Part shown: piece by piece, positions 1-64,000 of the stretch
Position numbering within the stretch: position 1 is the stretch's first letter
Layout: every line of letters begins with the position of its first letter
Assembly (NCBI GenBank): GCA_000004985.1
Contig: GG738905.1
Strand: one strand, 5' to 3'
DNA from: Naegleria gruberi
Taxonomy: Eukaryota
Length of the DNA stretch: 64,000 bases
Notes under the pieces: generated by a model
Told to the model about the DNA's origin: nothing
Database searches by the model: none
The model's input: the letters and a program-made list of their open reading frames with translations, nothing else
Made by a program: the position numbers and the translations under genes

Positions 1-506
1 GATGACAAATAGTTCAACTCTTTCCAATAATGAAGTGACATTACTTTGTTTATTGTTTAATTCACTTTCAGAAAGCTCACTCTGTGATATATTGTAATGA
101 CCTGTCATGACTTTCTTCAAAGAGTTCACATCCAATACCATGAATTTCACATCTTCAAGCTTGTCCCTATGTTTACATATGAGAATTCCAGCACAATCCA
201 ATTTGGTAATAGACATCCATAATTTTACCGCTCAAACTGACTATCTTAGTGAAATAATCTCATCACGATATACTGCCGGCAATTGTGTTAAAATAACACA
301 ATGTTAAAAGTGTGAAATATTGGTTGGTCAATTGGTACATGAAATATAGACCAAGAAATTAGATGTCTTTTCATATATTTTCTGCACTGGAATGTCCATT
401 CAAGGCTTAAAGCGATATTTAGAAGCAATTTTCAAGAATATAAATCTTGTGAGAAAGTATTTAAAAATCTAAAAAGGCAAGTACAATACTTAATGCAAGA
501 GTTGCG

Positions 507-1581
507 TTGCTGAAGTTGGTTCAACACTTACGGCAGCAAATTAATCAAGAAAAAAACAAAGCACTTCTTCAACCATTTACTTGTATATTAGTCATGACTA
601 CTGGTTTATCATTTGTTTTCCAACAAGAGTTATTCGAAAGGAAGGGTTTACATTCGCTTGCAAGTTTTGATTTCTTCTCACCATTGGAAATTGATTTTAC
701 TAACTTGACAGTAGCAGAAATAACAGCTGGCAGTAGATTTCCTCAACTTGTTCAGAATTCAACATCTGTTGCCAATTCTTGCTTCTTTCTAATAATTTAT
801 TCGATTATTACTGCCATTACTGTTCATTTCCTTGTCAAGGCAAAGGATAAGATGATGAGAAATCAAAAGATTTTATTTGGTGTTATGCTCAGTTTCGTCT
901 TTACTCATGCCATTGCCTTGTTCTTTAGATTAATCTATAATTCCACTGGGCTTCATGTGAATCTAAACTATTCGAATATTGATAAGGAAACTGTGATTGG
1001 AAATTTGAAATTAATGTGGGCTACTGCATTCTTGGAGAATGTCATTTCCTTCCTTCAAATGATTCCGTTCAGTTGTTTCTTAATGTCTTTCATTTTGACC
1101 ATCTTGTAAGTTTCACCATGTTTCGAATATATTTTACTGATCGCATGTACATTAGTTTACAAACTGTTGAAAAAGCTGGAGCTATGGGAAGAAAAACATC
1201 CACTGCTTTATTTTGGATTGTCATGGTCATTACTGCTATTGCCATGTTTTTGGCTATTGCCTTGTCAGTGTCCAATGGTACAGTCAACTTGCTTCTCAAG
1301 ATTCAAGAAATCAGATTTGATGTGACACCAATCTATTTGTCCTTATTCGTCTTGTATCTTTCCATCATTGCCACTGAAATAGTTATCTTCTTGGCAAGTG
1401 GTATTCGTTTAGTTTATGTTATCAGAAAGAATTCATTGAATACTTCACAAGTCCAACATAAGAACTCCTTGGTTGCCTTCATGAATCGTCCATATACAAA
1501 GATTGTTGGTTTAATTACTGGTATCTTGCTTTGCCAATTATTTGCTGTCCTTTCCATTGTTTCGTCCATTTCACCTCACTC
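507..1581 (+). CDS. Polytopic membrane protein, 5' end uncertain and 3' end cut by the assembly gap. Exons are about 507..1105 and 1156..1581+.
   Basis: Two ORFs (507..1109, 1016..1636) are joined by a 50-nt GTAAGT...TAG intron with the correct phase. The translation is a run of hydrophobic helices. The ORF runs into the N gap at 1582. The track start is a TTG and there is no obvious upstream ATG. Confidence 0.4.
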
Positions 1582-1631
1582 NNNNNNNNNNNNNNNNNNN
1601 NNNNNNNNNNNNNNNNNNNNNNNNNNNNNNN
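1582..1631. other. Assembly gap (50 N)
   Basis: A run of exactly 50 N. Confidence 0.99.
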
Positions 1632-1765
1632 ATTGAATAGACAATCCAGAGCTATTGATGAAAAATTGGTTACTTCTCCAGATAATAGTCAATCAGTACT
1701 TAGTAATAATAATGAAGAAGAAAAAGTGTAATATAGTAAAATATTATTTCAAACAAACTAAAATT

Positions 1766-1856
1766 TGCCGACACCAGGGATCGAACCAGGGACCTTAAGA
1801 TCTTCAAGATTCAATGGCTTATTAGACCAACGCTCTCCCAACTGAGCTATGTCGGC
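1766..1856 (-). tRNA. tRNA-like gene. It is probably tRNA-Ile (anticodon loop CTAATAA, i.e. AAT) carrying an 18-nt intervening sequence inside the 3' side of the anticodon stem. It may be a pseudogene.
   Basis: The reverse complement reads GCCGACA TA GCTC AGTTGGGA GAGC G TTGGT CTAATAA GCCA[ttgaatcttgaagatctt]A AGGTC CCTGG TTCGATC CCTGG TGTCGGC A. It has a perfect 7-bp acceptor stem, a canonical D-arm and a TTCGATC T-loop. The insert is not at the canonical 37/38 position, and the T-stem has one T:T mismatch. Confidence 0.55.
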
Positions 1857-2110
1857 TTCTTGAAATTTAAGATATTTAATAAGCAATATACTAAGCATCG
1901 TTATATGTCTTTGCTTACTAATTCAACATTTCTCTTTCATAGTCTTCCTTCATTCTTTTAAAGTAGTGTCATTGAGTTCTAAGCTGTCACGTTCCTCACT
2001 TATGTAACACTATGAAATGATTGTAACCTTGGAACTTTAAGTTCCCAATGCAATTTGAAATTAAAATTTACTAATTGTCAGCACTAAACGTTCTCAACCA
2101 ATCAAAAAAA

Positions 2111-3280
2111 ATGGCCAAACGTAAAATAAGTCTGCCCAACGAAATTTTGATTGAAATTTTTCAATTTTTAGAATCATCATTTGTTGTTAACAGTTGTATG
2201 CTCATTTCCAAGAAGTGGTACAAAATCATTTTTAACCAAGTAAAGACACTTTCTTGTGAATTGACATTTCATGACCAGGAGAAGATCGATCGCCTTGTGA
2301 AAAGTCCATGGCTACATAATATTTCAAAGATTAAATTAAGAGCTTGTGATGACTATTTGGAATCAATCAAGGGATTGATGGAAATATTGAAAAGTTACGA
2401 TCAATTACGTAGTGTTGATATTGGTTATTGTTATATTGGAAATAGTCAAACAATTAGTGAAATGAAACAGTTAACATCACTTGATATTGATAATAATTGT
2501 GTGGACGAGCAAGGAGTAAAATTAATTGGTGAATTGCATAATTTGACAAGACTGAACATTGGTTGTAATAGAATTGGCTTGGAAGGTTTCAAATCAATTA
2601 GTGGAATGAAACAGATGAGAGATCTTAATGTCAGTAGTAGTGGTGCTGGAGTAGAAGGAGCTAAATTAATGAGTCAATTGAAACATTTAACAAAGTTTAA
2701 TATTAGTGGAAATGAAATTGGTGAAGAAGGTGCTAAATCGATTGGTGAATTGAAATGGTTAACAATGCTTGACATTTGTAGTAATCAAATTGGTGCAGAA
2801 GGTGCCAAGTCAATTAGTCAATTGGAACGTTTAACAAAGCTATATATTAGTGGTAATGGAATTGGACCAGAAGGAGCTCAATCGATTAGTCAATTGAGTC
2901 ATTTAACGACACTGTTTATTGGTGGTAATCAAATCGGTTCAAAAGGATCCAAATCAATTAGTCAACTGAAACGGTTAACAATTCTGTATATTGATTCTAA
3001 TGAAATTGGTTCTGAAGGAGCAAATTCAATTAGTCAATTGTCAAATTTAAAAGAGCTTTATATTAGTGACAATCAAATTGGTGACGAAGGAGCCAAATCA
3101 ATTAGTCAATTGAAACATTTAACAACACTTGAAATTCTTCGTAATGAAATTGGTGATCAAGGAGCCAAATCAATTAGTCAACTGAAACAATTAACAAGAC
3201 TCCATATAAGTTGCAATCGAATTGGAGATCAAGGAGCAAAATTACTTAATCGAATGAAAATTAATTCTCTAATAAATTAA
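2111..3280 (+). CDS. F-box protein with RNI-type leucine-rich repeats
   Basis: There is an AAAAAAAATGG start context. The N-terminal F-box reads LPNEILIEIFQFL. About 12 regular 28-aa repeats of the form LxxLxIxxNxIGxEGAKxIxxL follow, like ribonuclease-inhibitor LRRs. Confidence 0.7.
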   Translation: MAKRKISLPNEILIEIFQFLESSFVVNSCMLISKKWYKIIFNQVKTLSCELTFHDQEKIDRLVKSPWLHNISKIKLRACDDYLESIKGLMEILKSYDQLRSVDIGYCYIGNSQTISEMKQLTSLDIDNNCVDEQGVKLIGELHNLTRLNIGCNRIGLEGFKSISGMKQMRDLNVSSSGAGVEGAKLMSQLKHLTKFNISGNEIGEEGAKSIGELKWLTMLDICSNQIGAEGAKSISQLERLTKLYISGNGIGPEGAQSISQLSHLTTLFIGGNQIGSKGSKSISQLKRLTILYIDSNEIGSEGANSISQLSNLKELYISDNQIGDEGAKSISQLKHLTTLEILRNEIGDQGAKSISQLKQLTRLHISCNRIGDQGAKLLNRMKINSLIN

Positions 3281-3701
3281 CAAAAAAGCATTGGGAAATA
3301 AATTCAAACCAAATTTTGATAATAATAAAATATCAAAGTGACAATTAGAAATTAATGTCAAAACACCTCACTAATTTTGGACGAATTCAAACACATCTAT
3401 ACAAATATATTTTCAAATTATATTATAATTTGATCAAACACATTGGTAATTGTGCATTTCAATAATTTCTCAATAACACTATCAATTTAATATGTGTGGA
3501 ATAGTTTCAAGTGACTTGTCAATAGACCGAAGAGGAATGGAGGAACTGTATTTTCACATCACAAATAATGCAAAGAAAACAACCCAACTTTAAAAAAGGT
3601 AGTATGTTCTCCCTTTGTTTCCAAATAATAATAATGATTCAATCGGAATCTTAACAACAAGTATTAACGAGGAACCTCTTTTATTACAACAAGAAAAAAA
3701 A

Positions 3702-5321
3702 ATGGACGACGGAATTGATTCAACAAGAGAAGTGCAAGTCTTGAAGGAAGTAGGCTTGAATGCGGATCAAATTTTCCAACTCTTGATGGAGAAGGAAAAG
3801 ACAAGGCAAATAGAATTGGAAATTGTACTCGTGGAAAAGAAGAGAAAATTCTCTGATAACACTACTTCGGATGATGGAGTATTAACAGAATGGAAAAAGA
3901 AAAAACTAAATGAATTATCATCAAGAGCTTTATGTGGGGATGTTTGGATTAATATTTTGGAATTTCTTCCAGGCGTTGAAGGGTTTCGTATGGTGATGCT
4001 TTCTAAACAAGTAATGAGAGCAACAAAACACTTAACTAGAATTGAATTTGACAAACGTGTTAAATCGAGTAGATTAGAAGACTTTATATGTTCTTCACAG
4101 TTTAAGCATATTCAAACCTTGAACATTAACTATACTATTACACAGCCAATGTTTAATATCTTGATAAGGAATTGTGAAAATCTCAAAACATTGACAGTTG
4201 TAGTACCTGATGGTTTTGTTCTTGGCATCCCTAATTCAAACTGTAGTGTGAAAAATTTACGAACTTTACAACTTTCAACGGAATCACTCAACAAAGCCTA
4301 TTTAGAATCGCTCAACTCTTATTTGTTCAACCTCGAAGATTTAAAGTTACCATCATTTAAATCAAAACTTGCTTCTGACTTTCTTAACACCTGCACTAAA
4401 AATATTCGAGTATTAGAAATTGATAAGGTTAATTTCGACTTGGACCCAAAGGACTATCTGCCCAATTTGAAATCTCTGAAAATTCGACGCTTGATATGTA
4501 ATATGAAGATCTTTCTTTCATTTTTTGAAATCAAGACTTTAACTTCACTAAATATGTCCCTTGACAGTTTAAATAATGATGAAGGGTTTACAGAAACAAA
4601 TACTATAATTGAATCCAAGTTGGAATACTTGAAGTTGAATATCACTGGCATGCTTACTGATATAATTTGTAAATATCAATTTCCCAATCTTGAGTGCCTT
4701 TCACTCACTCCTGAATTAACGATGAATTCTGCAACTTCTTTAGGGACCAACTCCAGCTTAGCGAATTTAAAAACGTTGGAACTTTTCGAAACTAGCATTG
4801 ATGAATTGAAAGCGTTATGTAGCTCTATTTATCTTAAGAAGTTAACATCTCTTACTGTAGATTACGAAGATATTCGTGATATCGTTTGTGGTCTAGATTA
4901 TATAACACAATCAGAATCGTTTTCCAATCTATATAACTTGCAATTTTTTGGAAATAATGTAAATTTGGATTTATTTTCCTCCGTTTCTAAATTTTCCAAA
5001 CTCAGATTATTATACCTATATGATCCCGATATTAATTCACTTATTAATTTATCCAAATCCACACATTTTCCACATTTAAGAAAATTAAGGATCTACCTTA
5101 GCGAAATTGTTCCAACCAATTTCCTTGAAAATATTGCTAATAATGAATCATTTCGTAAATTGTTCTATTTAGGCATATGTCTTAATGATGAACAAGTTCC
5201 AATACTAGTTAATGCCAAATATTTCAAATTGAAAAACTTGACAATTTATGGCAAATATGTTACCAATGTAGGAGCTAAAATATTACAGGACCACAACATT
5301 AACTTTGAATTTGACGAATAA
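3702..5321 (+). CDS. F-box-like / LRR protein
   Basis: The start context is A-rich. The F-box-like segment reads WINILEFLPGVEGFRMVMLSKQVM. Irregular Leu-rich repeats (LxxLxLxx) follow through the rest of the 540-aa ORF. Confidence 0.55.
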   Translation: MDDGIDSTREVQVLKEVGLNADQIFQLLMEKEKTRQIELEIVLVEKKRKFSDNTTSDDGVLTEWKKKKLNELSSRALCGDVWINILEFLPGVEGFRMVMLSKQVMRATKHLTRIEFDKRVKSSRLEDFICSSQFKHIQTLNINYTITQPMFNILIRNCENLKTLTVVVPDGFVLGIPNSNCSVKNLRTLQLSTESLNKAYLESLNSYLFNLEDLKLPSFKSKLASDFLNTCTKNIRVLEIDKVNFDLDPKDYLPNLKSLKIRRLICNMKIFLSFFEIKTLTSLNMSLDSLNNDEGFTETNTIIESKLEYLKLNITGMLTDIICKYQFPNLECLSLTPELTMNSATSLGTNSSLANLKTLELFETSIDELKALCSSIYLKKLTSLTVDYEDIRDIVCGLDYITQSESFSNLYNLQFFGNNVNLDLFSSVSKFSKLRLLYLYDPDINSLINLSKSTHFPHLRKLRIYLSEIVPTNFLENIANNESFRKLFYLGICLNDEQVPILVNAKYFKLKNLTIYGKYVTNVGAKILQDHNINFEFDE

Positions 5322-5369
5322 ACCAGAACTTTACAATAGATCTGCTTACAACACCAATGTTTAAAAAAA

Positions 5370-6551
5370 ATGGGAACCAAACCATCACGTACCTCCAAAT
5401 CAGACGCCACTTCGGATGTCATGTTAATACAAAACAATAATAATATTCAACAGGCTTCAACTCGAAAAAGAGAAAAAGTTCTAATACTTGGTCCCTCCGA
5501 TTCTGGTAAATCCACACTATTCCACATGTTGAAACTAATAACTTCGGGACATGACGTTGATGCAAAATTTGAAAATAATTTGCGAATTGTCAGCTCGTGG
5601 GTTATTGAGAGAATTTGGGAAGCGATGGGAGAGCAAGAGCGTAATCACTTGAAAGATCTCATCCCTGAACTGAGATCAGTATTCGAAAATACAGAAGATG
5701 CTAATTTAGCTACTGAATTGCAGAACAGAGATGATTGTTGCGAAATACTGGTCACTCTTTGGAAAATTCCATTCTTTAGAGAGTTCTACGAATCGGTGTG
5801 GAGCAGAGATGGAATTTCAATGTTCGAAAATGTCAAGGAATTAGTCTCAAGAATTGAACACAAAAAAAGCTTTTCTCCATATTCATTGGTACATTGCAGA
5901 ACAACAGGAATATTATCATACGAAACGATGGGAAAAAACACTGAAATTGAAGTGATCGATGTTGGAGGAAGGAGAAATGAAAGAAAGAAATGGATTCATT
6001 GCTTTGAGGATACACATACATTAATTTACATGGTTTCTCTTTCAGAATTTAATCAAACTTTAATAGAAGATAACAGTACTCGTAGAATGGATGAATCTCT
6101 ATCCCTAATTAGTGAAGTAATGAATTCCAGATGGTTCGTTGGTCTGCGTAAAATAATTCTCTTTGTAAAACCGGATATTCTATGCAAAAAATTGGAAAAT
6201 GGAGTGAAATATGGTGGAGAACTCAATCCTAATATTTTACCAGAGCTAGACAGAATTGCTGACCATTATCTTAAACTAGTTATCAACTCGATCATTACAG
6301 AATTCTTCAAGAAAATCGATAGAACTACGATTGATTCCTATCATATTGTTAATAATACCTCAGAAGATGATATCAAATCCGTTTGTGAAATGATCTTTGG
6401 AGAGAGATCAGCTCAAAAAACAACCTTCATCTCACCCTGTATCATACCTGCCAACAATCGAATGATACTATGCCTCTTCAACATTTGTCTGCAAGAAAAA
6501 TTGACAGATATTCAAATCATTACTTCCAACGAAGAAGAAAATTACTACTAA
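5370..6551 (+). CDS. Divergent heterotrimeric G-protein alpha-subunit-like protein
   Basis: The N-terminus MGTKPS resembles a myristoylation site. The P-loop is LILGPSDSGKST. Switch I reads RTTGI. The block DVGGRRNERKKWIHCFEDTHTLIYMVSLSEF aligns to Galpha DVGGQRSERKKWIHCFE, but the catalytic Gln is replaced by Arg. ILFVKPD stands in place of LFLNKKD. A DSYHIVNNTS block replaces the TCATDT guanine-contact motif. Confidence 0.75.
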   Translation: MGTKPSRTSKSDATSDVMLIQNNNNIQQASTRKREKVLILGPSDSGKSTLFHMLKLITSGHDVDAKFENNLRIVSSWVIERIWEAMGEQERNHLKDLIPELRSVFENTEDANLATELQNRDDCCEILVTLWKIPFFREFYESVWSRDGISMFENVKELVSRIEHKKSFSPYSLVHCRTTGILSYETMGKNTEIEVIDVGGRRNERKKWIHCFEDTHTLIYMVSLSEFNQTLIEDNSTRRMDESLSLISEVMNSRWFVGLRKIILFVKPDILCKKLENGVKYGGELNPNILPELDRIADHYLKLVINSIITEFFKKIDRTTIDSYHIVNNTSEDDIKSVCEMIFGERSAQKTTFISPCIIPANNRMILCLFNICLQEKLTDIQIITSNEEENYY

Positions 6552-6704
6552 TTCACATTGATCAGCATTTAATTCATACCATCATTGTACCAATAATATT
6601 CAAAACTATTCACTTCACAATAATTATTCCACACTTTCATCATTTCAACAAGTTTTTTATTTTCAATTCAACAAAAAAATTTACATCACCAAAAACACAA
6701 TAAA

Positions 6705-7472
6705 ATGGTCAATAACAAGAAGAATAACAAGAAAACATCAGCCATTGCTTCCGAAGTTGCTGGATCATCATCAAAACCATCATCAAAGAAGACCACCACA
6801 ACAGCTCCTCCAGCAGCTCCTGTTGCTACAGAAGTAGTAGTTGAAAAAGTAGAAAAAGCCACACCAACAACAACAACAATAGAAAAGAAGCAAACAAAGA
6901 AGGCAACAACAACTAAAACAACACAAGAAAAGAAGAATCCTGATGTTGCTGCTGATAAGAAGAGAAAATTGGATCAAGTTGTTGAAGAACCAGCTAAAAA
7001 GAAGGAAGAAACAAAGTCTTCTGCAGTAGTTGTTGAAAAATCATCAAAGAAACAAAAGAAAGAAACAAAGCCAGCAGTTGTTGTTGAAGAACCAAAGGAA
7101 GAAGAAGAAACTGAAGTTGTTGTTGAAGATGAAAAGGAAGAAAAGAAAAAGAACAAACGTAAGGAAGCCAAAACTGATATTGAAGTCACACTGAGAAAGG
7201 AAGATATTACAATGAGTGAAGAGGAATTTAAAAAGTGTTTCCATGATGCTGTGAAAATATATAGAGGATCCAAACGATGTGTTATTGTGCATTTGAGAGA
7301 TTCCGCTCAATTGGAAAAGTATTTGAGCAAGGAAGGTGAGGATGGTTCATTAATTCCATTGAATAAGAATTTTGTTGAAGTTGGAGGAAAGATTTTTGAA
7401 GTTAAGAGAGCTAAGGTGAAGGATGTTAAGAGAATTGCTAAAAAGAAGGCTGCTTGGGATAGTTTTAAATAA
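6705..7472 (+). CDS. Lys/Glu/Thr-rich basic protein with a small C-terminal globular domain, probably nuclear
   Basis: The start is A-rich. About 160 aa of KKxxE low complexity precede a C-terminal segment without repeats. I recognise no domain confidently. Confidence 0.45.
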   Translation: MVNNKKNNKKTSAIASEVAGSSSKPSSKKTTTTAPPAAPVATEVVVEKVEKATPTTTTIEKKQTKKATTTKTTQEKKNPDVAADKKRKLDQVVEEPAKKKEETKSSAVVVEKSSKKQKKETKPAVVVEEPKEEEETEVVVEDEKEEKKKNKRKEAKTDIEVTLRKEDITMSEEEFKKCFHDAVKIYRGSKRCVIVHLRDSAQLEKYLSKEGEDGSLIPLNKNFVEVGGKIFEVKRAKVKDVKRIAKKKAAWDSFK

Positions 7473-7652
7473 ACTACTAGGTTATTAACTTGTTGATTTG
7501 AATTATCTCTCTTAGCTCAATCTCATGCTGTACACTTTTGTGGAGCTAACTTGTGGTAGATTGTAACATTTGACAAGTCAAGGAATAATGAACTCTGTCC
7601 AAATATTGTAAAAGAAAAATGGGTTTTTGCCTTTTAAAAACAAGTAAAAAAA

Positions 7653-8735
7653 ATGAAAATACATCTCTTGAGTGATTTGCACATTGAACACTTCCCAGAC
7701 TTGGCCCAATTCCAAGACATGTACAAGGAACGATACGGAAATGAACTTTTGGAAAATAACAATCAAGCAAATGTTCTGGTTCTTGCTGGTGATATCGGAA
7801 ATGTTAAAAAGGTAGGCTATCAGCAATTCCTAGTCAAAGCCTCTGCGCTCTATGAACACGTCATTATTGTGGGAGGAAATCATGAATTTTATGGGAATGA
7901 ATATTTCGAATGTATGGCCAAGATGAAGGAGATTTGTAAGGAGGTTGGTGAGAATGTTCACTTTCTGGATAAATCAAAGGTGGAAATTGTGGATTCTGAG
8001 ACGAAGGAGGTATATGTTTTTGTAGGAGCTATTTTATGGTCGAATATTCCAGAAGAATCTCAACTCTATGTGGAATCTGTAGGTTTTTTCGAATGAAATA
8101 TTTATTTTGGAATGTCATTAATTTGAAATAATTTTTAATAGGCAATGAATGATTATCGATTGATTAAAATTAAGGAAAGTGGAGCCGATTCTGCAACCTT
8201 GTTGAGGACTAAACATACTGTTCAAATGTTCAAGGAAGAATCAGAATATATCAAACAAGAAATTGAAAAGGCAAAAATTAATCAACAAAAGGTAATTGTT
8301 GTTTCACACAATGCACCTTTGAATAGAGGAGTGAGTGCTCCACAATTCGAAACTGTAGATAATGGTTCAACAAGGAGTTTAAATTATGCCTTTGCTACTG
8401 ACCTGAGCTCAATCATGGATGATCACGTAATTGCTTGGCTATTTGGCCATACTCACTATAGCTCTCTTCAAAAGTTCAATAATACCATTGTTGCTAGTAA
8501 TCAATTGGGATATTTGAGAGGATTTTCAAAAGAGGAGAATAGTTACAAAGTAGATTGGATTCTCGATACCAATAACTTGAATCTTGCATCAATCCCAAAG
8601 TTTGTTCCCTATCCACCAAAATCACAAACTCAAACTACCAACGCTTCTGGAGCTTCTTCATCTGAAACCGTAAATAGCAATTCATCATCCAATCCTTCTA
8701 AATTTTCTAATATTTTGAGTTTCTTTAAGAAATAA
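7653..8735 (+). CDS. Calcineurin-like metallophosphoesterase. Exons are about 7653..8078 and 8142..8735.
   Basis: The metallophosphatase motifs are present: LSDLHIEH (DxH), VLAGDIGN (GDxxD), GGNHEF (GNHE), and GHTHY in exon 2. The intron is GTAGGT...AATAG with phase 0. Confidence 0.75.
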
Positions 8736-9439
8736 GAAACATTGTAATATATTGTACAGTTATTATTTAAAAAGTAGTTTCGTGGAATTGTTTTAATTTC
8801 TTATTGAGAGGTCTATAAATCTCTTCAACAACAGAAATTTTTGGAGCAAAGCTTGCTGAGGTTGAGTAAATCTCCCAAAGGAAACCCTTCTTTACCAATA
8901 CTTGTGGAGGAGGAAAGCTCAATGACATTGCTTTCAAAAAGTTGAGAACCATGGTTGGAGTTTTCAAACAGCGTTCCCAAGAAACTTGTTTCGATCATAG
9001 TAGGGAATTTCATTGGGTGAGGAGTTCTTTCCGGTAGTCGGCTCGAAATAAGTGTTCTGCCATTTTTTTAAAAGATTTTGGCGCCAAATTTGTGTTCATT
9101 TGATTAAGGTAAAGTGTAACTGTGTTGTAAAGTTATTCGAAATGTTATTGGAAAGTGAAAAAAGTACCTTATCCTTTTTCACAGTAGTGAATTTAAAATG
9201 CTTTTCACTAACGGCGAAATTGTCCATGATTGCTAACTCTAATCCAAATACAACGATTAAATCATTGTTGTTTAGGCAACTTTCGTTTTATCATGCTCCA
9301 AATAAAATTTTTTCATTTCATTCAGGTTCATCCACAAATTCCTTTCCAAGACCCATTATTTTAAAAATGGACAAGGCATCATATCAATAATTCGTTTAGA
9401 ATAGATGAACACTGAAAATCTAATAACATACAAAAAAAA

Positions 9440-11038
9440 ATGGCCAAATCACCCTATCCACCAATTCCACTCTTTAATCTTACCGAAGCCTTTGTGATAA
9501 ACTCAACAAATCATCTCTATGTTCCATTCGAATCTACCACTTTATCCATTGTAGACACTGTCATCATGTCAATATTCATTTTAGCTCATATCGTTGCCAT
9601 CATTTTGGCGTTTACCTTTCTCAGAGTTGGATACTTGATGAAAAAACAAAAAGAAGAAGTGCAAGTAGTATTGAAGAATGTTCAATCGACAAAGGAACAA
9701 TTTTCACCAAATCGACAATCAACGAAACATGTTTCACATTCGACAGCAAATATTGGAACACCGACTGTGAATCATCAGGAGAGTAGTGATGTTTTGGGAA
9801 ATGGTAGTACTACTACTGTTGAATTATTGGAAGTGAATAATGTTAGTGGTATAAGCCTGTCACCTGCCGTGAATGGTAATCATTTGGATAGTGGAAGTTT
9901 GCAAATTAATAGAAATAATAGAACAATGTCGAATTCTAGTGATGTGCAGAATTCATCAACTTCATTCTCTACTACACCTGGATCTGTTTTGTTGAATGTT
10001 GGTGAAGAAGTTCATAATAAGGATAATGTTTCAGTTTCGTCCAATACAAAAATAAGACATTCCACCAGATTGGCAGTAAGCCAACATGCAAATCATCATC
10101 AAATGGATAGCGATGGAATGTCAAAGAATCAGAGGATTTTATTCATTCTTTTACTCTTCTTACTCTTCTTTCAAATGACAAGTTTACTTTTATTGATTAT
10201 TCACCATGCATTGAATTTCAGTGGACACGCTATGATTGATGATTATATTTTAAAAAGGAATAATGATATTGCTTCGGGAATCATTAGTGAATCATCTCCT
10301 ATTGAGCTGGTTCCTAGTAGGGAGTTTAGAATTGCAGACAGATTTGTTGGAATGTTTCAGGCGATTGTTGGAGCTTCATGTTATTTGATTATCCTGTACA
10401 TTTTATGTTTTATTGAAACAGTTTTGTAAGTCATTTGAATTCTAAAGATTGTTCTAAAATAACACATCCAAAATTAAAGCATCCAGACGGTTCAGAAAAC
10501 TGGAACCATGTCAAAGAAGACTGCAAAGATTATTACCACTATTTCTGTAATTGTTACCATTATTACAACCTCTTTAATCTTTGTGAGTATTGTATCCTCC
10601 TGTGTCATGATTCTCCTCGTAAAATCAGGAGTTATTACGGATGATGAGCTTTCTGCCAGTTTACCAGGAGCTGCCTTATTCATTTTCCAAGTTGTCTTTC
10701 ACAACGTCATTTTCAACGTTGTTGGATTTAAGGTACTGAGAACGATTCGTCAATATTCTTCCAAGCTCAACAGACAATCCAGTGAACGACCATTCTATAG
10801 AGTTATTATTTTACAGATAGGATTGACCATTTTTACAATCATTCACTTGTTGGGAGCTGTTTGCTTGGCTCTGTATCCTTCATGGGAATTTTTCGATGCA
10901 ATTTCATTTGCATTTTCTTCAATCGCAATTCTAGGATATACCACAATAATATTCTTCCTCTATAGACCATTATTTAAGGATGCTAGAATTCAAGCTAGGG
11001 AAATGAAGAAACTCATATCAGAAACTCAACATGACTAA
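9440..11038 (+). CDS. Multi-pass membrane protein with a Ser/Asn-rich loop. Exons are about 9440..10425 and 10480..11038.
   Basis: The start is A-rich. Hydrophobic helices flank a Ser/Asn/Thr-rich segment. A putative 54-nt GTAAGT...AAAG intron joins the two ORFs in frame. The C-terminal exon contains several more TM helices. Confidence 0.45.
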
Positions 11039-11148
11039 TGTCAAGAAGTGTATTCTTGATACTATAATATTAAATCTTTTAATATTCATTTAGGAAATTG
11101 TAAAACTCAACAACGAAATTATTCAAAAAAAAATCAAACACTTGAGAA

Positions 11149-12828
11149 ATGACATCTTTTAATGATGTGGAGGATCAAGTTGTCATTTATTTAGATCATC
11201 AAAAAGATGGGAAAATTATCTACTCGGAAACAAATTCTCTTCTCAAGACGAAACTCTTAGCGGAATTAGTACAAAAACGAAACCATATTCAAGATTTGAA
11301 GGAATGTGTAAATTCTGGAGATAACAGTGTGAGAATGATCCTCCTTTCTCACTTTCCGATAATTGATAATCATGATCAAACCTACTTGTTGAATATTTTG
11401 GAGACTTTTAAGGAAGCATTTAAATTTGTTCCACAATCATTGAAGAATGATCGAAATTTTGTTCTGAAATGTTTGGAGGTGAATGGAGAATTATTTAAAG
11501 AGTATGAAATACTCGCGAATTATGTTTATACAGACGAGAGAACAGGGTTTTCATTTATTCGAAAAGCTTTTCAATTAGAAAGTGTCGTGAAACAGTTGGA
11601 TCCAAAGACAATTCTAAGTTTACCCTATAGTCCTTTACAGTATATCATTTCGAATAGAGAATTTTTTATGAAAGCAGTTTCAATCAATCCAACTATATTT
11701 TCATGTGCCTGTAGAACACTAAAGGCAGATGATGAGCTACTATTTGAAGCAGTGAAATATAATAGACAACATTTGAAATTTGCCTCTCTTAAACAGTTGG
11801 AAAATAGAAATTTAATATTTAGAGCTTGTGAAACCAAGGAAAGTAGTAAAATTGGATATTGGAGTTCAGTTTTGACGATTGCTTTGCCATTAGCCAAGTA
11901 TAATCCAGAATTAGCTTTGGAAATAGTGGAGAAAGACCATGAATCTGTTGCATGTGCAATCAAACATTTCAAAAATCACGAGAAAATAATAATGAAAGTA
12001 ATTGAGATAGCTCCATACTTGATATTCAAAGTTATCAAAAGGCAAGAATGGTTTCCAAATATGAAAGAAATTTGTCTATTAGCCCTAAAGAAAGATCCAT
12101 TGATCTACAAATACCTGGGGAGATTTAGATATGATAGGGACATTTTCAAGTTTGCTAGTGATTGTGGTCATATATCTATATCATACTTATATCTGTCACC
12201 TGAAATGCTAGGTGATAAGGTTTTCGCTGTTGGACTTGTAAGAAGTGTAAGTCCATTGTATTTTGAGAGACTTGATGAGAATCTGAAAAGGGATCGTGAT
12301 GTAATCCTAGCTCTTGCTGCACATTTACAAGTACTACAGCAAGAATTTAAAGAGAAGTATTTACCAAATTTAGAGAATGACAAAGAATTTTTATTAGAAG
12401 CAGTGAGAAGGAAGAGAAACGGCTTCTCTATTCTTTCATTCGCCTCAGATGAGTTGAAACAAGATAGAGAACTAATTCTTTCTGACATTAGAAAATGCAA
12501 CAATTTGAATCTAGTTCCTATCCATCTCAGATCAGATCGAGAAATAGTAGAAACTTTTATTAAGAATGTAAATTTATTTCTTTTTGATCCATCAAGTTTT
12601 CCTGATAGTCTATTGGAGGATAGTGAGTTTGTTTGGAGAATGATAGATTTGCGTCCTAATTTGATAAAAAAGTTTCCAAATCATGAATTTTTCAAAGAAA
12701 AGAAAATAATTCTCAAAATGATTTCTAAAAATATTCTCTGTAATGAAATTATTTCAAATGAACTTAGAGAGGACAGGGATATTAAATTGGCATTGATAAA
12801 AATAGGGAATTATCCATTCAAGGAATGA
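11149..12828 (+). CDS. DUF4116-type repeat protein
   Basis: About 10 degenerate repeats of roughly 35-40 aa match the DUF4116 pattern. Examples are LKNDRNFVLKCLEVNG, LKADDELLFEAVKYNRQHL, LKRDRDVILALAAH, LENDKEFLLEAVRRK, LKQDRELILSDI and LREDRDIKLALIKIG. Confidence 0.6.
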   Translation: MTSFNDVEDQVVIYLDHQKDGKIIYSETNSLLKTKLLAELVQKRNHIQDLKECVNSGDNSVRMILLSHFPIIDNHDQTYLLNILETFKEAFKFVPQSLKNDRNFVLKCLEVNGELFKEYEILANYVYTDERTGFSFIRKAFQLESVVKQLDPKTILSLPYSPLQYIISNREFFMKAVSINPTIFSCACRTLKADDELLFEAVKYNRQHLKFASLKQLENRNLIFRACETKESSKIGYWSSVLTIALPLAKYNPELALEIVEKDHESVACAIKHFKNHEKIIMKVIEIAPYLIFKVIKRQEWFPNMKEICLLALKKDPLIYKYLGRFRYDRDIFKFASDCGHISISYLYLSPEMLGDKVFAVGLVRSVSPLYFERLDENLKRDRDVILALAAHLQVLQQEFKEKYLPNLENDKEFLLEAVRRKRNGFSILSFASDELKQDRELILSDIRKCNNLNLVPIHLRSDREIVETFIKNVNLFLFDPSSFPDSLLEDSEFVWRMIDLRPNLIKKFPNHEFFKEKKIILKMISKNILCNEIISNELREDRDIKLALIKIGNYPFKE

Positions 12829-13029
12829 AAGTAAAAGCTCAAAAACAAATGAAAGTGTGAATTTTTTTAATTGAAAAAAATGAGGTTAAACCTGTGGTTA
12901 TTTTCTCCATCGATATAATATATGAAAAGGAGATATTTGAACCGCTGATAGTTTTACCTGCCTAGTTTGTGTGGTTAAAATTTGAAAGACCAAGGCTTTC
13001 CAAAAGGGTTAAAATTGATATCTTTCTGA

Positions 13030-13100
13030 TGCGTCGACCGGGAATTGAACCCGGGTCACGGCGATGGCAACGCCGTATTCTACCACTAAACCATCGACGC
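13030..13100 (-). tRNA. tRNA-Gly (GCC)
   Basis: The reverse complement reads GCGTCGA TG GTTT AGTGGTA GAAT A CGGCG TTGCCAT CGCCG TGAC CCGGG TTCAATT CCCGG TCGACGC A. It makes a full cloverleaf with anticodon GCC and a 7-bp acceptor stem. It is close to canonical eukaryotic tRNA-Gly-GCC. Confidence 0.9.
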
Positions 13101-13196
13101 TTCACATTCACTTAATACTGTTCCTTAATTCCTAACTAAGGAATTGTGGGTTAAGCAGTCTCATAAAATGTTTGCGGTTAGGAACTGCCTCAAAAA

Positions 13197-14916
13197 ATGT
13201 CTCCACATCATCTATTAATTCTGCTCTTGCTCATTTTCTTGCTGGTTGGCATTCAAATCCAACACACAAACCAGCAGGAAATTAAATTTATCAGAAAATC
13301 ATCACTGATACATCAGGAAATATCATCAGATCAATGGCAACTATCTATAGATGATGATCAAGCCTATTTAATGGAAGAAACAGATTGGACACTCTCCGAT
13401 CACTATTTTACACATTGTTGGAATACCACTCGATTGATGAGAGATGATTTGTATTATGATAGGATGTTTACGATGGGAGAGGAGATTCCATCTTCATTCG
13501 GATGTACTTCTATTCGATTACCAACTGTTTATGAATATTATCCATATAATAGGAAATCAATTTATAATTCAGAATTGAGAAATATTGGATTGGAGGATGA
13601 GGCATTATGTTCGAGAGTTGCTGATTGGGAAAGAAATTTAAATGTGAGCTGTCAGACATTATTGTGTGAAATGGATGGGAAAAGTGAAGGATATTCAGAT
13701 TTGAATGCAATGATTAGACAAAGAACTGATTCAAAGACTAGAATTGAAGATTGGGTTAATTATTGTCAATATTGTAAAGTGGATAATTTGAGGAAATATA
13801 GGGAAGAAAAGAAATGTAATCCCAAAGATGAAACTGCCAATTTTTTAATTAGAAAGTTTCCAAACTCTGCATTCTTTTGTGGATTTCACCAATTTGGAAT
13901 ACCCTTCATTATTAATACGTCGAGAATTGTTGATTTATCAGTGCCTCTGGAACATACTGATTTTTCATTCATTTGCTATTGTAGAGAGAGTCAGGCCTTT
14001 CACTTTAAATGTCCAGATGTGACAACTGAATTTGAGTTGAAAACTGAATATTTTGCATTTTTACTCACAATATTTAACAGTGTTTCGATAATATCTACGT
14101 TAGTATTACCAAAAGGATTTTCAATGATTAAGGATCGCAAAATTAATTGGAACATGTTGACAGCTATTTTCATGCTAAGTGCACAATGTGTATTTGCAGG
14201 ATTTTACTTGTACAAGATCATTTCTGAGGAGCAATATTCAAAGGGAATTGTTTTTTTTGAGTGTGGATTTGGTTTGGCAAATTTTGCCCTTATTTCATGG
14301 CTAATTGAATTTCACAAATTTATTCATTATGTGAGAACGAAAGTAATCTATAAGAAATCTCTGATAATATTGCGATTGGTGATATTTACAAGTTTATCTC
14401 TCATTATATTGTTACCAACACTTCTCATTGCTAACTTGGTTCAATTTAAAAAGAGAAAGATTACATTTATATTCCTCCAATTTTATTTTGGTTCATTTGA
14501 AATTGTAACATTGATTTCCTTAATAGTGGGATCAATAATTATTTACAGAGCTATGAAGCAAATTTCAGATATCGATATTTGGAAAACAAAAGTAAGTTTC
14601 AACACAAGGATAACTTGTTATATCAACACTATTCCAACAGTTCTTAAAGTTTACATTACTCGCTGGTCTACTTTTATTGCTGATAACAATTTGTAATTTT
14701 GTGGTAGGAAGTTTATATTTCATTCGTAGCGATATTGACTTATTTTGGTGGAATCTCAAATTCTTTGCCAACCAGGGGCTGTTCATTGCACTTACGTGGA
14801 TAGAGTACGATAAACTAGAGTTTAATCAATGTTACAGTTGTCAAAAATTAGTAAAGAAGGAAAAGTCAGATCTGGAAGTTGATTTGAGTTCAGATTACGT
14901 ACAGGTTAAAGAATAG
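13197..14916 (+). CDS. Orphan 7-TM receptor-like protein with an N-terminal Cys-rich ectodomain. Exons are 13197..14591 and 14641..14916.
   Basis: A signal-peptide-like N-terminus (LLILLLLIFLLVGIQ) precedes a roughly 260-aa Cys-rich region and then seven hydrophobic helices. A 49-nt GTAAGT...AACAG intron joins ORF 13197..14696 to ORF 14677..14916 in frame. Confidence 0.6.
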
Positions 14917-15053
14917 AGTTGATTATAAATTTGATAATATATTTATATTTATTACAGATATTGTTCTAATCAACAATGGTATTCTTGACTTGTTGTCAAG
15001 ATTCTAATCATAATGAGCTTATCAATACTCGCCACACTTGGAAATGGATACAA

Positions 15054-16757
15054 TTATTCTTGAACCTCAATTGTGATTGAGTTTGAATCCACAGCAGTTG
15101 GATCAGTGGTTGGCTTCTTTTTGTCTCCTTCTGCCAAGCATGGAACTCCATTTAACTCTTTTATCGATTGCTTGAATTTAGTCCAATTATTTTCGCAATA
15201 CACTAAACAATCCAAAACTCTATCATTGTGGAAAATGTCAATAAAGTGAGAAATCATAAGTTCACAAACAGAACTGAGGGCAGGTAAGTGTTGAGCCAAG
15301 AATTGTTGCTTTGAAACGTTGAGTGAACTTGGTGGATAGGCAAAGACAGGACCAAAAACAATAGCCAAATTGGTTTCCTTCATCATGTTAATGTGACTGA
15401 ATCTGGTAATTCTGTGCAACAAGCAACACATACATTGCAAAAGGAAGTAGTTATGTTCTGGAAGTTTGTGCATAATTTCTCTGAGGTGATCAATCTTTTC
15501 ATTCTTATCTGAAATTTTATCCAATTGAAGTACCGATGAGTAGAGAGCGTGTGGAATTGGTGGTTCTGGCAATTCTCTCAAAAACAGTTTTAATAAACCT
15601 CCAATTGTATGTTCATCTTCTCCTTCAGAAAATTGAATATCTTGATCTGGATTTTGATCGAATTGAATTTCATAAGCTCTCATACGATTCTTGTTACCAG
15701 GAACACGGAATAAACCTTCAGTTGTCAAATTATTTTGATAAAGTCTAGAAATACACTTGTAACAAATATCAGGTAAAACTCTTTCTGGATGTCTAGCATG
15801 TAAATCAACAAGTGGAACACCAAATGTGACTTTTCCTTGAGTTGACAAATCATAACGACATTCAACTCTCATATGAATTTTACCAGATGATTTTTCACCA
15901 ACAACAACTGGACGAAGAGGGAACCAATCTTCCTTATCTGCTCCAGCTCTAGCACTTTCAATTTTAACAACAACTTGTCCCATAATATCATCAGAGTGGA
16001 ATCTATCCTTATCAAACATGATCACATGCAAATCACAAGGTAATCTAGAAATTTCAAATTGGAATTCTTCACGCCATTTTGGCTCCAAAGTATTTTGTTC
16101 AACTTTTGTATGTTCAACTTTGTGTTCCATATTTAAAACAAGATAAGGATCTGCCAATCCTCCCATCAATGCAGTATCATGTTTTTCCAAATCCTTTGCC
16201 TCTCTAATTTTAACATAAACCTTAGCTTTCATTTGGAAAACTGTTGGTGCAGCCACTCTAATATCATCAGGAACCAATTTTCCAACAGTACTATGAGGAG
16301 CATCAGGATTATTACTCGAATCACTACTACTACCCGATTGTTGTTGTTGTTGATCCTCATTCCTAACATTCTTCTTACTAGTTGTTTTTTTCAAAATTGT
16401 CTCTCTAGCTTGTTCCATTGCTTGTTTCAAGGCTCGCAACCACAAATCCTTTTCATCCCAACTCTGGAATACAATCACATAGTGCGAAATATCAGACTCG
16501 AGGGTGATTTGATATTTTTTCTCATCATTCTTCGACTCGTCGATGAACTTGAGCCGAGGCTCTGTGGTGAGAATGTAGGCTTTGGCTTGTGTAGCCTCGA
16601 CGCGGTGCGGATCAAAGAAAAAGATTCCCTGCGTTGTGACAATGACCCAATTGATACGCCATGAAGGACGGAGGAGGTTTCTACCTTGGCTCTTGATGGT
16701 TTTTCTGTAGAGATAGCCTTGACGAACGGGTATGTCAATGTTATATCTTTGTTTCAA
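15054..16757 (-). CDS. PH - C2 - RhoGAP domain protein. The true start may lie upstream because the reading frame stays open 5' of the track start.
   Basis: The RhoGAP block GLFRVPGNKNRMRAYEIQFD includes the arginine finger. A C2-like block reads VYVKIREAKDLEKHDTALMGGLADPYLVL. The N-terminal PH-like segment reads QGYLYRKT...WRINWVIVTTQGIFFF. The track start is TTG. Confidence 0.75.
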   Translation of the reverse strand: MKQRYNIDIPVRQGYLYRKTIKSQGRNLLRPSWRINWVIVTTQGIFFFDPHRVEATQAKAYILTTEPRLKFIDESKNDEKKYQITLESDISHYVIVFQSWDEKDLWLRALKQAMEQARETILKKTTSKKNVRNEDQQQQQSGSSSDSSNNPDAPHSTVGKLVPDDIRVAAPTVFQMKAKVYVKIREAKDLEKHDTALMGGLADPYLVLNMEHKVEHTKVEQNTLEPKWREEFQFEISRLPCDLHVIMFDKDRFHSDDIMGQVVVKIESARAGADKEDWFPLRPVVVGEKSSGKIHMRVECRYDLSTQGKVTFGVPLVDLHARHPERVLPDICYKCISRLYQNNLTTEGLFRVPGNKNRMRAYEIQFDQNPDQDIQFSEGEDEHTIGGLLKLFLRELPEPPIPHALYSSVLQLDKISDKNEKIDHLREIMHKLPEHNYFLLQCMCCLLHRITRFSHINMMKETNLAIVFGPVFAYPPSSLNVSKQQFLAQHLPALSSVCELMISHFIDIFHNDRVLDCLVYCENNWTKFKQSIKELNGVPCLAEGDKKKPTTDPTAVDSNSITIEVQE

Positions 16758-16772
16758 GAAGGCAATAAAATT

Positions 16773-16839
16773 GGTAGTGTTTTGTTGTGTATTTGATGAT
16801 GATGGTGGTAGTGTTTTGTTGTTGTTGTGTATTTGATGA
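16773..16839. repeat. Tandem duplication of about 30 bp: ggtagtgttttgttg(ttgttg)tgtatttgatga, two copies
   Basis: Direct repeat immediately upstream of the RhoGAP ORF; the second copy carries an extra TTGTTG. Confidence 0.5.
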
Positions 16840-17767
16840 AGTTTTTGGAAGCGGGAGAAAGTTTTTAATTGTTTTTAATTAAATTAAAATAATTCGTGAT
16901 GATGATGTGAAAGATGTTGGAATGATTTATGTTATTTGGGATGTGTTGTGGAATTTTAATGATGATGATGAGTAACGAGGAGAGAAATTAATTTTCGGTT
17001 AATGATGAAATAATTTAGTTTCTCACAAATATTTCGAATATACATACCTCCCAAATTCCTCTAAATCTTTAGAACTGCTAATCATTTGTTTTTTATCAGT
17101 TAGTTTAATAAATAATGTTTCTTTCTACTGTTTCAACGTTAAAAGTGTGTGTAAGTAAAAAAGTGGTATGGGTGCTCCAAACTTTTGGTAGAAGAAACTT
17201 GTCAATTTTTTTTAGGGTGTCAAGTGTCAATCCCTTTAATGTCAAGCAAAGTGTTCATTCTTCATTGATAAGAAGACCTTTCATACAAAACAAATCTCAA
17301 ATATCAAAATATGTAAATGTTCTGTCCCACTATTTCAAACTACAGAATCATGTTGACCTTTTTTACAATTTGATTTTCAACCACTTTCAAAATCAAGGAG
17401 CTATCAACTCCCAATTCCTTCTCAAAGGTTCTATTTTCCTTTCCTAATTACCTTATCTCGACAATCTCTTCCTCATAAAACAAGCAGCTTCTGGCAAGAA
17501 TATCGAGTTTTCTTCCTCATTTCTCAGTTCATCACTTTAACGTGTTGCTGTAATGGGTTGGAAAATTTAATAATAGCACAAAATTGAAAAAAATCGGCAA
17601 AATTCTCTCTACCTCTTTCTTGGAAGCAGATTGAAACTCTTTAGAATTCTCTACTCGAGCAACTTAAAATTGATTGTGTGGTTAATTTTGGTTCATTAGA
17701 ACGTGATTGGAAACAAAAAAAACAAACCTTGTAAATATAAATAACAACAACTAACTAGATTTTGAAA

Positions 17768-18615
17768 ATGGTGTGGGGATTAGGATGGCTTTTGGGAAAT
17801 GGTAAGTTTTCTAATTGTTGTATTGTTCCGATGATGAACGTTAATTGATTTTATATTTGATGATACTATATACAACATTATATAATACTATTTATATTAT
17901 TAAATATTAAATAATTTGCACGTGTAGGAAAGGAAAAGAAGGAAGTGAAGGCAGATACTCACGAACCAGAACACAATAAGAGTATTAATAATATTCATGA
18001 AACTATCGGAACACTGGAAAAGAGAGAAATGGCACTTTTAAAAAAGAGTGAGGAAGAAGAAGCAAAGGCTAGAAAATTCCTCCAAGAAAATAATAGAACG
18101 GCAGCTGCTAATTGTATCAAGAAAAAGAAACAATATCAAACTCAAATTCAACGATTACAAGGACAAAAACAAAATTTAGAAACAACTTTACTGACCCTTG
18201 AAGATTCTGTGACAAATGTAGAGACACTCAAGGCTCAAAAGCAAGCCTCAGATGCAATTAAGAAAGTTTATAATGGTATGAAGACAGAAGATATTGAGGA
18301 TATTATGGATGATATTAGAGATACGTAAGTATAATTTGAATCTTTTTATACGAATTGTTTAATAGTATGGATGATGTGAATCAAATTGGAGATGCTCTAG
18401 CTCAAAATGTAGGTCCTGTATTTGATGAAGGAGAATTATTAGACGAATTGGAACAATTAGAAAGTGATGCTCACGAGGAAGAAATGGCCAAGATTAAATT
18501 ACCAAAAGAAAAGGTTACCAAAGACAAGGATACTACACTGCCTGTTGCATCCAAGAAACAAGTTGATCCTGAAGAGGCTGAACTGGAAAAGGAATTGGAA
18601 GCACTTATGAATTGA
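17768..18615 (+). CDS. Snf7/CHMP4 (Vps32) ESCRT-III subunit. Exons are about 17768..17801, 17928..18324 and 18366..18615.
   Basis: Snf7 hallmarks are present: a coiled-coil core (KKKQYQTQIQRLQGQKQNLETTLLTLE...) and an acidic C-terminal MDDVNQIGDALAQ...DEGELLDELEQLE segment. Two GTAAGT introns are phase-consistent. Confidence 0.8.
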
Positions 18616-18698
18616 TTGTAAATACTAAATTCTCATTTATCATTATTGAATTCTTATTCATTTCCATTTTACAAAGCAATCAACAATCTTTCAAAAAA

Positions 18699-19811
18699 AT
18701 GGGACAATCACAGGCAAAGTCTCCCACACCCGAAATTCAATGCTACTATCCAAAACAATATTTAGTTGGTGGAGGTCTTTACGTTGGAAAATCTACATTT
18801 TGTCGTGGAGTGCTAAGAATGTTTCCAAACTGGAACAAACCTTTCGAATATTCTGATGAGGATTTTGAGAAGGATCTACAACAGATTTCTTGTTTAATTC
18901 TCATTAGACTTTATTTTATGGTAGATGATGATCATCAATATGAGGAATACGAAACGCTGAGACAAGCTATCGGAAATGAACTCAACCTTTCGCGTCATTT
19001 TGATTATGGCCAGGTTACTCATATCATCAATTCAACACCAAATTGCAAACTAATTTTATTGAAAATGTGGAAAGAATTTGAACTGAGACAATTCTATGAA
19101 TCATATTGGATGGACGAAAGAGATTTTAAATTGGGAGAAAATCTGCATCAATTAATTGAAACTATTGAATGTGGAAGGAAGGATTTTGATCCCAAATCGT
19201 TATTTCCTCCAAAAGCTAGAATCAAACATTGTTTCAATGAAAGATTCGTATTCTTTTATTTCTCAACATATGCCTCAAAGTGGATGTATCTCAATCCAGA
19301 AGCAATTATATGTTTTGTATCTTTGAGTGATTTCAATCAAACATCTTATGATTTCTATCCTCGATTTAATGAATCAAAATCTCAAGTAATGGAAGAATTG
19401 CGTAATAGACGATTTTTGAAATGCAAGAAAATTCTAATATTCACTAAACCAGATGTGCTGATTAGGAAATTGAAAGAAAGAATCAAATATAATAGAGAGA
19501 TAGATCATGAAATTAGATCAGAGCTAAAAGTAATTGATCAAGAAAATGTTAAATTGGTTATCAACTCAATCGTTTGTGAATATTTCAAAACCTTATCAGA
19601 TTATGGGGTAGAAATTGACTCATACCACATTATGAACGTGACATCAGATTCAGAAATAATCGAAGTGTGCAACAGGATGTTTCTAGAGAATTCCAACAAA
19701 TCAACTTACATTTCGCCTTGCTTGTTACCGTTTAAATTTCCACCAGACAGACTTTTCAATTATCTCCAACAGGATTTGTTGACAGATGTGTTAATATCAA
19801 CCTTTCAGTAA
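18699..19811 (+). CDS. Second, more degenerate G-alpha-like paralog
   Basis: An MGQSQAK start sits in an A-rich context. A P-loop-like GGGLYVGKST is present. FYESYW matches FYESVW in the first copy. ILIFTKPDVL matches ILFVKPDIL. DSYHIMNVTSDSEI matches DSYHIVNNTSEDDI. There is no DVGGQ block. Confidence 0.65.
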   Translation: MGQSQAKSPTPEIQCYYPKQYLVGGGLYVGKSTFCRGVLRMFPNWNKPFEYSDEDFEKDLQQISCLILIRLYFMVDDDHQYEEYETLRQAIGNELNLSRHFDYGQVTHIINSTPNCKLILLKMWKEFELRQFYESYWMDERDFKLGENLHQLIETIECGRKDFDPKSLFPPKARIKHCFNERFVFFYFSTYASKWMYLNPEAIICFVSLSDFNQTSYDFYPRFNESKSQVMEELRNRRFLKCKKILIFTKPDVLIRKLKERIKYNREIDHEIRSELKVIDQENVKLVINSIVCEYFKTLSDYGVEIDSYHIMNVTSDSEIIEVCNRMFLENSNKSTYISPCLLPFKFPPDRLFNYLQQDLLTDVLISTFQ

Positions 19812-20171
19812 TGAAATTGTTTGAATTTCTAATAATCAAGATTAAGTTTATTTTTGAATAATGAATCAATATCTAGCTTAGATGTGAAATCATTTCATGG
19901 ATGGAAAATTTAATAAGTTGGATTTGTTTGGGAATGGAATTCAAATTTATCAAGAATGAAATATTTTTAGGAGCTTATTGGAAAGATAAGTTTAAAGTCT
20001 TGAATCAAATAGGGGATGAAGATCTTTCACACCAAATTTGAAAAGTGTTAATATCACTAACAACTTTACCATAACTGAGTTTAGAATAAGTATTGGACTT
20101 GAGGGAGATTATATTCCACAATTACCAATTCTCAATTCGAATCGATTTCCCAAAGATGATTTCAATTTATT

Positions 20172-20693
20172 TTAATCTCTCTTTGAACCAGAAGCCTTCT
20201 TAGTCAATTGGATCAACAACATGATAGCACCAAGAGCCATGAATGTAATTGGCAAATGCTTCTTTTCAACAACAGTGAATCTCCAAGCACCCAAACCAGC
20301 CAAAGCAATACTTGAAATGATGGAAACCAAACGAGCATTATCAACACTTCCAGTATAGAACAAGTAAGCAGCAAAGAGGAAAAGAAGAGCAATTGTTAAG
20401 CCACCTGCAAGACTGGCAACAGATCCCTTTGAAATTAAATCCATAATTGTATTATGATGAATAATAAAAACATTCAATTAATGGATTAAATACCATCATT
20501 TGATCATGAAACAATCGGGATGATCATCAAATCATTTAACAATCCAAATATCCAATTATTAGTATTATTGATCATCATTAATAATGTTCAATATATTAAA
20601 AAGCAGATTATCAAACCCTACCTTTTTAGCATAACCCATAAATCCACCACCTCCTAACAACAAGGCATAAACCAAATGCAAAATAACGTCCAT
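20172..20693 (-). CDS. TMEM14-family small membrane protein. Exons are about 20693..20622 and 20426..20172.
   Basis: The protein MDVILHLVYALLLGGGGFMGYAKK|GSVASLAGGLTIALLF... matches the TMEM14 signature (GYxKxGSxxSLxAGL). It has a GTAGGG donor and a CAAAG acceptor. Confidence 0.7.
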
Positions 20694-20933
20694 ATTGATA
20701 ATGATGATCAAAGTTTTTGTTTTTTTTTAAAGTTTGTTCGGAATTCAGCGCTTATTTAGCGGACTAATGGAAGAATCAAATTTTTACTATTTTTCGAATA
20801 TTCAACTTGTATTTAAATTGGTAATTAATTAAAATTAATACTAAATATCAATAGATTTTACAAAAATATTAGAATTACATTAAGATTTTTTTTAATTTTT
20901 AATAAAAATATAAAAGTTGATCAAATTATTGAC

Positions 20934-21636
20934 TTAATCAGTATTGCTTGAAATATCCTTCATGAAAATACTCTTAAATTCTTCAAAATCAACAACACCA
21001 TTTCCATCCCTATTAATTTTCCATTTAAAAAACAAAATATTATTAGAAACTTGACGAAATAAATTCGAAACCTACCTATCAGCTTGTCTAATCATTTCAT
21101 TCAACTCCTTATCAGTTAAAGTTTCACCCAAACTGCTCATCATGGATTTTAATTCTTCATATGAAATAAAACCATCATTATTCTTATCAAAAACTCTGAA
21201 AGCTTCACGAATTTCGTCTTCTGTATCAACATTGTTTCTTCCACCTTCCATCATCTTCATAAATTCTTCAAATTCGATGGTTCCGTTGTTGTCTTGATCA
21301 ACATCAGAAACTATTTTCGGATCATGGAATTATTCGATAGGTAAAATAAACGGTTGGAAAATTCGAAACATGGTAAATTAATAGTAATAATAATAATTAA
21401 TAACAACTCTAGGATTAGAATAAAACATACACATGAGTTGTAATTCTTCAGCTGATGGACATTGACCTAATTTCTTCAAAACAGCTCCCAATTCTATTAG
21501 AAACATTTCGAATAAACAAAAAAATCATAAAATAAGTACCTTCAATAGAAATCTTTCCATCACCATCTTGGTCAAAAAGACTAAAAGCGTCCTTCAATTC
21601 GTTAACAAGTTGATCTTGTGGTTTAGAGTTTGACAT
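20934..21636 (-). CDS. Calmodulin-like EF-hand protein with four exons
   Basis: The EF loops are [36 protein letters not shown] and a C-terminal [10 protein letters not shown]. The block [41 protein letters not shown] aligns to calmodulin [41 protein letters not shown]. Three short introns are present, one with a GTACTT donor. Confidence 0.75.
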
Positions 21637-22243
21637 TTTTTTTGTGTGAGTTTTGACAATCAAAGAACGGTAACTGCCAAGTTTAATCCTTTGAAAGAAT
21701 ATTGCGCATATAGCATAGAGGTAGAAATGGTATGCAAAATAGTGAATGTTGATGGATACTAAGAAAGTAACATGACAGTGGTTACTAATTTTGATTTGAT
21801 GAGTTGATCTATTCGAAGTTGGAATGTTTAATTTATCAGTGAAGGAGCAATAATGAAGAATCATGAAGTACAATGTGAAATATTAAAAGTTAATCATGCA
21901 AGATTACAAAAATGAACCAATTCAAAATGTTCACACTCAAGCATCGTGTGGTTATAGCCATGGTTACATTCATGGTCACTATCACATTGTGTATGTTCCA
22001 GTTAGTTGATCATCAACCTGGGTCAAGGTAGTCAAAGTTGGATTGCTGAGCTAATTTTCTACCTTTGATTCAAGTATGAAATTCAAAATATAATTCAGAA
22101 AATCCAAATATTATCTGCTAATTTTCTATTTTAATTCCAATTTAAATTAATCTAAATAATTTGTTCAATTTTTTGAGAAATCCACTTCTTTTTCTTATTA
22201 TTATAATATGAATGCCAATCTAAAAGAAAGAATACACAATAAG

Positions 22244-22594
22244 TTATTCATCTGGTTGAGGTTTTGATAAATCCAAGCCTGGACATACTATCTGATCCCT
22301 TCTCACAATATTCTCTCGTAACATATATTGTACCACATTCATTCTTTGATCTCCCTGGAGAGTAATGATTTTTCCCCTCTCTTCATCATCAACAACTATT
22401 GCACTGCATTCAAATAGTGATGAGAGGGTTTTAGTTAAGGTTTTGAGTGGAATGTTTTGTGATAATCCCTCAATGGTGGTAATTTTCTTATTGTTGGACC
22501 GGGAAAAGATTCGGACGTGTATTTTGGAAATTTCTGGTTCTTCTTCTTGGAAGGGATCGTTCGATAGGAAATCAGTGTTGCATGGTTTTGACAT
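22244..22594 (-). CDS. Translation initiation factor eIF1 (SUI1 family)
   Basis: The start is A-rich. DPFQEEE...ISKIHVRIFSRSNNKKITTIEGLSQ...ITLQGDQR aligns to eIF1 DPFAD...IHIRIQQRNGRKTLTTVQGI...IQLQGDQR. Confidence 0.75.
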   Translation of the reverse strand: MSKPCNTDFLSNDPFQEEEPEISKIHVRIFSRSNNKKITTIEGLSQNIPLKTLTKTLSSLFECSAIVVDDEERGKIITLQGDQRMNVVQYMLRENIVRRDQIVCPGLDLSKPQPDE

Positions 22595-23010
22595 TTTTTT
22601 TAAATTGCAAAATTGAATAGAAATCAACTGCAAAATTGAATTTTTTGGTGCCTTATTATTCAAAAATAAAATATAAATTTAAAAAATTGTCATCATGGTT
22701 ACATGTATTCGGATGGATTGTTATTCTTCTCGTCTTAACTTTTGGTGTTGAAGGAGTGGAGCATATGAGAGTTTGAAAATGTTGTAATACGATGGATAGA
22801 TTTTTTAAAATAATAATTGAATCAAGTGTTGTTATGTATTAACATAGATTGTTAATAAGTGCTTATAGATTAATTTAAGAAATGTCATCCTTATTTAGAA
22901 TAATACAACAATTCAACACGATATGAGTCAATAATGGCGTCTGTGTTTGTACTGGAAGTGGCGTTTCTTGACACAGTTCTTCGTATTGCTATTGAGTAAC
23001 CAAGTAAAAA

Positions 23011-26000
23011 ATGTCTAGTTTATGGCCTTCATTGGTGTTGCTGGTTATGTGTTTGATTTCTCTCGTTAGTGTTACTACTTTACATGCACAAGTGAACACA
23101 AAACCAGTTGACTACTCAATTACCACAATTATTGGTACTTCTGGAGATGGAGCAAAGGCACTCAATGTTGGTATTTATGATGGAAGAGGATTGGTTGCAG
23201 ATAATAGAAATGGTAACATTTACTATGCAGATGGATTGAATTCTCAAGTAAGATATTTTGACACTAATGGAATATCACATCTCTTTGCTGGTTCTCCTGC
23301 CTATCAATATGGATCTCCTTCTGATAGTTTAGGTTTTGCCAATGATTCACTGAGTCTTCCATATGGAGCCGCTTTAAATTCAAAGGGAGATGTTTTCATT
23401 GTAGATAGTAGTCAAAATAGAGTGAAGAAGGTATTTTACAATTCAACTATCAATGCATTCAACATGATTACTGTTGCTGGCGGTGGTTCATCATTGGCAA
23501 GTGGCATTCCTGCTCTCTCAGCAACATTTACTGCCCCAAGATGTATTGCTGTTTCACCTGATGATGAAGTTTATGTTTGTGATGCTTTTAATTACTTGAT
23601 CAAAAAGATTGTAAACGATACTATTTACAATGTGATTGGAACTGGCATCAAAGGAAATAGCGTTGATGGAACTCTTGCAAATAATACAAAGATTAGCAGT
23701 CCTAGTAGCATTGCTTTCCATCCAATAACTAAAGAACTATTCTATTCTGACCTACTCGCCAATGTCATTCGCTACATTGCTAGAAATGGATCAGTATATA
23801 CATACGCTTCAATAACTAGTCCTAGGACAATTGTTTTCAATTCAAATGGCGACATGTATGTCAGTATTTCAACAGCCAATCAGATCATCAAAGTTGTGAA
23901 CGGTATAGCAACTGTGATTGCTAATAGTTTGTCTACAAACGGATTCAGTGGTGATGGTGGTAATGCTATAAGCGCTTCATTGAGTTTTCCATTTGGCTTA
24001 GCTATTTATAATAACAGTTTATATATTTCAGATTCTTCGAACTATAGAATTAGAAAAATAGATTTGACCTCTAACATTATTAGCACTGTTGCTGGTGATG
24101 GTTCTAAACAATATTCTGCCAGGTATCCTGGTTATATCTTAGACGTTCCACTCGCCAGTCCACTATCAACATTTTACAATTCACAAACAGATGAATTATT
24201 AATGGTAGATAATAACAGAGTATTGAGACTCAATTCTTTAACAAACTACAAAAATTCTCTAATTGAAAGTATTGCTGGAAATGGGGTGTTAGCTGTAGAT
24301 GTTGATGGTAAATTGGGAAATCAAACTTCTCTCAATTCTGCATGTTCAGTCTTCCAGTCTGAAGCAACAGGAGATATTTATATTGGCACAGTAGGATCAG
24401 TACTAAAACTATCTAAGAGCAATCAATTGGTTTCAACCATTGCTGGAACAATTTCAAAATACACAGGAGATGGTTCCTCTGCAATTCAAGCCCAATTAAA
24501 TGGACCCACTGGTGTTGCCATATCACCAAATGGAGAAGTTTACATATCTGATTCAAGTAATGATGTTATTAGAAAGATTGATACAAATGGTGCTATCTCA
24601 ACTGTTGTTGGATCTAGCTCAGGATTCTTGGATGCATCAGCTCGTAGAGCACAACTTGCAAATCCTATGGGTATTGCTTTTCTGCCTAATGGTGACTTGA
24701 TTATTTCTGATGCTAAGAATAATAGAATTAGAAAATTCAGTATCAGCTCAGGAAATGTTACAACAATTGCTGGAACTGGTTTAACCACGTACAATGGGGA
24801 AGGCCTTGTTGGAGTTGCAACAAATATCAATTACCCTACTGGTATTTGTGTTAACAGTAGTAATTCAGAAATTTTCTTTGCAGGTTTGTTTTACTATTCG
24901 ATTATTTTAACACTTTTTCACAGATACCTTCAATTACAGAATTAGAAAAATAGATTCGACAGGAACTATAAGAACAGTAGTAGGAACAGGTTCCTCATCA
25001 TACACTGCAGATGGACAAAATGGAACATCAACTTCTGTTTCAGCTGTTGGCTTACAGATACATCCAATTACAAGAGAATTGTATTATAGTGATGGAGCTT
25101 TTATTAGAAGAGTTGATTCTAAAGATGGCAAAATCTATACAGTCATTGGTGGTGGAAATACTTATTCAGCACTCAGTTTAGCCAACTCTACATACTTGGG
25201 TATTGTTCGTAATTTTACATTCTCCCCAAATGGAGATATTTATGTGAGCTGTCCTTCTTTTAACGTTATCAAAAAGATGGACTATGGCTCCAACATTGTG
25301 TATAATGTGGTTGGAACTGGTAGTACGGTTCTAACTGGAGATGGACCTGCCTTATCAACTTATTTGTCAAATCCTGGTGGATTGGCTGTAAACACTAATG
25401 GTGAATTGATTTTTGCAGCATCTTCAGGATTATCAAATTATGATGGAATTAAAAAACTTTCTGGTGGAATGGTAGCAACAATAGCAGGTGGAATTGGAGA
25501 TGGTGGACTTGCAATCAGAGCAAACATTGGAAAGGTTTCAGCAATATCAGTTACTGACACTGATATTTATCTTTCAGATCAAGGCAATAACAGAATTAGG
25601 AAGATTTCATTATCGACTGGTATCATTTCTTCAGTTGTTGGTGCTTTTTACAGTACTGATAATGGTGATAATTTGGCTAATCAAACCAACATTAATTTAG
25701 TCAATGATGTGAGAATTAGTACTGGTGAAATAGTATTCACTGATTCTGGACATAATAAGATCAGAAAGACAGATCTGTCCGGAAGAGGTAAAGTGATTAC
25801 AATTGCAGGAAATGGAAGCAGTCAAGCAATAGTTTCAGAAAACGTATTGGCAAGTGAAGCGTATTTGAATAATCCTGGATCAATTGGTTATTTATCAACT
25901 GGTGAACTGATTATTACCGATACTGGAAATAATGTTATTAGAAAGGTTGGTTTGAATGGAAATATTTCATTGATTGCAGGTCAATATTTCCAAAGTGGAT

Positions 26001-27535
26001 TCAATGGAGATTCATCAAATGCCAAGAGTTCATTGTTGAGCAATCCAAAGGGTCTTTCAATTTTGAACGATGGAAGAATTGTATTTGTTGATAGTGGCAA
26101 TTTCAGAGTTCGAATGCTCACACCATATTGTCCACAAGGATACTACTTGACCCAAAACTCCAATGGTCTTGTTTGTAACTTTCTAACCTGTTTTGGAATT
26201 GCAAGCAATGATTCGAAAGTTTGCTCAGGAAATGGCGTTTGCCAATCGTTAGACTCGTGTTTATGTTCAAATGGATATAGTGGTGTCAATTGTAACCTTG
26301 CACCTTGTTTTGGAATTGCCTCTAATATTCCACAAGTATGTTCTGGAAGGGGAGTTTGTCAATCATTGAATAATTGTTCATGTTCAATGGGTTACTATGG
26401 TGTGAATTGCGAATTAAAAGCAGATAACCCTACGATTAATGTGACAACATGCTATGGAATTGATTTCAATAATTCAAACGTTTGTTCAGGAAGAGGAATT
26501 TGCCAATCATTGAATAATTGTTCGTGTTTCACAGGATATTCGGGTTTGAATTGTTCTGGCGTGGTTTCAGATAACTCCAATACGTCTCCAAATTCATCAA
26601 ATTTGACAACTTGTTTTGGCATTGCATTCAATGATTCTACTGTTTGTTCAGGAAGGGGAATTTGCCAATTATTGAATAACTGTTCGTGTTTTTCTGGTTA
26701 TTCAGGATTAAATTGCTCCAAAGATAGTACAAAGAATGATGATAATTCAAATGCAGATTACTGCACTCTGTATCCAAACTCGTATGTTTGCTCTCCTCTC
26801 TCATCCTTTAACACAACCGAAACTCAGATTACCAAAGTTTCAAATATTACTCAATTAGATTCAAAGACCATCCAATTTGCCTCAACTTCAACAATTTCCA
26901 TTTCTTTGCCATCAATCATTTCACAATATCTTCAAAATACTGACACATCACTCAAGAATGATTCAGTTCAAGTTGTCTCCTCAATTGCCGAAAGTAAGAA
27001 TTCAAATAGTGATGCAGCTGTCATTTCATCCATTGTTTCTTTGGTTTTATTGAAATCAAGTTCAAGTGAAAAGATTACAGTTCAAAATCTTGAACAACCA
27101 ATTTCACTATCGTTTGAGAATGTTACTCTAACAGTTTCAAGTATTGATACTTTGAATATTTCATGTGTTTATTATGAGGAGAATTCTAAAGAATGGAAAT
27201 CAGACGGAATGGAAACTGAGATTAAAAATTTAGAAATTCACAACCTTGCAGATGGAAATATCACATTAACACTCTCCATCCTATGTAACACCAATCACTT
27301 GACTTCATTTTCTGTAATTGACCAAAATTACAAGAAGGCAGCCACCAAACCAACACCTCAACCTGCTCAATCAAATCAACCAACCAAGGATGCTGAAATA
27401 CTTCAAGATAATACTGTTTTAATTGGAGCTATTGTAGGCGCAGTTGGAGGAGTATGTGTAATTGCAGTTGTCATCTCAATAATTATTATTGTTGTTTGTT
27501 TATTAAGAAAGAGGAAGAAAGAGGAAATAAATTAA
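23011..27535 (+). CDS. Large type-I membrane protein with a signal peptide, about 12 NHL repeats, five tandem EGF/tenascin-type Cys-rich units, a Ser/Thr-rich stalk, a TM helix and a short basic tail. Exons are 23011..24883 and 24924..27535.
   Basis: NHL motifs include IYYADGLNSQVRYFD, FIVDSSQNRVKKV, YISDSSNYRIRKIDL and YLSDQGNNRIRKI. The EGF units read TCFGIASNDSKVCSGNGVCQSLDSCLCSNGYSGVNCN, five times. The C-terminal TM reads IGAIVGAVGGVCVIAVVISIIIIVVCLLRKRKKEE. A 40-nt GTTTGT...CACAG intron joins the ORFs in phase 1. Confidence 0.75.
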
Positions 27536-27622
27536 AACGAATATTTTCATCTAACAGACTCCACAACAACTCATCCCTTAAAAATTCCTGCAAAAAAATA
27601 CCTTTCTCTCCCACCAAAAAAA

Positions 27623-28678
27623 ATGCAAATCTACAACTGCACAACTTCTCATACTGATGATTCACTATTATTACAAATGCACGATGATCAAGATCGGCCT
27701 AATACTGTGCTAATGTTATGTGATATACAACCTCATGATAGAGAACATTTACTTCATAAAGAATTAACCCTCAAATTTAAACAAGCCTCCGATCGTGTTA
27801 TTTTGATTACTAATTCTGTGGAAAGATTTAAAAAACATAGAAAGATTGATGAGAGATTGGTTAGGGACTTGGAATTTGCTTTTAGAGTGGTACAAATTGA
27901 AGGAACAGCACTAAGAAAATTGAGAAATCAAAATAGAAGAGTGGCACTAGCAGCTGTTCAGCAAAATGGAAATGCCTATTCCTATATTAAAGGTCCTTTT
28001 CAGAGGGATTTGGAATGTGTGATGAGTGCTGCTTTAACATGTGGTAATAATATTGCCATGAGAATATTGAATCAGGATACATTATCAGATGAAGAAAGAA
28101 TGGGAGTGATGAAACGATTATTAGATAATAGTAGAGTGAATGTAGTTAGGCTATTTCGATGCATGCCCTCTAGTTGCTTTACAAGCTTGAATTTTTGCAT
28201 AGAATTGCTTCCTAAAGTTAAGAATCATTTGTATGATGTAATGTTTGCTTCATTTTGCAGTGATAGAGACGCCTTATTACAACTATTAAGAAATTGTCAG
28301 ACATTTGATCATGGATTTCCAAATTTTGTGGGTAAAGGGTTATGGGATAAAGAATTGGTTTTAGAGATGGTATCTAGGGACGGTATTTCAATTGAACATA
28401 TACCACGTAACTTACAAGCTGACAGGGATATTATTCTGACAGCTGTGAAAAACGACGGAAGAGCATTGATGTTTGCACATCCTCCACATAATTCTGACTT
28501 TGAAATCGTTACAGAAGCTGTCAAGAGTAATGCAAGAGGGTTTTTTTATGTTGATAATGAATTAAAGTCATCCAAGAAGTTTATTGATATGTGTATGAGA
28601 GAAAATCAAGAAGGATTTAGTTATTTGAGACAATACGATCATGAGGTAGAGAGCGGTTTAAGAAAGTTTGGTTACTAA
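27623..28678 (+). CDS. DUF4116-type repeat protein (second copy of the family)
   Basis: The start is A-rich. Repeats include LRNQNRRVALAAVQQNGNAYSYI, LQADRDIILTAVKNDGRALMFA and DFEIVTEAVKSNARGFFYVDNELKSSKKFIDMCM. Confidence 0.6.
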   Translation: MQIYNCTTSHTDDSLLLQMHDDQDRPNTVLMLCDIQPHDREHLLHKELTLKFKQASDRVILITNSVERFKKHRKIDERLVRDLEFAFRVVQIEGTALRKLRNQNRRVALAAVQQNGNAYSYIKGPFQRDLECVMSAALTCGNNIAMRILNQDTLSDEERMGVMKRLLDNSRVNVVRLFRCMPSSCFTSLNFCIELLPKVKNHLYDVMFASFCSDRDALLQLLRNCQTFDHGFPNFVGKGLWDKELVLEMVSRDGISIEHIPRNLQADRDIILTAVKNDGRALMFAHPPHNSDFEIVTEAVKSNARGFFYVDNELKSSKKFIDMCMRENQEGFSYLRQYDHEVESGLRKFGY

Positions 28679-29237
28679 TTGCCCACAGTATGAGGTTGGA
28701 GGAATGTTTCTGACATTTATTTTGTTTTATGGATTCATTTCTACTAGTGATTAAAAACTGAATTTTTCAATTACTTCCACATGAGATGTACACTATCCAA
28801 TTTCCATTTTTTAAATCAAGCAAAACGTTCATCCATATTAAGGCTGCTGATAAAACCTTTATGGTTTTCATACAGAGATCGTATCGCGTGAAGGAAACGA
28901 TGTTGTAAGTAGAAAATTCAAGACGAATGGTTAAGATTAATTTCCAAAAACGAAAGAAAATGTTCCCAAACAAAAGAAAAATCAACTGTTGTCAAGAATC
29001 ATGAAACAATTCATTTACATCAACTAGTGTAGAATATTTCATTTATTTGGCCGATTAACTCTCCTTTTAGAATGCGTACTATTTCCATTCTGAGTTTTAA
29101 AAGTCAAGACATTTCATGTTTTTTAAAGCAACCTAAACTCTTCGAAAAAAGCGATCTGTAGTAATGAACTAGACATAATTCAGAGATTGGTTGCAGTTTC
29201 GAATACTCTGGTCCAATAAACAAACATCAAAAAAACA

Positions 29238-29696
29238 ATGAGACAGCAAACAGAGAACTCCAAGAAAAAGTACAGCAAATTTTCAATTATTGAGTTTGCT
29301 TCATCAACTAGCTCGCTAAAGAAGGAGAATCATAAAGTTTCGAATACAAATTCATCCACATTAGAACACTTGCCAAAGAAGAGAGGAAGACCAACAAAGA
29401 ATACAACCACCAAATCGAACAAAACATGCATGTTCATAAAATCAACTGAAACAATACATGCGTATCATCTTCCAAGATACCATCCATACATGCGTGTAAA
29501 TACGAAACTGAACCAAACTAATTCTTCACTTGTTAATAATGTAAATTGTAAAGATTCATCCTCTTGCTCTTCAAGATCATCCTCACCACCTACAACACAT
29601 TTAAATTCTCATACAACAAACACTAATTGTAACTCTGTAATTTATAAGCAAAGAATTGTAAGAACTTCAATCTCCATCAGAGAATTGTTAAATTAA
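29238..29696 (+). CDS. Small AT-hook (KKRGRP) protein, paralog A
   Basis: The protein is 152 aa with LPKKRGRPTKNTTT and a conserved C-terminal QRIVRTSISIRELLN. It is about 70% identical to the protein of ORF 30709..31140. Confidence 0.55.
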   Translation: MRQQTENSKKKYSKFSIIEFASSTSSLKKENHKVSNTNSSTLEHLPKKRGRPTKNTTTKSNKTCMFIKSTETIHAYHLPRYHPYMRVNTKLNQTNSSLVNNVNCKDSSSCSSRSSSPPTTHLNSHTTNTNCNSVIYKQRIVRTSISIRELLN

Positions 29697-30708
29697 GGAT
29701 TTTCCATAAGAAATAAACTAATCATTAAGATCTACTGAATTTTACCACCACATAGTATCTCTGTTGAAGTAAATCTCGTGAAGTCTATTGAGATTTCGTT
29801 TAGTTTCGTTTGATAACAAATGAAAAGATCTCTAAAAAACTACAAATGTTATTTCTGTCATTAGAGAGTATTTCAAATTTGAGATATTTAAGCTCTCGGG
29901 AGATTGAAATTTGTTTTTTGAAAATATACACCCTAACATAGTTAGTTCACCTATCGGTTTTGGAATTAACCTTAAACCAGACGAATCATAGAAAGATTGT
30001 TGAGATTGGTATGATTTGGTGCCCTGTTGGACTTCCAAGAGATGTCATCCTTACATCTAAAGCATCAGAGAAAATTGAATCTTATGGAAGAAACCAAACT
30101 AAACAAACAACAAATTAACAAGTCCTCCTTTGTAAATACTCAATATTATCACTTGACAACAACGCATGTTGATAATACTAAACTTGTTGACACCTGTGTT
30201 ATTCCTTTGTAATACAACCGAAAACTAAAACAAACGAAACATTACAGGACTTGAACCTGAAAGAGAATTATTGAACTAATAAACACTTGTGCACTAAACA
30301 GGCAACGTAGCAGTACCTTTTACTTTCCATTTCCAATCTAGCGTACCATTTCCTTTTTAATTATTATAGATTTCTGACATTATTAAAATTCAAAAGTGGA
30401 TCTTCTCTCCCAAGATTTAATTTCACGTCATCTCAACAATTTTATTCTTGGTAATGGTAATGTCTATAAATTTGAGATCAAAACCTGTCATCTGTTTCGA
30501 ATAAAATTAACAACTTTCATTATAAAATAGAGATTATGCGCTTATTTTAAAGTCTCGAAAAGAAGAAACTGGATGTATAAAACAAGCAACAATAGTAACA
30601 AAGGCTCAATGAACCAGAGATTGTGAAGGTTTCGTATATTTAATCGAGTCAGTCTTCACGCATTTCAACAAACAAACATCAAAAAAAACATCATAGAAAT
30701 ATCAGAAA

Positions 30709-31140
30709 ATGTACAGCAAATTTTCCATTGTTGAGTTTACATCCCAAACTTTGTTAACGAAGCAGAAAGAGGAAATGAACAAAGTTTCGAATATGAATTC
30801 ATCTACTTTAGAACACATGCCAAAGAAGAGAGGAAGACCAGCAAAGAATACAACAACCAACAACAAGTCGAACAATACATGTATGTTCATAAAATCGACA
30901 GAAAGCTTTCAAGCATTGAGCTTTCCTTCAAGATATCATCCCTACATACATGTAAATACGAAACTGAGTCAAACCACCACATCCTCACCTCTTGTAAATA
31001 ATGTAAATTGCAAAGATTCATCATCTTCCTCTTCCTCACCGCCTACAACACATGCCAACACACTTACAAATGGTAACTCTGTAAATTTTAAGCAAAGAAT
31101 TGTTAGAACTTCAATATCTATCAGAGAATTGTTAAATTAA
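30709..31140 (+). CDS. Small AT-hook (KKRGRP) protein, paralog B
   Basis: The protein is 143 aa with MPKKRGRPAKNTTT and the same C-terminal QRIVRTSISIRELLN. The 5' flank is also similar to that of paralog A. Confidence 0.55.
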   Translation: MYSKFSIVEFTSQTLLTKQKEEMNKVSNMNSSTLEHMPKKRGRPAKNTTTNNKSNNTCMFIKSTESFQALSFPSRYHPYIHVNTKLSQTTTSSPLVNNVNCKDSSSSSSSPPTTHANTLTNGNSVNFKQRIVRTSISIRELLN

Positions 31141-31380
31141 TAAATTTGCAGTTTTTAAAAATTGAGGTGATGAATCTGAGTCTTGAAACAATAGAAATAT
31201 AATATAAAAAATGAGTTTGAATCAATTTTATATAAATTTATATCATATTCTATTATTTTACAATAGATTAAGATTTAAATGTTGTTATTAAGGTTGAAAA
31301 CATACATCGACTTGACAGCTTTTTACTATTCAAAATTTCAACAATTTACTTGAAAAGCTAATTTTGCAATTCAAAAAAAA

Positions 31381-33006
31381 ATGCAACAAGATGAAGAGAG
31401 AAATTTCTTTTCCTTGCTGAGCAATAATTCGGAAGAAGAATGGATGAATCATCCTCTCCTATTAATTTTCCTCATGATGAGTTTAATATTCGCCTTGTTC
31501 ATATTTAATTACAAGAAGAAGAAAACAATGAATAACACCATGATACAACAAATTGAAACTCTTGATTATTCATCAGTTGAAGAACAAATCAATGATGAAG
31601 ATGATGAAGAATTAATCAATGATGAAGACGATGAAGTAGAACAAGAACTTTCGAAAGATGAAGAATTACTTGCAAAAGTATCATCAACACAATTTGCAAA
31701 GGAAGAAGACACTTTAAATTATTCCATTTCGGAATCATCATCAGATGAAGAAATTGCACAAGAAGAACAACCGACAATAACAGAATTCAAGCAGGAATCA
31801 ACCACAAGAAGAACCTCAAGGAATAGTACTAATACTGATGAAGAAGCTCATGCAATTTCCTCTTCAACAACAACAAACATTGAAGCAGCAATTAATCATA
31901 ATAGATTGTTATTGCAACAATTGCAAAATTCATCCTCATCCTCTCATCAACACGTTTCAGCAACCTCATCTCCTCAGAAACAACAGCAGGGACATTTGCT
32001 TTCCACTCATTCCTTCCTTATGGTATGCTCAAAATGCAATAATCTCTTTGCTACCTTTATTCCACCAAAACAGGATTCAACATTGAAGGAGCCAGTCTTT
32101 CCTGAACGATTTAAAACACATCCATTCACATTTGGAGTTCTTTTAGGAGATAATAAGAGAAGAAATGTTGCATTTACACCTAGGTTTTCTGAGGAAGATG
32201 GAGAACAATTGTTTATTCCAACATTGTGTCAACCTGATTCGAAATATTTGGAAGAGGAATTTGATTGTAGGAAAATTCAAGAATCAGACCTTGCAGAAAT
32301 GAAAGATAAATGTAAAATGGCTAGGGATATGGGAAAACTATTGAGATTATTTTGTAAGAAGTGTGGAACTAAGGTTGGCTCAATTTTAAAAGAACCACTC
32401 CAATTGTCAGTTACTGAAGATATCAAATTACCTTTTAATACTTTTATGGATCAAGAGGATTGTTCCATAGTCGAGAAATGTCACTGCAACCATTCAGACT
32501 CAGTCGATATGAATACGTATATTAACAGTGAAAATATTGTCAATGTTTCAGATTCTTCAACATTTAGAAAAGTTTCTTTGGGTGAATGGAAGTATAGCTC
32601 ATTAGCTAGTATGCTTTTTGATATGCCAGACGTTCCACCAAAGAATTCATCAACTCACCATAACCGAAATAGGAATTACCACAATAATAATAGCAATAAC
32701 AATGGAAGAGGAAGGTTCCCACAAAGAAAGTTCAATAATAATCAACCACACAGAAGAAACAATCAAAGACCAAAATCATCCAATCCACAGCAACAACAAC
32801 AACAGAAACAGCAATCCTCTCAGAAAGTTCAATCACCACCACAACGAACACAAGAATCAACAACAACAAACAAAGAAGGTGGTGGCAAATCAAAGAAGAA
32901 GCGATCCCAAAAGAGAAAGAAAAAGAACAACTCCAATGAACCAGAAAATAAGAAGATTAAAGTTGAAGCATCAACCACTACCACTCCTTCAAATTCTCAA
33001 AATTAA
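31381..33006 (+). CDS. Acidic / Gln-rich low-complexity protein with CxxC pairs and a basic C-terminal tail
   Basis: The start is A-rich. The N-terminus has DDEDDEE tracts. The middle has CSKCNN...CKKCGTK...CHCNH, which may be a zinc ribbon. The C-terminus has a basic KKKRSQKRKKK run that looks like an NLS. Confidence 0.45.
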   Translation: MQQDEERNFFSLLSNNSEEEWMNHPLLLIFLMMSLIFALFIFNYKKKKTMNNTMIQQIETLDYSSVEEQINDEDDEELINDEDDEVEQELSKDEELLAKVSSTQFAKEEDTLNYSISESSSDEEIAQEEQPTITEFKQESTTRRTSRNSTNTDEEAHAISSSTTTNIEAAINHNRLLLQQLQNSSSSSHQHVSATSSPQKQQQGHLLSTHSFLMVCSKCNNLFATFIPPKQDSTLKEPVFPERFKTHPFTFGVLLGDNKRRNVAFTPRFSEEDGEQLFIPTLCQPDSKYLEEEFDCRKIQESDLAEMKDKCKMARDMGKLLRLFCKKCGTKVGSILKEPLQLSVTEDIKLPFNTFMDQEDCSIVEKCHCNHSDSVDMNTYINSENIVNVSDSSTFRKVSLGEWKYSSLASMLFDMPDVPPKNSSTHHNRNRNYHNNNSNNNGRGRFPQRKFNNNQPHRRNNQRPKSSNPQQQQQQKQQSSQKVQSPPQRTQESTTTNKEGGGKSKKKRSQKRKKKNNSNEPENKKIKVEASTTTTPSNSQN

Positions 33007-33056
33007 AGATTTCACATATTTGTGGAATAATTTTTCACTTTTAATTACAAAAAAAA

Positions 33057-35036
33057 ATGTTTTCAAATCTACCACCAGAGATTTTGTACCAAATATTCGC
33101 GTACTATGTCAATCCGTATAATTTGATTGACAATTTGATGGTCTGGCGACAATTAAACATGTCAACCTATTCGATGCTCGAGACGAGTTCTACCTTGTCA
33201 CTATTATTGAACATGTCTATTCGTGATCCATTGGTATTGCAGGCTCCGAGCAGAACTAAATATTATGAACCGTATGGTTTTGTTTTGGATGCTGATAATT
33301 TAGATGATGATGATGATGATGAGGATGAAAAACTTGCATTGAAGAATGGTAATACGGAAGGAGTTGAAAATAATGCTCGTAAAGAAGAAGAAGAAAATAA
33401 TGAAGATGATGATGATGAGGAAGATGAAGAAGGAGAACAGAAATTATTTTACAATAGTCATTGTTTTATTGATCAATTGCTTTTACGTTCTTTACAAAAT
33501 CAATTTATTGGAAGAATGGGAAATAGAGATAAACATCATGAATGGAAGTACAAGACAAGGAATGGAGAGTTGTGTGATCCAAGTGAATATGATTGTTTCA
33601 AAGATGGCCCACAATTTCATGATAAGTTTGAGGAATGGATTGATGCCTACTCTGAGAAGAAGAGTTGGATTTTGCAATTATTGTTGGAAATTAGTCTTGG
33701 AAGGGAAATGATTGAGTATTTGGGGATGAGGAATGTTGGATTTTGCATTGTGCAATATTTTCACAAATTGTTCGAACCTGCCATTCGAACTGTTGAAAAT
33801 TGGAAGGAAAATCCAAAGTCAATTTTGGAATTTTCTGATATTTTCAATAGCAATTTATATGAATTGTTAGAGATGGCCATGAAGAAGGAAACAATTCTCA
33901 AGGATAACATGTCAGATTTCTGGTTTCAAATGGAAACAATTTCAAATTCAATTCCTAGACAAGTTATTTTGTTTATTGCTGAAAACTTTTCACATCTGAA
34001 TATTCGCTTAGGCGAGGGAGAGGAAATGACATGCTCTGTGTTTATATTCCAAGAACTGAGAAAGTTTGGTATTTGTGTGGAGAAGCTCCAATTCTTGGAT
34101 AAACGATCTAAATTTGGAAACTTTGAAAGAACTAGCTTTCTCAACTCGGTCATACCAGAAATTTCCGATGGGTTTTACTTGCAACACTTTGCTGTATGGA
34201 TTAAGAGCATTCCTCTATTAGAATGGTGTTTGGATGTAGATTCAACCCAAATGAATCAAACATTGGCCGAATGTTTACAAAAACCAAACCAATCAATTCT
34301 AAATGTGAAAATGAATTCCTATGCCAAAACCTATCTTGTTGACAAGCTACCATTTACTATTCTACACTATGCTGTATCGATGTGCAATGTTGAAATGGTT
34401 GAATTGTTGACCAACAAATATTTGGCAAATCCAGTGTTTGAAACTACATATCATGCAGTGAGTCCTCTCTCTTTAGCTATAAGAAATAGTAAGAATGTTG
34501 GAAAGGGAAGAAACAATGAAGAGGATGAAATTATGAAAATATTTTCCAAGCATTATCAAAGTGAAATTGAAAAACAAGGCACCAGTTCATCTGTGGGAAG
34601 TGAATCCAAAACTTTCGAAACTGATGGAAGAACGTATGAGGAAGATAATAGTGACCTAGATGAAGAATACTATTCAGATTATTCTTATGATATTCCTCCC
34701 CATCAAAATGTTGTTGTGGAACAATGGAATACTAAAATTTACGATACTCTTGGAGTCACTGACTTTAGTGACGATGAGTACGAGGAGGGATTAGATTTCA
34801 AGCAATTAGGCCACATTTTTAAAAACTTGGAAAATGAAGCAAATAATCCCCTCAAAAGAAAGAGATTTGATCCATTGGCATTCGAAGATTATTCACAAAA
34901 TTTCATTGAAAATAGATTGAAAAATACGATTGCACCTTTTGAATCCAATACATGGGATTACGACCTCAAGCAGGAGTTTGAAGGAGAGTTGACAGAAAAT
35001 ATTCCAGCCATTAAAATTCTGCAAGAGAAGGTGTAA
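33057..35036 (+). CDS. F-box / ankyrin-repeat protein with acidic tracts
   Basis: The start is A-rich. The F-box reads LPPEILYQIFAYYV. An ankyrin-like segment reads ILHYAVSMCNVEMVELLTNKYLANP...SPLSLAIRNS. The ORF ends 12 nt before the N gap. Confidence 0.55.
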   Translation: MFSNLPPEILYQIFAYYVNPYNLIDNLMVWRQLNMSTYSMLETSSTLSLLLNMSIRDPLVLQAPSRTKYYEPYGFVLDADNLDDDDDDEDEKLALKNGNTEGVENNARKEEEENNEDDDDEEDEEGEQKLFYNSHCFIDQLLLRSLQNQFIGRMGNRDKHHEWKYKTRNGELCDPSEYDCFKDGPQFHDKFEEWIDAYSEKKSWILQLLLEISLGREMIEYLGMRNVGFCIVQYFHKLFEPAIRTVENWKENPKSILEFSDIFNSNLYELLEMAMKKETILKDNMSDFWFQMETISNSIPRQVILFIAENFSHLNIRLGEGEEMTCSVFIFQELRKFGICVEKLQFLDKRSKFGNFERTSFLNSVIPEISDGFYLQHFAVWIKSIPLLEWCLDVDSTQMNQTLAECLQKPNQSILNVKMNSYAKTYLVDKLPFTILHYAVSMCNVEMVELLTNKYLANPVFETTYHAVSPLSLAIRNSKNVGKGRNNEEDEIMKIFSKHYQSEIEKQGTSSSVGSESKTFETDGRTYEEDNSDLDEEYYSDYSYDIPPHQNVVVEQWNTKIYDTLGVTDFSDDEYEEGLDFKQLGHIFKNLENEANNPLKRKRFDPLAFEDYSQNFIENRLKNTIAPFESNTWDYDLKQEFEGELTENIPAIKILQEKV

Positions 35037-35049
35037 AAAGAGAAAATGA

Positions 35050-35099
35050 NNNNNNNNNNNNNNNNNNNNNNNNNNNNNNNNNNNNNNNNNNNNNNNNNN
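35050..35099. other. Assembly gap (50 N)
   Basis: A run of 50 N. Confidence 0.99.
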
Positions 35100-35388
35100 T
35101 TGATAACATTTCTTCATGCTCATCTGACAGTATGGTTTCGAATGCTTGCCAACTTAAAATGATTCTGAAATCAAATGAGGAAACAATTTTCGCCGATAAT
35201 ACCTGCATCTCTTGCAAGACCCTTGCCGATTACAAAGAAATGAATCCTGAATTGATTTGCACAACTGGAGATGGTTTTCCAACCATTATAGAATCACACC
35301 AATCTTACGATTATGAAATTAAATTCACAGAGAGCAGAGAAGAAGCAATTCATTGGATGAATGGCAAGTTATTCAATTAAGGACTTTA

Positions 35389-36303
35389 TTAATCTGCAAA
35401 TCCAGAACCTCCATGGCTTGAGGAGCCACCTCCACCACCACCACCTCCTCCTCCAAAATCATTCGAAGTGGTATAATTGGTATCATTGAAAGAGGAATAA
35501 TTACCACCACTCCCATCACCACCATTTCCTCCACCACCTCCACCTTTTCTATTCCTCAAAACACAAAATAATATCAGACCTGTAAGGAGGAAAGTTCCAC
35601 CAATTACACTAAGGATAATGGCTGCATTGATGGCACTTTGGTCAATTAGGCATTTATCGTATTGGTTGGAATTGGTACGAAAGGTTACGGATGGGGTGTA
35701 TTGAGAAATGAGATTTGATTTCTGATAGAAAATGGAATATTGTTGATTGGAATTGAGTGTGAGAATTCCATTGCTGTCAGGAGTTGGGGGATTTGAGAAA
35801 TCAATAGTGGAATCAAAGATGAATGTGGAATTTAGATTTAAAATCTTGTAATTATCCTTGTAATAATACGAAACTTGATAAGCCTTTTGACTTTCAGTTT
35901 GGAAGAAACTGTTCGATCCAGAAATAGTATACGAAAGTTTAAAGGATAGTACAGTTATTCCATTTTCAGGAGTTGACGGCTCCAAATACAGTACTACATA
36001 TGGACTTTCACTAATTTTCTGATACTCACTTCTAATGTTATATCCATTATCCGAAACTAAAGTCACAGAACGATCATATGCATTGGAAGCGAGTGGAGGT
36101 AATGCTCTTCCAATTCTAGAAAAGGTTCCATTAAATTCATATTGAAAATATTCAACAATTTTCAATGAACAATCTCCGTTTCGAATATAAATTTCAGAAG
36201 AAAGTGATTGTAGTGAGTAGGATTTGGCAGTTGAAGAATTGGTCATGGCTGCTAGCAGCAGTAAAGCTATTAGAAATGCAGACAACAGGACGAAGATTCG
36301 CAT
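35389..36303 (-). CDS. Secreted / single-pass membrane glycoprotein with a poly-Gly cytoplasmic tail
   Basis: A signal peptide (MRIFVLLSAFLIALLLLAAM) precedes an ectodomain with many N-x-S/T sites, a TM helix (AAIILSVIGGTFLLTGLILFCVL) and Gly runs. Confidence 0.5.
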   Translation of the reverse strand: MRIFVLLSAFLIALLLLAAMTNSSTAKSYSLQSLSSEIYIRNGDCSLKIVEYFQYEFNGTFSRIGRALPPLASNAYDRSVTLVSDNGYNIRSEYQKISESPYVVLYLEPSTPENGITVLSFKLSYTISGSNSFFQTESQKAYQVSYYYKDNYKILNLNSTFIFDSTIDFSNPPTPDSNGILTLNSNQQYSIFYQKSNLISQYTPSVTFRTNSNQYDKCLIDQSAINAAIILSVIGGTFLLTGLILFCVLRNRKGGGGGGNGGDGSGGNYSSFNDTNYTTSNDFGGGGGGGGGGSSSHGGSGFAD

Positions 36304-36723
36304 TCTAATATTTTTTTTAATGTGTGTGAAAATTGATGTAAATTAGAAAGCTAATATTTGCGCGAGAAATAATTGCATTCGCCATTTTGAGAAAGCATGT
36401 TACCTGATTTTGATTATAATAACGAACTTTTCATTACATAAATTTTGTTGTTCTATCTACAAACAATGTTGTAAATAAAGATGAAGAACTGAGGTGGTGC
36501 CCTATTAAAAAAAAAATAATAATTATTTTGAAGGGATATTACAAGACGTTGGGAGTTTTCCAACAGAAATTAACAATTCATGACATTGAGTGAAATTGCA
36601 GATTTAACAAGTCAAATAGTGGTTAGAACCTGCACCGATTCTTCGGAAGAATTGTTGAATATTTTGATGAATGGTTGGAATGTATTTATTGTTGTATTTA
36701 TGGATCGGTGTAATGGAACACAT

Positions 36724-37189
36724 TCATTTAGTAATTTCTTTCAATTCATTAAGGTGCAACACTTGAACGTCATACGTATTACTCAATGTGTGAACACCAT
36801 AATCATTTGAAAGAAGCTTTACATTATTATTAATGCAAACGTTTTCTTTGAGATATTTGGCTGTCAAAATAATTTCCTCATCCCATGTAATATCTCCAAC
36901 CAACATGCTCCTAATATATTTCTGAACATCTTCTACAGGTTCATTATGTCTCAATGAACCTAATGAATCAGTAATTTGTTGTAGAGCTACTATTTTTTTC
37001 CTCAAAGCATTATCATTCTTCAAGCCATCCAATTCTATAAGAACTCTCCTGGGGAAACAAACTAACTCACCTAATAATTCAATGTAATCAAATACCTTTT
37101 GAGTTTCATCAATTTTCATGGTTATCAAAATATTGGTGTCAAACACCCAAATGCCAGTTATTGGTTTAACTAAATGATGAACAGTGCTG
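36724..37189 (-). CDS. PIN-domain protein, 5' end lost in the assembly gap
   Basis: The frame stays open from the gap (...LVKPITGIWVFDTNILITMKIDE). The PIN signatures are FDTNILI for the first acidic residue and VLIELDGLK and LLSNDYGV for later ones. Confidence 0.55.
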
Positions 37190-37239
37190 NNNNNNNNNNN
37201 NNNNNNNNNNNNNNNNNNNNNNNNNNNNNNNNNNNNNNN
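37190..37239. other. Assembly gap (50 N)
   Basis: A run of 50 N. Confidence 0.99.
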
Positions 37240-39631
37240 AGCGTAAGTTTGGATTCACTTTGTTGACATTAAGATGTTAATTTTCGAAAATTCAGATGGT
37301 GAAATTGTTGAGTGCTACTCTTTAGAACCATTCATTGAGGGAGAATATCAAAAATATTTTAGTAATAGTGGAGAAGTGCCATGTATTGCGGCAGCCATCC
37401 AGTCTCCAGAAGTAATGGCATTATTCCAGACCTCCCAAACGTTCTCCCATTGGACATATGAAATAACCAAACAAAATTTAATAGTTACAGATATTCAGGG
37501 TGTGAAATATAGAATGACAGATCCAGCAATTTCCTCAGTAGGTCAATTATATGGAGAAACAGACACTGGTGAGGAAGGATTTAAAGACTTTTTTGAAGCT
37601 CACTATTGTAATGAACTTTGTTTAAAACTTGGATTGAAACATCCAAACGGTGATTTGTACATGGAACATCCATCTCTTCCAAAAACAATTTCAAACACAA
37701 TTGACCATGTAGACTTCTGTTCAGGATACTGTTGTGGAAACTATATTGAATACAAGATTGGTGAGAAAACACCAGATGGCACGCTTTTTTGCAACAAATG
37801 TAACCAGCGTAATAGTATAACTGAAAAGAAAGTTTGTAAAAAGAAAGGATGTTCCCTTAAATTTGAAATTGAAAGATGGTATTGGGTATCAACTGGAAAA
37901 CATCCACCAACCAAATGTCATCTACACAGAGGAACTATAGCATCTGAATTAAGGGATTGGAAGAAAAACAAAACCCTACCAAATGGAGCTCTCTTCACTC
38001 AAGAAGAAATGCAAAATCAATTAGATAAGGATCCAGATTTGAAAAAGCAATTTGAGAAGAGTATCATCCAAGAAAAGAAACCAGATTTATTTAATACTGT
38101 TGTTATTTCAAATCTCCCTGCTAGAACAAATTCCATGGATATCTTTAATATGCTTCCCCCTTTCTTCACTAATAGAAATCAGAAAGTGAAAGTCACTGAA
38201 CTTGAAGTGCCTTCAACCTTCAGCATTGAGTTTGAGAATGAACCAATTGCGTTAGAGGCATATCAAATTCTTGGATCATACATCCATAGAAGAAGATTAA
38301 TTGTTTGTAGACCTCTACAACACAAACATGAATCAGTGAAACTGGATAAAAGCTCCATCAATATTCAGTTGTCAAAGTATCCAAATGTTAAATGCAGTGA
38401 TATTTTACAATATTTCAAGGATTCGAATTACAAAATTCAAGACAAGTACTATGAGGAAAACAAGTTTGCAAATTTCACATTCTCTGATCCCTCAATAGCA
38501 CCAACCTTGGTCTCAAAAGGTTTATCTATTGATGGCACACTTGTTAAAGTTGTTTATAAGAAGGAGAAGCCAATTACTAAACAAGATGTACCACTAAAGA
38601 ATTTTAAGGAAAAGAAAATAGAAATTGATGAAAACGTTGACAAGACATCTGTACACATCAAATGGAGACCTAAAAATCCATCCGAATCTGTTCAGTTGCA
38701 AGAGATTGATCTTTTAAAACTTTTGAACCAATCTGACATTTTTAAGAAGAAATTCAATTCTGCTAAATCATTTATGCAAATTACTTTCAAATCAGAACAA
38801 TCTGCAGCATTATTGATTAAAAATGGTTTAAAGTTGCCAAACTTCAAGTTTACAATCAATTTCAAGAAGATACAAGAAAATGAAAGGAGCAATGATTGTA
38901 ATGAAAAACGAGTACAAAGTGAGGCCAAATCCAAAAAAGAAAAGCAATATCCAAAGGTTGTGGCAAACTCGCTTACTCCAACATCTGATTCAACTACCAA
39001 AAATCTTAAAAGCAATATTTCAACATCTAACAATCAATCACCCAAGCAACAAAATATTTCTAAAATGCAAAATTTGATGTTTGTTTTTGATATTAACACA
39101 CTTTTGAAAATTGGTAATTTACGTAATTTACTAGGACAATTTCTAGAAAACCACATCCAGTTTTGTGTTCCAGATATTAAATTGGACGAAATGAACGAAG
39201 ACACGTTTGCGGTTCAAAATTTAGTAGATGAATTCAAAGAAATCAATGTACAAGTTCCTGATGAATCAAATAATCTCACTTTAAGAACTCTTAAAGTAAC
39301 CAAAAAGGTGTCTGACAATTATCCAAATAGGAATGTTATGCTTGTGACAGATGATAAAGAATTGAAAGCTAACGCAGATAAATTCAGATTGAATGTTATC
39401 AATAGCTCAGCAATGAATCAATTAATTAGACAGTCAAGCGTAAATAATTCAGTACCAAAGCCAATACCATCAATTTCCAATCCATCACAAAAATCTACAA
39501 CTATTCCAACAACTAATACTGTTGAAACAATTATCATAGAACCATCTAATCAAAGAACAACCAACACACCTGTACCTGTTCCTGTTTTGCAAAGTATGAC
39601 CAAACTGATTAGTCATGGAAAGAGAAAATGA
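37240..39631 (+). CDS. Alpha-kinase (C-terminal half of the catalytic domain) - Cys/His-rich cluster - long Lys-rich linker - C-terminal PIN-like domain. The 5' end is lost in the gap.
   Basis: The frame is open from the gap. LEPFIEGEYQKYFSNSG ... TDIQGVKYRMTDPAI ... GETDTGEEGFKDFFEAHYCNELCLKL matches the alpha-kinase (eEF2K/MHCK) C-lobe, including DxQG, TDP and the Gly-rich and HxCN motifs. The Cys/His cluster is CSGYCCGN...CNKCNQ...CKKKGC...CHLH. The C-terminal FVFDINTLLK...CVPDIKLDEM...VMLVTDDKELKANA is PIN-like. Confidence 0.7.
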
Positions 39632-39772
39632 ATCTAAATCAAAAAATAGACTATTATTAAATAATTTTTATTTTTGGATAATTATTGGATGAGAACAAAT
39701 GTTTGTTACAAACAATACCCTATTGATCGTCCACTGCGAAAGCTTTATGAATGGCAACTATTCATGAGTACT

Positions 39773-42700
39773 CTAATGGAGAGAAATGATAGCTTGTTTT
39801 TCCACATGTTGAGCACTTGAAGACATTCTCAAATTATCTAAACTCATTCTCAATGCAGAATCTCCTCCTCTAAAAACCTCCAAAGTTCCCTCCCTTAAAT
39901 CATCTTCCTTATTTGGTTCGTGAATGTATGTTTTCATTTGACCTTTTCCTTTCACTTCGACATATCGTTCTTGGAATTCGTGTTTATCTTTGAGTCGTTG
40001 ATAGCATGTTTCGGTTACTTGAATGAATCCTGCAGGGCATGTACTTTCCATTCTTGAAGCAGTCTTTGATAATGTTATTTAAATTGTAAAGTGTGAAAAA
40101 TAAACTTACATTCACAGCATCAGACCAGACATCGTAGGCATATTTCAATACTCCACAAACTCCTGCAACTATTGGTCCAGAGTTAATGCCAACTCTTATT
40201 CCAATATTCAATCCATGATCCTCACAAAACAATTGAACTACTTCTGACAACTTGACAGCAAATGTGAAAGTTCTTTCCACATGATGAGCTTCATTCATAC
40301 CATCAGGTTTCAATCCAGCAGTACAGAAATACTTGGATCCAATTGTCTTTATCTTTTCCAAATTGAAATTGATGGTCAAGTCATCAAATTCATGAATAAT
40401 TTCATTCAAAGTTTGAACCAAATCAAAAGCAGATAAATTCAAATCCAATAATCCAACAATATCACTAAACAAAATGGTTACATCATCGAACTTGTCAGCA
40501 ATCAGAGTTTCTCCTGCAATCAGACGTTGAGCTACACTCTCTGGCATGATATTCATCAAGAGAGATTCGCTTTTTTTCTTTTCCTCAGCTAGTTCCTTAA
40601 CTTGTACTTTGTGTTCTGAAATATCACGCATGAAACATGAAATGATGTTTCGTCCTTCTAGTGCCGAAACTGAAATTCTCAATTCAACTGGGAATGATGA
40701 AGAATTCTTTCTTAAACCATTTAGTTCAAGAGTTTCAGAATAGCTTGTGGCAGAAACTCCCATTTTGGAAATGACTGGTTCTAGATTGGCAGCTGATTCC
40801 TTGTCAAATAATTTGTGGAGTGGAAATCCAATAATTTGATCTCCTCTGAATCCAAATAACTTTTCAGAAGCATTGTTGAAAATGTCAATTGTGCCACTTG
40901 ATGAGCAAATGACAGCACTCGTTAAGGCAGCTTCTAGAATGGCTCTTTCTTTTGTCGTTTTGAATTTGTTTTTCGATCTGGACTTTCCATTAGATAAGAG
41001 ATGGAAGAAGATATAGTTTCGAATATCGTCATTGGTATCCAATATTTCCCATGGAATGTAATTGAACAATTTTCTGAGAACATAATTTTCATTCTCAATG
41101 GTAGAGGTATACGTGTAGGTAATCCATGTCAGAAATAGCAATAATGGACAACCTAGGACAGCTGACAGTATTGTCATCAATGGTTGTTCTTGGAAAAAGT
41201 TGTAATAACAGAGTTTGTTTAAGGTTTCCAAATTGGTGAGTAGTACTATGGAATGATCAAAGAGAAATTCTGCCAATTCATTGATTTGTTTCATTTCTAG
41301 AGAGATAGTTTCGTTTGAGATTAGTAATTGATTGAAATTCAAAATGCTAGTTCTGAACTGCCCTATTTGGGTATCCAAAGATTGACAATCAAAATGAGAA
41401 CAATTAGTTGGCAATGTCAATAATAAATTGTCGATATTCGGATTGAATCCACTCAAACTAAAGTAATCATCAATTTGAGAACCATATCTCAACATATTCC
41501 AGTTTCTGTCAAATAAACTCATATCTGCCAATAATCTGTCATGAAATTTAACTCTCTTCTCATAATCTGCAATTGAAGCTACTTGAAGAAGATCATATCT
41601 TAAACTCTGAGATATATGCATTGATTGTGCTGTAGATTCCAACTTGTAAAGTCCATGTTCCAATATTTTCAATTTTCTGAAAATATCAGCAACGATCAAA
41701 GACATGGTTGCTGTGGCCACAATGAAGGACAAACAAACAACAATTACCAAAAAACTATTGGATGAGATACTATCCTTTGTGGAGTCTACATTCGTACCAT
41801 CCTTATCAATCAATCTCTCCATTCCAATAATGACCTTCTTGGATTCGTCTTTTGGAATTTTCTTAAACAAGTTTAGGATTTGTTTTCTCTGGTGAAGGAA
41901 TTTAAAACTACAAAAACCATTGAAAATCAAATATAGAAAGAAAATTAATCCAATAAATGATGATAAGGCAATGTAAGCATATGAATAGTTCCTTAATTCG
42001 CCTTGTTGGAATTGAAGAGTTTTTTGGAAGAAATCTAACATTCCATCTGAGAATGCTACTCGATTCATTTCAATGAAATTCAATAATTCTTGACTGATCT
42101 TCAAGTTGGATGTGTTTGTGGAAATAATTGTTTCAGATAGAACTCGTTTCGTCTTTTTCACAAACCATGAAGTTGAGGAATTTTTGTAAACTTGATTATC
42201 AAGAAGGAGAGTCTTGTCTTGTTTAGTATACAATAAGGAAACCAATTCATTGAATGAGAAGGAATCGAATAGAGTTTCGAACGAGTCAATCTTTGCAAGG
42301 TCGTTTTCCAGAACGTTCTGAAATGATTTTCTATACTCTAAAGATGAGCTATAATTCAAAGTTGACATTGCTCCAATATTTCCATTCACATTCGAAACTC
42401 CACAAAGTGTAGAAGTCGGAATTGAACTCAACATGGCAGATTTCAACAAAATATCGAATACACTATCATTCTGTGTAAATGAAAGTCCAACAATTAACAA
42501 AATTGCAATCAACACAATCGAAACCAAACCAGAGCTCACAATAAAATAAAACGTCGTTCTATTCTCATCCTTCTTATGAAGTGCCGAGCTGAAAACTTCT
42601 TGTTGCTTATCAGCTTGATCCATCAACTCTTCTGGTTGTTGTTCACTTACAGAGATGGAATCAAAGGCCTCATCATTGACATTCTCACTGAACATGTCGA

Positions 42701-44705
42701 CTCTCATGCCGTTGTTGTTATTGCTGCTACTACTTGTGTAGCTCTTTGTTATGATGAGTTCTCCGTGTGTTTTATCTGATCTTTCATTATCTGAGTTGTT
42801 GTTATTGGATGAAGAATGTTGTGAGGATGGTTTGAATTTGAATTCTTCCTGATATTGAGCGAACATTTTCTGAATGGCATGATCTTCCTCATTGTCTATA
42901 AGGAGATTGTGGAAAGCTAGGTCGCATTCATTGGATAATCTTTGAATTTGTTGAACAATAGTGTCAACAGCAACAGAGGCCAATAAATTCTTCCAAAATT
43001 GGACAATTAGTAATCTAAGCATTTTGATTCTACGCTTCGTTCCCTCCATAATGATATCAGAGGCTCCCGAAGATGAAGTTCTCCCTTCAGATAAATTCTT
43101 TTCCAACTCTTTTGTTCGAATATAGAGAGAATATTGAATGAAAATGTTGGCTCTCTTTTTCTCTGCCTTCTTAATCACTATTAAGGCAAGAAAGAAGTTT
43201 GGTATTTCCTTGTAGAACATGGAAATGAGAATTAAACTCTGAGCATCATGGACTTCTGATTTGTGAACGATTCTAATGGCATCATTTGCTAATTTCTTAT
43301 CCTCATCCGATCCTTTCAATGAAAATTTAATAAAAGTTGACAAGTAAGGCAACTCTCTCTGTGTTAACAGGACATCAGATCCACAATTTACAATTGCCTT
43401 AGCGAGATGCGACCCCCTCCTCTTCACAGACTTGGAATAGAATTCCAATATCAGAAATCCAATCACGAAAAAGATGATTCCCAAAACAAGAGGTGAAAAA
43501 GTCAATCCCAATCCAAATTCCCACATGTCATCCACGTTGATGAGAGTACTCACGAGTGAGGCAATTCCTACTCCAACTCGAGCAAATCCAATTCCACCAT
43601 AAACTGCATTGGCTTTCCTCCTCAAGAATGGTAAATCGACAAACATCAAGACAATAAATCCAATAGAAAGAACAATATAATAGACAGGTCTCAGGAAATT
43701 GACTATATGAGGAGTCACTCCTGCCACAATCAAGTACAATTGATTCGTTCCAATCAGATAGCTCATCACGAATGGATTCTCCAAAACAAATTTGGCCTTA
43801 CTCGCCACCATCGTATCACAAAATATCATGACCGCGCTCATAGTGATCAGAATTTGAATGATACAGAACAGTAAACTGATACTAGCCAATATACCATTCA
43901 TCGTGCCCCAGCATTCCACATTTCTGAAATTCCTCAATGCAAATGAAGGTGGAGCTCCCTGAACAATAGAAACCTTACTAGTAAAATCACAATCAAAGAA
44001 ACCTTGCATGAGACCATAGGTTATTGGCAGAGAGAGGAAGGTCATTAGGAAGAAGACAAATCTACCTCCAGTTCTGATCTTTTTCCAATAAGAGCTACCC
44101 AGAATGATGGATCGGTAGGTAATGTAAATAATCAGAAAGCAAATTGACTGCATCACAAAGACAATCACTGCCAATGCAATAAATCCTTCATAGGGCAAGT
44201 ATTGAAATCCCAATGTTCTTGGTATGAGTAATATGTTATAAATGTATCTGCCATATTCACCCCAATTATAATCGATGGCCACTCCTAGTGAAAGCGTCTG
44301 ATAGGCAATCAGCATGTGTATCGAGAGACACATGAGTGGATGCAATGGTTTTTCCAATTTGAGTGATTGAACAAACATGAATAGTTTCCTAGTGATGGCT
44401 CCTTGATTGTCTGTTTGTGAAGGTTGTGAATTCACACCAGACAGTTCATCAGAAATTACATTAAAGTAACCACCTCCTCCTGCTGTTGTTTTTGTTATTG
44501 CTGCTGCTTGATTCCCTGAAGCATTATTAAGACTACTAGTACTTCCATTGATGGGAAGGATTGAGTTGGAGCTGGGAGCTTCGGAGAGTCTGTTAGTCGA
44601 TCGTCTGGAGAGAAAATTCGACCTCGTCTTGAGATTCCTTCCACTATTACTAGTATGAAGTGTATTGTTATTGTTATTATTTGAATTTGAATTTGATTTA
44701 TCCAT
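39773..44705 (-). CDS. Polytopic membrane protein with a PAS domain and a single C-terminal class III nucleotidyl cyclase homology domain. Exons are 44705..40110 and 40063..39773.
   Basis: The N-terminus is Asn-rich, followed by at least 8 TM helices, a roughly 300-aa loop and more TM helices. The PAS domain reads ILEAALTSAVICSSSGTIDIFNNASEKLFGFRGDQIIGFPL...FPVELRISV...CFMRDISEHK. The cyclase block reads FSDIVGL...EKIKTIGSKYFC...GIRVGINSGPIVAGVCG...YDVWSDAVN|TASRMEST. A 47-nt GTAAGT...CAAAG intron is present. Confidence 0.8.
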
Positions 44706-45739
44706 ATTGATGAAATCTGGATTATGTTGAATAGGAATTGTATTCTTCCTTAATGTTCTAATAACAAAATATATGAACAGTTCGTTTTAACTAATTAGCT
44801 AATTGATATACTACTATTCTGTGTCAAAATATTTCCTTAGTCGTTAAAATTTCAACAATTTATGCCGCCTACTAATAATTTCACCACTTTTTTGCAATTA
44901 TTTGCAATAATTAAAGGTTCTATTTTGAATAAATTGATGTATAATATTGATGCAAATGATGATAAAGGAAAGATGTAGTGAGCCAAATTTTACTCTTGAT
45001 GATAATAATTCTTTGCTTTTTGTTTTAATATTGAGCGAAGAATAAGCTAGCTTACAGGAGCTAGTTTGCACAGCTCAAAGATGCAACAACAGCTCCAACC
45101 ACAACAACACACCACCACCAAAACAGTAGAAGCCACTATATTTCATTTGGCTTAAATTCATGTTTAGAAGTCGGTGTGATACGTTTATGGAAACTCCATC
45201 ACCTTCAAGAGATTTGTTTTCCAAATGGCCTTATTTACAGCTCCTCAGATTTTCGCCTCAATTTGAAGTTCGGCCTTAGAGTGGCGCGTTTACCAATTTT
45301 GAGTTCATCATATGTGCAACAGCAAAGAGTGAAAGCTTGGCATGAGAATGCTGTTTGAACCTATCAGAGAAAAGATGTGCAATTTGAAACCCAACATCTG
45401 GTAATGTGAGGTTGTGAATTATTAATGTTGTTGTTGTTTTTTTAGTATCTCTTGATCAGTTGAGTTGTGGTAAAATATCATGATTGAAGTTTCGTGTGGT
45501 TAAAAGTGGAGTATTCTGTTATGGGCCATGTCTTGATTGGGATTGAAAATCCTTAATTCCACCTTTGAATAAGATCAGGTTTGATCAATTCAACCTGAAA
45601 TGGCTTGATAAACCATAAAGTGATTTTTGCAATTCATTAGAACCCATGAGATATTGCCTTATCAATAAAAGACAAAATCAAACAGTTGTTATTATTATTG
45701 TTGCTGTTTATTAACATAAATGATTAACATAGAGGCGTG

Positions 45740-46246
45740 TTAGATTGAATCAGAATCAATAGTATTATCGACATCATTGGATTCTTCATTCACTTGCTCA
45801 ACAAATTGAGACATGAGTAATTTCATACAACGACCCTTATCTTCCAATGAAAGTTTCTTGAATTGTTTCAAGATTTGCTTGACTGAATCTTGTGTACTTT
45901 CTGATGATTCCTTCTTCTCCTTCTTTTCCTTTTTTACTATAGTTGGCAGTGGAGATCCACTTAGTAAACAGTGAAGTGCCTTTAGCTTTTCCTTCTTGTG
46001 ATAATCTTGAACCTTCTCTTTGAAATCACTGTATTCTCCAATCTCCTTTCCATTCAAGCTGAATTTAATTCTATCAGCAACTTGGCCACTTGTTTTATAA
46101 TCTGTAACTTCATTGCAAAATTCTGTAATACTGTCCAGTGAATTATTTGCATAGTGAATATGACCATCGGAGGACAATACTGCCTTGTGATCAACTTTTG
46201 TGTAGGTGAGGCTTAACTGAATAACAGTAGGAGTGGATGATGACAT
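45740..46246 (-). CDS. Hypothetical protein, Lys/Glu-rich, no recognisable domain
   Basis: The first ATG has an A-rich context and a 168-codon ORF follows. Confidence 0.4.
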   Translation of the reverse strand: MSSSTPTVIQLSLTYTKVDHKAVLSSDGHIHYANNSLDSITEFCNEVTDYKTSGQVADRIKFSLNGKEIGEYSDFKEKVQDYHKKEKLKALHCLLSGSPLPTIVKKEKKEKKESSESTQDSVKQILKQFKKLSLEDKGRCMKLLMSQFVEQVNEESNDVDNTIDSDSI

Positions 46247-46397
46247 TTTTTTTGTGATTGATTGGATGAGTTGTGTAGTATCTTTTTTTATTCTAAAATT
46301 GTCTAAAATTAGAATTGATAAGGAATTCCCTTAATATTCAATCAAAACAAGAAATTGTGTGTCGAAATACAATAATTTACACTTTTGTAGAGATGAT

Positions 46398-47547
46398 TTA
46401 TTTCTCCCAACCATATCTTTGAGCAACTCTGAAGAAAGCTTCCTTAGCTTCGTGTTCAGAGTATGGGGAGGTGTTTGAGAAATCCAATTGAGCTTCACCT
46501 GCAACCATTTCAGATCTGATTTGAACAAAGATTGATTCAAGAGAACAGACTGAACTCCAACCAGAGCTAGTCAACAATTCCATACAAATGGAACCACCAA
46601 TAGTGACGTGACCAGTACGGAAGGCAAATCTTGGCTTGAGAACTCTGATGAATGGTGGCTTGAACGGGAATTCAAGAGGGAAGGTCAAATCCAATGTAAT
46701 GTAACTGGTTGTGTTAATCAATTTGAAATAAAGAGATACTTACTCGATACCATTCTTCTTCTTGTATTCTTGCAAATCCTTGGCAATTTTACCATCTTCC
46801 TTGATATCAAAATTGAAGAATCTGATTTCCCAATGGAAAAGATCATCATTGACAGGATTGGCACTAATACCAAACTTTTCAGTGTTAGCTTGTTTAATCT
46901 TCATATATTCCTTCATAATGCAATTAACACAACCTTCTGAGGCACCAGTTGGTTTTTTGAATTTCTTCTTCATTTCTTCAAATTCTGGATCATATCCTCC
47001 ACTTGATTGATGAGTAACTGGTTGGATTGGATCATCATCCATATCATCACCAATATCAATTTCAACTTCCTCTGGTTCTTCGTCACCACCATCTTCATCA
47101 CCCAACAAGGCAGATTCAACTTCCTTGTAGAGAGCAGTAGCCTTTTGTAAAATATCAGTGAGAGATCTCTTTCCACTTCCACAATAATCACTCAATGATT
47201 TGACAAATTTAACATCTCCAACTTCTTCCAAAAGATAGTATTGACTGGTAACTTTCTATCATGATCAAGAATTAAATTATAATAATTGATGTATTTGATT
47301 GATAATTGATGTTGATCAATTTAATAACAAATAGTACATAAACTCTCCATCATCATTCAAATACTAAATTACTTACGAATGAATCTCCATTCTTTGTTAC
47401 GGAAAAGTATGGATTATCTTCAGCATCTACTTCGCTATCTACAATGACAATAATCTTCTCATCAGTACTATTACTCTTCAAAGTCCAAGAGAAGGAATTT
47501 TCCTTTGGGTTGTTGATGAACTTTTCTGCTTCAGCCTTTAAACTCAT
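46398..47547 (-). CDS. UBE2Q-like ubiquitin-conjugating enzyme with an N-terminal RWD-like extension and a C-terminal UBC fold. It has three exons.
   Basis: The UBC core reads RIMKEYMKIKQ...NDDLFHWEIRFFNFD...FPFKPPFIRVLKPRFAFRTGHVTIGGSICMELLT...GWSS, with the Cys of the HxxxxxGxIC active site. Two GTAAGT introns keep the frame. Confidence 0.65.
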
Positions 47548-47994
47548 CTCTGATCAATTCGTGAATTTTTTTTGCTGGAAATTACTTTTGGGTCTAAATT
47601 TAGCTCAGATTGCTTCTGTTGGAAAATTCAATATTGAACTGAACAATGAACCAGCTGTTAAATTTTGTAATGTATTGAAATTGATATCAAATAAATTTAA
47701 CATTTCATATTAGTTTTTAATATTAGTACTAGCCAACAGTAACCAATCAAAATTATTCAATATTTGGAGTTAAAAAACTCCACTGAATTCTTCCTCCGCA
47801 AAATGCACTCCTCATTACTTCTCCAATATTGACCAGCAGCATCTTTCCACTTCGATATCGATTCCAACAATGCCTAACCACATCGGAGAAGTAAATCAAA
47901 AAAGAATCTTGTCAATTTTTCAAATATTTTTCAAATTTTTGTTATTTTAAAATTTTCTCTCACAGAAAAATCATCAACACCAAAGATTATTAAC

Positions 47995-49812
47995 ATGTCC
48001 TTGCAAAGAAGTTTAGAAGCAATCAAGGGTTTGCATCCTGCTCCATTGTGGAATTACTTTGTCAAACTCTCCCAATGCCCACGTCCATCCAAGAAGGAAG
48101 AAAAGGCTATTGAATTTTTGAGAGCCTACGCTAAGGAAAATAACTTTGATATCAATGTTGATAATGTTGGCAATTGTTTGATCAAGGTTCCAGCTACTCC
48201 AGGCTATGAAAATACTCCAACTGTTGCTATTCAAGGACATATTGATATGGTTTGTGAGGTAGGTTTATTGTTGCTGTGTGGATTGTTTAAATGTTTGGAT
48301 TAATACTTTCATGTGATGATGAATTAATTTATTATTATTTATATATTTAAATATTTAATATATGTGATAATGTGATTTATAATCATCATGATGATAATGC
48401 AATTTCCATATTGAAAATCATGCAATTTCCTGTTGTTTCCATCAATTTATCTTCATCATCAATTTATATAGAAAAATGTAAGCTTTAACATTTGGAAGTT
48501 TTCTCATCACTCTATTACTCTAATCAAACTAATTTAAATTATTCATCATGCTATTTAATAATTATCATAATAGAAAACCACTCAACATGATTTTGACACT
48601 GATCCAATTACATTGATTCGTAGTCAAGATGGTGATTGGATTCATGCTGATGGTACTACTCTCGGATCTGACAATGGTATTGGTGTTTGTTGTGGATTGG
48701 CTCTTGCCACTGATAAGGATGTTGTCCACGGACCAATTGAATTGTTGTTGACCATTGATGAAGAAACTGGCATGTCAGGAGTTATGGCATTAAAGCCAGA
48801 ATTCTGTACTGCCAAGTATTTGTTGAATTTGGATGCTGAAGAACTTGGTGCTTTCTATGTTGGTTGTGCTGGTGGTCAAGATACTACTGCTTCTTTCGAT
48901 ATTGTTGAAGAAGAATTGGTTGACTCATCTTCATTTGAACAAGTTTCAATTATGGTTTCTGGTTTGAAGGGTGGTCACTCTGGTATTGATATTCACACTG
49001 GACGTGGTAATGCCATTAAATTGTTGGCCAGAACTTTGAAGCATGTTTTGGATGAAGTTCCATCTGATAATCTCAAAGTTTTCTATATTGAAGCTGGTAG
49101 TAAGAGAAATGCAATTCCAAGAGAAGCTTGGGTTAATGCCTATGTCAAGAAGGATAAATTGGAAGCTGTTAAGGAAAGAGTTGCTGCTTTTGAAAAGTTA
49201 GCTGTTTCTGAATTCAGTGTTCCAGAACCAAACTTGAAGATTTCTGTTGGTCCAGTTGAATCTGCCACTACTTCTACTAAGGTCTTTGCTAGTGAATTCT
49301 TGTCCAAATTGATTTCAGTCATCTTTGCTGTTCCTCATGGTGTTTTCCAAATGAGTCCAGTTATTGAAGGTCTCGTTGAAACCTCTACCAACTTGGCTAT
49401 TGTCAATACTCGTGATGGTAAGATTGAATTCTGTACTTCTCAAAGATCAAGTGTCAACTCTGCCAAGAACTACGCTGCTCACAGTGTTGCTTCTGTCTTT
49501 GCCTTGTCAGGTGCTGACGTCAAACACTCTGATGGTTATGTTGGATGGCAACCAGATATGAATTCTCCACTCCTCAAGTTATGTAAGGATGTTTACACTG
49601 AAAAGTATAAGGCTACTCCAGAAATTAAGGCTATTCATGCTGGTTTGGAATGTGGTTTGCTCTTGGAAACTTATCCAAACATGCACATGATTGCTTATGG
49701 TCCAACCATTGTTGGTGCTCACTCTCCAGACGAAAAGGTCAGAATTGCTGATGTTGCTCATACTTATGAATTGACCAGTGCTATTTTGGAAGCTATTGCC
49801 AAGAGTCAATAA
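47995..49812 (+). CDS. pepD: Xaa-His (aminoacyl-histidine) dipeptidase PepD, peptidase family M20C. Exons are 47995..48258 and 48574..49812.
   Basis: Colinear similarity to E. coli PepD runs end to end: LWNYFVKLSQCPRPSKKE against LWDIFAKICSIPHPS; HIDMVCE|KTTQHDFDTDPI against HLDMVPQKNNDTVHDFTKDPI; GTTLGSDNGIG, LLTIDEETGMSG, YVGCAGG, GLKGGHSG and IHAGLECGLL...AYGPTIVGAHSPDE all match. A 315-nt GTAGGT...AATAG intron interrupts at phase 0. Confidence 0.85.
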
Positions 49813-49981
49813 ATTGTAATTTCCACATCATTTATTAATATCAAATCAGGTCTTTTTCAAGAGTTTAAATTTCAATTCATGTCTTTCTAATTCATTCGAA
49901 TTGAATGAAATTGTGAGCTAAAAGTCTTTTGGTTAGCTGTACAGTAAATTATTCCACCATCTTATTTAAATGATAACATCA

Positions 49982-50386
49982 TTATTCCTCATCCTCGTCT
50001 TCTTCATATCTGTAACGTTGTCTCTTTTGGAGCTGTCTCTCATATTCTGCTTGATAAACTTGACGAAGTTGTTCATCTTGAATTTCCTCAGGTTTTATAA
50101 TTGGTTTTCCTTGATTCGTTCTTTCTACATTTTCCTTGTAAATCTATTGTGAAAATTAAATTCCGAAATAATTCCAAATATTAAAAACGACATCAAATGT
50201 GAAATCCAAAGTTGATGTCACCAAATTTTTAAAAACACCTACTGAATAAAGAGGATTTTCATTGGCTTTCTTATCTAACCATTGTTTACTCCACTTGTTA
50301 ATTTGCAGCGAGAGGAACACTACTCCGATGACTGATAGTGGAGCAGCTACTGTGACAACCTTCATCCATGTCTTCGGTTTTTGCAT
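49982..50386 (-). CDS. Small single-TM protein with a Glu/Gln-rich acidic C-terminus (two exons)
   Basis: The start is A-rich. The protein is MQKPKTWMKVVTVAAPLSVIGVVFLSLQINKW...NENPLYS|IYKENVERTNQGK...YRYEEDEDEE, joined across a GTAGGT...CAATAG intron. Confidence 0.4.
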
Positions 50387-50491
50387 TTTTTTTGAATTGT
50401 ACAAGTTTTTGATTGAATCAATTAATTTATTTTTCTTTGGAGGTTATTCCTGTTTAAGGTTGATAGACAAGCAAAAGTTAAATAATGTGGT

Positions 50492-51923
50492 TTATTGATA
50501 GACAATTGTGGCTGATTTGGCAGCATACTCAACCAAGTTATGCTCGTTTTCGCCAACACCAAATGAGGTTTCAATAAATGCACACAACATTACGTTAAGA
50601 CCCTTAGGTTTAAAAATGTATAGCAAATGGTCAACTTCTGCAAAACCAATCCTCTTTACAAAATGGAAGTGGTATCGCGAAACTGAATCGAATGCACTAG
50701 CTCCAAATTTTGATGTGGCATCTTCATCCCTTACAATTGTCTCAATGCCATTGAAAGCATCATGGCTCAATTTGTGGAATAGCATATTTTCATATAGACC
50801 TTTTGTAAATTCGTAATCTTCATCTGTACATGAACTAATTTTCTGATAAACTATGGAGAGAATTTCAATTTGATCAGTTTCAGGACCGAGGCATCTGGTA
50901 GACCAAAATTCTGCTTCATAGTGGCTATGGCTATCCTTATTTACAGATTGTGCTTTCTTTACAATCCAATCGGCTGGAAGAAGAATGGTCAAATTCTTGC
51001 TTACAGATCTCTTTGTCCATCCCTTTACAAATTCATCAACATCAGAATTTTCCACAACAGGACGACTATTCGAGACGACACTATTACCATCCCAGTGACC
51101 TAATTCAATTCGAGCATGCTTATTACTCTCTTCGAGTAATAATGCTGCTGTAAAATGTTCGTTACGAATAATTTTAACTGATGCCTCAAGAGCTCCAGAG
51201 ATAGAGTTATCCTCCCTCAAAGAAGATAAATTTCCTTGTGATGCACTAGCCCTCAATTCGTGAGAGTCTGTATCTGGAGTACCGTTTGTATGATCAATTG
51301 TTGAACTATTGGAAGAAGTTGGAGAGCCAGGTCTAGAATTATGCATTCCCTTCATAGCAATCTTGATCGATTTTTCCACGTTCACACAACTCAAATCATC
51401 CCCATCCACATAAAAATCTCCTTCTGCAATCTTTTTATCCTTTCTCAATGTATGGGACTCCATTAATGTGAACCAAAATTTAATTCCATGCTGAGAACAT
51501 TCAATGGATGGAAAATCAAATTCTAATCACCATTAAATAATCAATATTGGAATCCAATATAAATTCAAAACAACTCTCAAAGAACTTACCTTGATTCCAA
51601 TTAAATACAAATTCATCTGTTTGATCATTGATCTTGACTTGAACTCCTGAAATATTATCATGAGATTCAATTGGTGTTGAGGCACATGATTCGGGATCAT
51701 AGGTTGACAATGCCTCATGACTATTTACACGATCCATTCCCAAATTTTCCAAACAAGGTGTCGATTTAACCTTAACAACTGTCTGTTTGTGACTCTTTTG
51801 ATCACAATGATGAGTTCCAGCCTGTTGTACCATCAAATAACATTTTCGTGGCAAATCCGCATGAGGAGCAAAGTGTCCAGCAAGAACTCGAAAATGTATT
51901 GAATCACCCTTAGCAAATACCAT
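50492..51923 (-). CDS. Conserved-looking hypothetical protein (two exons). No confident domain assignment.
   Basis: The N-terminal exon (MVFAKGDSIHFRVLAGHFAPHAD...) is joined by a GTAAGT...CTCAG intron to a 323-aa exon containing His-rich motifs (DSHSHYEAEFW, HFHFVKRIGFAEVDH). Confidence 0.45.
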
Positions 51924-52705
51924 CTTGTTTATATTCGATTGATGATGATCGTATTCGATTTTTCAAAATTCTCTCAAAATTCTCTATTATAATACTCTTT
52001 TGAATAATATTTGTACTCTACTACAAGTAACAAGTAAACTGTTCCGCAACTACTTTTTGATGAAATAATAATAGAGTTTCAACTGTTCGGAAAAAAGCGA
52101 GGGAAATTTCCAAAGACTTGTTTTGAATTTTTTTTTTGTGATTGTTGTTAGAGCGATAATATTCGTAACCGTTCATCTATGCATAGTTTCTGTTATTTGT
52201 CCGCCAAGAATCGCATTAAATGGGACAATTTGTCTTGTATTGGAGGGTAGACACAAGACGGCGAAATGGTGCATTGATGACATTTGGCAGTTTTAAAGTG
52301 AGGAAATAAGGGAAATGAAAATATCTTTTCCATTTCTCCTATCAATAATCTAATTGAATTTAGTTTACAACAGTTTACAATGAAATGCAAATTTAAGGTT
52401 ATATATAGTTGAATGCTTACTAAGATGAAGGTACTAGATAATACTAATAATTGATAGAAAATACTGGTACTCGATTCATTTCATCCTCTATCTAACTGTT
52501 TGAAAATTGTTATTTTTGGGTTGGATTAATTTTCCATAGAGGTTTCGAATTTCTGCAAAAAAGTTCTTTTTCTAATCTAGAGCACTCTTTACTTTCAAAA
52601 ATGAATTTCATTCATAAAAAGAACATTTGATTTTAAGTGTTAATAATAATTAAATATTAAATAGTCATTTGTAATTTATTATTTAAAAAAATAATTTTAA
52701 AAAAA

Positions 52706-55700
52706 ATGGACTCACACAATATCAGAGTTTTTCAATCACAAGATATTTTGTGCCCACACGATCTCGGACAGCCCTACTGCAGTGCTGCGAGTGATAGTTT
52801 ATTCTGGGTCGCATACAATGGAATTGTCAAAGGCTACTCGACACAAACAACACAGAAAGAGTTTCATTGCCTTTATGAATTTCAGCCTTTGTGGAATCAA
52901 GTGGATGCTATTCATTATTTGCCAGATATTAGGAGAGTAATTACGGTGGAAAGGAGAGTTTTATATTCATCATCTTCATCATCATTGAATGGAGGAGCAA
53001 CAATAACATCCTCTCCGATGAATAATAGTTTAAATGTTTTGGCAACATCATCAAATTTGACGGATTTTAAATCAAATCTCACGAGTGTTAATAATAATAA
53101 CAGTCAGGGAACAAATGGTGGAGTGAGTGTGGAGCAATGTTGTAGAGTTTATCATTTTGATTATGATAAGAAGGAGAGAAAGACAATAATTACACCTTCT
53201 ACATTACCGATTCAACATTTTACGACATTTGCTAGTGGAGATTCTTTAAATAGTGAATTGCTTATTTCTGTCTGTACATATAGTAATCAACTGTTGACTT
53301 GTGTGAAGGATGTTATTTCATTGTGGAAATTTACAAATCATGATACATCTGTTTGTGTGTTAAAACTTCACACTTCTTGGAATGTCAAGTGTATTTCTGT
53401 TTTTAACCAATTTATTGGGTACGGAACAACAAAAGATGTCCGTGTTGTGGAATTAAAATTAAAAGACAGTCAAAAGTTTGAATTTGTGGAGAATATTCAA
53501 GAGGATGACCTCATGGAAGAAGCTGAATTACAAAACAATGCAGAAATTCTCAACACTAAAAATCTATCACTATTGGATATTCAAAAGAAAATTCAATCAA
53601 GAATTCAGGATCAATTTATTGGACCAACTATTGAAACTCAATCCACACCAACCAGTACTTCCATTCTACAAAGGCAAAGAAATGGATCTGGTCCCCTCAC
53701 AAACAAGACAATGGCCATGTATTGGGGTAAAAGTCAATTGGAATCTAGTGACGAAATACAAATTCGTCTCGATATGGCAACCAAAGAATTACTTCCTTCT
53801 CCAGCCACTCAGAAATACAGTGAGGCTGTAGCAATAACACCTGAGGATAGAAAGAAGAAAAAGACTGCCATTACATTTTCAACTAATATTGCCTATGATA
53901 TTGTTGGAGAAACCACAACAGTCGATCACCCAGCTTTTGTAAATACTCACTACATGTAAGTTATCAATATTATTGACCTATGAATTTGTTTATTCATTAA
54001 TAATTACAGTGAGGCTTGTACCAATTTACTTCACAAACATTTCACCGATGAGGAAAGTCCAAGATCTATTCACTTTCTTCAAAACATTGCTCAAAAGAGA
54101 GACTTTAATCAAAATACAGGCATGAAATGTATTTTGAGTACTTCAACTTGTGGTTATGTTTATGGATTATCGAGTCCTCAACAATTACTTTGCGAATTTG
54201 AATATACAGGAGAATGCTTAATGAGTGCTGTCAATTCATTGTTCCTTTATGCTATTACACCAGTAGGATTGGAAATTTGGTCAGTTCTTGGCAGTAATAA
54301 TGGTTGCCTTCTCAGGTTCCATCCTTTCATTGGTCTCAAGAACGTCTCTGCCACAGACAAGCATGTCATTCTTCTCTCCAAGATGAGCAGCAACGAGAAT
54401 GTTTCCATTGCTGCCTATTATAACCAACAGACAGAGAAGACTGTTCTCGTGTCTGACATGAGAAGCATTGAGAAAGTCAGTAGAGCTTCAACAGCCAAAG
54501 AGGGTTCAAGAAGTGGCTCACTCCTACCAATTTTCAGTGCAAGAAGAAAAAAGGAAGAACCAAAATCCACAGCCCAACCAGTTGTTGAAGAATTTTCCTA
54601 TAACATTTATGCCCTGAACTCGGTAGAATTATGTGAAATTTATGAAGACATGCTCGAACATGCCATAATGTACAAGACCCAAGATAATGCCAAGTATATG
54701 AAACTTTTGAAGGAATCTCACAGCTTATTGCAATCAAAATATTTTGAACTTTTAGCAAAGGAAAAGAAATTGGATAGACCAGAGACAGATCCGGTCATTA
54801 TTTTAAAAACAAGAGTGGACTTGCAAAACTATACTACATTATTGAAGAGATCATTCGGATTAATAGGTGATACCTATGTTTCTGCTGGACAAATCGATAA
54901 GGCAGCCTATGCTTATTCGAATAGTGACAGACCAATCGATAATGTCTTTGAGAATTTGTCTGTTAGAGAAGAATCTCTTCTTCTCTTCCTGGATCATGTT
55001 CTCTTTGATAATGACATTAGCAATATGGAGAAGGTTTGCTCAGAAGAATTGGGTGATAAAATACTCTCCATTTACAGGCAAAGAACGCCACACAGATTGT
55101 CCAATGTCATCTTATCTGGTAGTATTAACTTTTCCAAGAGTCATGCCATCTCACTATTGCATGAAATCAGTGAAGAATATATCAAGGCTCAACAGACTGT
55201 TTCTCAACTTGAAATGAGTCAAGGAGAGCAAAACTGCATTGGAGAACAATCTTGGTTTGATATCATGCCTAAAGATGCAATTGTTCTTTCATTGATGCAA
55301 TTGAACAATGGAGAAGCTGAGCAAGCTATTACAATTTTAAGGTCTGTGGAAGGCAACTGTTTGGTTGACTTTTTGATCAATTATCCAAACTTGTTAACTT
55401 CACCAAGCGAGCCATTCTCCTTGTTTGCAAAAACTATTAGAGAATATGCTCCATGGTGTTTATTGGAAGCCCTTGTACGTTTGACCTCTGCTAATTGTTG
55501 TCCATTAGAAACTCAACACGTTCTCAATTTGCTGAAGGGAGAAGAAATCAAATTTACAGCTGAAGAACTTCCAATTACACCTCTTGTGATGCAACAAATC
55601 TACTTGTCCTCACTACTTATTGCTGGCGATTATACAAATGAGAAAATACTAATTGATAATGCTCTCCTATTACTCAAAGTATTCATATCGGAATTGGAAC

Positions 55701-56695
55701 AAGTAACTCTAACATTGAAGCAATCTGACATTGAGTTATTGGTCAAGTGTGTTAAGAGTAAGGTGGATTTGATTAATTCTTTGAATTCTCCTCAACCTTT
55801 CATGTCTCCTTCAGATATTTCATCAAATGAAGATATTATAGGTCAAGAGTTTGCTCCCCTCATCTCAAACCTTTCACAACTTCAAGATTTGAAGCAATAT
55901 TGTTCCTTCCTCCACTATTCATTTATTCCTTTCCGTGAAAATCTCAAATGGCCAAAAGAATTTGTAAATTATGAGTTTGAAAAGAATAGAGACTCGTTTG
56001 GAAATGTAAACTCTAAAACCCTCTCAGAAAAGTACAACGATGTTAATAGTATTTTAGAGAGCATTTCAATGGCAGATGCTACCCTCTTTTCTCTTACAGA
56101 GAATGACCCATTCCTTTTAATGATTCACTTGTTGTACAGTGCCCAAGGTTTGATTTGCTTCTTTGTTCAACTTCTTTCAGGAAATGGCGATCTTTTCCAA
56201 GAATTTATCAAGATTATTGAATCTTCCAACGCTCATTCTACAGTTGGTTTTGAGACTTTGAAAATTTTGTGTATGACTGGTTCAAAACAACTCAAGGAAG
56301 GCATTGAAAGATTATTTGAAATTCTTGGACAAGTGAATGAAGACAATGAAAATTTCAAATCTAAAATGGATGTTCTCTATGGATTCATTCAGGAACACTG
56401 CAAGAATGTTGAGGAATGGAAGTGTGTTCTCCAGTTAATCTTTGAATACATTCAACAAGTCGAATCAGTCAATACCCAAGATTCCAAGCCTGCCATCTGT
56501 CCTAAATTCCTCTACAATTTACTAGATCGTGTGTTGAGAAATTTGGCACTTACCAACACTCCTGAGGAATTCCTCACTCTAATCCCAAAGAATGGCAGTA
56601 TGAAATTCTTCTTTACCTACATTCAATTGTGTTATTCACATTTCACAATGAATATTACCAACAATACCAATCTCCTTAATTTTGAAATTTTGTAA
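52706..56695 (+). CDS. Large protein of about 1,310 aa, likely beta-rich at the N-terminus and alpha-solenoid at the C-terminus. Function unknown. Exons are 52706..53955 and 54010..56695.
   Basis: The start is A-rich. The two long ORFs are joined by a 54-nt GTAAGT...TTACAG intron with the correct phase. No diagnostic motif was recognised. Confidence 0.55.
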
Positions 56696-56794
56696 TGTCA
56701 CCTCCACCAAGTAAAGACAATCCATTTACATTATCCACTCTCTCTTGATTTTCACTGTTATTTAAGTACATTCATAAAACACTTTACAAAAAAA

Positions 56795-57908
56795 ATGGTA
56801 GACAACGAGATTGGTAATCAGCCTCACGAACAACACAACGTTGTTACTCCTCCGAATAATTATAATAATGCAACGAATACAACGGATGATGAGGTAGGTT
56901 TGAAAATAATCAAAATAGAAAAAAAATAGAATCAACATATTGATGATGAATTTTACATCATTAAATAATCGACGAAAATCGGAAAAGGATTTGGAATTGG
57001 GAGTGGATGATTTGGATTTTATTAATAGTTCCTTCTCGGACCGTACACCATTGAATAAGGATTTTAATGATGATGCAAGATCAGATTTTTCAAACACTGA
57101 TAATTTAATACAGACACCATCAGAAAGAGTGAACAGTGGAGGGAGATCTATTCAGACAATTGTTGGATCTTGGTTTGAGAGAGTTAAAAAATGGTTTGGC
57201 AGTAGTATTTCATGGCTGATTTTTGCATCAATAGTTACAGTTTTAATTTGGCAGCTGCCATCGGATGTTGGACGATATATTGCTTATCCATTTACGATAT
57301 TTGGAACATTTTGGCACGAGATGGGACATGCCACAAGCGCTTTACTTTGTGGAAATAGTTTGAAATACATTATTATTGAAAGCAATGGATCAGGATTGAC
57401 TGTCTATGCCGATTATGCAGATAGTAGGATATGTAATGCTATCATTAGTGTGAATGGACCTCTTGGTCCAACATTCTTTGGCTGTTTAATCATTTGCTTA
57501 TCTGTTCTCTTTGTGAAACATGAAATATTCTCGAGAATTTTACTTGGTTTAATTTCAGTCATTGTATTTGTTTGTACAGTTTTACTGGTGAGAAAATCAT
57601 TATTTGGTATCATTTTCTTACCATGTCTTGCTGTAATTCTCTTGGTAATGTCTGTCAAAGCAAATGGAAAGATACTGACATTTTCATTGCAATTCATTGG
57701 AGTTCAAATGGCTATTTCCATGTATCAGAATATTCTCTACCTCTTCTCCAAAATGGATGGTAAATCAGATACTGGCTCTGTAGAGGTTCTCTTCAATGGA
57801 TTAGTTCCCTATTGGATGGTAGCAATATTCATCATTATTGTGAATGTCATTTTAATCTTGGTGAGCTTTCTCTTTGTCTTTCGTCAATCCCTCAAACAGA
57901 GTACCTAA
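56795..57908 (+). CDS. Polytopic HExxH membrane metalloprotease, Peptidase_M50B-like (two exons)
   Basis: The start is A-rich (MVDNEIGNQ...). WHEMGHA sits inside a TM helix. About 7 TM helices follow. There is an N-terminal GTAGGT intron. Confidence 0.6.
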
Positions 57909-58323
57909 GAATCAATCAACAATTACAAACCAAACACACAATTTTCACAATATGTCTTGCATTCTTAATGAAAAGTATCAAATTACTTAATTTACAGAAA
58001 GCATTCCTGTGCGGCATTACAATCCCTCCTTTCTTTGCTCATTGGAGAGAGCAAATAAATTGGAAAGGCCTCTTTTTGACACTTCAAAAACTTCGGGTCC
58101 TTACTTGCCTCGTCATCTATACTCTCTAACAACAACAGCACCACATCAATGGAATATTCACAACAAATTTAATTGTCAATATACACAGTAGAAAAAAACA
58201 AGAAGAACCGTTCATTGTTGTGGATAAGATCATAAGAGATATTTATAATAGCGGAGTTTGTGTAGAATAGTTTGACATCATCATTGTAGAGAAATATATA
58301 TTAATTCATCATCAGTAATAGAC

Positions 58324-60483
58324 ATGTGGAAGACATTGCAAAAGAGAGGAATAATTTCCTCCATTGTTGCCAATAACAGCAGTGGCAGCACTTCTACTAC
58401 CAATATTCATTCGAAAAGTCGTTTGATGATCAATTCTTCCTCTTCTTCATTGTCCAATTCTCTCATCACCAATAATAAGAAAAGATCTTTTGTACAGCCT
58501 GTAAATAAGCTTTTTACATCTAATCAACAACAAGAATTAATAGATATTAATAATAAGAATAATAATTTATCATCATCATCTTTATCAACAATACAACAAA
58601 CACGTAAATTCAGTACCATCAATAATTCTACAAATAATTCAACAACAACAGCAAGTTCTAAACAAATCATTGAAGAAAATAGTAATATAATTATTAATTT
58701 ATTGAGAAAGCTTGGAAAGGGAATCTTTTATCTTTCCTTTGGAATATTAGGTGCTTTAATTTCAGCCTTTCTATTGATGAAGGGTTGTTTAGAACTTTTT
58801 ACTAGATTTAAACTCGATGATCCAGAAGATGCACTCTTTTATAATGAAGCACTCATCAAATTCATGTATAATTTGGAGAATTTAGATAGATTTGTTAGGG
58901 CTTTCTTTACACTCTTTGTTATTGCTGGAGATTATTTCCTTCTCTTGGATACATCATGGAAGAATCCAAAGTATTGGTTCGGAGCACCTTTTCCTGATAA
59001 GAATTCAGATGAATTCAAGCAATTAAAGAAGGCACATCACTATATGAATGCAGTAAGATTGAAGAATTTGTTCATGTCTTTCAAGGGAATATATATCAAG
59101 TATGGTCAATTCTTTGCTTCGTTGGGAGGATGGATTCCAGATGAATATTGTACTGTAATGGCTGCTATGAGAGATCAAGCACCTACTGTTGGATATGATG
59201 AAGTGAGAAAGGTCATTCATCAAGATTTTGGAAAACCACTCGAGGAATTGTTTATTGAATTTGAGAAGGAACCAATTGCTTCTGCCTCTATTGCTCAAGT
59301 ACACAGAGCAAGAACTAAGGATGGCACTCTTGTTGCTGTTAAAATTCAATATCCCTATGTAAGAAGATTCTTCTTCAATGACATGGAAACCAATGATATT
59401 GCAAACAAGTTTTCAATTAATGTATACTATTTGCAAGATGATGCAGAGAATATTGATGCATTGGTAGCTCTCAACAACAAGTTCAATGAGGAGTTGAAGG
59501 ATGGTCTCTATACGGAACTTAACTTTTTACATGAGGCCAACAATGCAACCAAGGCAGCCGCAAACATGAAAAAGAGAAAGGACATTTACATTCCTAAAGT
59601 CTACTCTGATTTGACTAGTTCAAGAGTTTTGACTATGGAATTTATTGAGAATGCAGTGAAGGCAGACAATGTTGAAGCTATTAGAAAGATGGGATTTAGT
59701 GAATCAGACATTTCCAAGAGAATTTTAAAGTCCTTCTCTGAACAAATCATGGTTCATGGCTTGTTCCATTGCGACCCTCACCCTTCCAATATTCTTGTTA
59801 GACAAAACCCAAAGAATCCATCTGAACCACAAATTGTCATTCTCGACCATGGTTTATATAAGGAAATTGATGATGACTTCCGTAGAAATTATGCTAATTT
59901 TTGGATGAGTATTATTCTTGGAGATACCAAACACATGGAAAGATATTGCAATCAATTGGGAATTTCTGATTACAAGCTCTATGCTTCCATTATCATGATG
60001 CAAGGTTTTGACTCTCTTGTTTCTACTCAAAACGAAAAACAACTTACTGAAAAGGATTGGGAAGAGTTCTTCACAGCCATGCAAGTTCAAAGAGATGATT
60101 TTGTGAATATTTACAAGAATATGCCAGACAATATGGTCTTTATTTTGAGAACTGATAATATCCTCCGTGCTCTTAACAGAGATTTAGGAGCTAAGGTCAA
60201 TAGATTTTCAATCATGGCTAGAGCTGCTGCTAAGGGATGTTCCATTAGAAGTGACGATGGTAATATGAGTCGTTTGAGGAGAATTACTCAAAGAATTTCT
60301 TCCTTGTCAAGCAGAGCTTATTTTGAAATGAGATTATTCTGGCTCACCTATGTTAAATCATCACTCCTAGCTCTCTACGTTTCATTGTTTGGTATTTATG
60401 CTGAATGGAAGAGAAATACCACAATCGAACGTAATTTGTACATACTTGAAACATCCAAGCACATTTCTGCTGGATTTGAGTAA
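58324..60483 (+). CDS. ABC1/ADCK (UbiB-family) atypical protein kinase
   Basis: The ABC1 domain is clear: IKYGQFFAS...IPDEY, PIASASIAQVHRA...DGTLVAVKIQYP, FHCDPHPSNILV, ILDHGLYKEID. An Asn/Ser-rich N-terminal extension precedes it. Confidence 0.8.
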   Translation: MWKTLQKRGIISSIVANNSSGSTSTTNIHSKSRLMINSSSSSLSNSLITNNKKRSFVQPVNKLFTSNQQQELIDINNKNNNLSSSSLSTIQQTRKFSTINNSTNNSTTTASSKQIIEENSNIIINLLRKLGKGIFYLSFGILGALISAFLLMKGCLELFTRFKLDDPEDALFYNEALIKFMYNLENLDRFVRAFFTLFVIAGDYFLLLDTSWKNPKYWFGAPFPDKNSDEFKQLKKAHHYMNAVRLKNLFMSFKGIYIKYGQFFASLGGWIPDEYCTVMAAMRDQAPTVGYDEVRKVIHQDFGKPLEELFIEFEKEPIASASIAQVHRARTKDGTLVAVKIQYPYVRRFFFNDMETNDIANKFSINVYYLQDDAENIDALVALNNKFNEELKDGLYTELNFLHEANNATKAAANMKKRKDIYIPKVYSDLTSSRVLTMEFIENAVKADNVEAIRKMGFSESDISKRILKSFSEQIMVHGLFHCDPHPSNILVRQNPKNPSEPQIVILDHGLYKEIDDDFRRNYANFWMSIILGDTKHMERYCNQLGISDYKLYASIIMMQGFDSLVSTQNEKQLTEKDWEEFFTAMQVQRDDFVNIYKNMPDNMVFILRTDNILRALNRDLGAKVNRFSIMARAAAKGCSIRSDDGNMSRLRRITQRISSLSSRAYFEMRLFWLTYVKSSLLALYVSLFGIYAEWKRNTTIERNLYILETSKHISAGFE

Positions 60484-60841
60484 ATAGTTTTGTTTTCAAT
60501 CACTACAACTTCCATCTTTCAATTCTTCCTTCTGATTATGAATTGAATTATTAAACTTGAACTATGAGGTTTAATAATGGTATCAAGATCAAGTACTTCT
60601 ATTGTCAACTTTATCTAGAGACTTATCCTTAATGGACAAAAAGGAAACTTGACTAAACCTATCCCTCACAACCTTTTATTAATTTTTATAACCTTTTATT
60701 ATACTTTAATATTATTAAGGTATATGAACTCCGCTCCAAGGAGGAATACAATATCACACCGACAATTGCTATTTTACTACACATAAGGTAGGTACCTTCA
60801 CTGTTTCACGCACTTATTAAAAACAATGTTTGATAAAAAAA

Positions 60842-61578
60842 ATGTTCAGTGAGTTCTCGCTCTCAGTTACCTTGACAACTTGGCTCTTGTTACTTCTTGC
60901 GCTTACTGCTGTTTGCGTTCAAGGCTCATTGAGTATTCTTAACGAGCAGCAACACAACAACAAAACCAAGAAACGAAACGTTATTATCCAACTCCAAATC
61001 CTAATGATTTACCATATTATGGTTATCCATTCAGTTTTAATACCAGCACTGAATTGTTTAAAGTCTATACATATGAAGGCCCTACATGTAGTAAGGACTA
61101 TTTGATCAGCATGGAAACTCAACCTCTCTACCAACCATCTCAATCATGCCTTCAAGTGAGTCCAGGTGTCTATCAACAATCACATTGTACCTATGCAAAC
61201 TTTATTCTTAGGGAGGAATGTGATGAAGAATGTAAGGTGTGTGCAAAGATGACAACTCTCCCTCTTCAACAATGTACTCCAACAGGTGATGGTCATGCAG
61301 TCATTAGAATGTGTGGTGTTCTTCCAAGAGAGAGACCACCTAAAATGTTGTGGAAACTTCAACATGAAGAGAATGGTAAAACATCATCATGCATTCATAA
61401 TAAGGTCATTAAGGTCAATGGAACAGTCATAAAGAAGAAAAAACCTATTTGGATACCAAGAGGTTTGAGAGGTAAAATTGAAGATGATGTTTCGTGTGAC
61501 ATTAGAGATTACAATGATGGAAAGAATACTGGAAAGATTGGAATTTGTAAAGGAAATCTTGAATATGAATGTTCTTAA
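60842..61578 (+). CDS. Secreted Cys-rich protein. An intron probably separates the signal-peptide exon from the mature part.
   Basis: The signal peptide reads MFSEFSLSVTLTTWLLLLLALTAVCVQG. About 14 Cys are spread over a 170-aa downstream ORF in an overlapping frame. Confidence 0.4.
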
Positions 61579-61831
61579 AGATCACTTGCTGGAACAGAAT
61601 GGCTCATCATGCACATGAATAAATCTCAGGGCATGAGAAAACAACATTGTGTGAATAACTGATTATTGAAAGAATTGATATTGACCTCATTGTAAACAAT
61701 CGGATAATCTTTTTACATACCAAGCCAGTGACATACAATGTTGTTTCTGTATTAACAGACAATGTTTTCCTTATTGAAATGTGAAAGTTAAGAAGGATTC
61801 GAGAAGTGTCAACTTTCAACAAACAAAAAAA

Positions 61832-62250
61832 ATGAAAAAATTCTTCCAAAGCAAAAGTGTACCACAGATTGACGTTATCGATGTTCCTATAAACACGTGG
61901 ACTGTCAATAACTTTGCAGAGTGGTTAACCAGAGAACGTTACAACAAAACTGTTATTCAAGGTATGTAAAATAATCCGAAACTTTCTCTAACACTTTCCA
62001 ATAACTTTTCTCAGCCATTACTAAAGCCGGATTTGATGGTGGAGCTCTCATGAATTTCCACATTGATGATTTGGTGGATAGCAAAGTTCCCGAACCAACT
62101 GCACTCACAATCTACATTAAAATTCAAGATTTAAAAAAGAGACAAAGTCAAATGGGAATTCTTCATGGATATGTTGCAAATGATGGTTCTGATATGGTTG
62201 TTGTTGTGGCAGAAACAACCACTACATCAACTTATAGTGGTGATTTGTAA
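61832..62250 (+). CDS. Small SAM-domain protein. Exons are 61832..61961 and 62015..62250.
   Basis: The start is A-rich. WTVNNFAEWLTRERYNKTVIQ|AITKAGFDGGALMNFHIDDL fits the SAM pattern (W..V..WL...Y...F....IDG..L..L...DL). The intron is GTATGT...CTCAG in phase 1. Confidence 0.65.
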
Positions 62251-62578
62251 ATTGATTCATTGAAATGGATGGAAAATTGACTATTTTTAAATAGTTAATA
62301 TTTTTAAATATTTAATAGTAACAATAGTATTAGATAATTATTCGATGTAAAATAATGTAGAGTGGTTGGAGATGTTGGAGATGAGGAAAATTTTGTTATA
62401 TTATTTCTTGATAATTGTAAATTTATAAAACAATTTGTAAAATTAATTTCACACAAAACACAAAATGTCAATATATGAAAAGTAGATAAATAAATGTAAT
62501 TTTATTTATGAACACATTTCGATTTCCAATAAATTTGGAGAAACTCTTTGAATGAAATGATTGAGAAATGAAAATGGA

Positions 62579-63331
62579 TCATTCACCAAAATAAATTAAA
62601 ATTGAGGGCGAATCTGTTAAAAACTTCCAAGTATTTTTCAGTGAGATTCTTCTAATGTTTGGATAATCCAATTGCAACTTGACATTTACTCTTTCTGAAT
62701 CCTTAAAAAATGATTCGTATTCAGCATTCGATTCTCGAATTCTTTCTTCCTCAACCCTCAAAACTCTTTCAATTTCAGCTTCACAAATTGAATGATTATT
62801 TACAATTTTTCTCCTCAAAAAGTAAAACAAAACTCCCACAACAATTCCAATACCCAAAACGAAAGGAATTGCAATCAGAAAATAAACTAAACTATTGTCC
62901 ATGTCCACAATGAGTGGAATCACAAGACACAATGAAATTACACACAAAATCACAACTCCAACCACCACTCCAACACTATAATATTTATCCAATTTAGAAA
63001 CATGTTTTTCCATCAATGAATTGCACGGATACACAACATTTCTGATTAAATAATTTTCCTGATCTGAACTCAGCTGATTTTCCTCTTTTTCATTAATTTT
63101 CAATGATAATAACTTGGTATGAGAATCCAACTGAATGGTGGCTACTAATTTTACATCGTGTTCCTGTTCAAATGTTGGTTTTTCATCCTGTTTTTCCATT
63201 TTTGGTTTTTCCACAATAATTGATGTGGTATGTTCATCAGAAGAAAAATTGTGGATTAAATCCAATGGATCATAGGTCGGGATGGAAGTAGTTGTTTGTG
63301 CCGTGCTAGTGGATGTATCATGTTGAGCCAT
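62579..63331 (-). CDS. Single-pass membrane protein of unknown function
   Basis: The start is A-rich (MAQHDTS). One strong TM helix reads VVGVVILCVISLCLVIPLIV, followed by a second hydrophobic stretch. Confidence 0.45.
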   Translation of the reverse strand: MAQHDTSTSTAQTTTSIPTYDPLDLIHNFSSDEHTTSIIVEKPKMEKQDEKPTFEQEHDVKLVATIQLDSHTKLLSLKINEKEENQLSSDQENYLIRNVVYPCNSLMEKHVSKLDKYYSVGVVVGVVILCVISLCLVIPLIVDMDNSLVYFLIAIPFVLGIGIVVGVLFYFLRRKIVNNHSICEAEIERVLRVEEERIRESNAEYESFFKDSERVNVKLQLDYPNIRRISLKNTWKFLTDSPSILIYFGE

Positions 63332-63480
63332 TTTTTTTAAAGAAGATTTTAAAACTTTTCAACTCCTTTTTCATCTCCGAAAAACTCCTGAACATGTTTT
63401 GATAATTCAAAACATTGTTTCCAGTGGACAAACTTTGCAATTTATTACACTCCTTCTAAATTTCATGTTCTAATTATCAT

Positions 63481-63765
63481 CTAATAGTTGGCCACATGAA
63501 GAATAAGGCACCCAAAGTTCCTCCACTCAACAAGATTGCAGCCAAAAATCCTCCCCAACCAAACAAGAAGAGAGTCAACGAAAATGGAAATACTCAATCC
63601 CATCAAACCACCAGCCAGAGGTGTTCTAGCTCTAAAGTGAGTCGCTCCAATCGAATAGCCAACAATATTGATTGCAATTGGAGCTAGGAAATATTTACCA
63701 ACTAAAAGACCGTAATGGGATAAAAGTTGTTGGAAATCTGGTGAGTTGGAGGTGGTGGTAGACAT
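63481..63765 (-). CDS. Small hydrophobic protein of about 94 aa, unknown function
   Basis: There is an ATG start and two predicted helices. No motif was recognised. Confidence 0.3.
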   Translation of the reverse strand: MSTTTSNSPDFQQLLSHYGLLVGKYFLAPIAINIVGYSIGATHFRARTPLAGGLMGLSISIFVDSLLVWLGRIFGCNLVEWRNFGCLILHVANY

Positions 63766-64000
63766 GTTGTTGTGTGTTTGTTTTTTTTTAAGATCAATTG
63801 ATTGGAATGGTTAAATGTTGAATTACGGGAATAGTCCACTTGATAAGGTGATTTTAAAAGTGTGACATGACAGCTAGTTATCAGTTATGACTTGTTTTTC
63901 TCAACATGTTTTGTTTTGTATCATGCATGAAAATGAATATATAGATGCAAATCCAATTTAAAGTTGATTTTGTAAATGGTGAACTTGCAAATTGATTGCT

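What the first reader, a model, noticed from the sequence alone, without database searches (positions are those of the whole stretch)
5370..6551. G-alpha-like protein with substitutions at the GTPase catalytic and guanine-contact positions
The protein aligns colinearly with heterotrimeric G-protein alpha subunits. It has the P-loop GxxxSGKST, switch I RTTGI and an RSERKKWIHCFE-like block. Three positions differ from canonical Galpha. The switch-II DVGGQ is DVGGR, so the catalytic Gln becomes Arg. The NKxD guanine-specificity motif is VKPD. The TCAT(D/T) guanine-contact motif is replaced by IVNNTS. In canonical Galpha, changing the switch-II Gln abolishes GTP hydrolysis. Loss of the NKxD Asn and of TCAT normally weakens guanine binding. 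This looks like a pseudo-GTPase or a constitutively active or empty Galpha scaffold. It keeps an MGxxxS N-terminus, so it may still be lipid-anchored.
Basis: partly seen in the sequence, partly recalled or inferred. Interest (0 to 1): 0.68.

Follow-up and report, generated by a model that had tools for sequence, protein, structure and literature searches.

The report
Hydrolysis-dead G-alpha-like protein family in Naegleria
This intact Naegleria gruberi gene encodes a G-protein alpha subunit that has lost the residues needed to hydrolyse GTP, and it belongs to a previously uncharacterised group of such proteins that share an unusual conserved tail, a protist parallel to the 'decoy' extra-large G proteins of plants.

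Summary

The organism is Naegleria gruberi (XP_002671433.1, "predicted protein"), not a dictyostelid.

- Switch I has a 2-residue deletion between the catalytic Arg and the Mg-binding Thr.
- A conserved ~50-aa C-terminal extension follows helix α5.
- The protein belongs to a sharply delimited subfamily: at least 4 N. gruberi paralogs plus environmental sequences.

Subfamily members share [TVS]KPD, H-[IV]-V-N-x-T, FISPC and a terminal L-[TS]-D-[IV]-x-[IL] strand. Their catalytic Arg and Gln positions vary freely.

The gene is not a pseudogene: dN/dS is 0.37 against a 74%-identical ortholog that still has DVGGQ. The Q→R change is therefore recent (CAG→AGG) and postdates the G4/G5 changes.

The P-loop, DVGG and the G4 Lys and Asp are conserved. 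I therefore favour a myristoylated protein that binds nucleotide, does not hydrolyse it, and is not receptor-coupled. An empty XLG2-like decoy is the main rival.

Deviant catalytic motifs in Naegleria Gα have been mentioned in the literature, so this is a new variant of a known kind. Interest is moderate.

The parts
5370..6551 (+). Complete single-exon CDS (393 aa plus stop) of a Galpha-like protein; N. gruberi NAEGRDRAFT_59438
5370..5387 (+). MGTKPS: N-myristoylation consensus and the likely true start. The NCBI model starts 17 codons later, at window 5418
   Evidence: Fits the PROSITE-type pattern; the same start occurs in P0002 and P0261, and MG[SG]K.S occurs in paralogs P0117, P0119 and P0149
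5490..5516 (+). G1 / P-loop GPSDSGKST (GxxxxGKS/T intact)
5553..5858 (+). All-helical domain (aa ~62-163)
5892..5912 (+). Switch I HCRTTGI. Arg177 abuts Thr178, a 2-residue deletion relative to canonical R-x-x-T-T-G-I
   Evidence: Alignments; shared with ortholog P0002 (HCRTAGM)
5958..5972 (+). G3 DVGGR. The catalytic Gln is replaced by Arg (codon AGG, 5970-5972)
   Evidence: ortholog has CAG (Gln); P0261 also has Arg
5973..6008 (+). Switch II helix RNERKKWIHCFE, essentially canonical, including the reporter Trp208
6165..6176 (+). G4 VKPD. Asn is lost; Lys267 and Asp269 are kept
   Evidence: the subfamily consensus is F-T-K-P-D, and Asp269 is invariant in 10 of 10 members
6342..6362 (+). End of b6 plus the G5-equivalent loop, HIVNNTS (TCAT corresponds to V-N-N-T). 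This is a subfamily-conserved replacement motif, H-[IVF]-[IVC]-N-x-T
   Evidence: AF2 b6 = 323-327; alignments; His325 invariant
6363..6398 (+). Helix a5 (aa 332-343)
   Evidence: AF2
6402..6548 (+). Subfamily-specific C-terminal extension (aa 345-393). It contains FISPC (window 6426-6440), a helix at aa 364-374 and the terminal strand LTDIQII (window 6501-6521). It replaces a free a5 C-terminus
   Evidence: Conserved in all 10 members. The C-terminal-module HMM gives 137-181 bits for members against 27.7 bits or less for 249 other Galpha. pLDDT is 90 for block 351-360 in model 2. No Pfam match even at E<=10

Best explanation
The gene encodes a membrane-anchored (N-myristoylated), two-domain Galpha-like protein. 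It is one member of a paralog subfamily so far seen in Naegleria gruberi and in unassigned environmental sequences. The subfamily has stopped working as a GTP-hydrolysing, receptor-coupled switch.

Shown:
- The fold is Galpha.
- The catalytic Gln is Arg.
- Switch I is shortened by two residues between the Arg finger and the Mg-binding Thr.
- The G4 Asn and the G5 TCAT are replaced.
- Helix a5 continues into a conserved ~50-aa extension instead of ending as a free tail.
- The gene is under purifying selection.
- Relatives share the G4, G5 and tail features, while their catalytic Arg and Gln positions vary freely.

Inferred:
- The P-loop GKS/T, the Mg ligands (Ser48, Thr178), DVGG (the gamma-phosphate sensor), G4 Lys267 and G4 Asp269 are retained. 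The protein therefore most likely still binds a guanine nucleotide but cannot hydrolyse it.
- Given the excess of GTP in cells, it would sit permanently in a GTP-type 'on' conformation, or at least not cycle.
- It would then act as a constitutive adaptor or scaffold through its near-canonical switch II surface (RNERKKWIHCFE) and its novel C-terminal module.
- Regulation would come from abundance, localisation or modification rather than from a receptor and RGS cycle. This is how Rnd/RhoH-type pseudo-GTPases and plant XLGs are thought to work.
- The Q->R step in N. gruberi is a late event on an already non-catalytic background.

For: Catalytic defects: DVGGR, VKPD, VNNT and HCR--TTGI. Q204R in Gai1 abolishes hydrolysis and all plant XLGs carry R or K at this site (10.1101/795088, read). 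Gas Q227R/H is GTPase-deficient (PMC12423288).

Order of events: ortholog P0002 has CAG (Gln) but already has VKPD, IVNTIS, the switch-I deletion and the tail.

Subfamily: exhaustive phmmer found P0116, P0117 and P0244 (all N. gruberi) and P0118, P0119, P0149, P0156 and P0206 (metagenomes) aligned through the tail. The HMM score gap is 137-181 bits against 27.7 or less. NJ bootstrap is 1.00, and 0.95 when G4, G5 and the tail are excluded.

Residues kept: Asp269, His325, Ile354, Ser355 and Asp380 are invariant. Gly200, Arg205, Lys267 and Cys357 are nearly invariant. P-loop GK[ST] is kept in 7 of 8 full-length members. The Qcat position reads R,Q,R,S,K,S,M,K,T, and Rcat is mostly absent.

Myristoylation consensus is present in 6 members at the start and 1 at an internal Met.
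Against: No biochemical data exist for any member. Nucleotide binding is inferred from motif retention only.

The G5 loop normally contacts the guanine through backbone atoms around a small Ala. Here that position is Asn, which could clash. In XLG2 the equivalent A->Q change accompanies 100-1000-fold weaker GTPgammaS binding (10.1101/795088).

Nf Galpha7 shows that Naegleria Galpha can be stable when nucleotide-free (PMC9283941).

Some paralogs have lost the P-loop Lys or the DxxG Asp (P0117, P0118, P0244), so part of the subfamily probably does not bind nucleotide at all.

Omega of 0.37 is loose for a Galpha. Expression is untested. Where the tail docks could not be examined because model coordinates are not exposed.
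Confidence: 0.5

Rival explanations
1. Nucleotide-free decoy. As proposed for Arabidopsis XLG2, the protein is empty in vivo. It acts independently of nucleotide by binding and sequestering Gbeta-gamma and/or RGS proteins, damping or re-routing signalling by the canonical Naegleria Galpha subunits.
For: The G4 Asn is lost and the G5 Ala position is Asn. In XLG2, G5 A->Q and Qcat->R/K accompany 100-1000-fold weaker GTPgammaS binding, with retained Gbeta-gamma and RGS1 binding (10.1101/795088). Nf Galpha7 crystallised in a stable nucleotide-free state (PMC9283941). The switch II Gbeta-contact block ERKKWIHCFE is kept. Some paralogs have lost the P-loop Lys or the DxxG Asp.
Against: Unlike XLG2, this protein keeps an intact GxxxxGKST, DVGG, the Mg-binding Thr, and the G4 Lys and Asp. 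Asp269 is the single residue invariant across all 41 aligned Galpha and subfamily sequences, which is hard to explain if guanine is never bound. T/V-K-x-D variants of G4 are compatible with tight GTP binding in Rho-family GTPases (own knowledge: Rac1 TKLD).
Confidence: 0.27
2. Still a cycling switch. The protein binds GTP and is switched off by a dedicated GAP that supplies the missing catalytic residue in trans, as RapGAP does for Rap, which lacks the Gln. Alternatively it hydrolyses very slowly on its own, making it an extreme 'self-activating' Galpha.
For: G1-G3 and switch II are nearly canonical in this protein and its ortholog. Naegleria encodes over 100 RGS-domain proteins and has self-activating Galpha subunits (PMC9283941). 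The ortholog still has the Gln.
Against: The Gln position is R, S, K, M or T and the Arg finger is mostly missing across the subfamily, so no conserved catalytic geometry is being maintained. RGS proteins act by orienting the Galpha's own Gln, and Arg at this site cannot pair with the RGS Asn thumb (10.1101/795088). The switch-I deletion moves the Arg finger next to the Mg-binding Thr.
Confidence: 0.15
3. A decaying or unexpressed pseudogene copy of a Galpha gene, with the substitutions being neutral drift.
For: Naegleria gruberi is reported to have ~44 Galpha genes (PMC8584482), so redundancy is plausible. Omega is higher than expected for a core signalling protein. No expression data were available.
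Confidence: 0.03

Closest known systems
Plant extra-large G proteins (XLG1-3), 'decoy' / nucleotide-independent Galpha
   Same: Both have a Galpha fold with the catalytic Gln replaced by Arg or Lys, an altered G5 (Ala -> Gln in XLG2, Ala -> Asn here), predicted loss of intrinsic and RGS-stimulated hydrolysis, and co-existence with canonical Galpha in the same cell (10.1101/795088; PMC8584482).
   Different: XLGs carry a large N-terminal extension and have also destroyed the P-loop (G->E, K->A), the DVGG motif (RLNP) and the Arg finger (->E). This protein is of normal length, is myristoylated, and keeps P-loop, DVGG and Arg, though the Arg is displaced. It has a conserved C-terminal extension that XLGs lack. 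The origin is independent: it groups in a separate clade with Naegleria and environmental sequences.
GTPase-deficient oncogenic Galpha mutants (Gas Q227R/H/L, Gai1 Q204R, Gao Q205L)
   Same: The same residue is substituted, in some cases identically (Gln -> Arg in DVGGQ). The documented effect is loss of GTP hydrolysis with constitutive activity (PMC12423288; 10.1101/795088).
   Different: Those are single somatic changes in otherwise canonical, receptor-coupled proteins. Here the change is germline, is fixed in the lineage, and sits on a background with altered switch I, G4, G5 and C-terminus.
Canonical and 'self-activating' Naegleria Galpha subunits (Nf Galpha1-13; Nf Galpha7, PDB 6NE6)
   Same: Same genus. 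The best PDB sequence hit is Nf Galpha7 (E = 1.7e-29). Both have Ras-like plus helical domains and the switch II Trp.
   Different: The canonical Naegleria Galpha examined here (P0005, P0010 and P0016 from N. fowleri and N. gruberi, and P0008 from Willaertia) have GAGESGKST, R-x-K-TTG, DVGGQ, NKxD and TCATD, and they end shortly after a5. Identity to this protein is only ~30%.
Constitutively GTP-bound small pseudo-GTPases (Rnd1-3, RhoH): functional analogy only
   Same: Nucleotide-binding motifs are kept and catalytic residues are replaced. These proteins are regulated by expression and localisation rather than by a GTPase cycle (own knowledge; class concept in PMC12490416).
   Different: They belong to a different GTPase family (Rho), with no helical domain and no relation by descent beyond the P-loop GTPase fold.

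Membership tests
Heterotrimeric G-protein alpha subunit (Pfam PF00503), by homology and fold | Profile score above the curated threshold over the full domain | tested here: met
   185.2 bits against a cut-off of 48.8; aa 23-342 against profile positions 8-329 of 333
Heterotrimeric G-protein alpha subunit (Pfam PF00503), by homology and fold | Ras-like GTPase domain with an inserted all-helical domain | tested here: met
Catalytically competent Galpha (functional switch) | G1 GxxxxGK[ST] | tested here: met
   GPSDSGKST at aa 41-49
Catalytically competent Galpha (functional switch) | Switch I Arg finger spaced R-x-x-T from the Mg-binding Thr | tested here: not met
   HCRTTGI: Arg177 is directly followed by Thr178, a 2-residue deletion
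Catalytically competent Galpha (functional switch) | G3 DxxGQ with a catalytic Gln | tested here: not met
   DVGGR, codon AGG; confirmed in the independent copy P0261
Catalytically competent Galpha (functional switch) | G4 NKxD | tested here: not met
   VKPD: Asn is lost, Lys and Asp are kept
Catalytically competent Galpha (functional switch) | G5 TCA[TD] | tested here: not met
   V-N-N-T at aa 327-330, after b6 at 323-327
Catalytically competent Galpha (functional switch) | Free a5 C-terminus for receptor coupling | tested here: not met
   a5 (332-343) is followed by a conserved 50-aa extension
Catalytically competent Galpha (functional switch) | Measured GTP binding and hydrolysis; Gbeta-gamma and RGS binding | not testable with these tools
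   Requires recombinant protein assays
Catalytically competent Galpha (functional switch) | N-terminal lipid anchor signal | tested here: met
   MGTKPSR fits the myristoylation pattern; there is no Cys for palmitoylation
Plant XLG (extra-large G protein) | Long N-terminal extension preceding the Galpha domain | tested here: not met
   The protein is 393 aa and the Galpha domain starts at about aa 23
Plant XLG (extra-large G protein) | Qcat replaced by R or K | tested here: met
   Arg201; criterion taken from 10.1101/795088
Plant XLG (extra-large G protein) | Degenerate P-loop (G->E, K->A), DVGG lost, Rcat -> Glu | tested here: not met
   GPSDSGKST, DVGG and Arg177 are all present; criteria taken
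Naegleria-type 'FISPC-tail' Galpha-like subfamily (defined here) | [TVS]K[PV]D in G4; H-[IVF]-[IVC]-[NKQ]-x-[TIL] in G5; FISPC; terminal [LF]-x-D-[IVL]-x-[IFL] strand | tested here: met
   All four motifs are present. The C-terminal-module HMM scores 181 bits for P0001 against 27.7 or less for non-members. NJ bootstrap is 1.00 / 0.95

The most novel reading that the evidence does not exclude
The window gene represents a heterolobosean lineage of receptor-uncoupled, non-hydrolysing Galpha proteins that arose independently of plant XLGs and converged on the same Gln -> Arg/Lys solution. In this lineage guanine recognition was rebuilt rather than lost: the Asn moved from G4 (NKxD -> TKPD) to a new G5 motif (TCAT -> VNxT). 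The receptor-coupling a5 tail was replaced by a new conserved module (FISPC ... LTDIxI) that docks back on the Ras-like domain and serves as the output or autoregulatory element. That would make it a natural, GTP-locked Galpha with a new effector interface.
Probability: 0.25. Interest if true: 0.6.

Novelty: new variant of a known kind. Interest (0 to 1): 0.42.

Why it matters
Catalytically dead Gα proteins have been studied experimentally only in plants (the XLGs). There they overturned the assumption that Gα function needs a nucleotide cycle.

A second, independently evolved family would allow a comparative test of what a Gα scaffold does once hydrolysis and receptor coupling are gone. This family sits in a free-living amoeba reported to have ~44 Gα genes and over 100 RGS proteins. 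It shows graded degeneration, from DVGGQ in the ortholog, to DVGGR here, to members lacking the P-loop Lys.

The family also supplies natural sequence pairs for biochemistry, such as Q versus R at the catalytic site on an otherwise 74%-identical background. It flags a conserved C-terminal module of unknown function.

One practical point: the public gene model omits the myristoylation signal.

The general existence of Naegleria Gα with deviant catalytic motifs has already been mentioned in reviews, so the advance is one of definition and detail, not of principle.

Tried and rejected
1. **G5 misalignment.** A first MAFFT run placed ITEFFKKIDRTT opposite FTCATDT. My profile of 77 canonical Gα aligned only to residue 277.

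2. **Truncated BTB domain.** The C-terminal helix plus L-T-D-I-x-I strand looked like the start of a BTB domain, possibly with a missed downstream exon. I rejected this. A permissive Pfam scan (E≤10) of all 10 C-terminal modules gives no BTB or other domain. Only about 150 bp separate the stop codon from the next gene. All members end within 12 residues of the motif.

3. **P0025 and P0004 as members.** P0025 has DVGGR, TKKD and an F-box insert. P0004 (Leptophrys) has DVGGS. They group only weakly with the subfamily (bootstrap 0.3-0.77) and lack the tail (HMM: P0004 14.3 bits, P0025 no hit). I treat them as separate cases.

4. **Searches that led nowhere:**
   - The search for homologous proteins with the short C-terminal profile returned nothing, not even the members.
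   - The same tool with the full subfamily profile scored only canonical-like candidates.
   - A metagenome-contig scan gave no relatives.
   - The AFDB50 fold library was not available.
   - Anantharaman et al. 2011 (Gene 475:63), the cited primary source on Naegleria Gα, is not held.
   - No paper mentions the locus tags.
   - The Bosch 2022 supplement contains no matching strings.

5. **Gene neighbourhood.** Neighbouring genes are F-box/LRR, LRR and DUF4116 proteins and give no functional clue. The ortholog's contig shows a different neighbour, a CoA-transferase.
Full report
**1.

Window 5370-6551 (+) is an uninterrupted 393-codon ORF.
- It matches Pfam G-alpha (PF00503) at 185 bits, against a gathering cut-off of 48.8, over aa 23-342 and profile positions 8-329 of 333.
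- Its best solved-structure relatives by sequence are Gα chains. The top hit is Naegleria fowleri Gα7 (6NE6, E=1.7e-29), followed by G(z), G(o), G(q/11) and G(i).
- Two AlphaFold2 models give a Ras-like domain plus helical domain. The second, built with subfamily sequences, has pLDDT 82 and pTM 0.80.

| Motif | Residues |
|---|---|
| MGTKPS | 1-6 |
| GPSDSGKST | 41-49 |
| RTTGI | 177-181 |
| DVGGR | 197-201 |
| RNERKKWIHCFE | 202-213 |
| VKPD | 266-269 |
| IVNNTS | 326-331 |

The G5 placement was the only uncertain point.
- A first MAFFT alignment put a different segment opposite TCAT.
- My canonical-Gα profile stopped aligning at residue 277.
- Both structure models place strand β6 at 323-327 and helix α5 at 332-343.
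- A subfamily-aware alignment puts HIVNNTSE opposite HQTCATDT.

So TCAT corresponds to V327-N328-N329-T330, and no canonical residues hide nearby. An independent environmental sequence about 98% identical (P0261) has the same DVGGR, VKPD and IVNNTS, which excludes assembly error.

**2.

The organism is Naegleria gruberi, not a dictyostelid. The protein is EFC38689.1 / XP_002671433.1 / D2VWV2 / NAEGRDRAFT_59438, annotated "predicted protein".

The public model starts at Met17 and omits MGTKPS. Several lines support the ATG at 5370:
- The ortholog and the environmental copy both start MGTKPSRT.
- Paralogs start MG[SG]K.S.
- The sequence fits the N-myristoylation pattern.

(a) Switch I is two residues short. 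"SLVHCR--TTGI" aligns with canonical "DILHCRVKTTGI", so the Arg finger abuts the Mg-binding Thr.

(b) Helix α5 does not end the protein. A roughly 50-residue extension follows, carrying FISPC, a helix, and a terminal LTDIQII strand.

(c) The protein is not a one-off.

**3. A subfamily**

An exhaustive phmmer search of 1.84 billion representatives found proteins that align through the extension.
- P0116, P0117 and P0244 are three further N. gruberi "predicted proteins" (D2VBI2, D2VVW3, D2VG73).
- P0118, P0119, P0149, P0156 and P0206 come from ENA or Logan assemblies.

An HMM of the region from G4 to the C-terminus scores the ten members at 137-181 bits. The best of 249 other Gα scores 27.7 bits. 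The clade has NJ bootstrap 1.00, and 0.95 when only residues 34-258 are used, which excludes G4, G5 and the tail. Long-branch effects cannot be excluded, but the shared derived motifs are independent evidence for the clade.

Shared features:

| Region | State in the subfamily |
|---|---|
| Switch I | shortened |
| G4 | F-[TVS]-K-[PV]-D; Asn lost in all, Lys kept in 9 of 10, Asp in 10 of 10 |
| G5 | H-[IVF]-[IVC]-[NKQ]-x-[TIL]; His invariant |
| Tail | FISPC (Ile and Ser invariant) |
| C-terminal strand | [LF]-x-D-[IVL]-x-[IFL]; Asp invariant |

The catalytic positions, in contrast, are free to vary.
- The switch-II Gln position reads R, Q, R, S, K, S, M, K, T.
- The Arg finger is absent in most members.
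- The DxxG Asp reads D, D, D, N, T, D, D, T, D.
- The P-loop GK[ST] survives in 7 of 8 full-length members; P0117 has GTST.

The window protein and its ortholog are the least degenerate members.

**4. Selection and order of events**

The closest relative is P0002, 74-78% identical, on ENA metagenome contig L001. Its coding DNA is 85.5% identical to the window CDS.
- None of 2000 substitution-only neutral simulations kept the frame open.

The gene is therefore maintained by selection, although loosely for a Gα. The switch-I-to-G4 segment is the least constrained (ω 0.41) and the αG-α5 segment the most (ω 0.29).

P0002 already has the switch-I deletion, VKPD, IVNTIS and the tail, yet it reads DVGGQ. 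The codon is CAG, against AGG in the window. That is two nucleotide changes, and both possible intermediates are non-Gln.

So the G4, G5, switch-I and tail changes are old and shared. The Gln→Arg change is recent and specific to the N. gruberi lineage. This ordering, together with the free variation at that site in paralogs, argues that GTP hydrolysis was already dispensable when Q→R occurred.

**5. Mechanism**

*Shown:* a Gα fold with a probable lipid-anchor signal. The catalytic Gln is missing, the Arg finger is displaced, the G4 Asn and G5 TCAT are gone, and there is no free α5 tail.

*From established knowledge:*
- Gαi1 Q204R abolishes hydrolysis, and Arg or Lys at this site cannot cooperate with the RGS Asn thumb (10.1101/795088).
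- Gαs Q227R/H is a classic GTPase-deficient mutant (PMC12423288).

*Inferred:* the residues that grip phosphates and guanine are retained. These are the P-loop GKST, Thr178, DVGG with the γ-phosphate-sensing Gly200, and Lys267 and Asp269. Asp269 is the one column invariant in all alignments. I therefore favour a protein that still binds guanine nucleotide, cannot hydrolyse it, and is effectively locked on or non-cycling. It would signal or scaffold at a membrane through its near-canonical switch II and its new C-terminal module.

The conserved Asn in the new G5 motif may compensate for the Asn lost from G4, but that is speculation.

In the second model the FISPC block (351-360) has pLDDT 90, so it is predicted to pack on the core. 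Residues 376-393 remain at low confidence.

*Rivals:*
- The main rival is an XLG2-like empty decoy that sequesters Gβγ or RGS proteins. It is supported by the G5 Ala→Asn change and by precedent (Nf Gα7 nucleotide-free). It is weakened by the intact G1 and G3 and by the invariant G4 Asp.
- A switch that still cycles using a trans-acting GAP is less likely, given the unconstrained catalytic positions.
- The pseudogene reading is essentially refuted.

**6. Comparison with what is known**

The closest functional analogues are the plant XLGs. All of them carry R or K at the catalytic Gln position, and XLG2 has A→Q in G5. But XLGs also destroyed the P-loop, DVGG and the Arg finger, and they carry a long N-terminal extension. 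This protein fails those membership features and is an independent lineage.

It is a homolog of Gα by every fold and profile test. It fails four of the five G-box criteria, and the C-terminal criterion, of a catalytically competent receptor-coupled Gα.

Prior mentions in the literature:
- Maruta et al. [quoted passage not shown] 2011. I could not read that paper.
- de Mendoza et al. 2014 note only a lineage-specific Gα diversification in N. gruberi.
- Bosch et al. 2022 characterise canonical and self-activating N. fowleri Gα.
- No held paper mentions these locus tags.

**7. Verdict**

The finding is real and the pseudo-GTPase reading is broadly right. It is more informative once seen as one member of a conserved, uncharacterised subfamily with a rebuilt G4/G5 and a new tail, in which Q→R is a late step.

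The general phenomenon has been noted before and a well-studied analogue exists, so I rate it a new variant of a known kind, with moderate interest of 0.42.

Limits of this work: there is no biochemistry and no expression data. The taxonomic spread beyond N. gruberi and unassigned metagenome contigs is unknown. The key prior paper was unavailable.

Noticed in passing
window 5370-5420: The public N. gruberi gene model (XP_002671433.1, 376 aa) starts at Met17 (window 5418) and omits the MGTKPS myristoylation signal. That signal is conserved in the ortholog, in an environmental copy and in paralogs, so the model is probably N-terminally truncated.
   Followed up: yes
L002 6001-7302 (JGI 3300062347, contig Ga0606064_0061; protein P0025): A 433-aa Galpha-like protein from a eukaryotic metagenome contig. 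It has MGNKSSRTS, DVGGR (the same Gln->Arg change), FTKKD, and an F-box-like domain (PF12937) inserted between G4 and strand b6. It lacks the FISPC tail and groups only weakly with the subfamily.
   Followed up: partly
proteins P0120, P0131, P0143 (no locus fetched): Proteins of about 670 aa that contain two Galpha domains in tandem. In P0120 the first copy reads DVGGR and the second DVGGQ, so this looks like a pseudo-Galpha fused to a canonical one.
   Followed up: no
protein P0004 (EukProt EP00475, Leptophrys vorax transcript): A rhizarian Galpha with DVGGS (Gln->Ser), a normal NKVD, and ISALS in place of TCATD. This is another independent case of a Galpha lacking the catalytic Gln, and here it is a transcript.
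   Followed up: no
window 5321-5370: Only 48 bp separate the stop codon of the upstream LRR gene (3615-5321) from the Galpha start codon, which leaves very little room for a promoter.
   Followed up: no
window 2075-3277, 3615-5318 and 11149-12825: Two adjacent same-strand genes lie upstream: an F-box plus LRR protein (2075-3277) and an LRR_14 protein below Pfam's cut-off (3615-5318). A DUF4116-repeat protein lies at 11149-12825. Several other ORFs (6705-7469, 8145-8732, 9440-10426, 13197-14693) have no Pfam match.
   Followed up: partly
protein P0117 (N. gruberi D2VVW3) and P0118/P0244: Some subfamily paralogs are much more degenerate than the window protein. P0117 has lost the P-loop Lys (GTADSGTST) and the DxxG Asp (NVGGS). 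P0118 and P0244 read TAGGK. The subfamily therefore spans a gradient from near-canonical to probably unable to bind nucleotide.
   Followed up: partly
L001 1389-2996 (-): The ortholog's metagenome contig carries a CoA-transferase family III gene next to the Galpha-like gene. The window has a Lys-rich ORF with no known domain at the corresponding side, so local synteny is not conserved on that side.
   Followed up: no

What the first reader, a model, noticed from the sequence alone, without database searches (positions are those of the whole stretch)
18699..19811. Second, further degenerate G-alpha-like paralog 12 kb downstream on the same strand
It shares family-specific motifs with the 5370..6551 protein. 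These are the MG N-terminus, FYES(V/Y)W, I(L/F)(I/V)(F/V)(T/V)KPD(V/I)L and DSYHI(M/V)N(V/N)TS(D/E). It has lost the DVGG switch-II block entirely, and its P-loop is GGGLYVGKST. Two paralogs with the same idiosyncratic replacements suggest a small subfamily of non-canonical Galpha-like proteins rather than a single decaying pseudogene. The shared loss of guanine contacts may be ancestral to the subfamily.
Basis: seen in the sequence. Interest (0 to 1): 0.6.

Follow-up and report, generated by a model that had tools for sequence, protein, structure and literature searches.

The report
Switch-less G-alpha-like gene in Naegleria
This is an intact, apparently unannotated gene of the amoeboflagellate Naegleria gruberi that encodes a G-protein alpha-subunit look-alike which has lost the part that senses GTP; it belongs to a Naegleria-wide family of such divergent proteins, so it is a useful but unsurprising addition to a known gene expansion.

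Summary
Window 18699..19811 (+) is an uninterrupted 370-codon ORF. It is 32% identical to the 5370..6551 protein (E=2e-40), and every quoted motif is present.

- **Organism:** Naegleria gruberi (Heterolobosea), not an amoebozoan.
- **Family:** both genes belong to a Naegleria clade of divergent G-alpha-like proteins, with 20 cluster representatives from N. gruberi, N. lovaniensis, N. fowleri and environmental samples.
- **Clade hallmarks:** MG N-terminus, TKPD in place of NKxD, YHIVNxT in place of TCAT, loss of the catalytic Arg and mostly of the Gln, and a ~45-residue C-terminal extension (FISPCL...TDI).
- **What it lacks:** specifically the switch I Thr/Gly and the DxxG block. It keeps a Walker-A P-loop and TKPD.
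- **Pseudogene test:** neutral-drift simulation argues against an old pseudogene.

It is most likely a myristoylated G-alpha pseudo-GTPase that acts independently of nucleotide state. No protein at least 50% identical exists in the public sets, so it appears unannotated. Deviant G-alpha proteins in Naegleria are already reported. This is a new member of a known kind, of modest interest.

The parts
18699..19811 (+). Complete intron-less coding sequence (370 codons plus stop) of the switch-less G-alpha-like protein
   Evidence: ORF and sequence. BLASTP E=2e-40 to the 5370 protein. 223 bits to a family HMM built without it. AF2 model pLDDT 82, best PDB matches are G-alpha.
18699..18722 (+). N-terminus MGQSQAKS: probable N-myristoylation signal (Gly2, Ala6, Lys7)
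   Evidence: M and G are the family consensus at residues 1 and 2 (89% and 80% of members). Most members start MGxKxS. The fit to the N-myristoyltransferase consensus is from my own knowledge and was not tested.
18771..18797 (+). P-loop GGLYVGKST: Walker-A pattern GxxxxGK[ST] kept, but Leu and Tyr replace Gly42 and Glu43 of G-alpha-i1
   Evidence: Alignment to human G-alpha-i1 and canonical Naegleria G-alpha. Roles of Gly42 and Glu43 are from PMC9283941.
18855..19172 (+). All-helical domain (residues ~53-158) with family motifs MWKE, FYESYW and GENL
19203..19292 (+). Degenerate switch I, shortened beta2-beta3 hairpin and switch II (FPPKARIKHCFNERFVFFYFSTYASKWMYL). There is no Arg finger, no Mg-binding Thr, no DxxG and no catalytic Gln.
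   Evidence: Motif table. Family-consensus mismatches cluster here. No DVGG in other frames. This is the lowest-confidence part of the model core, pLDDT 57-72.
19320..19340 (+). SLSDFNQ (canonical and family motif after beta4)
   Evidence: Conserved columns S208, L209, S210 and F212.
19443..19454 (+). G4-equivalent TKPD (NKxD with Asn->Thr; Lys and Asp kept)
   Evidence: K250 is conserved in 90% and D252 is invariant in the family. TKPD is the guanosine-binding motif of Mx proteins.
19482..19535 (+). Family-specific insert after G4 (IKYNREIDHEIRSELKVI), absent from canonical G-alpha
   Evidence: Alignment A1, columns ~425-447: canonical sequences are gapped here, and R273, E275 and L276 are conserved in the family.
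19617..19649 (+). G5-equivalent DSYHIMNVTSD (family YHIVNxT in place of canonical TCATDT)
   Evidence: H310 is invariant in the family.
19686..19808 (+). C-terminal extension of ~41 residues beyond helix alpha5 (…YISPCLLP…LLTDVLISTFQ), a family hallmark that replaces the receptor-contacting C-terminus of canonical G-alpha
   Evidence: Alignment A1: canonical sequences end at columns ~520-531. I338, S339, P340, C341, L342 and D363 match the family consensus. This segment alone scores 17.4 bits, E=2.4e-5, to the family HMM. Model confidence is lower here, pLDDT 54-83.
5370..6551 (+). Paralog in the same window (393 aa): a less degenerate clade member that keeps the P-loop, TTGI and DVGG (Gln->Arg) and has VKPD
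   Evidence: Pfam G-alpha 185 bits. 100% identical to an NCBI N. gruberi protein over 376 aa. Motifs.

Best explanation
**Shown**
- Window 18699..19811 (+) is an intact, single-exon gene of Naegleria gruberi.
- It encodes a 370-aa member of a Naegleria clade of divergent G-alpha-like proteins.
- The clade keeps the two-domain G-alpha fold (Ras-like plus helical domain), an MG N-terminus and, mostly, a Walker-A P-loop.
- The clade lacks the switch I arginine finger in all members and the switch II glutamine in nearly all. It has TKPD for NKxD and YHIVNxT for TCAT. It carries a ~45-residue C-terminal extension beyond alpha5.
- This member additionally has a shortened beta2-beta3 hairpin, no switch I Thr/Gly and no DxxG block.
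- It retains GxxxxGKST, TKPD and 73% of the family-conserved positions.

**Inferred from established GTPase mechanism**
- The switch I Thr coordinates Mg2+. The DxxG Asp and Gly bind Mg2+ and the gamma-phosphate and drive the switch II movement.
- Without these ligands and without the Arg and Gln, the protein can neither hydrolyse GTP nor change conformation in response to GTP versus GDP.

**Inferred from ORF integrity and the pattern of conservation**
- The gene is maintained by selection.

**Proposed mechanism (inference)**
- The protein is a myristoylated, membrane-attached pseudo-GTPase that acts independently of nucleotide state. It would work as an adaptor, or as a decoy for partners of its switch-competent paralogs.
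- It may hold a guanine nucleotide through the P-loop and TKPD as a static cofactor.
- It has only 18 residues, with three prolines, before beta1, which the model leaves as low-confidence coil. Together with the degenerate switch II and the extended C-terminus, this makes canonical G-beta-gamma and receptor coupling unlikely.
For: - **Homology:** BLASTP E=2e-40 to the 5370 protein. Pfam G-alpha E=4.7e-9. phmmer against 1.84 billion representatives finds 20 relatives, and all named ones are Naegleria. The family HMM built without the target gives 223 bits, against at most 5 bits for 200 shuffles.
- **Targeted loss:** 43 of 59 family-conserved columns are identical and 50 are similar. Most misses lie in the nucleotide-switch elements: the switch I Gly, the D/G/G of DVGG and the Arg of ERxKW.
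- **Selection:** in simulation, 0.05 neutral substitutions per site leave the ORF stop-free in only 1.5% of runs, and 0.10 in 0.25%. Its closest relatives are only 33-37% identical. GC1>GC2~GC3 as in neighbouring genes.
- **Clade-wide relaxation of nucleotide chemistry:** the P-loop Lys is lost in D2VVW3 and D2VKV9, and DVGG is missing in D2V166.
- **Precedent:** plant XLG proteins act independently of nucleotide, and deviant catalytic motifs are noted in Naegleria G-alpha (PMC8584482).
Against: - There is no evidence of transcription or protein. The gene is absent from the public protein sets searched.
- No ortholog was found, so selection on this lineage could not be measured.
- The retained Walker-A P-loop and the invariant TKPD Asp suggest that nucleotide binding may still matter. 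'Nucleotide-independent' may therefore be too strong.
- The AF2 model was built from a 22-sequence family alignment and is least confident in the switch region.
- Loss of G-beta-gamma or receptor coupling is inferred from sequence only.
- Myristoylation is predicted by rule only.
Confidence: 0.6

Rival explanations
1. Young pseudogene. The gene belonged to the clade and worked until recently. It lost its switch region in a disabling in-frame deletion and is now drifting, but has not yet acquired a stop codon.
For: - It is missing from the public N. gruberi protein sets and has no relative at or above 50% identity anywhere.
- It has lost elements present in most relatives.
- It has lost more residues shared with canonical G-alpha than the 5370 paralog has (Tajima counts 45 vs 15 and 36 vs 16 with canonical outgroups).
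Against: - The ORF is intact over 370 codons. The simulation limits any neutral period to roughly less than 0.05 substitutions per site, even ignoring indels.
- Outside the switch region it matches family-conserved positions (73%) better than most annotated members (49-87%, median ~65%).
- Other clade members also lack single nucleotide motifs, so loss of the switch need not be disabling in this family.
- Annotation of this family is generally poor, with truncated models for P0001, P0118, P0129 and P0135. Absence from the proteome is therefore weak evidence.
Confidence: 0.2
2. Still a working nucleotide switch of an unusual kind. It would bind GTP (or GDP) through GxxxxGKST and TKPD and signal by binding and release or by a partner-supplied catalytic machinery, without its own DxxG or switch I Thr.
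For: - The Walker-A pattern, the G4 Lys and Asp, and the family G5 block are all kept.
- TKPD is a functional guanosine-binding motif in Mx/dynamin proteins.
- D252 and H310 are invariant across the clade.
Against: - From established GTPase mechanism, the DxxG Gly and the switch I Thr are the gamma-phosphate sensors of P-loop GTPase switches (loaded-spring mechanism). Both are absent, and the hairpin carrying them is shortened.
- The positions equivalent to G-alpha-i1 Gly42 and Glu43 are bulky Leu and Tyr. Substitutions at Gly42 are known to impair activation or hydrolysis.
Confidence: 0.12
3. Chance ORF or assembly artefact with no gene behind it.
For: None beyond the lack of an annotated model.
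Against: - Chance stop-free runs in shuffles are at most 168 aa, against 370 here.
- The similarity is highly significant and colinear with 20 relatives over the full length.
- The fold prediction is confident.
Confidence: 0.01

Closest known systems
Canonical heterotrimeric G-protein alpha subunits (Pfam PF00503; e.g. human G-alpha-i1 and G-alpha-s, Naegleria fowleri G-alpha-7 PDB 6NE6)
   Same: - N-terminal MG.
- Walker-A P-loop.
- Conserved LW, SLS(D/E)F, NRxxES-like and KW motifs.
   Different: - No arginine finger, switch I Thr/Gly, DxxGQ, NKxD Asn or TCAT.
- A very short, proline-containing N-terminus where the alpha-N helix would be.
- An ~18-residue insert after G4.
- A ~41-residue C-terminal extension where canonical proteins end with the receptor-binding tail.
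- The Pfam score is below the gathering cut-off: 36.3 vs 48.8 bits.
Other members of the Naegleria TKPD/YHIVN/FISPCL clade (N. gruberi D2VBI2, D2VVW3, D2VG73, D2VKV9, D2V8Y8, D2V166 and the window's 5370 gene; N. lovaniensis A0AA88KM44 and A0AA88GUR4; N. fowleri A0A6A5BM99)
   Same: All family hallmarks. 223 bits to the family HMM.
   Different: - Most members keep a DxGG-like block and a switch I (S/T)xG, which the target lacks.
- Only D2V166 shows a comparable gap. That is an annotated model whose DNA I could not inspect.
- The target is only 33-36% identical to its nearest relatives.
Plant extra-large G proteins (XLG1-3)
   Same: G-alpha-derived proteins with degenerate catalytic motifs. 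They function, and bind partners, independently of nucleotide (PMC8584482). This is the best functional analogy.
   Different: - XLGs carry a long N-terminal extension with a nuclear localization signal (PMC8584482) and a Cys-rich region (my recollection). The target has none.
- XLGs arose within plants and are unrelated to the Naegleria clade.
- XLGs still bind G-beta-gamma, which seems unlikely here (inference).
Pseudo-GTPases in general (GTPase folds lacking G motifs)
   Same: GTPase fold with G2 and G3 missing, retained by selection.
   Different: The class is defined by biochemistry, which was not tested here. Listing this class rests on my own knowledge, not on a tool result.
Mx/dynamin G4 motif TKPD
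   Same: The identical tetrapeptide in the G4 position. It binds guanosine in Mx proteins (PMC6408538).
   Different: This is motif-level convergence only. There is no homology beyond the shared P-loop GTPase fold.

Membership tests
Heterotrimeric G-protein alpha subunit (Pfam PF00503 G-alpha) | Score at or above the Pfam gathering cut-off (48.8 bits) | tested here: not met
   36.3 bits, E=4.7e-9, and only residues 192-324 match profile positions 197-326. The 5370 paralog scores 185 bits.
Heterotrimeric G-protein alpha subunit (Pfam PF00503 G-alpha) | Ras-like GTPase domain with an inserted all-helical domain | tested here: met
   [not shown]
Heterotrimeric G-protein alpha subunit (Pfam PF00503 G-alpha) | G1 P-loop GxxxxGK[ST] | tested here: met
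   GGLYVGKST at residues 25-33. Leu and Tyr sit at the positions of Gly42 and Glu43.
Heterotrimeric G-protein alpha subunit (Pfam PF00503 G-alpha) | G2 / switch I RxxTxGI (arginine finger and Mg-binding Thr) | tested here: not met
   'FPPKAR----' aligns to 'RTRVKTTGIVE'.
Heterotrimeric G-protein alpha subunit (Pfam PF00503 G-alpha) | G3 / switch II DxxGQ | tested here: not met
   The block is deleted: 'FVFFY-----FSTYA-SKW'. It is not present in other frames.
Heterotrimeric G-protein alpha subunit (Pfam PF00503 G-alpha) | G4 NKxD | tested here: inconclusive
   TKPD: Lys and Asp are kept and Asn is replaced by Thr. The same motif works in Mx proteins.
Heterotrimeric G-protein alpha subunit (Pfam PF00503 G-alpha) | G5 TCA(T) | tested here: not met
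   HIMNVTS aligns to HFTCATD.
Heterotrimeric G-protein alpha subunit (Pfam PF00503 G-alpha) | N-terminal alpha-N helix plus switch II as the G-beta-gamma interface | tested here: inconclusive
   Only 18 residues, with P9, P11 and P18, precede beta1, and the model leaves them as coil at pLDDT 54-66. Switch II is degenerate. Binding itself is not testable here.
Heterotrimeric G-protein alpha subunit (Pfam PF00503 G-alpha) | GTP binding and hydrolysis | not testable with these tools
   Needs recombinant protein.
Naegleria divergent G-alpha-like clade (defined here by TKPD, YHIVNxT and the FISPCL...TDI extension) | Significant match to a family profile built without the target | tested here: met
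   223 bits, E=7e-68. The N-half, C-half and C-terminal extension are each significant. Shuffles score at most 5 bits.
Naegleria divergent G-alpha-like clade (defined here by TKPD, YHIVNxT and the FISPCL...TDI extension) | Hallmark motifs: MG start, (T/S/V)KxD, YH(I/V)xN, NSI, (F/Y)ISPCL, xDI C-terminus | tested here: met
   All are present in the target.
Naegleria divergent G-alpha-like clade (defined here by TKPD, YHIVNxT and the FISPCL...TDI extension) | Groups with the clade apart from canonical Naegleria and human G-alpha | tested here: met
   In the NJ tree the clade is separated from canonical G-alpha by a long stem. The stem split was not among the nodes listed with at least 50% bootstrap. 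The target's position inside the clade is weakly supported (50%).
Pseudo-GTPase (pseudoenzyme with GTPase fold) | GTPase fold with one or more G motifs missing | tested here: met
   G2 and G3 are missing and G5 is altered. The fold is confirmed.
Pseudo-GTPase (pseudoenzyme with GTPase fold) | No GTP hydrolysis and/or no nucleotide binding, shown biochemically | not testable with these tools
   Needs an experiment.
Plant XLG-type extra-large G-alpha | Long N-terminal extension with an NLS (and, from my recollection, a Cys-rich region) in front of the G-alpha domain | tested here: not met
   The G-alpha domain starts at residue ~19 and there is no extension. This is an analogy only.
Pseudogene | Stop codons, frameshifts or truncation relative to functional relatives | tested here: not met
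   The reading frame is open and colinear with relatives from the MG start to the C-terminal xDI motif.
Pseudogene | No expression; dN/dS near 1 on its own lineage | not testable with these tools
   No ortholog was found. Comparison between the paralogs is saturated, pS 0.73. No expression data are available.

The most novel reading that the evidence does not exclude
The Naegleria clade may be a distinct class of myristoylated G-alpha-fold proteins that has left the GTPase cycle and canonical receptor and G-beta-gamma coupling altogether.

- Different members have lost different phosphate, Mg or switch elements: the P-loop Lys in D2VVW3 and D2VKV9, and DxxG in this gene and D2V166.
- The base-binding half (the Asp of TKPD and the His of YHIVN), the new C-terminal module (ISPCL...DI) and the post-G4 insert stay strictly conserved.

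This pattern would fit a repurposed pocket that binds a nucleoside, a nucleotide base or another small ligand statically, or a purely scaffolding role. The present gene would be the most extreme natural 'switch-deleted' example.
Probability: 0.25. Interest if true: 0.55.

Novelty: new member of a known kind. Interest (0 to 1): 0.33.

Why it matters
N. gruberi is reported to have about 44 G-alpha genes, perhaps the largest set known. Some of them are noted to deviate in catalytic motifs (PMC8584482, citing Anantharaman et al. 2011).

This gene adds a member that appears unannotated. It also shows cleanly that one clade of that expansion tolerates complete removal of the GTP-sensing switch while the rest of the protein stays conserved.

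That makes it a natural test case for nucleotide-independent G-alpha function, a question currently studied mainly in plant XLG proteins.

It also points to annotation problems for this family in the Naegleria proteomes, including missed, truncated and split models.

It does not overturn anything known about G proteins.

Tried and rejected
1. **Word-indexed homolog search with the target.** No hits. A second search with the family alignment returned one protein, so this tool was not sensitive enough. The exhaustive phmmer search gave the family.
2. **Exact-sequence look-ups.** I tried the target, the 5370 protein, P0001 and a neighbouring ORF to get the public gene calls around the target. None is on record, so N. 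gruberi positions are apparently not indexed. Absence therefore says nothing about expression.
3. **Scan of JGI metagenome contigs for an ortholog.** No relative found.
pS=0.73, so synonymous sites are saturated and the nominal ratio of 0.23 is not interpretable. The 5370 gene against its 78%-identical environmental relative gives dS 0.33, dN 0.12 and a ratio of 0.37. This shows purifying selection on the paralog but says nothing about the target.
5. **Single-sequence search of PDB sequences with the target.** Only a chance antibody hit. Fold comparison was needed.
6. **afdb50 fold library.** Not available.
7. **Anantharaman et al. 2011, the likely first description of deviant Naegleria G-alpha.** The paper is not held, so I could only cite it second-hand.
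8. **Hidden DVGG in another frame or behind an intron.** Rejected.
9. **Amoebozoan (Dictyostelid) origin, which I first suspected from the 33% GC.** Rejected.
10. **Recent tandem duplication of the 5370 gene.** Rejected by identities and the tree.
Full report
**1. The observation**

Window 18699..19811 (+) is an uninterrupted reading frame of 370 codons plus a stop. It begins at the first in-frame ATG, in the context AAAAAAATGG.

Mononucleotide shuffles of the whole 64-kb window give stop-free runs of at most 99-168 aa, so the ORF is not a chance feature.

- MGQSQAKS at the N-terminus.
- P-loop GGLYVGKST (residues 25-33).
- FYESYW (132-137).
- ILIFTKPDVL (245-254).
- DSYHIMNVTSD (307-317).

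The protein of 5370..6551 (+) carries the matching FYESVW, IILFVKPDIL and DSYHIVNNTSE. BLASTP aligns the two over 341 columns at 32% identity, E=2e-40. They lie about 12.1 kb apart on the same strand. tblastn with 21 family and canonical G-alpha sequences finds no third copy in the window.

The DVGG block is truly missing. The alignment reads 'FVFFY-----FSTYA-SKWMY' against 'EIEVIDVGG-RRNER-KKWIH'. The other two forward frames contain nothing resembling it.

**2. Where the window comes from**

The 5370 protein is 100% identical over 376 residues to an NCBI 'predicted protein [Naegleria gruberi]' (P0001). The window has 30-37% GC. Neighbouring genes are ordinary eukaryotic genes:
- a PH-C2-RhoGAP protein on the minus strand;
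- a Snf7/CHMP gene with a 40-nt GT..AG intron that ends 83 nt before the target's ATG;
- a TMEM14 homolog;
- an NHL-repeat protein.

**3. What the protein is**

Pfam recognises the 5370 protein as G-alpha (185 bits). It gives the target only 36.3 bits, below the 48.8-bit cut-off, and only over residues 192-324. A single-sequence search of PDB sequences finds nothing meaningful.

An exhaustive phmmer search of 1.84 billion cluster representatives finds 20 relatives at E<1e-3. Every one that carries a name is from Naegleria:
- N. gruberi: D2VBI2, D2VVW3, D2VG73, D2VKV9, D2V8Z1/D2V8Y8, D2V166.
- N. lovaniensis: three proteins.
- N. fowleri: A0A6A5BM99.

The rest come from environmental ENA, JGI and Logan assemblies.

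Aligned together, these proteins form a clade with its own hallmarks:
- an MGxKxS N-terminus;
- a mostly intact GxxxxGK[ST];
- LW and EN motifs in the helical domain;
- SLSEFNQ and NRMxESL;
- (I/L)xFTKPDIL in place of NKxD;
- an insert 'VKYxRELxxxIRPEL' after G4;
- NSIIxEY;
- YHIVNxT in place of TCAT;
- a ~45-residue C-terminal extension 'FISPCL...L(T/C)DI' beyond the point where canonical G-alpha proteins end.

In an NJ tree the clade sits apart from canonical N. gruberi, N. fowleri and human G-alpha on a long stem.

A family HMM built without the target scores it at 223 bits (E=7e-68). The N-terminal half (53.6 bits), the C-terminal half (167.5 bits) and the C-terminal extension alone (17.4 bits) are each significant. 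Two hundred shuffles reach at most 5 bits.

An AlphaFold2 model made from the family alignment is confident (pLDDT 82, pTM 0.82). Its best PDB matches are G-alpha subunits across both domains:
- Foldseek E~4e-12 over ~345 columns.

**4. What is and is not degenerate**

I used human G-alpha-i1 for numbering.

The motif table shows the following for the clade as a whole:
- The switch I arginine finger (Arg178) is replaced in every member.
- The switch II Gln204 is replaced in all but two members.
- The G4 Lys and Asp are almost always kept, and the Asp is invariant.

TKPD is not a broken motif. It is the guanosine-binding element of the Mx/dynamin tripartite GTP-binding motif (PMC6408538).

The target goes further in one region only (residues 169-198). 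The Mg-binding Thr and the Gly of switch I are gone. The beta2-beta3 hairpin is shortened, and the whole DxxG block is missing. In the P-loop, Leu and Tyr occupy the positions of Gly42 and Glu43. Substitutions at Gly42 impair hydrolysis or activation, and Glu43 pairs with the arginine finger (PMC9283941).

Elsewhere the target is a good family member. It is identical at 43 and similar at 50 of the 59 columns where at least 60% of the other members agree. In a leave-one-out version of the same count it scores 0.77, against 0.49-0.87 for the other members. Most of its misses lie in the nucleotide-switch elements: the switch I Gly, the D/G/G of DVGG and the Arg of ERxKW.

Other members have lost other nucleotide elements:
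- the P-loop Lys in D2VVW3 and D2VKV9;
- DVGG and the G4 Lys in D2V166, an annotated model whose DNA I could not check.

Decay of the phosphate/Mg/switch half is therefore mosaic across the clade.

**5. Gene or pseudogene**

The nearest relatives are only 33-37% identical. In the NJ tree the target branches outside (D2VVW3,(D2VBI2,(P0002, 5370 protein))) with weak support. It is an old paralog, not a fresh tandem copy.

Tajima counts show it has lost more residues shared with canonical G-alpha than the 5370 protein has (45 vs 15 and 36 vs 16). Against clade outgroups it is only mildly faster.

In a neutral-drift simulation using the window's base composition, 0.05 substitutions per site (10% amino-acid change) leave the frame stop-free in 1.5% of runs. 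At 0.10 substitutions per site the figure is 0.25%, and beyond that it is zero. Indels were ignored, which makes this conservative. Nearly all of its divergence therefore happened with the frame under selection.

Codon-position GC (0.40/0.29/0.30) resembles that of neighbouring genes.

The 5370 gene compared with its environmental relative P0002 (locus L001; 78% identical over the aligned codons) gives dS 0.33, dN 0.12 and a ratio of 0.37. This shows constraint on that paralog only.

I found no ortholog of the target in the protein libraries or in JGI metagenome contigs. There is no expression evidence. A very recent pseudogenisation cannot be excluded.

**6. Annotation status**

The target has no identical entry in the collection. 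It also has no relative at or above 50% identity among the representatives of about 15 billion predicted proteins, a set that does contain the other N. gruberi members. The word-indexed search likewise returned nothing. The gene therefore appears to be missing from the public N. gruberi proteome.

Several relatives are visibly mis-modelled:
- P0001 starts 17 residues late and so loses the MG signal.
- D2VBI2 starts inside the helical domain.
- N. fowleri A0A6A5BM99 is cut at the C-terminus compared with a 397-aa Logan member.
- D2V8Z1 is a 108-aa fragment next to D2V8Y8.

**7. Most likely mechanism**

Shown: G-alpha fold, clade membership, targeted absence of G2 and G3, retained Walker A and TKPD, intact frame.

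Inferred from the established GTPase mechanism: the switch I Thr and the DxxG Asp and Gly are the Mg2+ and gamma-phosphate ligands, and the Arg and Gln are the catalytic residues. Without them the protein cannot hydrolyse GTP or switch conformation between GTP and GDP states.

Inferred: it acts as an N-myristoylated, membrane-associated pseudo-GTPase, meaning an adaptor or decoy independent of nucleotide state. It may hold a guanine nucleotide as a static cofactor.

The 18-residue proline-containing N-terminus, the degenerate switch II and the extended C-terminus argue against canonical G-beta-gamma and receptor coupling. That argument is inference only.

The closest functional analogy is the plant XLG proteins, which work independently of nucleotide (PMC8584482).

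Rivals:
- a very young pseudogene (about 0.2);
- an unconventional but still nucleotide-regulated protein (about 0.12);
- a chance ORF (refuted).

**8. Novelty**

Lineage-specific diversification of G-alpha in N. gruberi is published (PMC3971589). One review reports '44 distinct G-alpha subunits', and it says catalytic motifs deviate in some G-alpha subunits of Dictyostelium, Naegleria and plants (PMC8584482, citing Anantharaman et al. 2011). I could not read the primary paper.

The finding is therefore a new, apparently unannotated and unusually extreme member of a known kind. I do not know whether the clade's hallmarks have been described explicitly before: TKPD, YHIVN, the C-terminal ISPCL...DI module, and mosaic loss of phosphate-side motifs with strict retention of the base-side residues.

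Interest is modest.

Noticed in passing
window 5370..5420 (start of the 5370..6551 gene): The public N. gruberi model (P0001, 376 aa) starts at Met18 (window 5421). The ORF's first ATG at 5370 gives MGTKPSRT, and the 74-78%-identical environmental relative P0002 has the same N-terminus. The annotated model probably lacks the true start and its myristoylation signal.
   Followed up: partly
window 18699..19811: The target protein is absent from the public protein collections searched. There is no exact entry and no relative at or above 50% identity, although other N. gruberi family members are present. It appears to be an unannotated gene.
   Followed up: yes
Related proteins P0121 (D2VVW3), P0127 (D2VKV9), P0136 (D2V166): Nucleotide motifs decay in a mosaic pattern across the clade. 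The P-loop Lys is lost in D2VVW3 (GTADSGTST) and D2VKV9 (PGSGAST). DVGG is missing and TKPD reads THPD in D2V166. Yet the Asp of TKPD and the His of YHIVN are invariant in all members. I have no explanation for why the base-binding side is the best conserved.
   Followed up: partly
Related proteins P0118, P0129/P0139, P0135/P0140: Several family members look mis-annotated. D2VBI2 (263 aa) starts inside the helical domain. N. fowleri A0A6A5BM99 (317 aa) lacks the C-terminus seen in the 397-aa Logan member of its cluster. D2V8Z1 is a 108-aa fragment with an accession adjacent to the 375-aa D2V8Y8, which suggests a tandem pair or a split model.
   Followed up: no
window 17945..18615 (+): This is a Snf7/CHMP-family gene in at least two exons, with a 40-nt GT..AG intron at about 18326..18365. 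Its stop codon lies only 83 nt upstream of the target's ATG, so the target's promoter must be very short or must overlap the neighbour's 3' end. The 5370 gene likewise starts 48 nt after the preceding ORF.
   Followed up: partly
L001 (ENA ERZ929261 contig, 3061 bp), gene 127..1245: An environmental relative is 74-78% identical to the 5370 protein (dS 0.33, dN/dS 0.37) and keeps the catalytic Gln (DVGGQ). Its downstream neighbour is a CoA-transferase on the opposite strand, unlike the window, so local gene order is not conserved.
   Followed up: partly
window 15054..16757 (-), 11149..12828 (+), 23011..24945 (+), 20172..20477 (-): Neighbouring genes are a PH-C2-RhoGAP protein, a DUF4116-repeat protein, an NHL-repeat protein and a TMEM14 homolog. 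None has an evident functional link to the G-alpha-like genes.
   Followed up: partly
window 39984..44705 (-): A very long ORF (1573 aa) that I did not examine.
   Followed up: no

Follow-up and report, generated by a model that had tools for sequence, protein, structure and literature searches.

A gene on the plus strand of a 64,000-nucleotide stretch of Naegleria gruberi DNA (contig GG738905.1; hereafter the window) raises the question of what kind of surface protein joins a long NHL head to EGF modules, and of what lies between these modules and the membrane. A preliminary description had placed a Ser/Thr-rich stalk there and had read the protein as a teneurin- or tenascin-like molecule of a social amoeba. 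Our analysis leads to a different answer, in which the most informative feature of the protein, overlooked in that description, is a GAIN/GPS module adjoining the membrane.

Gene structure and the NHL-EGF ectodomain

The gene occupies positions 23011-27535 and, by the list of open reading frames and the sequence itself, encodes 1494 amino acids in two exons. Exon 1 (23011..24883) holds codons 1-624 and the first base of codon 625. Exon 2 (24924..27535), supported by the ORF list, the spliced translation and the annotated protein, ends with the stop codon at 27533-27535. The phase 1 GT..AG intron of 40 nt between them (24884..24923) is spliced identically in the annotated protein, and its removal restores the reading frame together with a canonical blade motif, FFADTFNYRIRKID. 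The spliced translation exactly matches N. gruberi EFC38696.1 / XP_002671440.1 / D2VWW2 (NAEGRDRAFT_73525), whose existing annotation is "predicted protein"; this is a real gene, already annotated and uncharacterised. The idea of an unannotated gene, which came from a first homology listing without a self match, was dropped when an exact look-up returned EFC38696.1. The same word-index listing also omitted EFC47550, a 52-67% identical paralogue, and absence from it is therefore no evidence.

A further two ORFs of the window correspond exactly to N. gruberi proteins from the same 290,827-bp contig, which places the DNA in Heterolobosea and not, as had been proposed, in an amoebozoan. Since N. 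gruberi is a free-living, non-social amoeboflagellate, the rationale for kin recognition falls. The suggestion of a hypervariable locus fares no better, because the two near-identical copies available differ only at 1 of 624 and 4 of 224 residues.

Hydropathy, the sole basis for the leader and membrane-helix assignments, revealed only two hydrophobic segments, aa 1-~26 and aa 1456-1485. The former (peak at aa 1-28) contains a probable signal peptide, MSSLWPSLVLLVMCLISLVSVTTLHA|Q (aa 1-26; 23011..23088), which ends ...TTLHA|Q and whose cleavage would be positioned by the small residues near A26. The latter (27416..27505; hydropathy maximum 3.4) is a transmembrane helix, followed by a basic cytoplasmic tail of 9 residues, RKRKKEEIN (27506..27532), that contains no signalling domain. 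Leader, single helix and short basic tail thus agree with the preliminary description. In addition, all 33 N-x-S/T sequons (33/33) lie N-terminal to the helix, and the sequence supports a type-I single-pass surface glycoprotein that is heavily glycosylatable. A 7TM-RGS gene whose downstream exons had been overlooked, with this helix as its TM1, was considered and rejected on three grounds: a stop codon closes the reading frame, a separate DUF4116 protein is encoded by the next ORF, and the annotated protein and 22 homologues end alike.

NHL repeats were matched by Pfam PF01436 far above threshold (E 5e-40, 134 bits against a cut-off of 20), and TEN_NHL PF25021 scored 147.6 bits against 27.1. 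A self-HMM resolved 18 blades in an array at aa 40-1029 that spans the intron (23128..26137). The four-stranded blades are of the kind that closes into six-bladed propellers. The earlier description had at least 12 repeats, probably in two propellers; a count of 18 fits three. We infer the three-way split and closure, and the most likely arrangement is one six-bladed propeller from blades 1-6 (23128-24081), a second from blades 7-12 (24091-25135) and a third from blades 13-18 (25175-26137). TEN_NHL was present in all of the homology matches listed (120/120), mostly from bacterial genomes or metagenomes. Catalytic propellers of the SMP-30/gluconolactonase/strictosidine-synthase type, which would make the protein a membrane-tethered ecto-enzyme, appear very improbable.

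The propeller array is followed by tandem six-Cys EGF units (26189..26716), of which Pfam, Cys spacing and DNA repeats all give four (aa 1047-1081, 1086-1120, 1134-1168 and 1188-1222) instead of the five described previously. The tenascin/teneurin type assigned to them was confirmed: EGF_2 (1.6e-17, 64 bits against 22.1) and EGF_Teneurin (8.1e-17, 61.4 bits against 24.3) each matched 4 stretches. At the DNA level, a repeat search found four 119-nt units, three of them 66-82% identical to the reference copy; these were too diverged for Tandem Repeats Finder, which reported no tandem repeats in the gene. Two extra Cys pairs flank the units, C1027-C1042 before and C1238-C1247 after.

Teneurins, too, are membrane proteins with tenascin-type EGF modules and an NHL propeller, and the TEN_NHL and EGF_Teneurin matches bear out this part of the resemblance. 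However, teneurins are type II proteins with an N-terminal cytoplasmic domain, 8 EGF modules, one NHL propeller, a TTR/FN-plug, a YD shell and Tox-GHH, whereas the protein described here is of type I, with blades enough for three propellers and a GAIN-B domain. At E<=1, Pfam found neither Ten_N nor YD/RHS nor Tox-GHH, so that the YD shell with Tox-GHH/ABD that marks a teneurin has no counterpart, and likewise none of the FN3 repeats and C-terminal fibrinogen globe expected of a tenascin; a TTR/FN-plug was not detected either. A leader at the N-terminus, with the TM helix and basic tail at the C-terminus, does not fit type II topology. Judged by its domains, the protein is neither. A teneurin/tenascin-like molecule in inverted orientation, through which the cells of a social amoeba adhere to each other or recognise kin, is accordingly an unlikely reading, and one largely refuted already as regards family membership and organism.

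A GAIN-B-like domain with a GPS motif next to the membrane

A mucin-like stalk was rejected because Ser and Thr together make up only 28% of aa 1223-1455 (21% in the protein overall) and because a fold is predicted for this region. By sequence and model, the supposed stalk folds as a GAIN/GPS domain, probably a self-cleaving module like that of animal adhesion GPCRs (aGPCRs). A GAIN subdomain-B-like beta-sandwich with a GPS motif covers aa 1253-1427 (26807..27331), so that only a P/T/Q/K-rich juxtamembrane linker of 28 residues remains (aa 1428-1455; 27332..27415), poorly conserved across the single-pass family.

Profile comparison supports the assignment, as does homology to paralogues annotated with a GPS. 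A profile of 17 single-pass homologues, built without any 7TM paralogues, gave 9 matches at E<=1 in the PDB, all of them GAIN domains of aGPCRs; the best (9.9e-5) extended over 135 profile positions, and the alignment takes in P..F, C, W..DG and C..HLT.F. With 7TM paralogues included, a 5-sequence profile reached E 2e-9 to GAIN. A model of moderate confidence (mean pLDDT 69), predicted from an alignment of 5 sequences, GPS-bearing paralogues among them, has the beta-sandwich fold of GAIN subdomain B and places HLT at the turn that joins the final two beta-strands (model residues 182-192 and 197-202). Solved GAIN domains reportedly hold the GPS in the same turn. The H-[LMI]-|-[TS] tripeptide expected before the last strand is present as H1416-L1417-T1418 (27296..27304), and autoproteolysis between L1417 and T1418 is predicted from the model turn and from family invariance. 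The residues across this site read ...LCNTNHLTSFSVIDQNYK, and the C-terminal side begins TSFSVIDQNYK.

Pfam GPS PF01825 remained below threshold with the isolated C-terminal 271 aa (19.2 against 22.5 bits, E 0.0018) and was unreported for the full-length protein. Single-sequence phmmer of the juxtamembrane region against the PDB returned no GAIN domain, only spurious low-complexity matches; Foldseek with the GAIN model found nothing significant, and word-index homology searches with the 272-aa C-terminus alone or with alignment A1 gave no matches.

The domain also departs from the canonical form. Of the four cysteines of a two-disulfide GPS, only C1372 and C1412 are present; the others are replaced (GC to GM, CxC to CxT), a paired loss common to the single-pass subfamily. 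No helix bundle corresponding to the helical subdomain A is predicted in the model, where the stretch from EGF4 to the sandwich is just ~30 residues, modelled with low confidence. A shortened subdomain A occurs in some aGPCRs (PMC13197933). The missing second disulfide or the missing subdomain A could each abolish cleavage.

It is therefore conceivable, if less probable than self-cleavage, that GAIN-B is a non-cleaving structural spacer and the protein a covalently intact membrane-anchored receptor or adhesin. Both missing elements and the sub-threshold Pfam score fit such a spacer, and aGPCRs are well known to include GAIN domains that stay uncleaved; for Drosophila Remo, with its irregular H-R-T site, a review infers an inability to cleave itself (PMC13197933). 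The tripeptide can, moreover, be conserved without canonical residues: HTT is strongly conserved in the 7TM class described below, so that conservation may reflect folding rather than catalysis. On the other hand, the canonical H-L-T and the S-F-x-V-I-D strand that follows are invariant in all 23 single-pass members, and these members, unlike their 7TM paralogues, have selectively kept HLT. Invariance across the 23/23 extends to C1372, W1382, C1412, T1414, H1416, L1417, T1418, F1420 and D1424, while linker, helix and tail vary among the same proteins, with tails that are short, basic and unconserved.

A Naegleria family with two kinds of membrane anchor

The sequences define a Naegleria multigene family in which an NHL-EGF-GAIN ectodomain is mounted on either a single-TM anchor or a 7TM-RGS body, and the GAIN/GPS module is what ties NAEGRDRAFT_73525 to the GPS-bearing 7TM-RGS receptors. 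Single-pass paralogues were found in N. gruberi (EFC47550, EFC47942, EFC45308, EFC37791, EFC36400 and EFC45632) and in N. lovaniensis (KAG2381920, KAG2373593 and KAG2373542, which the automated naming of UniProt calls 'GAIN-B domain-containing protein'). They have in common the architecture, one TM helix, a short basic tail and the two-Cys GPS signature C.Y...W..DG...C.T.HLTSF.VID.N.KK; their lengths vary. EFC47550, the closest (52% identity over the propellers, 67% over the C-terminal region), has 1 EGF unit against 4 here. A literature search for Naegleria with a GAIN domain returned no paper, one with NHL and EGF or teneurin gave only irrelevant matches, and no publication was found on these uncharacterised single-pass NHL-EGF-GAIN-B paralogues. 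As one ordinary member of an already sequenced, auto-annotated family, NAEGRDRAFT_73525 is in itself of moderate interest.

The 7TM-RGS receptors with a GPS include P0004, P0072 and P0054 of N. gruberi and Nf 7TM RGS1-4 of N. fowleri (PMC9283941). They possess homologous NHL propeller arrays, EGF units and a homologous GAIN/GPS region. Unlike NAEGRDRAFT_73525, which ends after one TM helix and 9 residues and has no Pfam match to an RGS domain, they go on to seven membrane-spanning helices and an RGS domain in the cytoplasm. Their GPS also differs: it has four Cys and, in place of H-L-T, mostly H-T-T or H-A-T. Among the best 150 relatives, HLT occurs in 27 of 34 single-TM proteins, and HTT in 46 of 59 7TM proteins. 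Those N. fowleri 7TM-RGS proteins whose ectodomains contain GPS and EGF have been described as adhesion-GPCR-like (Bosch et al. 2022, PMC9283941); the species has 28 7TM-RGS proteins. CxT/HLT-like sites were also seen in the metagenomic proteins P0194, P0205, P0222 and P0229.

This kinship suggests another role, compatible with self-cleavage, as a signalling-incompetent partner or decoy of the NHL-EGF-GPS-7TM-RGS paralogues, one that would use the same ligands as they do, compete with them for these, or associate with them by way of the ectodomain. A tail of only 9 residues would suit it, as would the 28 7TM-RGS proteins of N. fowleri (PMC9283941) and the fact that P0004, a GPS-7TM-RGS protein from the same genome, is the closest full-length relative among the matches listed (44% identity over the propellers). 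Drosophila Cirl offers a precedent: its single-TM isoform pairs with the 7TM one (PMC13197933). Nonetheless, the single-pass members are a conserved subfamily in their own right whose GPS signature is distinct. This points to an autonomous role, and we regard the partner or decoy role, in either mode, as rather unlikely.

A putative breakaway tether and its relation to known GAIN proteins

Overall, the observations are best explained, with somewhat better than even confidence on our part, by a self-cleaved, non-covalently tethered adhesion or recognition ectodomain; adhesion or recognition molecule is the most reasonable functional class for this candidate. From the N-terminus, such a protein would present a leader, a ligand-binding head of ~1000 residues made of the 18 NHL blades, the four EGF modules as a spacer, GAIN-B with its GPS, the linker, the TM helix and the tail. 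On its way through the secretory pathway GAIN-B would cut its own chain between L1417 and T1418, and the mature protein would be a non-covalent pair of a ~1390-aa extracellular fragment and a 77-aa membrane stub, whose first strand, TSFSVID, would remain buried in the sandwich. The propellers may bind a particle, a substrate or a cell-surface ligand, and mechanical load could then pull the head off the stub, providing a breakaway tether or a shedding switch. Alternatively, or in addition, the protein may act jointly with the paralogous 7TM-RGS receptors that bear the same kind of ectodomain.

Adhesion GPCRs and polycystin-1 are defined by GAIN-domain autoproteolysis, and Naegleria stands on the far side of the eukaryotic tree from Holozoa. 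In current reviews, complex ectodomains that contain GAIN and the linkage of GAIN to 7TM are both placed in Holozoa, and a stem-holozoan origin has been proposed for the linkage (PMC12716839). We tentatively suggest that in Naegleria NHL-EGF-GAIN is an interchangeable cassette, attached either to a single-TM anchor (HL|T, one disulfide, putatively cleavage-competent) or to 7TM-RGS, with GAIN serving as a stand-alone force-sensitive tether. If the single-pass form does cleave itself, GAIN would secure an adhesion ectodomain of a discoban protist as a breakaway tether that responds to force. Its mechanical role would thereby extend well beyond Holozoa and would not depend on tethered-agonist GPCR activation; the GAIN-7TM linkage would then be older than, or convergent with, the stem-holozoan origin (PMC12716839). 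The family would also offer a simple natural system for the role of GAIN cleavage where there is no GPCR to activate, be it shedding, a mechanical fuse or co-receptor pairing. In addition, it is a source of candidate molecules for surface adhesion or the recognition of prey in the genus to which the pathogen N. fowleri belongs.

Compared with the metazoan/holozoan aGPCR GAIN domains considered here (ADGRG6, ADGRG1, ADGRG3, ADGRL3, BAI3, CELSR1 and CD97), NAEGRDRAFT_73525 lacks the helical subdomain A and has a single GPS disulfide instead of two. It also has no 7TM region: an aGPCR continues into 7TM right after GAIN, whereas here a single hydrophobic segment follows the GPS and the stop comes 9 codons later. 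An ectodomain with NHL x18 is not among the aGPCRs described in two reviews (PMC12716839, PMC13197933). With respect to the membrane, parallels exist in polycystin-1, PKDREJ, the sea-urchin REJ proteins and the 1TM isoform of Drosophila Cirl. One of the REJ proteins, suREJ1, is said to be single-pass with EGF modules. Pfam matched no REJ, PLAT or C-type lectin domain in NAEGRDRAFT_73525, and this, with a single TM instead of the multi-pass channel-like TM region of the polycystin-1/REJ family, sets it apart from that family; a REJ domain was observed in a N. lovaniensis relative, P0060. What these proteins share with the Naegleria protein is a GPS/GAIN region that adjoins the membrane in a non-7TM context.

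Gene structure and domain organization

The gene (23011-27535, +) comprises two long ORFs (23011-24945, + and 25079-27535, +) and a single intron, a 40-nt GT..AG element (24884-24923, +) within propeller blade 11 that splits codon 625 after its first base. Its removal joined both ORFs, restored the frame and recreated a canonical blade motif (...FFADTFNYRIRKID...). P0277, a 644-aa prokaryote-style gene call from an ENA assembly, reads through this intron as far as a stop. The spliced 1494-aa product exactly matched EFC38696.1 (XP_002671440.1, UniProt D2VWW2) in the public protein collection, labelled "predicted protein" (locus NAEGRDRAFT_73525) on a 290,827-bp N. gruberi contig. Two further window ORFs were identical to N. 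gruberi proteins that this contig also encodes. Because all three match exactly there, the window belongs to N. gruberi, a heterolobosean amoeboflagellate, and not to an amoebozoan social amoeba as the preliminary description assumed.

That description anticipated NHL and EGF repeats, and profile searches with Pfam recovered both (NHL, 4.9e-40; TEN_NHL, 5.9e-43; EGF_2, 1.6e-17; EGF_Teneurin, 8.1e-17). Where it gave at least 12 NHL repeats, a blade HMM trained on ten clear blades of the protein detected 17 at aa 40-1029, with a single gap (aa 361-418) which contains a degenerate blade, bringing the total to 18. EGF units numbered four instead of five, each with six Cys (aa 1047-1222); they were also visible as four 119-nt DNA units, three of which were 66-82% identical to the reference copy. 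Two additional Cys pairs flank these units. By hydropathy, the only hydrophobic segments were a predicted leader (aa 1-~26, ...SVTTLHA|Q) and a predicted TM helix (aa 1456-1485) followed by RKRKKEEIN, in agreement with the signal peptide, TM helix and short basic tail proposed earlier. All 33 N-glycosylation sequons were N-terminal to the TM helix. Both the two segments and sequon placement fit a type I protein. Propellers, EGF units and a GAIN-B domain make up a modular ectodomain, which is carried by a minimal anchor.

Hypervariability had been suggested as something to look for, and two near-identical copies gave no sign of it: an ENA-derived ORF had one substitution in 624 coding residues, and the partial N. 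gruberi EFC35540.1 (4-kb contig) differed at 4 of 224 positions, none within the GPS. DUF4116-repeat proteins are encoded at 27623-28678 (+), 88 bp past the stop codon, and at 11149-12828 (+). A 1573-aa intronless ORF (39984-44705, -) encodes a PAS domain ahead of a C-terminal adenylate/guanylate cyclase catalytic domain; its N-terminal ~1250 aa had no Pfam match. SUI1/eIF1 (22244-22663, -), a PH-C2-RhoGAP protein (15054-16757, -), an alpha-kinase (37274-39631, +), an HPS3-like protein (54122-56695, +) and an ABC1 atypical kinase (58324-60483, +) are encoded nearby; as is usual at a eukaryotic locus, none is functionally tied to this gene.

The region between the EGF units and the membrane

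This region, earlier taken for a Ser/Thr-rich stalk, is only modestly enriched in these residues (28% vs 21% in the whole protein), and its profile matches and model identify it as a predicted GAIN-B/GPS domain. The sequence at its end, ...SILCNTNHLTSFSVID, looks like a GPCR proteolysis site; the isolated C-terminus scored slightly below the Pfam GPS threshold (19.2 vs 22.5 bits, E 0.0018). Homology was clear with the C-terminal part of an N. lovaniensis protein (35% identity, E 8e-28) and weak, though in register, with the Pfam-GPS-annotated part of the N. gruberi paralogue P0004; P, C, W, G, C, H, T and F were invariant in the alignment. An exhaustive HMMER search with this alignment (1.84 billion representatives) yielded 3141 relatives. 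When a profile of 17 single-pass homologues, excluding 7TM paralogues, was compared with PDB, all nine matches at E<=1 were adhesion-GPCR GAIN domains (best, ADGRG6, 9.9e-5, 135 positions aligned). An AlphaFold2 model of aa 1223-1438, built from a shallow alignment that included GPS paralogues, was a beta-sandwich (core pLDDT about 75-88, pTM 0.68) with HLT in the turn joining the last two strands. Against this assignment, Foldseek found no significant match to the model, the single sequence found no GAIN domain in PDB, the model's alignment was shallow and contained GPS paralogues, helical subdomain A is absent and the GPS lacks one of two canonical disulfides.

A single-pass family in Naegleria

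We classified the best 150 of the 3141 relatives by TM segments after the GPS. Fifty-nine had at least six; in this 7TM class most had four Cys, with CxC in 54 and H-T-T in 46, and the members examined were Naegleria NHL-EGF-GPS-7TM-RGS proteins. In N. fowleri, this class has been described as adhesion-GPCR-like 7TM-RGS receptors (28 genes), whose GPS motifs were reported by Bosch et al. 2022 (PMC9283941). In another 34, a single TM segment was followed by a short tail, with H-L-T in 27 and CxT in 23. Single-pass members that were looked up were N. gruberi and N. lovaniensis proteins, several already named "GAIN-B domain-containing protein" by UniProt. L1347, I1351, C1372, W1382, C1412, T1414, H1416, L1417, T1418, F1420 and D1424 were invariant in 23 members, across which linker, TM helix and tail showed no conservation. 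The closest paralogue, EFC47550, was 52% identical in the propellers and 67% in the C-terminal region, but has one EGF unit instead of four.

Our protein belongs to a single-pass NHL-EGF-GAIN-B family of Naegleria, a variant of the GAIN-domain surface proteins that lacks subdomain A and has a one-disulfide GPS; our literature search found no paper on this family. The module and its family context are what is new about this protein. A one-disulfide GPS (DG[not C] ... C.[TS].HL[TS]) also occurred in metagenomic proteins from JGI, Logan, NCBI and ENA assemblies (P0194, P0196, P0205, P0222, P0224, P0229, P0253 and P0266), some with 4-6 TM segments after the GPS, so this variant may extend beyond Naegleria.

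Possible function and comparison with known families

The protein may be an autonomous adhesin with a breakaway tether. GAIN-B would self-cleave at L1417|T1418, leaving a ~1390-aa extracellular fragment non-covalently attached to a 77-aa stub via a buried TSFSVID strand. The propellers would bind prey, substratum or another cell, and load could pull the head off the stub. With a cytoplasmic part of nine residues, the protein could not signal by itself. Alternatively or additionally, it may pair with 7TM-RGS paralogues, by analogy with Drosophila, in which a single-TM Cirl isoform pairs with 7TM Cirl (PMC13197933). The main rival to a cleaved tether is that GAIN-B is a spacer left uncleaved: HTT in the 7TM class is conserved as strongly as HLT, so tripeptide conservation by itself is no proof of catalysis.

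The earlier suggestion of a candidate adhesion molecule is supported in general terms, but teneurin likeness and kin recognition are not. Teneurins and tenascins were ruled out by type I topology and by the absence of Ten_N, YD/RHS, Tox-GHH, FN3 and fibrinogen domains in Pfam searches; TEN_NHL was annotated on all 120 matches listed, the majority from bacterial genomes or metagenomes. Adhesion GPCRs were excluded since the protein has no 7TM domain, and polycystin/REJ proteins since it has neither REJ nor PLAT. In P0060, a 2537-aa N. lovaniensis relative, an NHL array occurs together with more than 10 EGF units, a Pfam REJ domain (PF02010) and a degenerate GPS-like C.C site that lacks HLT; the protein has a single TM helix and its tail is short. 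This architecture is like that of sea-urchin-REJ/polycystin proteins, yet heterolobosean. The N. gruberi paralogues P0004, P0054 and P0072 share this NHL(-EGF) ectodomain and have a four-Cys GPS (mostly H-T-T or H-A-T) and seven TM helices, with an RGS domain at the C-terminus. A 2025 eLife analysis limited GAIN-7TM linkage and complex GAIN ectodomains to Holozoa (PMC12716839); contrary to this, these three proteins link GAIN and 7TM outside Holozoa, and the Naegleria 7TM-RGS paralogues appear to represent either an exception to this restriction or convergence.

What the first reader, a model, noticed from the sequence alone, without database searches (positions are those of the whole stretch)
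36724..37239. A second PIN-domain ORF lies head-to-head with the alpha-kinase/PIN gene, both truncated by the same gap
The minus-strand ORF carries a clear PIN N-terminal signature (VFDTNILI ... VLIELDGLK ... LLSNDYGV) and its frame stays open into the N run. This leaves a PIN module on each side of the gap in inverted orientation. Three explanations fit. It may be a genuine divergent gene pair. It may be an inverted partial duplication of the alpha-kinase/PIN gene. Or it may be an assembly collapse or mis-join at an inverted repeat. Either way the true structure of this locus is unresolved.
Basis: seen in the sequence. Interest (0 to 1): 0.5.

Follow-up and report, generated by a model that had tools for sequence, protein, structure and literature searches.

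The report
Gap-truncated PIN nuclease gene in Naegleria
The minus-strand ORF is a real but ordinary PIN-type ribonuclease gene of the amoeba Naegleria gruberi whose start was lost in an assembly gap; it faces an alpha-kinase gene cut by the same gap, and it is not an inverted copy of that gene's tail.

Summary
Window 36724-37189 (minus strand) is a 154-codon ORF open into the 50-N gap at 37190-37239. It encodes a complete Pfam PIN_4 domain (E 2.2e-8, profile 1-129 of 132) and keeps all four catalytic acidic residues when aligned to the human SMG6 PIN. Its codon usage is gene-like only in that frame. It is 100% identical to a 131-aa GenBank 'predicted protein' of Naegleria gruberi, a model that starts at an internal Met and drops the first catalytic Asp. 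No ATG precedes the domain, so the true start lies in the gap.

The plus-strand neighbour holds only the C-terminal half of an alpha-kinase domain, so it is cut by the gap too. Homologues carry 275-690 residues upstream of that point. The 50 N are therefore probably a placeholder for about 1 kb or more.

The two PIN modules share no DNA similarity (shuffle level) and 24-26% protein identity. They sit 41 nt and 1841 nt from the gap. The plus-strand module is sub-threshold and degenerate. A recent inverted duplication or a collapse at an inverted repeat is not supported. A genuine head-to-head gene pair is the best reading. Scaffold placement of the 2,090-bp contig carrying the ORF could not be verified. 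Low interest.

The parts
36724..37189 (-). 3'-terminal coding part of the PIN gene: 154 codons plus the stop at 36724-36726, open into the gap, with no ATG upstream of the domain
   Evidence: 100% identical to GenBank/UniRef 'predicted protein [Naegleria gruberi]' P0001 over its 131 aa
36757..37149 (-). Complete PIN_4 (PF13638) domain, ORF residues 14-144. Acidic site residues: D17 (37138-37140), E52 (37033-37035), D103/E104 (36877-36882), D129 (36802-36804)
   Evidence: Pfam E 2.2e-8, profile 1-129/132; alignment to SMG6 PIN, PDB 2hww; coordinates
37105..37119 (-). Internal Met (MKIDE) used as the start of the 131-aa database model; it lies after the first catalytic Asp, so that model is probably N-terminally truncated
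37190..37239 (.). Scaffold gap of 50 N, probably a placeholder; hides the 5' ends of both genes and any shared promoter
   Evidence: all three gaps in the window are exactly 50 N; the missing alpha-kinase N-terminal half
37248..39631 (+). 3' part of the alpha-kinase gene. An in-frame TAA at 37244-37246 is followed by AG at 37246-37247, so the exon probably starts near 37248 and earlier exons lie in the gap
   Evidence: P0002 (705-aa GenBank model starting at an internal Met) is 100% identical
37253..37621 (+). C-terminal half of the alpha-kinase catalytic domain (Pfam profile 89-185 of 185)
   Evidence: E 2.3e-33; tblastn of homologues starts at 37253
39080..39400 (+). Divergent, probably degenerate PIN-like module near the C-terminus of the alpha-kinase protein (FVFDINTLL 39080-39106; VMLVTDDKEL 39335-39364)
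   Evidence: PIN_4 E 0.001, 19.8 bits, below the gathering score of 21.9; only 2 of 4 acidic positions align; SW against the minus-strand PIN reached by 2/1000 shuffles
35100..37189 (.). 2,090-bp contig lying between two 50-N gaps. It carries the PIN ORF, a complete 304-aa minus-strand ORF, and a plus-strand ORF fragment open into the other gap

Best explanation
The ORF is the C-terminal part of a real Naegleria gruberi gene. The organism is a eukaryote with about 33% GC. The gene encodes a PIN_4-family PIN domain, the same Pfam family as SMG6, SMG5, Swt1 and bacterial PhoH2. All four acidic metal-binding residues are retained. By inference from the family, the protein is therefore most likely a Mn2+/Mg2+-dependent endoribonuclease that cuts single-stranded RNA. 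At least 13 residues precede the first beta-strand without a Met. The protein is therefore longer than a minimal PIN, and its start codon, or upstream exons, lies in the scaffold gap. The gene is transcribed divergently from an alpha-kinase gene whose 5' exons are lost in the same gap. The 50 N are a placeholder for about 1 kb or more, which would hold both 5' ends and probably a shared bidirectional promoter. Shown: the ORF, the domain, the residues, the coding bias, truncation of both genes, and the absence of DNA similarity between the two PIN modules. Inferred: nuclease activity, the size of the gap, the bidirectional promoter, and the correctness of the scaffold join.
For: Organism and database identity. 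PIN_4 hit above the gathering score over the whole profile. Acidic residues aligned to SMG6 D1251, E1282, D1353 and D1392: with the residue list taken from PMC5499597. Frame-specific codon bias equal to that of neighbouring genes. No ATG between the gap and the domain. The alpha-kinase domain is present only from profile position 89, and homologues have 275-690 residues N-terminal to the aligned start. All three gaps in the window are exactly 50 N, and the other gap of this contig also cuts an ORF. No inverted repeat or nucleotide similarity between the two PIN modules or between the gap flanks.
Against: No sequence spans the gap, so an independent N-terminus and promoter have not been seen. 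The ORF sits on a 2,090-bp contig bounded by gaps on both sides, so its orientation and placement rest on mate-pair data I cannot inspect. No orthologue or other homologue was found (only the database copy of the gene itself among 1.84 billion representatives; nothing in viral or metagenome contigs), so there is no evidence from conservation or synteny. The PIN fold could not be confirmed by structure prediction (pLDDT 36). No expression data were available.
Confidence: 0.75

Rival explanations
1. Ancient inverted duplication. The two PIN modules are old paralogues that arose by local duplication and then diverged beyond DNA recognition. One stayed catalytically intact and the other decayed while fused to the alpha-kinase. 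This reading is compatible with the pair now being genuine separate genes.
For: Two PIN-like modules lie within 2.4 kb, and tblastn finds no other copy in the 64-kb window. Their local protein alignment score is 55 against a shuffle mean of 32.5 (sd 5.6), reached by 2 of 1000 shuffles. That is slightly better than either module scores against the SMG6 PIN (14 and 10 of 1000). BLASTP gives E 0.029.
Against: Identity is only 24-26%, which is normal for any two PIN domains. There is no DNA similarity. phmmer with the minus-strand PIN did not recover the alpha-kinase protein. The architectures differ: one is a small terminal ORF, the other is a module 1.8 kb into a multidomain gene.
Confidence: 0.2
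2. Scaffolding artefact. The 2,090-bp contig is misplaced or inverted, so the head-to-head adjacency with the alpha-kinase gene is not real.
For: The contig is short and bounded by two gaps of identical placeholder length. Both of its ends cut ORFs. The alpha-kinase lacks far more sequence than 50 nt could hold.
Against: There is no repeat or inverted repeat at the contig ends that would provoke a mis-join, and the gap flanks match nothing else in the window. Truncated ORFs at contig ends are expected in a gene-dense draft assembly. If the contig were flipped, the alpha-kinase would still face a divergent truncated ORF.
Confidence: 0.15
3. Recent inverted partial duplication of the alpha-kinase/PIN gene, or an assembly collapse at such an inverted repeat.
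For: Only the superficial picture of a PIN on each side of a gap in opposite orientation.
Against: DNA local alignment is at shuffle level (score 14 against 13.7; 144 of 300 shuffles reach it). The longest shared word is 16 nt. No inverted repeat exceeds 24 nt. The gap flanks are not inverted copies of each other. The modules lie at very different distances from the gap, 41 nt and 1841 nt.
Confidence: 0.03
4. Pseudogene or gene relic. The ORF is a decaying fragment with no functional start.
For: There is no ATG before the domain within the contig. No homologue exists anywhere.
Against: The 154-codon frame is intact in a genome where stop codons occur at about 7.5% per random codon. Codon bias is gene-like. 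All four catalytic residues are kept.
Confidence: 0.05

Closest known systems
PIN_4 family (Pfam PF13638; group PIN_4.COG1875 of Matelska et al. 2017, PMC5499597), including the SMG6 PIN endonuclease
   Same: Full-length match to the family profile. The DTN, ELDGL, acidic-x-x-IL and LxxxD motifs are present. The four site-A acidic residues align to SMG6 D1251, E1282, D1353 and D1392. As in SMG6 and SMG5, the PIN lies at the C-terminus of the protein.
   Different: There is no pairwise-detectable similarity to the SMG6 PIN (BLASTP E 22; no PDB hit). The long insertion of SMG6 between the second and third acidic residues is absent. The upstream part, where SMG6 has its 14-3-3-like domain, is unknown because it lies in the gap. 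There is no evidence of a role in nonsense-mediated decay.
SMG5-SMG6 composite PIN endonuclease (Muhlemann and Karousis 2026, PMC13182599)
   Same: A catalytically complete PIN lies beside a PIN-like module that lacks part of the acidic set. In SMG5-SMG6 such a pair forms one active site.
   Different: This is purely an analogy. No interaction was tested, the two Naegleria modules are not orthologues of SMG5 or SMG6, and the degenerate one is fused to an alpha-kinase.
Bacterial VapC toxins of VapBC toxin-antitoxin modules
   Same: A small PIN domain with four acidic residues, and a lineage-specific, fast-evolving gene.
   Different: The host is a eukaryote. At least 13 residues precede beta-strand 1, whereas VapC usually starts within a few residues of it. 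No antitoxin gene is visible, and the family assignment is PIN_4 rather than PF01850.
Alpha-kinases fused to PIN-like nucleases (for example P0015 from a pedinophyte alga: NYN + vWA + alpha-kinase)
   Same: It shows that alpha-kinase and PIN-superfamily nuclease modules do occur in one protein elsewhere.
   Different: That protein has an N-terminal NYN domain (PF01936), not a C-terminal PIN_4-like module, and it says nothing about a separate neighbouring PIN gene.

Membership tests
PIN_4 (PF13638): minus-strand ORF | Scores above the Pfam gathering threshold over essentially the whole domain profile | tested here: met
   34.9 bits against 21.9, E 2.2e-8, profile 1-129/132, residues 14-144; the database's precomputed Pfam assignment for P0001 is also PF13638
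PIN_4 (PF13638): minus-strand ORF | Four conserved acidic residues of site A (SMG6 D1251, E1282, D1353, D1392) | tested here: met
   MAFFT alignment with the verified SMG6 PIN sequence: D17, E52, D103/E104, D129; residue list from PMC5499597
PIN_4 (PF13638): minus-strand ORF | Three-layer alpha/beta/alpha PIN fold | tested here: inconclusive
   Single-sequence AlphaFold2 model has mean pLDDT 36.4, which is unusable; no homologues were available to build an alignment
PIN_4 (PF13638): minus-strand ORF | Metal-dependent endoribonuclease activity | not testable with these tools
   Needs a biochemical assay
SMG6/SMG5-type NMD factor | 14-3-3-like/TPR domain N-terminal to the PIN, and orthology to SMG6 or SMG5 | not testable with these tools
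   The upstream coding sequence lies in the gap. The PIN alone shows no significant pairwise similarity to the SMG6 PIN and gives no PDB hit
VapBC toxin-antitoxin module | Small co-oriented antitoxin gene immediately upstream of the PIN gene | not testable with these tools
   The upstream region is the gap. The eukaryotic host and the N-terminal extension of at least 13 residues argue against this family
Recent inverted duplication / inverted repeat | Nucleotide similarity between the two arms in reverse-complement orientation | tested here: not met
   SW score 14 against a shuffle mean of 13.7 (144/300 reach it); best blastn match 16 nt; no inverted repeat longer than 24 nt
PIN_4 (PF13638): plus-strand C-terminal module | Scores above the Pfam gathering threshold | tested here: not met
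   19.8 bits against 21.9, E 0.001, with only profile positions 86-128 matched; not reported at all when the whole protein was scanned at E <= 1
PIN_4 (PF13638): plus-strand C-terminal module | Four conserved acidic residues | tested here: not met
   Only the equivalents of D1251 and D1392 align; there is a Lys at the E1282 position and a deletion around D1353. The alignment is of low identity, so this result is tentative
Alpha-kinase (PF02816): plus-strand neighbour | Match to the alpha-kinase catalytic domain profile | tested here: met
   E 2.3e-33, but only profile positions 89-185 of 185 are present

The most novel reading that the evidence does not exclude
The catalytically complete small PIN and the degenerate PIN-like tail of the alpha-kinase protein are co-expressed from a bidirectional promoter hidden in the gap. 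Together they assemble into a composite two-PIN ribonuclease, as SMG5 and SMG6 do. The alpha-kinase and the intervening region would then license or target the cleavage. This would be a lineage-specific, kinase-coupled RNA-cleavage module in Naegleria. Both genes lack detectable orthologues, which would fit a fast-evolving conflict or defence system.
Probability: 0.05. Interest if true: 0.6.

Novelty: new member of a known kind. Interest (0 to 1): 0.15.

Why it matters
The practical value is in curation. Two GenBank protein models of N. gruberi (131 aa and 705 aa) are artefactually shortened by a placeholder gap, and the PIN model loses its first catalytic Asp. Anyone using these models, for example to count active PIN nucleases or alpha-kinases in Heterolobosea, would be misled. 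The worry about an inverted duplication or a mis-assembly at an inverted repeat can be set aside for the visible sequence. Biologically, this is one more uncharacterised PIN_4 nuclease. The one mildly intriguing point is an intact PIN encoded next to a degenerate PIN on a kinase, in light of the 2026 SMG5-SMG6 composite-site work.

Tried and rejected
- Homologue searches with the PIN fragment all failed. The word-indexed search of 5.8 billion proteins returned only the database copy of the gene itself. Full phmmer over 1.84 billion representatives did the same. IMG/VR viral contigs and JGI metagenome contigs gave nothing. NCBIfam and PHROGs gave nothing meaningful, and PDB by sequence gave nothing. 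No orthologue or synteny evidence was obtainable.
- I tried to recover the scaffold or a gap-spanning contig by exact-protein look-up. Queries were P0001, P0002, the neighbouring 304-aa ORF and the 785-aa ORF. None is on record.
- Single-sequence AlphaFold2 of both PIN modules gave pLDDT 36 and 40, which is unusable, so no fold search was run.
- I first read GTAAGT...CAG at 37243-37295 as an intron. I rejected this because five alpha-kinase homologues align in frame from 37253 or 37256 through that stretch.
- I looked for the missing alpha-kinase N-terminal half elsewhere in the window. It is absent.
- I checked the closest alpha-kinase homologue's contig (L001, Logan) for a PIN tail or a PIN neighbour. 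There is none; it carries a SAM-like ORF instead.
- The middle of the alpha-kinase protein looks RRM-like by eye, but there is no Pfam hit at E <= 1 and no internal repeat by BLASTP.
- The third word-indexed protein search was deliberately not used, because no query was likely to change the verdict.

Full report
**What the window is.** The sequence has about 33% GC throughout. The two ORFs at issue are 100% identical to 'predicted protein [Naegleria gruberi]' entries that sit on a 290,827-bp scaffold: P0001 (131 aa) and P0002 (705 aa). This is therefore a draft eukaryotic assembly. The window holds three N runs, at 1582-1631, 35050-35099 and 37190-37239, each exactly 50 N.

**Check of the observation.** On the minus strand, the frame that ends with the stop at 36724-36726 is open for 154 codons up to 37188, one base short of the gap. 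The quoted motifs are present: VFDTNILI at residues 15-22, VLIELDGLK at 49-57, and LLSNDYGV at 125-132.

Three results show that this is more than chance.
- Pfam PIN_4 (PF13638) matches at E 2.2e-8, with 34.9 bits against a gathering score of 21.9. The match covers profile positions 1-129 of 132 and ORF residues 14-144.
- At this composition a random codon is a stop with probability 0.075, so a 154-codon open run has probability about 6e-6.
- A codon-usage log-odds trained on 14 long ORFs of the window is +0.24 bits per codon in this frame and negative in the other five. Neighbouring genes behave the same way.

The ORF is therefore real coding sequence and a real PIN domain. The domain is complete. 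What is missing is the start of the protein. The 23 residues between the gap and the first Met (STVHHLVKPITGIWVFDTNILIT) contain no Met. The only candidate start inside the contig is the Met of MKIDE (37117-37119), which the GenBank model uses. That start removes beta-strand 1 and the first catalytic Asp. The open stretch of 14 codons upstream of the GTG is not significant by itself (P about 0.33).

**Catalytic residues.** I recalled the sequence of the human SMG6 PIN from memory. I then verified it as 100% identical to PDB 2hww chain A, residues 3-181, which correspond to SMG6 1241-1419. In a MAFFT alignment the minus-strand ORF has:
- D17 at the position of D1251
- E52 at E1282
- D103/E104 at D1353
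- D129 at D1392

These four are the site-A residues listed for SMG6 in the PIN superfamily classification (PMC5499597). The ORF therefore looks like an active PIN. Pairwise similarity to SMG6 is otherwise insignificant. It is a member of the Pfam family, not an SMG6 orthologue.

**The neighbour and the gap.** The plus-strand gene matches the alpha-kinase profile only from position 89 to 185 (E 2.3e-33). tblastn with 17 homologues starts at 37253-37322 in the window, and at residues 275-689 in the homologues for all but one, which aligns only from window 37436. Five alignments show clear in-frame similarity from IHFVDIKMLIF onward. An in-frame TAA lies at 37244-37246, followed by AG. The exon therefore probably begins near 37248, and everything upstream lies in the gap.

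This overturned my first guess that 37243-37295 is an intron. The missing alpha-kinase half is nowhere else in the window. At minimum, 88 profile positions (about 264 nt) are missing. If the gene resembles its homologues, 0.8-2 kb of coding sequence is missing.

To that must be added the PIN gene's 5' end and the intergenic DNA. All three gaps are exactly 50 N, and the gap at 35050-35099 also cuts an ORF with coding bias. I therefore infer that 50 N is a placeholder rather than a measured size.

**Test of the three interpretations.**
- The best local DNA alignment between 36724-37189 and the reverse complement of 39050-39450 scores 14. Codon shuffles average 13.7, and 144 of 300 reach the observed score.
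- The longest blastn match is 16 nt.
- The repeat finder reports no inverted pair longer than 24 nt in 36300-39700.
- The 400 nt on each side of the gap are not inverted copies of each other (score 11 against a shuffle mean of 12.2), and they match nothing else in the window.

The geometry is also asymmetric. The minus-strand PIN domain begins 41 nt from the gap, whereas the plus-strand module begins 1841 nt from it, at the far end of the alpha-kinase gene.

At protein level the two modules are 24-26% identical. Their local score is reached by 2 of 1000 shuffles, a little better than either against SMG6. They are therefore homologous as PIN domains, and an ancient duplication cannot be excluded.

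The plus-strand module is weak. It reaches PIN_4 E 0.001, at 19.8 bits below the gathering score, and only its last third matches. It aligns with only two of the four acidic positions.

A recent inverted duplication, or a collapse at an inverted repeat, is not supported. A genuine head-to-head pair whose 5' ends are hidden by the gap fits everything.

The remaining uncertainty is the scaffolding. The ORF sits on a 2,090-bp contig (35100-37189) bounded by gaps on both sides, and I cannot inspect the mate-pair evidence.

**Relatives elsewhere.** The PIN fragment has no detectable homologue other than its own database entry. This held for the 5.8 billion clustered proteins, a full phmmer scan of 1.84 billion representatives, IMG/VR viral contigs and JGI metagenome contigs.

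The alpha-kinase protein has no hit covering its C-terminal two thirds. The best foreign hit is 33% identical over 29% of the query. Its closest homologue's contig carries neither a PIN tail nor a PIN neighbour. Both genes thus look lineage-specific, and no synteny argument is possible.

Exact-protein look-ups found no other assembly of this locus. Single-sequence structure predictions failed, with pLDDT 36 and 40.

**Mechanism.** By membership in PIN_4 and retention of the acidic tetrad, the most likely activity is metal-dependent endonucleolytic cleavage of single-stranded RNA. This is inferred from the family, as described. Its target and biological role are unknown.

One speculative point is worth recording. 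An intact PIN encoded beside a degenerate PIN recalls the SMG5-SMG6 composite active site described in 2026 (PMC13182599). Nothing here tests that, and I give it about 5%.

**Verdict.** The gene is an ordinary, already deposited, uncharacterised PIN_4 member, and its database model is N-terminally truncated.

Nanopore reads of the same strain exist and would settle the structure. Interest is low.

Noticed in passing
window 35050-35380: The other gap of the same small contig (35050-35099) also cuts a gene. A plus-strand ORF fragment of 92 codons (35102-35380) is open into the gap and has coding bias only in that frame. It has no Pfam or NCBIfam match. The upstream 659-aa ORF (weak, sub-threshold ankyrin-repeat matches only) ends with a stop just 13 nt before that gap.
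   Followed up: partly
window 39773-44705 (minus strand): A large PAS + adenylate/guanylate cyclase gene has its cyclase domain split between two overlapping ORFs (profile 3-132 in 39984-44705, profile 136-180 in 39773-40051). This implies a short intron or a frameshift near 39984-40051.
   Followed up: partly
window 37105-37119 and 37514-39631: Both GenBank/UniRef models at this locus start at internal methionines because of the gap: the 131-aa PIN protein and the 705-aa alpha-kinase protein. The PIN model lacks the first catalytic Asp, and the kinase model omits about 89 residues of alpha-kinase domain that are present in the contig.
   Followed up: yes
window 37690-37930 (plus strand); L001 197-2866: After the kinase domain, the protein has a Cys-rich stretch that looks like a zinc ribbon (FCSGYCCGN...CNKCN...CKKKGC...KCHLHRG). 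It is shared with the closest homologue, P0004, from a Logan assembly. That homologue continues into a SAM-like ORF rather than a PIN.
   Followed up: partly
window 38010-38970 (plus strand): The roughly 320 residues between the Cys-rich stretch and the PIN-like tail look RRM-like by eye. They have no Pfam hit at E <= 1 and show no internal repeat by BLASTP.
   Followed up: partly
protein P0015 (Pedinophyceae sp. YPF-701), not in the window: This alpha-kinase protein carries an N-terminal NYN domain (PF01936, PIN-like superfamily). Alpha-kinase and PIN-like nuclease fusions therefore occur independently in another eukaryotic lineage.
   Followed up: no
window 1582-1631, 35050-35099, 37190-37239: All three assembly gaps in the window are exactly 50 N, which suggests a fixed placeholder length rather than estimated gap sizes.
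   Followed up: partly

What the first reader, a model, noticed from the sequence alone, without database searches (positions are those of the whole stretch)
37240..39631. Alpha-kinase catalytic domain fused to a Cys/His cluster and a C-terminal PIN-like nuclease domain
The first 120 residues are unmistakably the C-lobe of an alpha-kinase, with EPFIEGEY.KY.SNSG, D(I)QGV, TDP and G.TD.GEEGFKDFFEAHYCNELC. The N-lobe lies in the 50-N gap. Downstream are a CxxC/CxxC/CxH-rich segment, a long Lys-rich linker and a C-terminal region with PIN-domain hallmarks (FVFDINTLLK, VPDIKLDEM, VMLVTDDKEL). The known dictyostelid alpha-kinases I am aware of pair the kinase with WD40, vWA or Arf-GAP modules. A kinase-nuclease fusion would be an unusual signalling and RNA-processing architecture.
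Basis: partly seen in the sequence, partly recalled or inferred. Interest (0 to 1): 0.7.

Follow-up and report, generated by a model that had tools for sequence, protein, structure and literature searches.

The report
Alpha-kinase with probable PIN tail
This is a gap-truncated Naegleria gruberi gene for an atypical (alpha-type) protein kinase whose tail carries a conserved zinc module, an RNA-recognition-motif-like domain and, probably but not provably, a divergent PIN-type RNA-cutting domain, a combination not described for this kinase family.

Summary
The window is Naegleria gruberi, not a dictyostelid. The ORF at 37247-39631 (+) is the public 'predicted protein' XP_002671445, whose model is cut by the 50-N gap.

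**Confirmed**
- An alpha-kinase C-lobe (Pfam E=3.9e-34, profile positions 81-185 of 185). The catalytic and zinc-binding motifs of the C-lobe are all present.
- A Cys/His cluster. It is a conserved eight-ligand zinc module shared with three relatives.
- One uninterrupted 795-codon frame.

**Corrected**
- The "Lys-rich linker" is largely three RRM-like repeats. The first has profile support; the other two are inconclusive.
- The nearest relatives are vWA-plus-alpha-kinase (vWKa-type) proteins, so the gap probably hides a vWA domain and the N-lobe.

**The PIN claim is suggestive only**
- Pfam PIN_4 scores 20.3 bits, below the 21.9 cut-off (E=7e-4). Ten shuffled controls reached at most 16.5 bits, and none hit PIN.
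- Similarity to the true PIN_4 gene next door has shuffle p≈0.003.
- All four acidic positions can be aligned to SMG6 (D606, E639, E664, D694).
- Against this, two AlphaFold runs failed. An exhaustive search of 1.84 billion proteins found no homologue of this part. The closest relative, from N. lovaniensis, lacks it.

I put a PIN fold at about 0.65 and an active nuclease at about 0.4. It is a new variant of a known kind, of moderate interest.

The parts
37190..37239 (.). 50-N assembly gap. It hides the 5' part of the kinase gene (the N-lobe and probably a vWA domain) and the 5' end of the divergent PIN_4 gene.
   Evidence: gap coordinates; the N-terminal 480 aa of the closest relative find nothing elsewhere in the window.
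37247..39631 (+). Single open reading frame (794 codons plus stop) = Naegleria gruberi NAEGRDRAFT_73532 / XP_002671445. The public model starts only at MTDPAISS.
37286..37621 (+). Alpha-kinase C-lobe (ORF aa 5-116). Motifs: DIQG 37490-37501, TDP 37517-37525, Gly-rich GETDTGEEG 37553-37579, zinc-finger HYCNELC 37601-37621.
   Evidence: Pfam PF02816, E=3.9e-34, profile 81-185/185. TRPM7 1IA9 E=4.6e-15, eEF2K 6e-15, MHCK-A 1e-13.
37715..37933 (+). Conserved eight-ligand (7 Cys + 1 His) zinc module with the PPxxCxxHRG signature. It matches no Pfam family and no PDB chain.
   Evidence: conserved in P0002, P0003 and P0005. (no known family).
38087..38317 (+). RRM-like domain 1 (aa 272-348). It is shared with the N. 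lovaniensis relative.
   Evidence: the alignment runs through aa 344; the profile's top PDB hits are RRMs, with CELF2 RRM at E=0.0034; 11 of 11 hits are RRM/UHM domains. Pfam itself finds nothing.
38351..38869 (+). RRM-like repeats 2 and 3 (aa 360-430 and 458-532). The assignment is weak.
   Evidence: they align with repeat 1; only 2 of 4 weak PDB hits are RRMs, which is inconclusive.
38870..39073 (+). Low-complexity S/K/N/Q-rich linker (aa 533-600).
   Evidence: composition.
39074..39433 (+). PIN_4-like C-terminal domain (aa 601-720). Candidate acidic tetrad: D606 (39089-39091), E639 (39188-39190), E664 (39263-39265), D694 (39353-39355).
   Evidence: PIN_4 at E=7e-4 and 20.3 bits, below the 21.9-bit cut-off. 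(shuffle controls); similarity to the neighbouring PIN, p about 0.003; hhalign P=0.007. (SMG6 motif alignment).
39434..39628 (+). S/T/P/N-rich tail ending in the basic residues HGKRK (aa 721-785).
36724..37189 (-). Divergently oriented neighbouring gene with a genuine PIN_4 domain. Its 5' end runs into the same gap.
   Evidence: PF13638, E=2e-8, 35 bits, profile 1-129/132. (public model P0004).

Best explanation
The feature is the 3' four-fifths of one Naegleria gruberi gene, cut at its 5' end by an assembly gap.

**Architecture, N-terminus to C-terminus**
- Probably a vWA domain and the kinase N-lobe, both hidden in the gap.
- The alpha-kinase C-lobe, with every C-lobe catalytic and zinc-binding residue.
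- A family-conserved two-zinc module.
- One RRM-like domain shared with relatives.
- Two further degenerate RRM-like repeats.
- A low-complexity linker.
- A lineage-specific C-terminal alpha/beta domain. It is most likely a divergent PIN_4 (SMG6-type) domain that keeps acidic residues at all four metal-binding positions: D606, E639, E664 and D694.

**Proposed mechanism (inferred, not shown)**
- The RRM-like and zinc modules dock the protein on an RNA-protein particle.
- The alpha-kinase phosphorylates itself or a partner there, as eEF2 kinase acts on the translation machinery.
- The PIN-like domain cuts, or at least grips, the bound RNA.
- One polypeptide would therefore couple phosphorylation to RNA cleavage.

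**Proposed origin (inferred)**
The PIN part was probably added in the N. gruberi lineage. A local PIN_4 gene of the kind still present next door is a plausible source.
For: **Shown**
- Identity to N. gruberi XP_002671445.
- Alpha-kinase C-lobe at 118.8 bits, aligned to the solved TRPM7, eEF2K and MHCK-A kinases.
- One stop-free frame of 795 codons, against 46 and 94 stops in the other two frames. AT skew is uniformly positive along it.
- 36% identity over ORF aa 1-344 to the N. lovaniensis vWA-alpha-kinase P0002 (E=3e-58). This links kinase, zinc module and RRM-like domain 1 in one protein in a second species.
- Invariant Cys/His ligands in the zinc module.
- RRM-only top hits for the repeat profiles.

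**Suggestive for PIN**
- PIN_4 is the only Pfam family found for the segment: E=7e-4, 20.3 bits.
- Ten shuffled or reversed controls reached at most 16.5 bits, each to a different unrelated family.
- Smith-Waterman score against the neighbouring true PIN_4 has z=3.9 and p about 0.003. Five control segments of the same ORF gave p=0.17-0.91.
- hhalign against the neighbour plus SMG6 gives P=0.007, placing the VMLVTDD strand on SMG6 VVLLTDD. A control segment gives 0.26.
- Motif alignment to the verified SMG6 sequence puts D606, E639, E664 and D694 on D1251, E1282, D1353 and D1392.
Against: - PIN_4 is below Pfam's gathering score. Only profile positions 86-129 align, and the N-terminal half alone hits nothing.
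- With this composition Pfam E-values are optimistic by about an order of magnitude.
- Both AlphaFold2 runs gave unusable models, with pLDDT 41.5 and 34.4. Foldseek on the first returned only noise.
- The exhaustive HMMER search of 1.84 billion representatives found no relative of anything beyond aa 292.
- PDB, NCBIfam, PHROGs and PADLOC searches, and the plasmid, viral, prokaryote-genome and metagenome scans, found nothing for the PIN-like segment.
- The N. lovaniensis relative and its 22.7-kb locus have no PIN-like sequence.
- The alignment of the third acidic motif was made by eye.
- The canonical aromatic RNP1/RNP2 residues are mostly missing in RRM-like domain 1, so RNA binding is not established.
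- No transcript data were available.
Confidence: 0.55

Rival explanations
1. The C-terminal 120 residues are an orphan, fast-evolving domain or region unrelated to PIN. The FVFDxN, LDE and TDD motifs and the sub-threshold PIN_4 score are chance resemblances in an AT-rich, Asn/Lys/Asp-rich protein. The protein would then be simply a vWKa-type alpha-kinase with zinc and RRM-like modules and a species-specific tail.
For: - PIN_4 is below the gathering score and covers only about 40 residues.
- 6 of 10 shuffled sequences also get some Pfam hit at E of 0.14 or better, the best being 0.0065.
- No homologue exists anywhere for this part.
- AlphaFold2 failed twice.
- BLASTP and Smith-Waterman against SMG6 are not significant (p=0.10).
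- The closest relative lacks the region.
Against: - The one family hit is the family predicted in advance from the motifs, and it is the family of the gene next door. No control hit PIN.
- Independent similarity to the neighbouring PIN covers the N-terminal motifs that Pfam did not align.
- BLASTP also fails for the genuine PIN_4 neighbour against SMG6, so that failure says little.
- The four acidic positions fall at the expected spacing, including Pro+6=Glu in all three sequences.
Confidence: 0.27
2. The domain has a PIN fold but is a pseudonuclease, like SMG5. It would serve as a protein- or RNA-binding adaptor for the kinase rather than as a catalyst.
For: - The third acidic position is Glu rather than Asp, and its alignment is uncertain.
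- The domain is unusually compact, lacking about 23 residues between motifs 2 and 3 relative to the neighbour.
- No orthologue is available to show purifying selection on the tetrad.
Against: - All four positions can be filled with acidic residues.
- The genuine PIN_4 neighbour also has Glu at the third position.
Confidence: 0.25
3. The fusion is an artefact. Either the kinase part and the C-terminal part belong to different transcripts or genes, or the locus is a decaying pseudogene next to a misassembled gap.
For: - An in-frame TAA at 37244-37246 lies directly after the gap.
- The gene is interrupted by a gap of unknown size.
- No transcript evidence was available.
- The region beyond RRM-like domain 1 has no support from homologues.
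Against: - The 795-codon stop-free frame compares with 46 and 94 stops in the other frames of 33% GC DNA. The chance expectation is about 1e-27 (my calculation from base composition).
- The 68-codon low-complexity linker is also open.
- The public gene model joins all the parts.
- Composition and AT skew are uniform along the ORF.
- There are no repeats or mobile-element signs.
Confidence: 0.07

Closest known systems
vWKa (von Willebrand factor A alpha-kinase) of Dictyostelium and its relatives (Pfam VWA_4 + Alpha_kinase)
   Same: - It has the same kinase family.
- The best database relatives all carry VWA_4 + Alpha_kinase.
- The kinase domain of the N. lovaniensis relative sits at aa 397-584, as in Dictyostelium vWKa, where it is at aa 398-592 (PMC2827801).
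   Different: - The vWA domain cannot be seen here because it would lie in the gap.
- This protein continues for about 670 residues after the kinase, with a two-zinc module, RRM-like repeats and a PIN-like domain. The review of the family does not mention any of these.
SMG6 / PIN_4 (PF13638) endonuclease domains (human SMG6 PIN, PDB 2HWW)
   Same: - The motif order and spacing agree: hhhDxN, P-x5-E, [DE]-x3-L-[ST] and hhLhT[DN]D.
- Its VMLVTDDKELKANA aligns with SMG6 VVLLTDDRNLRVKA.
   Different: - It falls below the Pfam threshold.
- It is shorter between motifs 2 and 3.
- The third acidic residue is Glu.
- It is fused to a kinase. In nonsense-mediated decay the kinase (SMG1) and the PIN nuclease (SMG6) are separate proteins (established knowledge).
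IRE1 and RNase L (kinase or pseudokinase fused to a KEN ribonuclease)
   Same: The concept is the same: a kinase-type domain and an endoribonuclease in one polypeptide, so that phosphorylation or nucleotide binding can gate RNA cleavage (established knowledge).
   Different: Both modules have completely different folds, an eukaryotic protein kinase and a KEN domain rather than an alpha-kinase and a PIN domain. No functional coupling has been shown here.
MARF1 / Regnase-type proteins (PIN-like NYN nuclease combined with RRM or CCCH RNA-binding modules)
   Same: They combine RRM-type or zinc modules with a PIN-like nuclease. The relative P0003 ends in a CCCH finger.
   Different: They have no kinase, their nuclease is NYN rather than PIN_4, and no sequence relationship was detected.

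Membership tests
Alpha-kinase (PF02816) | Profile match above the curated cut-off | tested here: met
   118.8 bits against a cut-off of 21.3, E=3.9e-34. Only profile positions 81-185 are covered.
Alpha-kinase (PF02816) | C-lobe catalytic motifs: DxQG catalytic Asp/Gln, the TDP metal-binding Asp and the Gly-rich loop | tested here: met
   DIQG (aa 73-76), TDP (aa 82-84) and GETDTGEEG (aa 94-102) align with the corresponding TRPM7 and eEF2K residues.
Alpha-kinase (PF02816) | C-lobe zinc finger (His plus His-x-Cys-x3-Cys) | tested here: met
   FSHWTYE and AHYCNELC align with TRPM7 FSHWTYE and KHHCNSCC. The role of this motif is described in PMC2827801.
Alpha-kinase (PF02816) | N-lobe with the ATP-binding Lys and P-loop | not testable with these tools
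   Profile positions 1-80 are missing and the sequence runs into the N gap. They are not found elsewhere in the window.
vWKa subfamily | N-terminal vWA domain | not testable with these tools
   It would lie in the gap. The nearest relatives (P0002, P0005, P0006, P0008 and others) have VWA_4.
PIN_4 (PF13638) | Profile match above the curated cut-off | tested here: not met
   19.8-20.3 bits against a cut-off of 21.9, covering profile positions 86-129 only. It is not reported at all for the whole protein. The score is 3.8 bits above the best of 10 shuffled controls.
PIN_4 (PF13638) | Four conserved acidic active-site residues | tested here: inconclusive
   D606, E639, E664 and D694 can be placed on SMG6 D1251, E1282, D1353 and D1392. 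This rests on motif alignment. Motif 3 was aligned by eye, because MAFFT put it in a gap.
PIN_4 (PF13638) | Three-layer alpha/beta/alpha PIN fold | tested here: inconclusive
   AlphaFold2 gave pLDDT 41.5 with a single sequence and 34.4 with a two-sequence alignment. Foldseek returned only noise.
PIN_4 (PF13638) | Metal-dependent ribonuclease activity | not testable with these tools
   This needs biochemistry.
RRM (PF00076 and relatives) | Profile match | tested here: not met
   No Pfam hit at E of 10 or better for any of the three repeats, nor in P0002.
RRM (PF00076 and relatives) | Similarity to solved RRM domains | tested here: inconclusive
   The profile of all six repeats gives 11 of 11 PDB hits that are RRM/UHM domains, the best at E=0.01. 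The repeat-1 group gives CELF2 RRM at E=0.0034, with most of its 29 hits being RRMs. The repeat-2/3 group gives only 2 RRMs among 4 hits, at E about 1.
RRM (PF00076 and relatives) | Aromatic RNP1/RNP2 residues for RNA stacking | tested here: not met
   By inspection of the alignment, VVISNL and STFSIEF lack the canonical aromatic residues at the stacking positions. RNA binding is therefore unproven.

The most novel reading that the evidence does not exclude
An active bifunctional enzyme in which an alpha-kinase and a PIN endonuclease are coupled on an RNA-binding scaffold. It would be a third, independently evolved kinase-ribonuclease design beside IRE1 and RNase L. It would sit within a previously unnoticed clade of vWKa-type alpha-kinases whose conserved zinc and RRM-like C-terminal extension targets them to RNA-protein particles. 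Members seen here are the N. gruberi and N. lovaniensis proteins and the CCCH-bearing P0003.
Probability: 0.2. Interest if true: 0.7.

Novelty: new variant of a known kind. Interest (0 to 1): 0.4.

Why it matters
- Alpha-kinases are known to combine with vWA, WD40, ion-channel and other modules (PMC2827801). I found no report of one joined to RNA-binding or nuclease domains. None of the 18 closest database relatives carries a PIN domain.
- If the tail is a working PIN nuclease, the protein would put phosphorylation and RNA cleavage under one roof. It would also suggest RNA-linked roles for the poorly understood vWKa branch.
- The conserved post-kinase zinc module is an undescribed domain that appears in several lineages, whatever the fate of the PIN claim.
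- The evidence has clear limits. It rests on a single species. The gene is incomplete, and the PIN assignment is sub-threshold. Naegleria is also rich in unusual domain shuffles, so this is a lead rather than a discovery.

Tried and rejected
**Structure prediction**
- AlphaFold2 on aa 583-735 alone, then on the domain aligned with the neighbouring PIN, gave pLDDT 41.5 and 34.4. Both models are unusable.

**Searches for homologues of the PIN-like part (none gave a usable alignment)**
- Word-indexed search of 5.8 billion proteins: only the protein itself.
- Exhaustive HMMER search of 1.84 billion representatives: hits only to the zinc region.
- Metagenome scan: one spurious bacterial contig, L002.
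- Viral and prokaryotic genome scans: nothing.
- Plasmid tblastn: nothing.

**Sequence searches against libraries and structures**
- PDB sequence searches with the C-terminal domain, the neighbouring PIN and their two-sequence profile found no PIN chain. Because the genuine PIN_4 neighbour also fails, this is uninformative rather than negative.
- NCBIfam, PHROGs and PADLOC gave nothing relevant.
- BLASTP against SMG6 found no alignment for either Naegleria PIN.

**Readings considered and rejected**
- A short intron at 37243-37295 (gtaagt...ttcag) just after the gap. The residues encoded there (VWIHFVDIKMLIFENSDGEI) align with the N. lovaniensis relative (IGLKVLEIQLLVFTDANDDI), so they are coding.
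- The missing N-lobe being misplaced elsewhere in the window. tblastn found nothing.
- A mobile-element or repeat origin. No meaningful repeats were found.

**Other**
- The bacterial promoter and terminator scan is irrelevant for a eukaryote and gave no more sites than shuffles.
Full report
**What is at the coordinates**

The window has a run of 50 N at 37190-37239. To its right one reading frame is open from 37247 to the stop at 39629-39631. The other two frames carry 46 and 94 stops over the same stretch of 33% GC DNA. From base composition I calculate that a random 795-codon open frame would occur with a probability near 1e-27.

The translation from MTDPAISS onward is 100% identical to 'predicted protein [Naegleria gruberi]' (EFC38701 / XP_002671445, NAEGRDRAFT_73532, 705 aa). 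Its only recorded Pfam domain is Alpha_kinase. The organism is therefore the heterolobosean Naegleria gruberi, not a dictyostelid. The public model is shortened because of the gap.

**Kinase part**

ORF residues 5-116 match Pfam Alpha_kinase positions 81-185 of 185, with E=3.9e-34. The closest solved structures are:
- the TRPM7 kinase domain (1IA9, E=4.6e-15);
- eEF2 kinase (6e-15);
- myosin heavy chain kinase A (1e-13).

The alignments line up DIQG, TDP, the Gly-rich loop and the His/Cys zinc-finger residues. The role of that zinc finger is described in PMC2827801.

The N-lobe is missing. The N-terminal 480 residues of the nearest relative find nothing elsewhere in the window.

An in-frame TAA lies at 37244-37246, directly after the gap. 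The residues from 37247 onward (VWIHFVDIKMLIFENSDGEI) align with the relative (IGLKVLEIQLLVFTDANDDI). That rules out the short gtaagt...ttcag intron I first suspected. The TAA could be the end of an intron or an error at the contig edge. I could not tell which.

**Relatives**

An exhaustive HMMER search of 1.84 billion representative proteins with the 663 non-kinase residues returned only two other proteins.
- **P0002** is a 911-aa Naegleria lovaniensis protein (XP_044543997). It has VWA_4 at aa 98-192 and a complete Alpha_kinase domain at aa 397-584. It aligns with our ORF at 36% identity over aa 1-344 (E=3e-58). That span covers the kinase C-lobe, the Cys/His region, a helical spacer and the first repeat after it.
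- **P0003** comes from a Logan assembly of an unknown organism. It has a weak alpha-kinase, the same Cys/His region, one similar repeat and a CCCH zinc finger.

A profile search with the three sequences gave 18 hits. Beyond the protein itself, the best of them are VWA_4 + Alpha_kinase proteins or bare alpha-kinase proteins from Heterostelium, Stentor and metagenomes. None has a PIN domain.

The gene therefore belongs to the vWKa branch of alpha-kinases (PMC2827801). By homology the gap probably hides about 470 residues.

The N. lovaniensis locus L001 shows weak upstream colinearity with the window. It contains nothing similar to ORF aa 345-785 or to the neighbouring PIN gene.

**Cys/His cluster**

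The alignments show invariant C-x4-C ... C-x2-C ... C ... C ... C-x2-H ligands and a PPxxCxxHRG signature in three sequences. In the fourth, more distant sequence seven of the eight ligand positions are invariant. Eight ligands imply two zinc ions.

No Pfam family and no PDB chain matches it. It is a conserved and apparently undescribed module.

**The 'linker'**

Residues 272-532 are not a linker. They form three repeats of about 75 residues with a beta-alpha-beta-beta-alpha-beta-like pattern.
- Pfam finds nothing in them.
- A profile of the six such repeats from the three proteins hits only RRM/UHM domains in the PDB: 11 of 11 hits, the best being PfSR1 RRM1 at E=0.01.
- The repeat-1 group alone gives CELF2 RRM at E=0.0034, followed mostly by further RRMs.
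- Repeats 2 and 3 are inconclusive.

The canonical aromatic RNP residues are largely absent, so RNA binding is not established. Only aa 533-600 is a true low-complexity linker.

**PIN-like C-terminus: evidence for**

- When the segment is scanned alone, PIN_4 is the only Pfam family reported. It scores E=7e-4 to 1.1e-3 and 19.8-20.3 bits, matching RTLKVTKKVSDNYPNRNVMLVTDDKELKANADKFRLNVI to profile positions 86-129 of 132.
- One reversed and nine shuffled versions of the segment gave unrelated families at E of 0.0065 or worse (16.5 bits or less), and none gave PIN. This also shows that E-values are about tenfold optimistic for this composition.
- The ORF immediately left of the gap on the opposite strand (36724-37189) is a genuine PIN_4 domain, with E=2e-8 and 35 bits over profile positions 1-129.
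- The C-terminal segment resembles that neighbour.
  - BLASTP gives E=0.018.
  - A Smith-Waterman shuffle test gives z=3.9 and p about 0.003.
  - Five control segments of the same ORF gave p=0.17-0.91.
  - The alignment covers the N-terminal FVFDxN and CxP...LD motifs that Pfam did not align.
- hhalign of the neighbour plus SMG6 against the segment gives P=0.007 at the correct place. A control segment gives 0.26.
- I verified the human SMG6 PIN sequence against PDB 2HWW, where it is 100% identical. Motif alignment then places D606 on D1251. E639 falls on E1282, with Pro+6=Glu in all three sequences. E664 falls on D1353 and D694 on D1392.

**PIN-like C-terminus: evidence against**

- The Pfam score is below the 21.9-bit gathering cut-off, and PIN_4 is not reported at all for the full protein.
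- The N-terminal half alone hits nothing.
- The placement of motif 3 is by eye.
- Both AlphaFold2 runs failed.
- No homologue of this part exists in any collection searched.
- The closest relative lacks it.
- BLASTP against SMG6 also fails for the genuine PIN_4 neighbour, so that negative result carries little weight.

I estimate about 0.65 that this is a PIN-fold domain and about 0.4 that it is an active nuclease.

**One gene or two**

These points favour a single gene:
- the frame is continuous through the linker;
- composition and AT skew are uniform along the ORF;
- there are no repeats around the locus;
- the public model joins all the parts.

The kinase-zinc-RRM1 junction is confirmed in a second species. 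The junction to the PIN-like part has no such support, and no transcript data were available.

**Mechanism (inferred)**

The most coherent reading is a vWKa-type alpha-kinase tethered by zinc and RRM-like modules to an RNA-protein particle. A PIN-type endonuclease or pseudonuclease sits at its end, so that phosphorylation and RNA cleavage or capture are coupled.
- Conceptual parallels are IRE1 and RNase L (a kinase-type domain fused to a KEN RNase), SMG1 and SMG6 in nonsense-mediated decay, and eEF2 kinase as an alpha-kinase acting on the translation machinery. This comparison rests on established knowledge and was not tested here.
- The varying RNA-type C-terminal modules in relatives fit a family theme. 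These are two RRM-like repeats in N. lovaniensis, and one RRM-like repeat plus a CCCH finger in P0003.
- The divergent PIN_4 neighbour suggests that the PIN part was acquired locally in the N. gruberi lineage.

**Comparison with the literature, and verdict**

Full-text searches found no paper combining alpha-kinase with PIN or RRM domains. The family review lists vWA, WD40, channel and other partners only.

The feature is a new variant of a known kind and of moderate interest. It is limited by the gap, by being seen in one species, and by a PIN assignment that stays below formal thresholds.

Noticed in passing
window 36724-37189 (-): A divergently oriented gene with a genuine PIN_4 domain (E=2e-8) is truncated by the same gap. 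The public model (P0004, 131 aa) starts at the internal Met MKIDETQ. It therefore omits the first strand, IWVFDTN, which carries the first catalytic Asp.
   Followed up: partly
window 37715-37933 (+); also P0002 aa 625-700, P0003, P0005: An eight-ligand Cys/His module with a PPxxCxxHRG signature follows the alpha-kinase domain in at least four proteins from different lineages. It matches no Pfam family and no PDB chain, so it is a candidate undescribed zinc domain.
   Followed up: partly
L003 857-3745 (P0003, Logan SRR28082858): A distant relative with a weak alpha-kinase that lacks the HxCxxxC zinc finger. It also has the same zinc module, one RRM-like repeat and a C-terminal CCCH finger. The organism is unknown.
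   Followed up: partly
window 37244-37246: An in-frame TAA lies directly right of the gap, within 'gtaag', and homology-supported coding starts at 37247. It could be the end of an intron or an error at the contig edge.
   Followed up: partly
window 39773-44705 (-): A convergent downstream gene encodes a large protein with a PAS domain and a class III adenylate/guanylate cyclase domain. The long hydrophobic stretches in its translation suggest it is a multi-pass membrane protein. The cyclase profile is split between two ORFs (positions 3-132 and 136-180). This implies a short intron near 40.05-40.11 kb, where 'acttac' at 40104-40109 reads gtaagt on the minus strand.
   Followed up: partly
window 1582-1631 and 35050-35099: Two further 50-N scaffold gaps. 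The second interrupts the region just after the 659-aa ORF at 33057-35036.
   Followed up: no
window 35389-36303 (-): A 304-aa ORF with an N-terminal hydrophobic leader, a predicted membrane span and a poly-Gly tail. It has no Pfam match.
   Followed up: no
L001 (N. lovaniensis PYSW02000042.1) 3036-4682 versus window 27900-28650: A repeat-containing protein upstream of the alpha-kinase is shared between the two Naegleria loci. This gives weak colinearity and suggests P0002 is the positional counterpart despite only 36% identity.
   Followed up: partly
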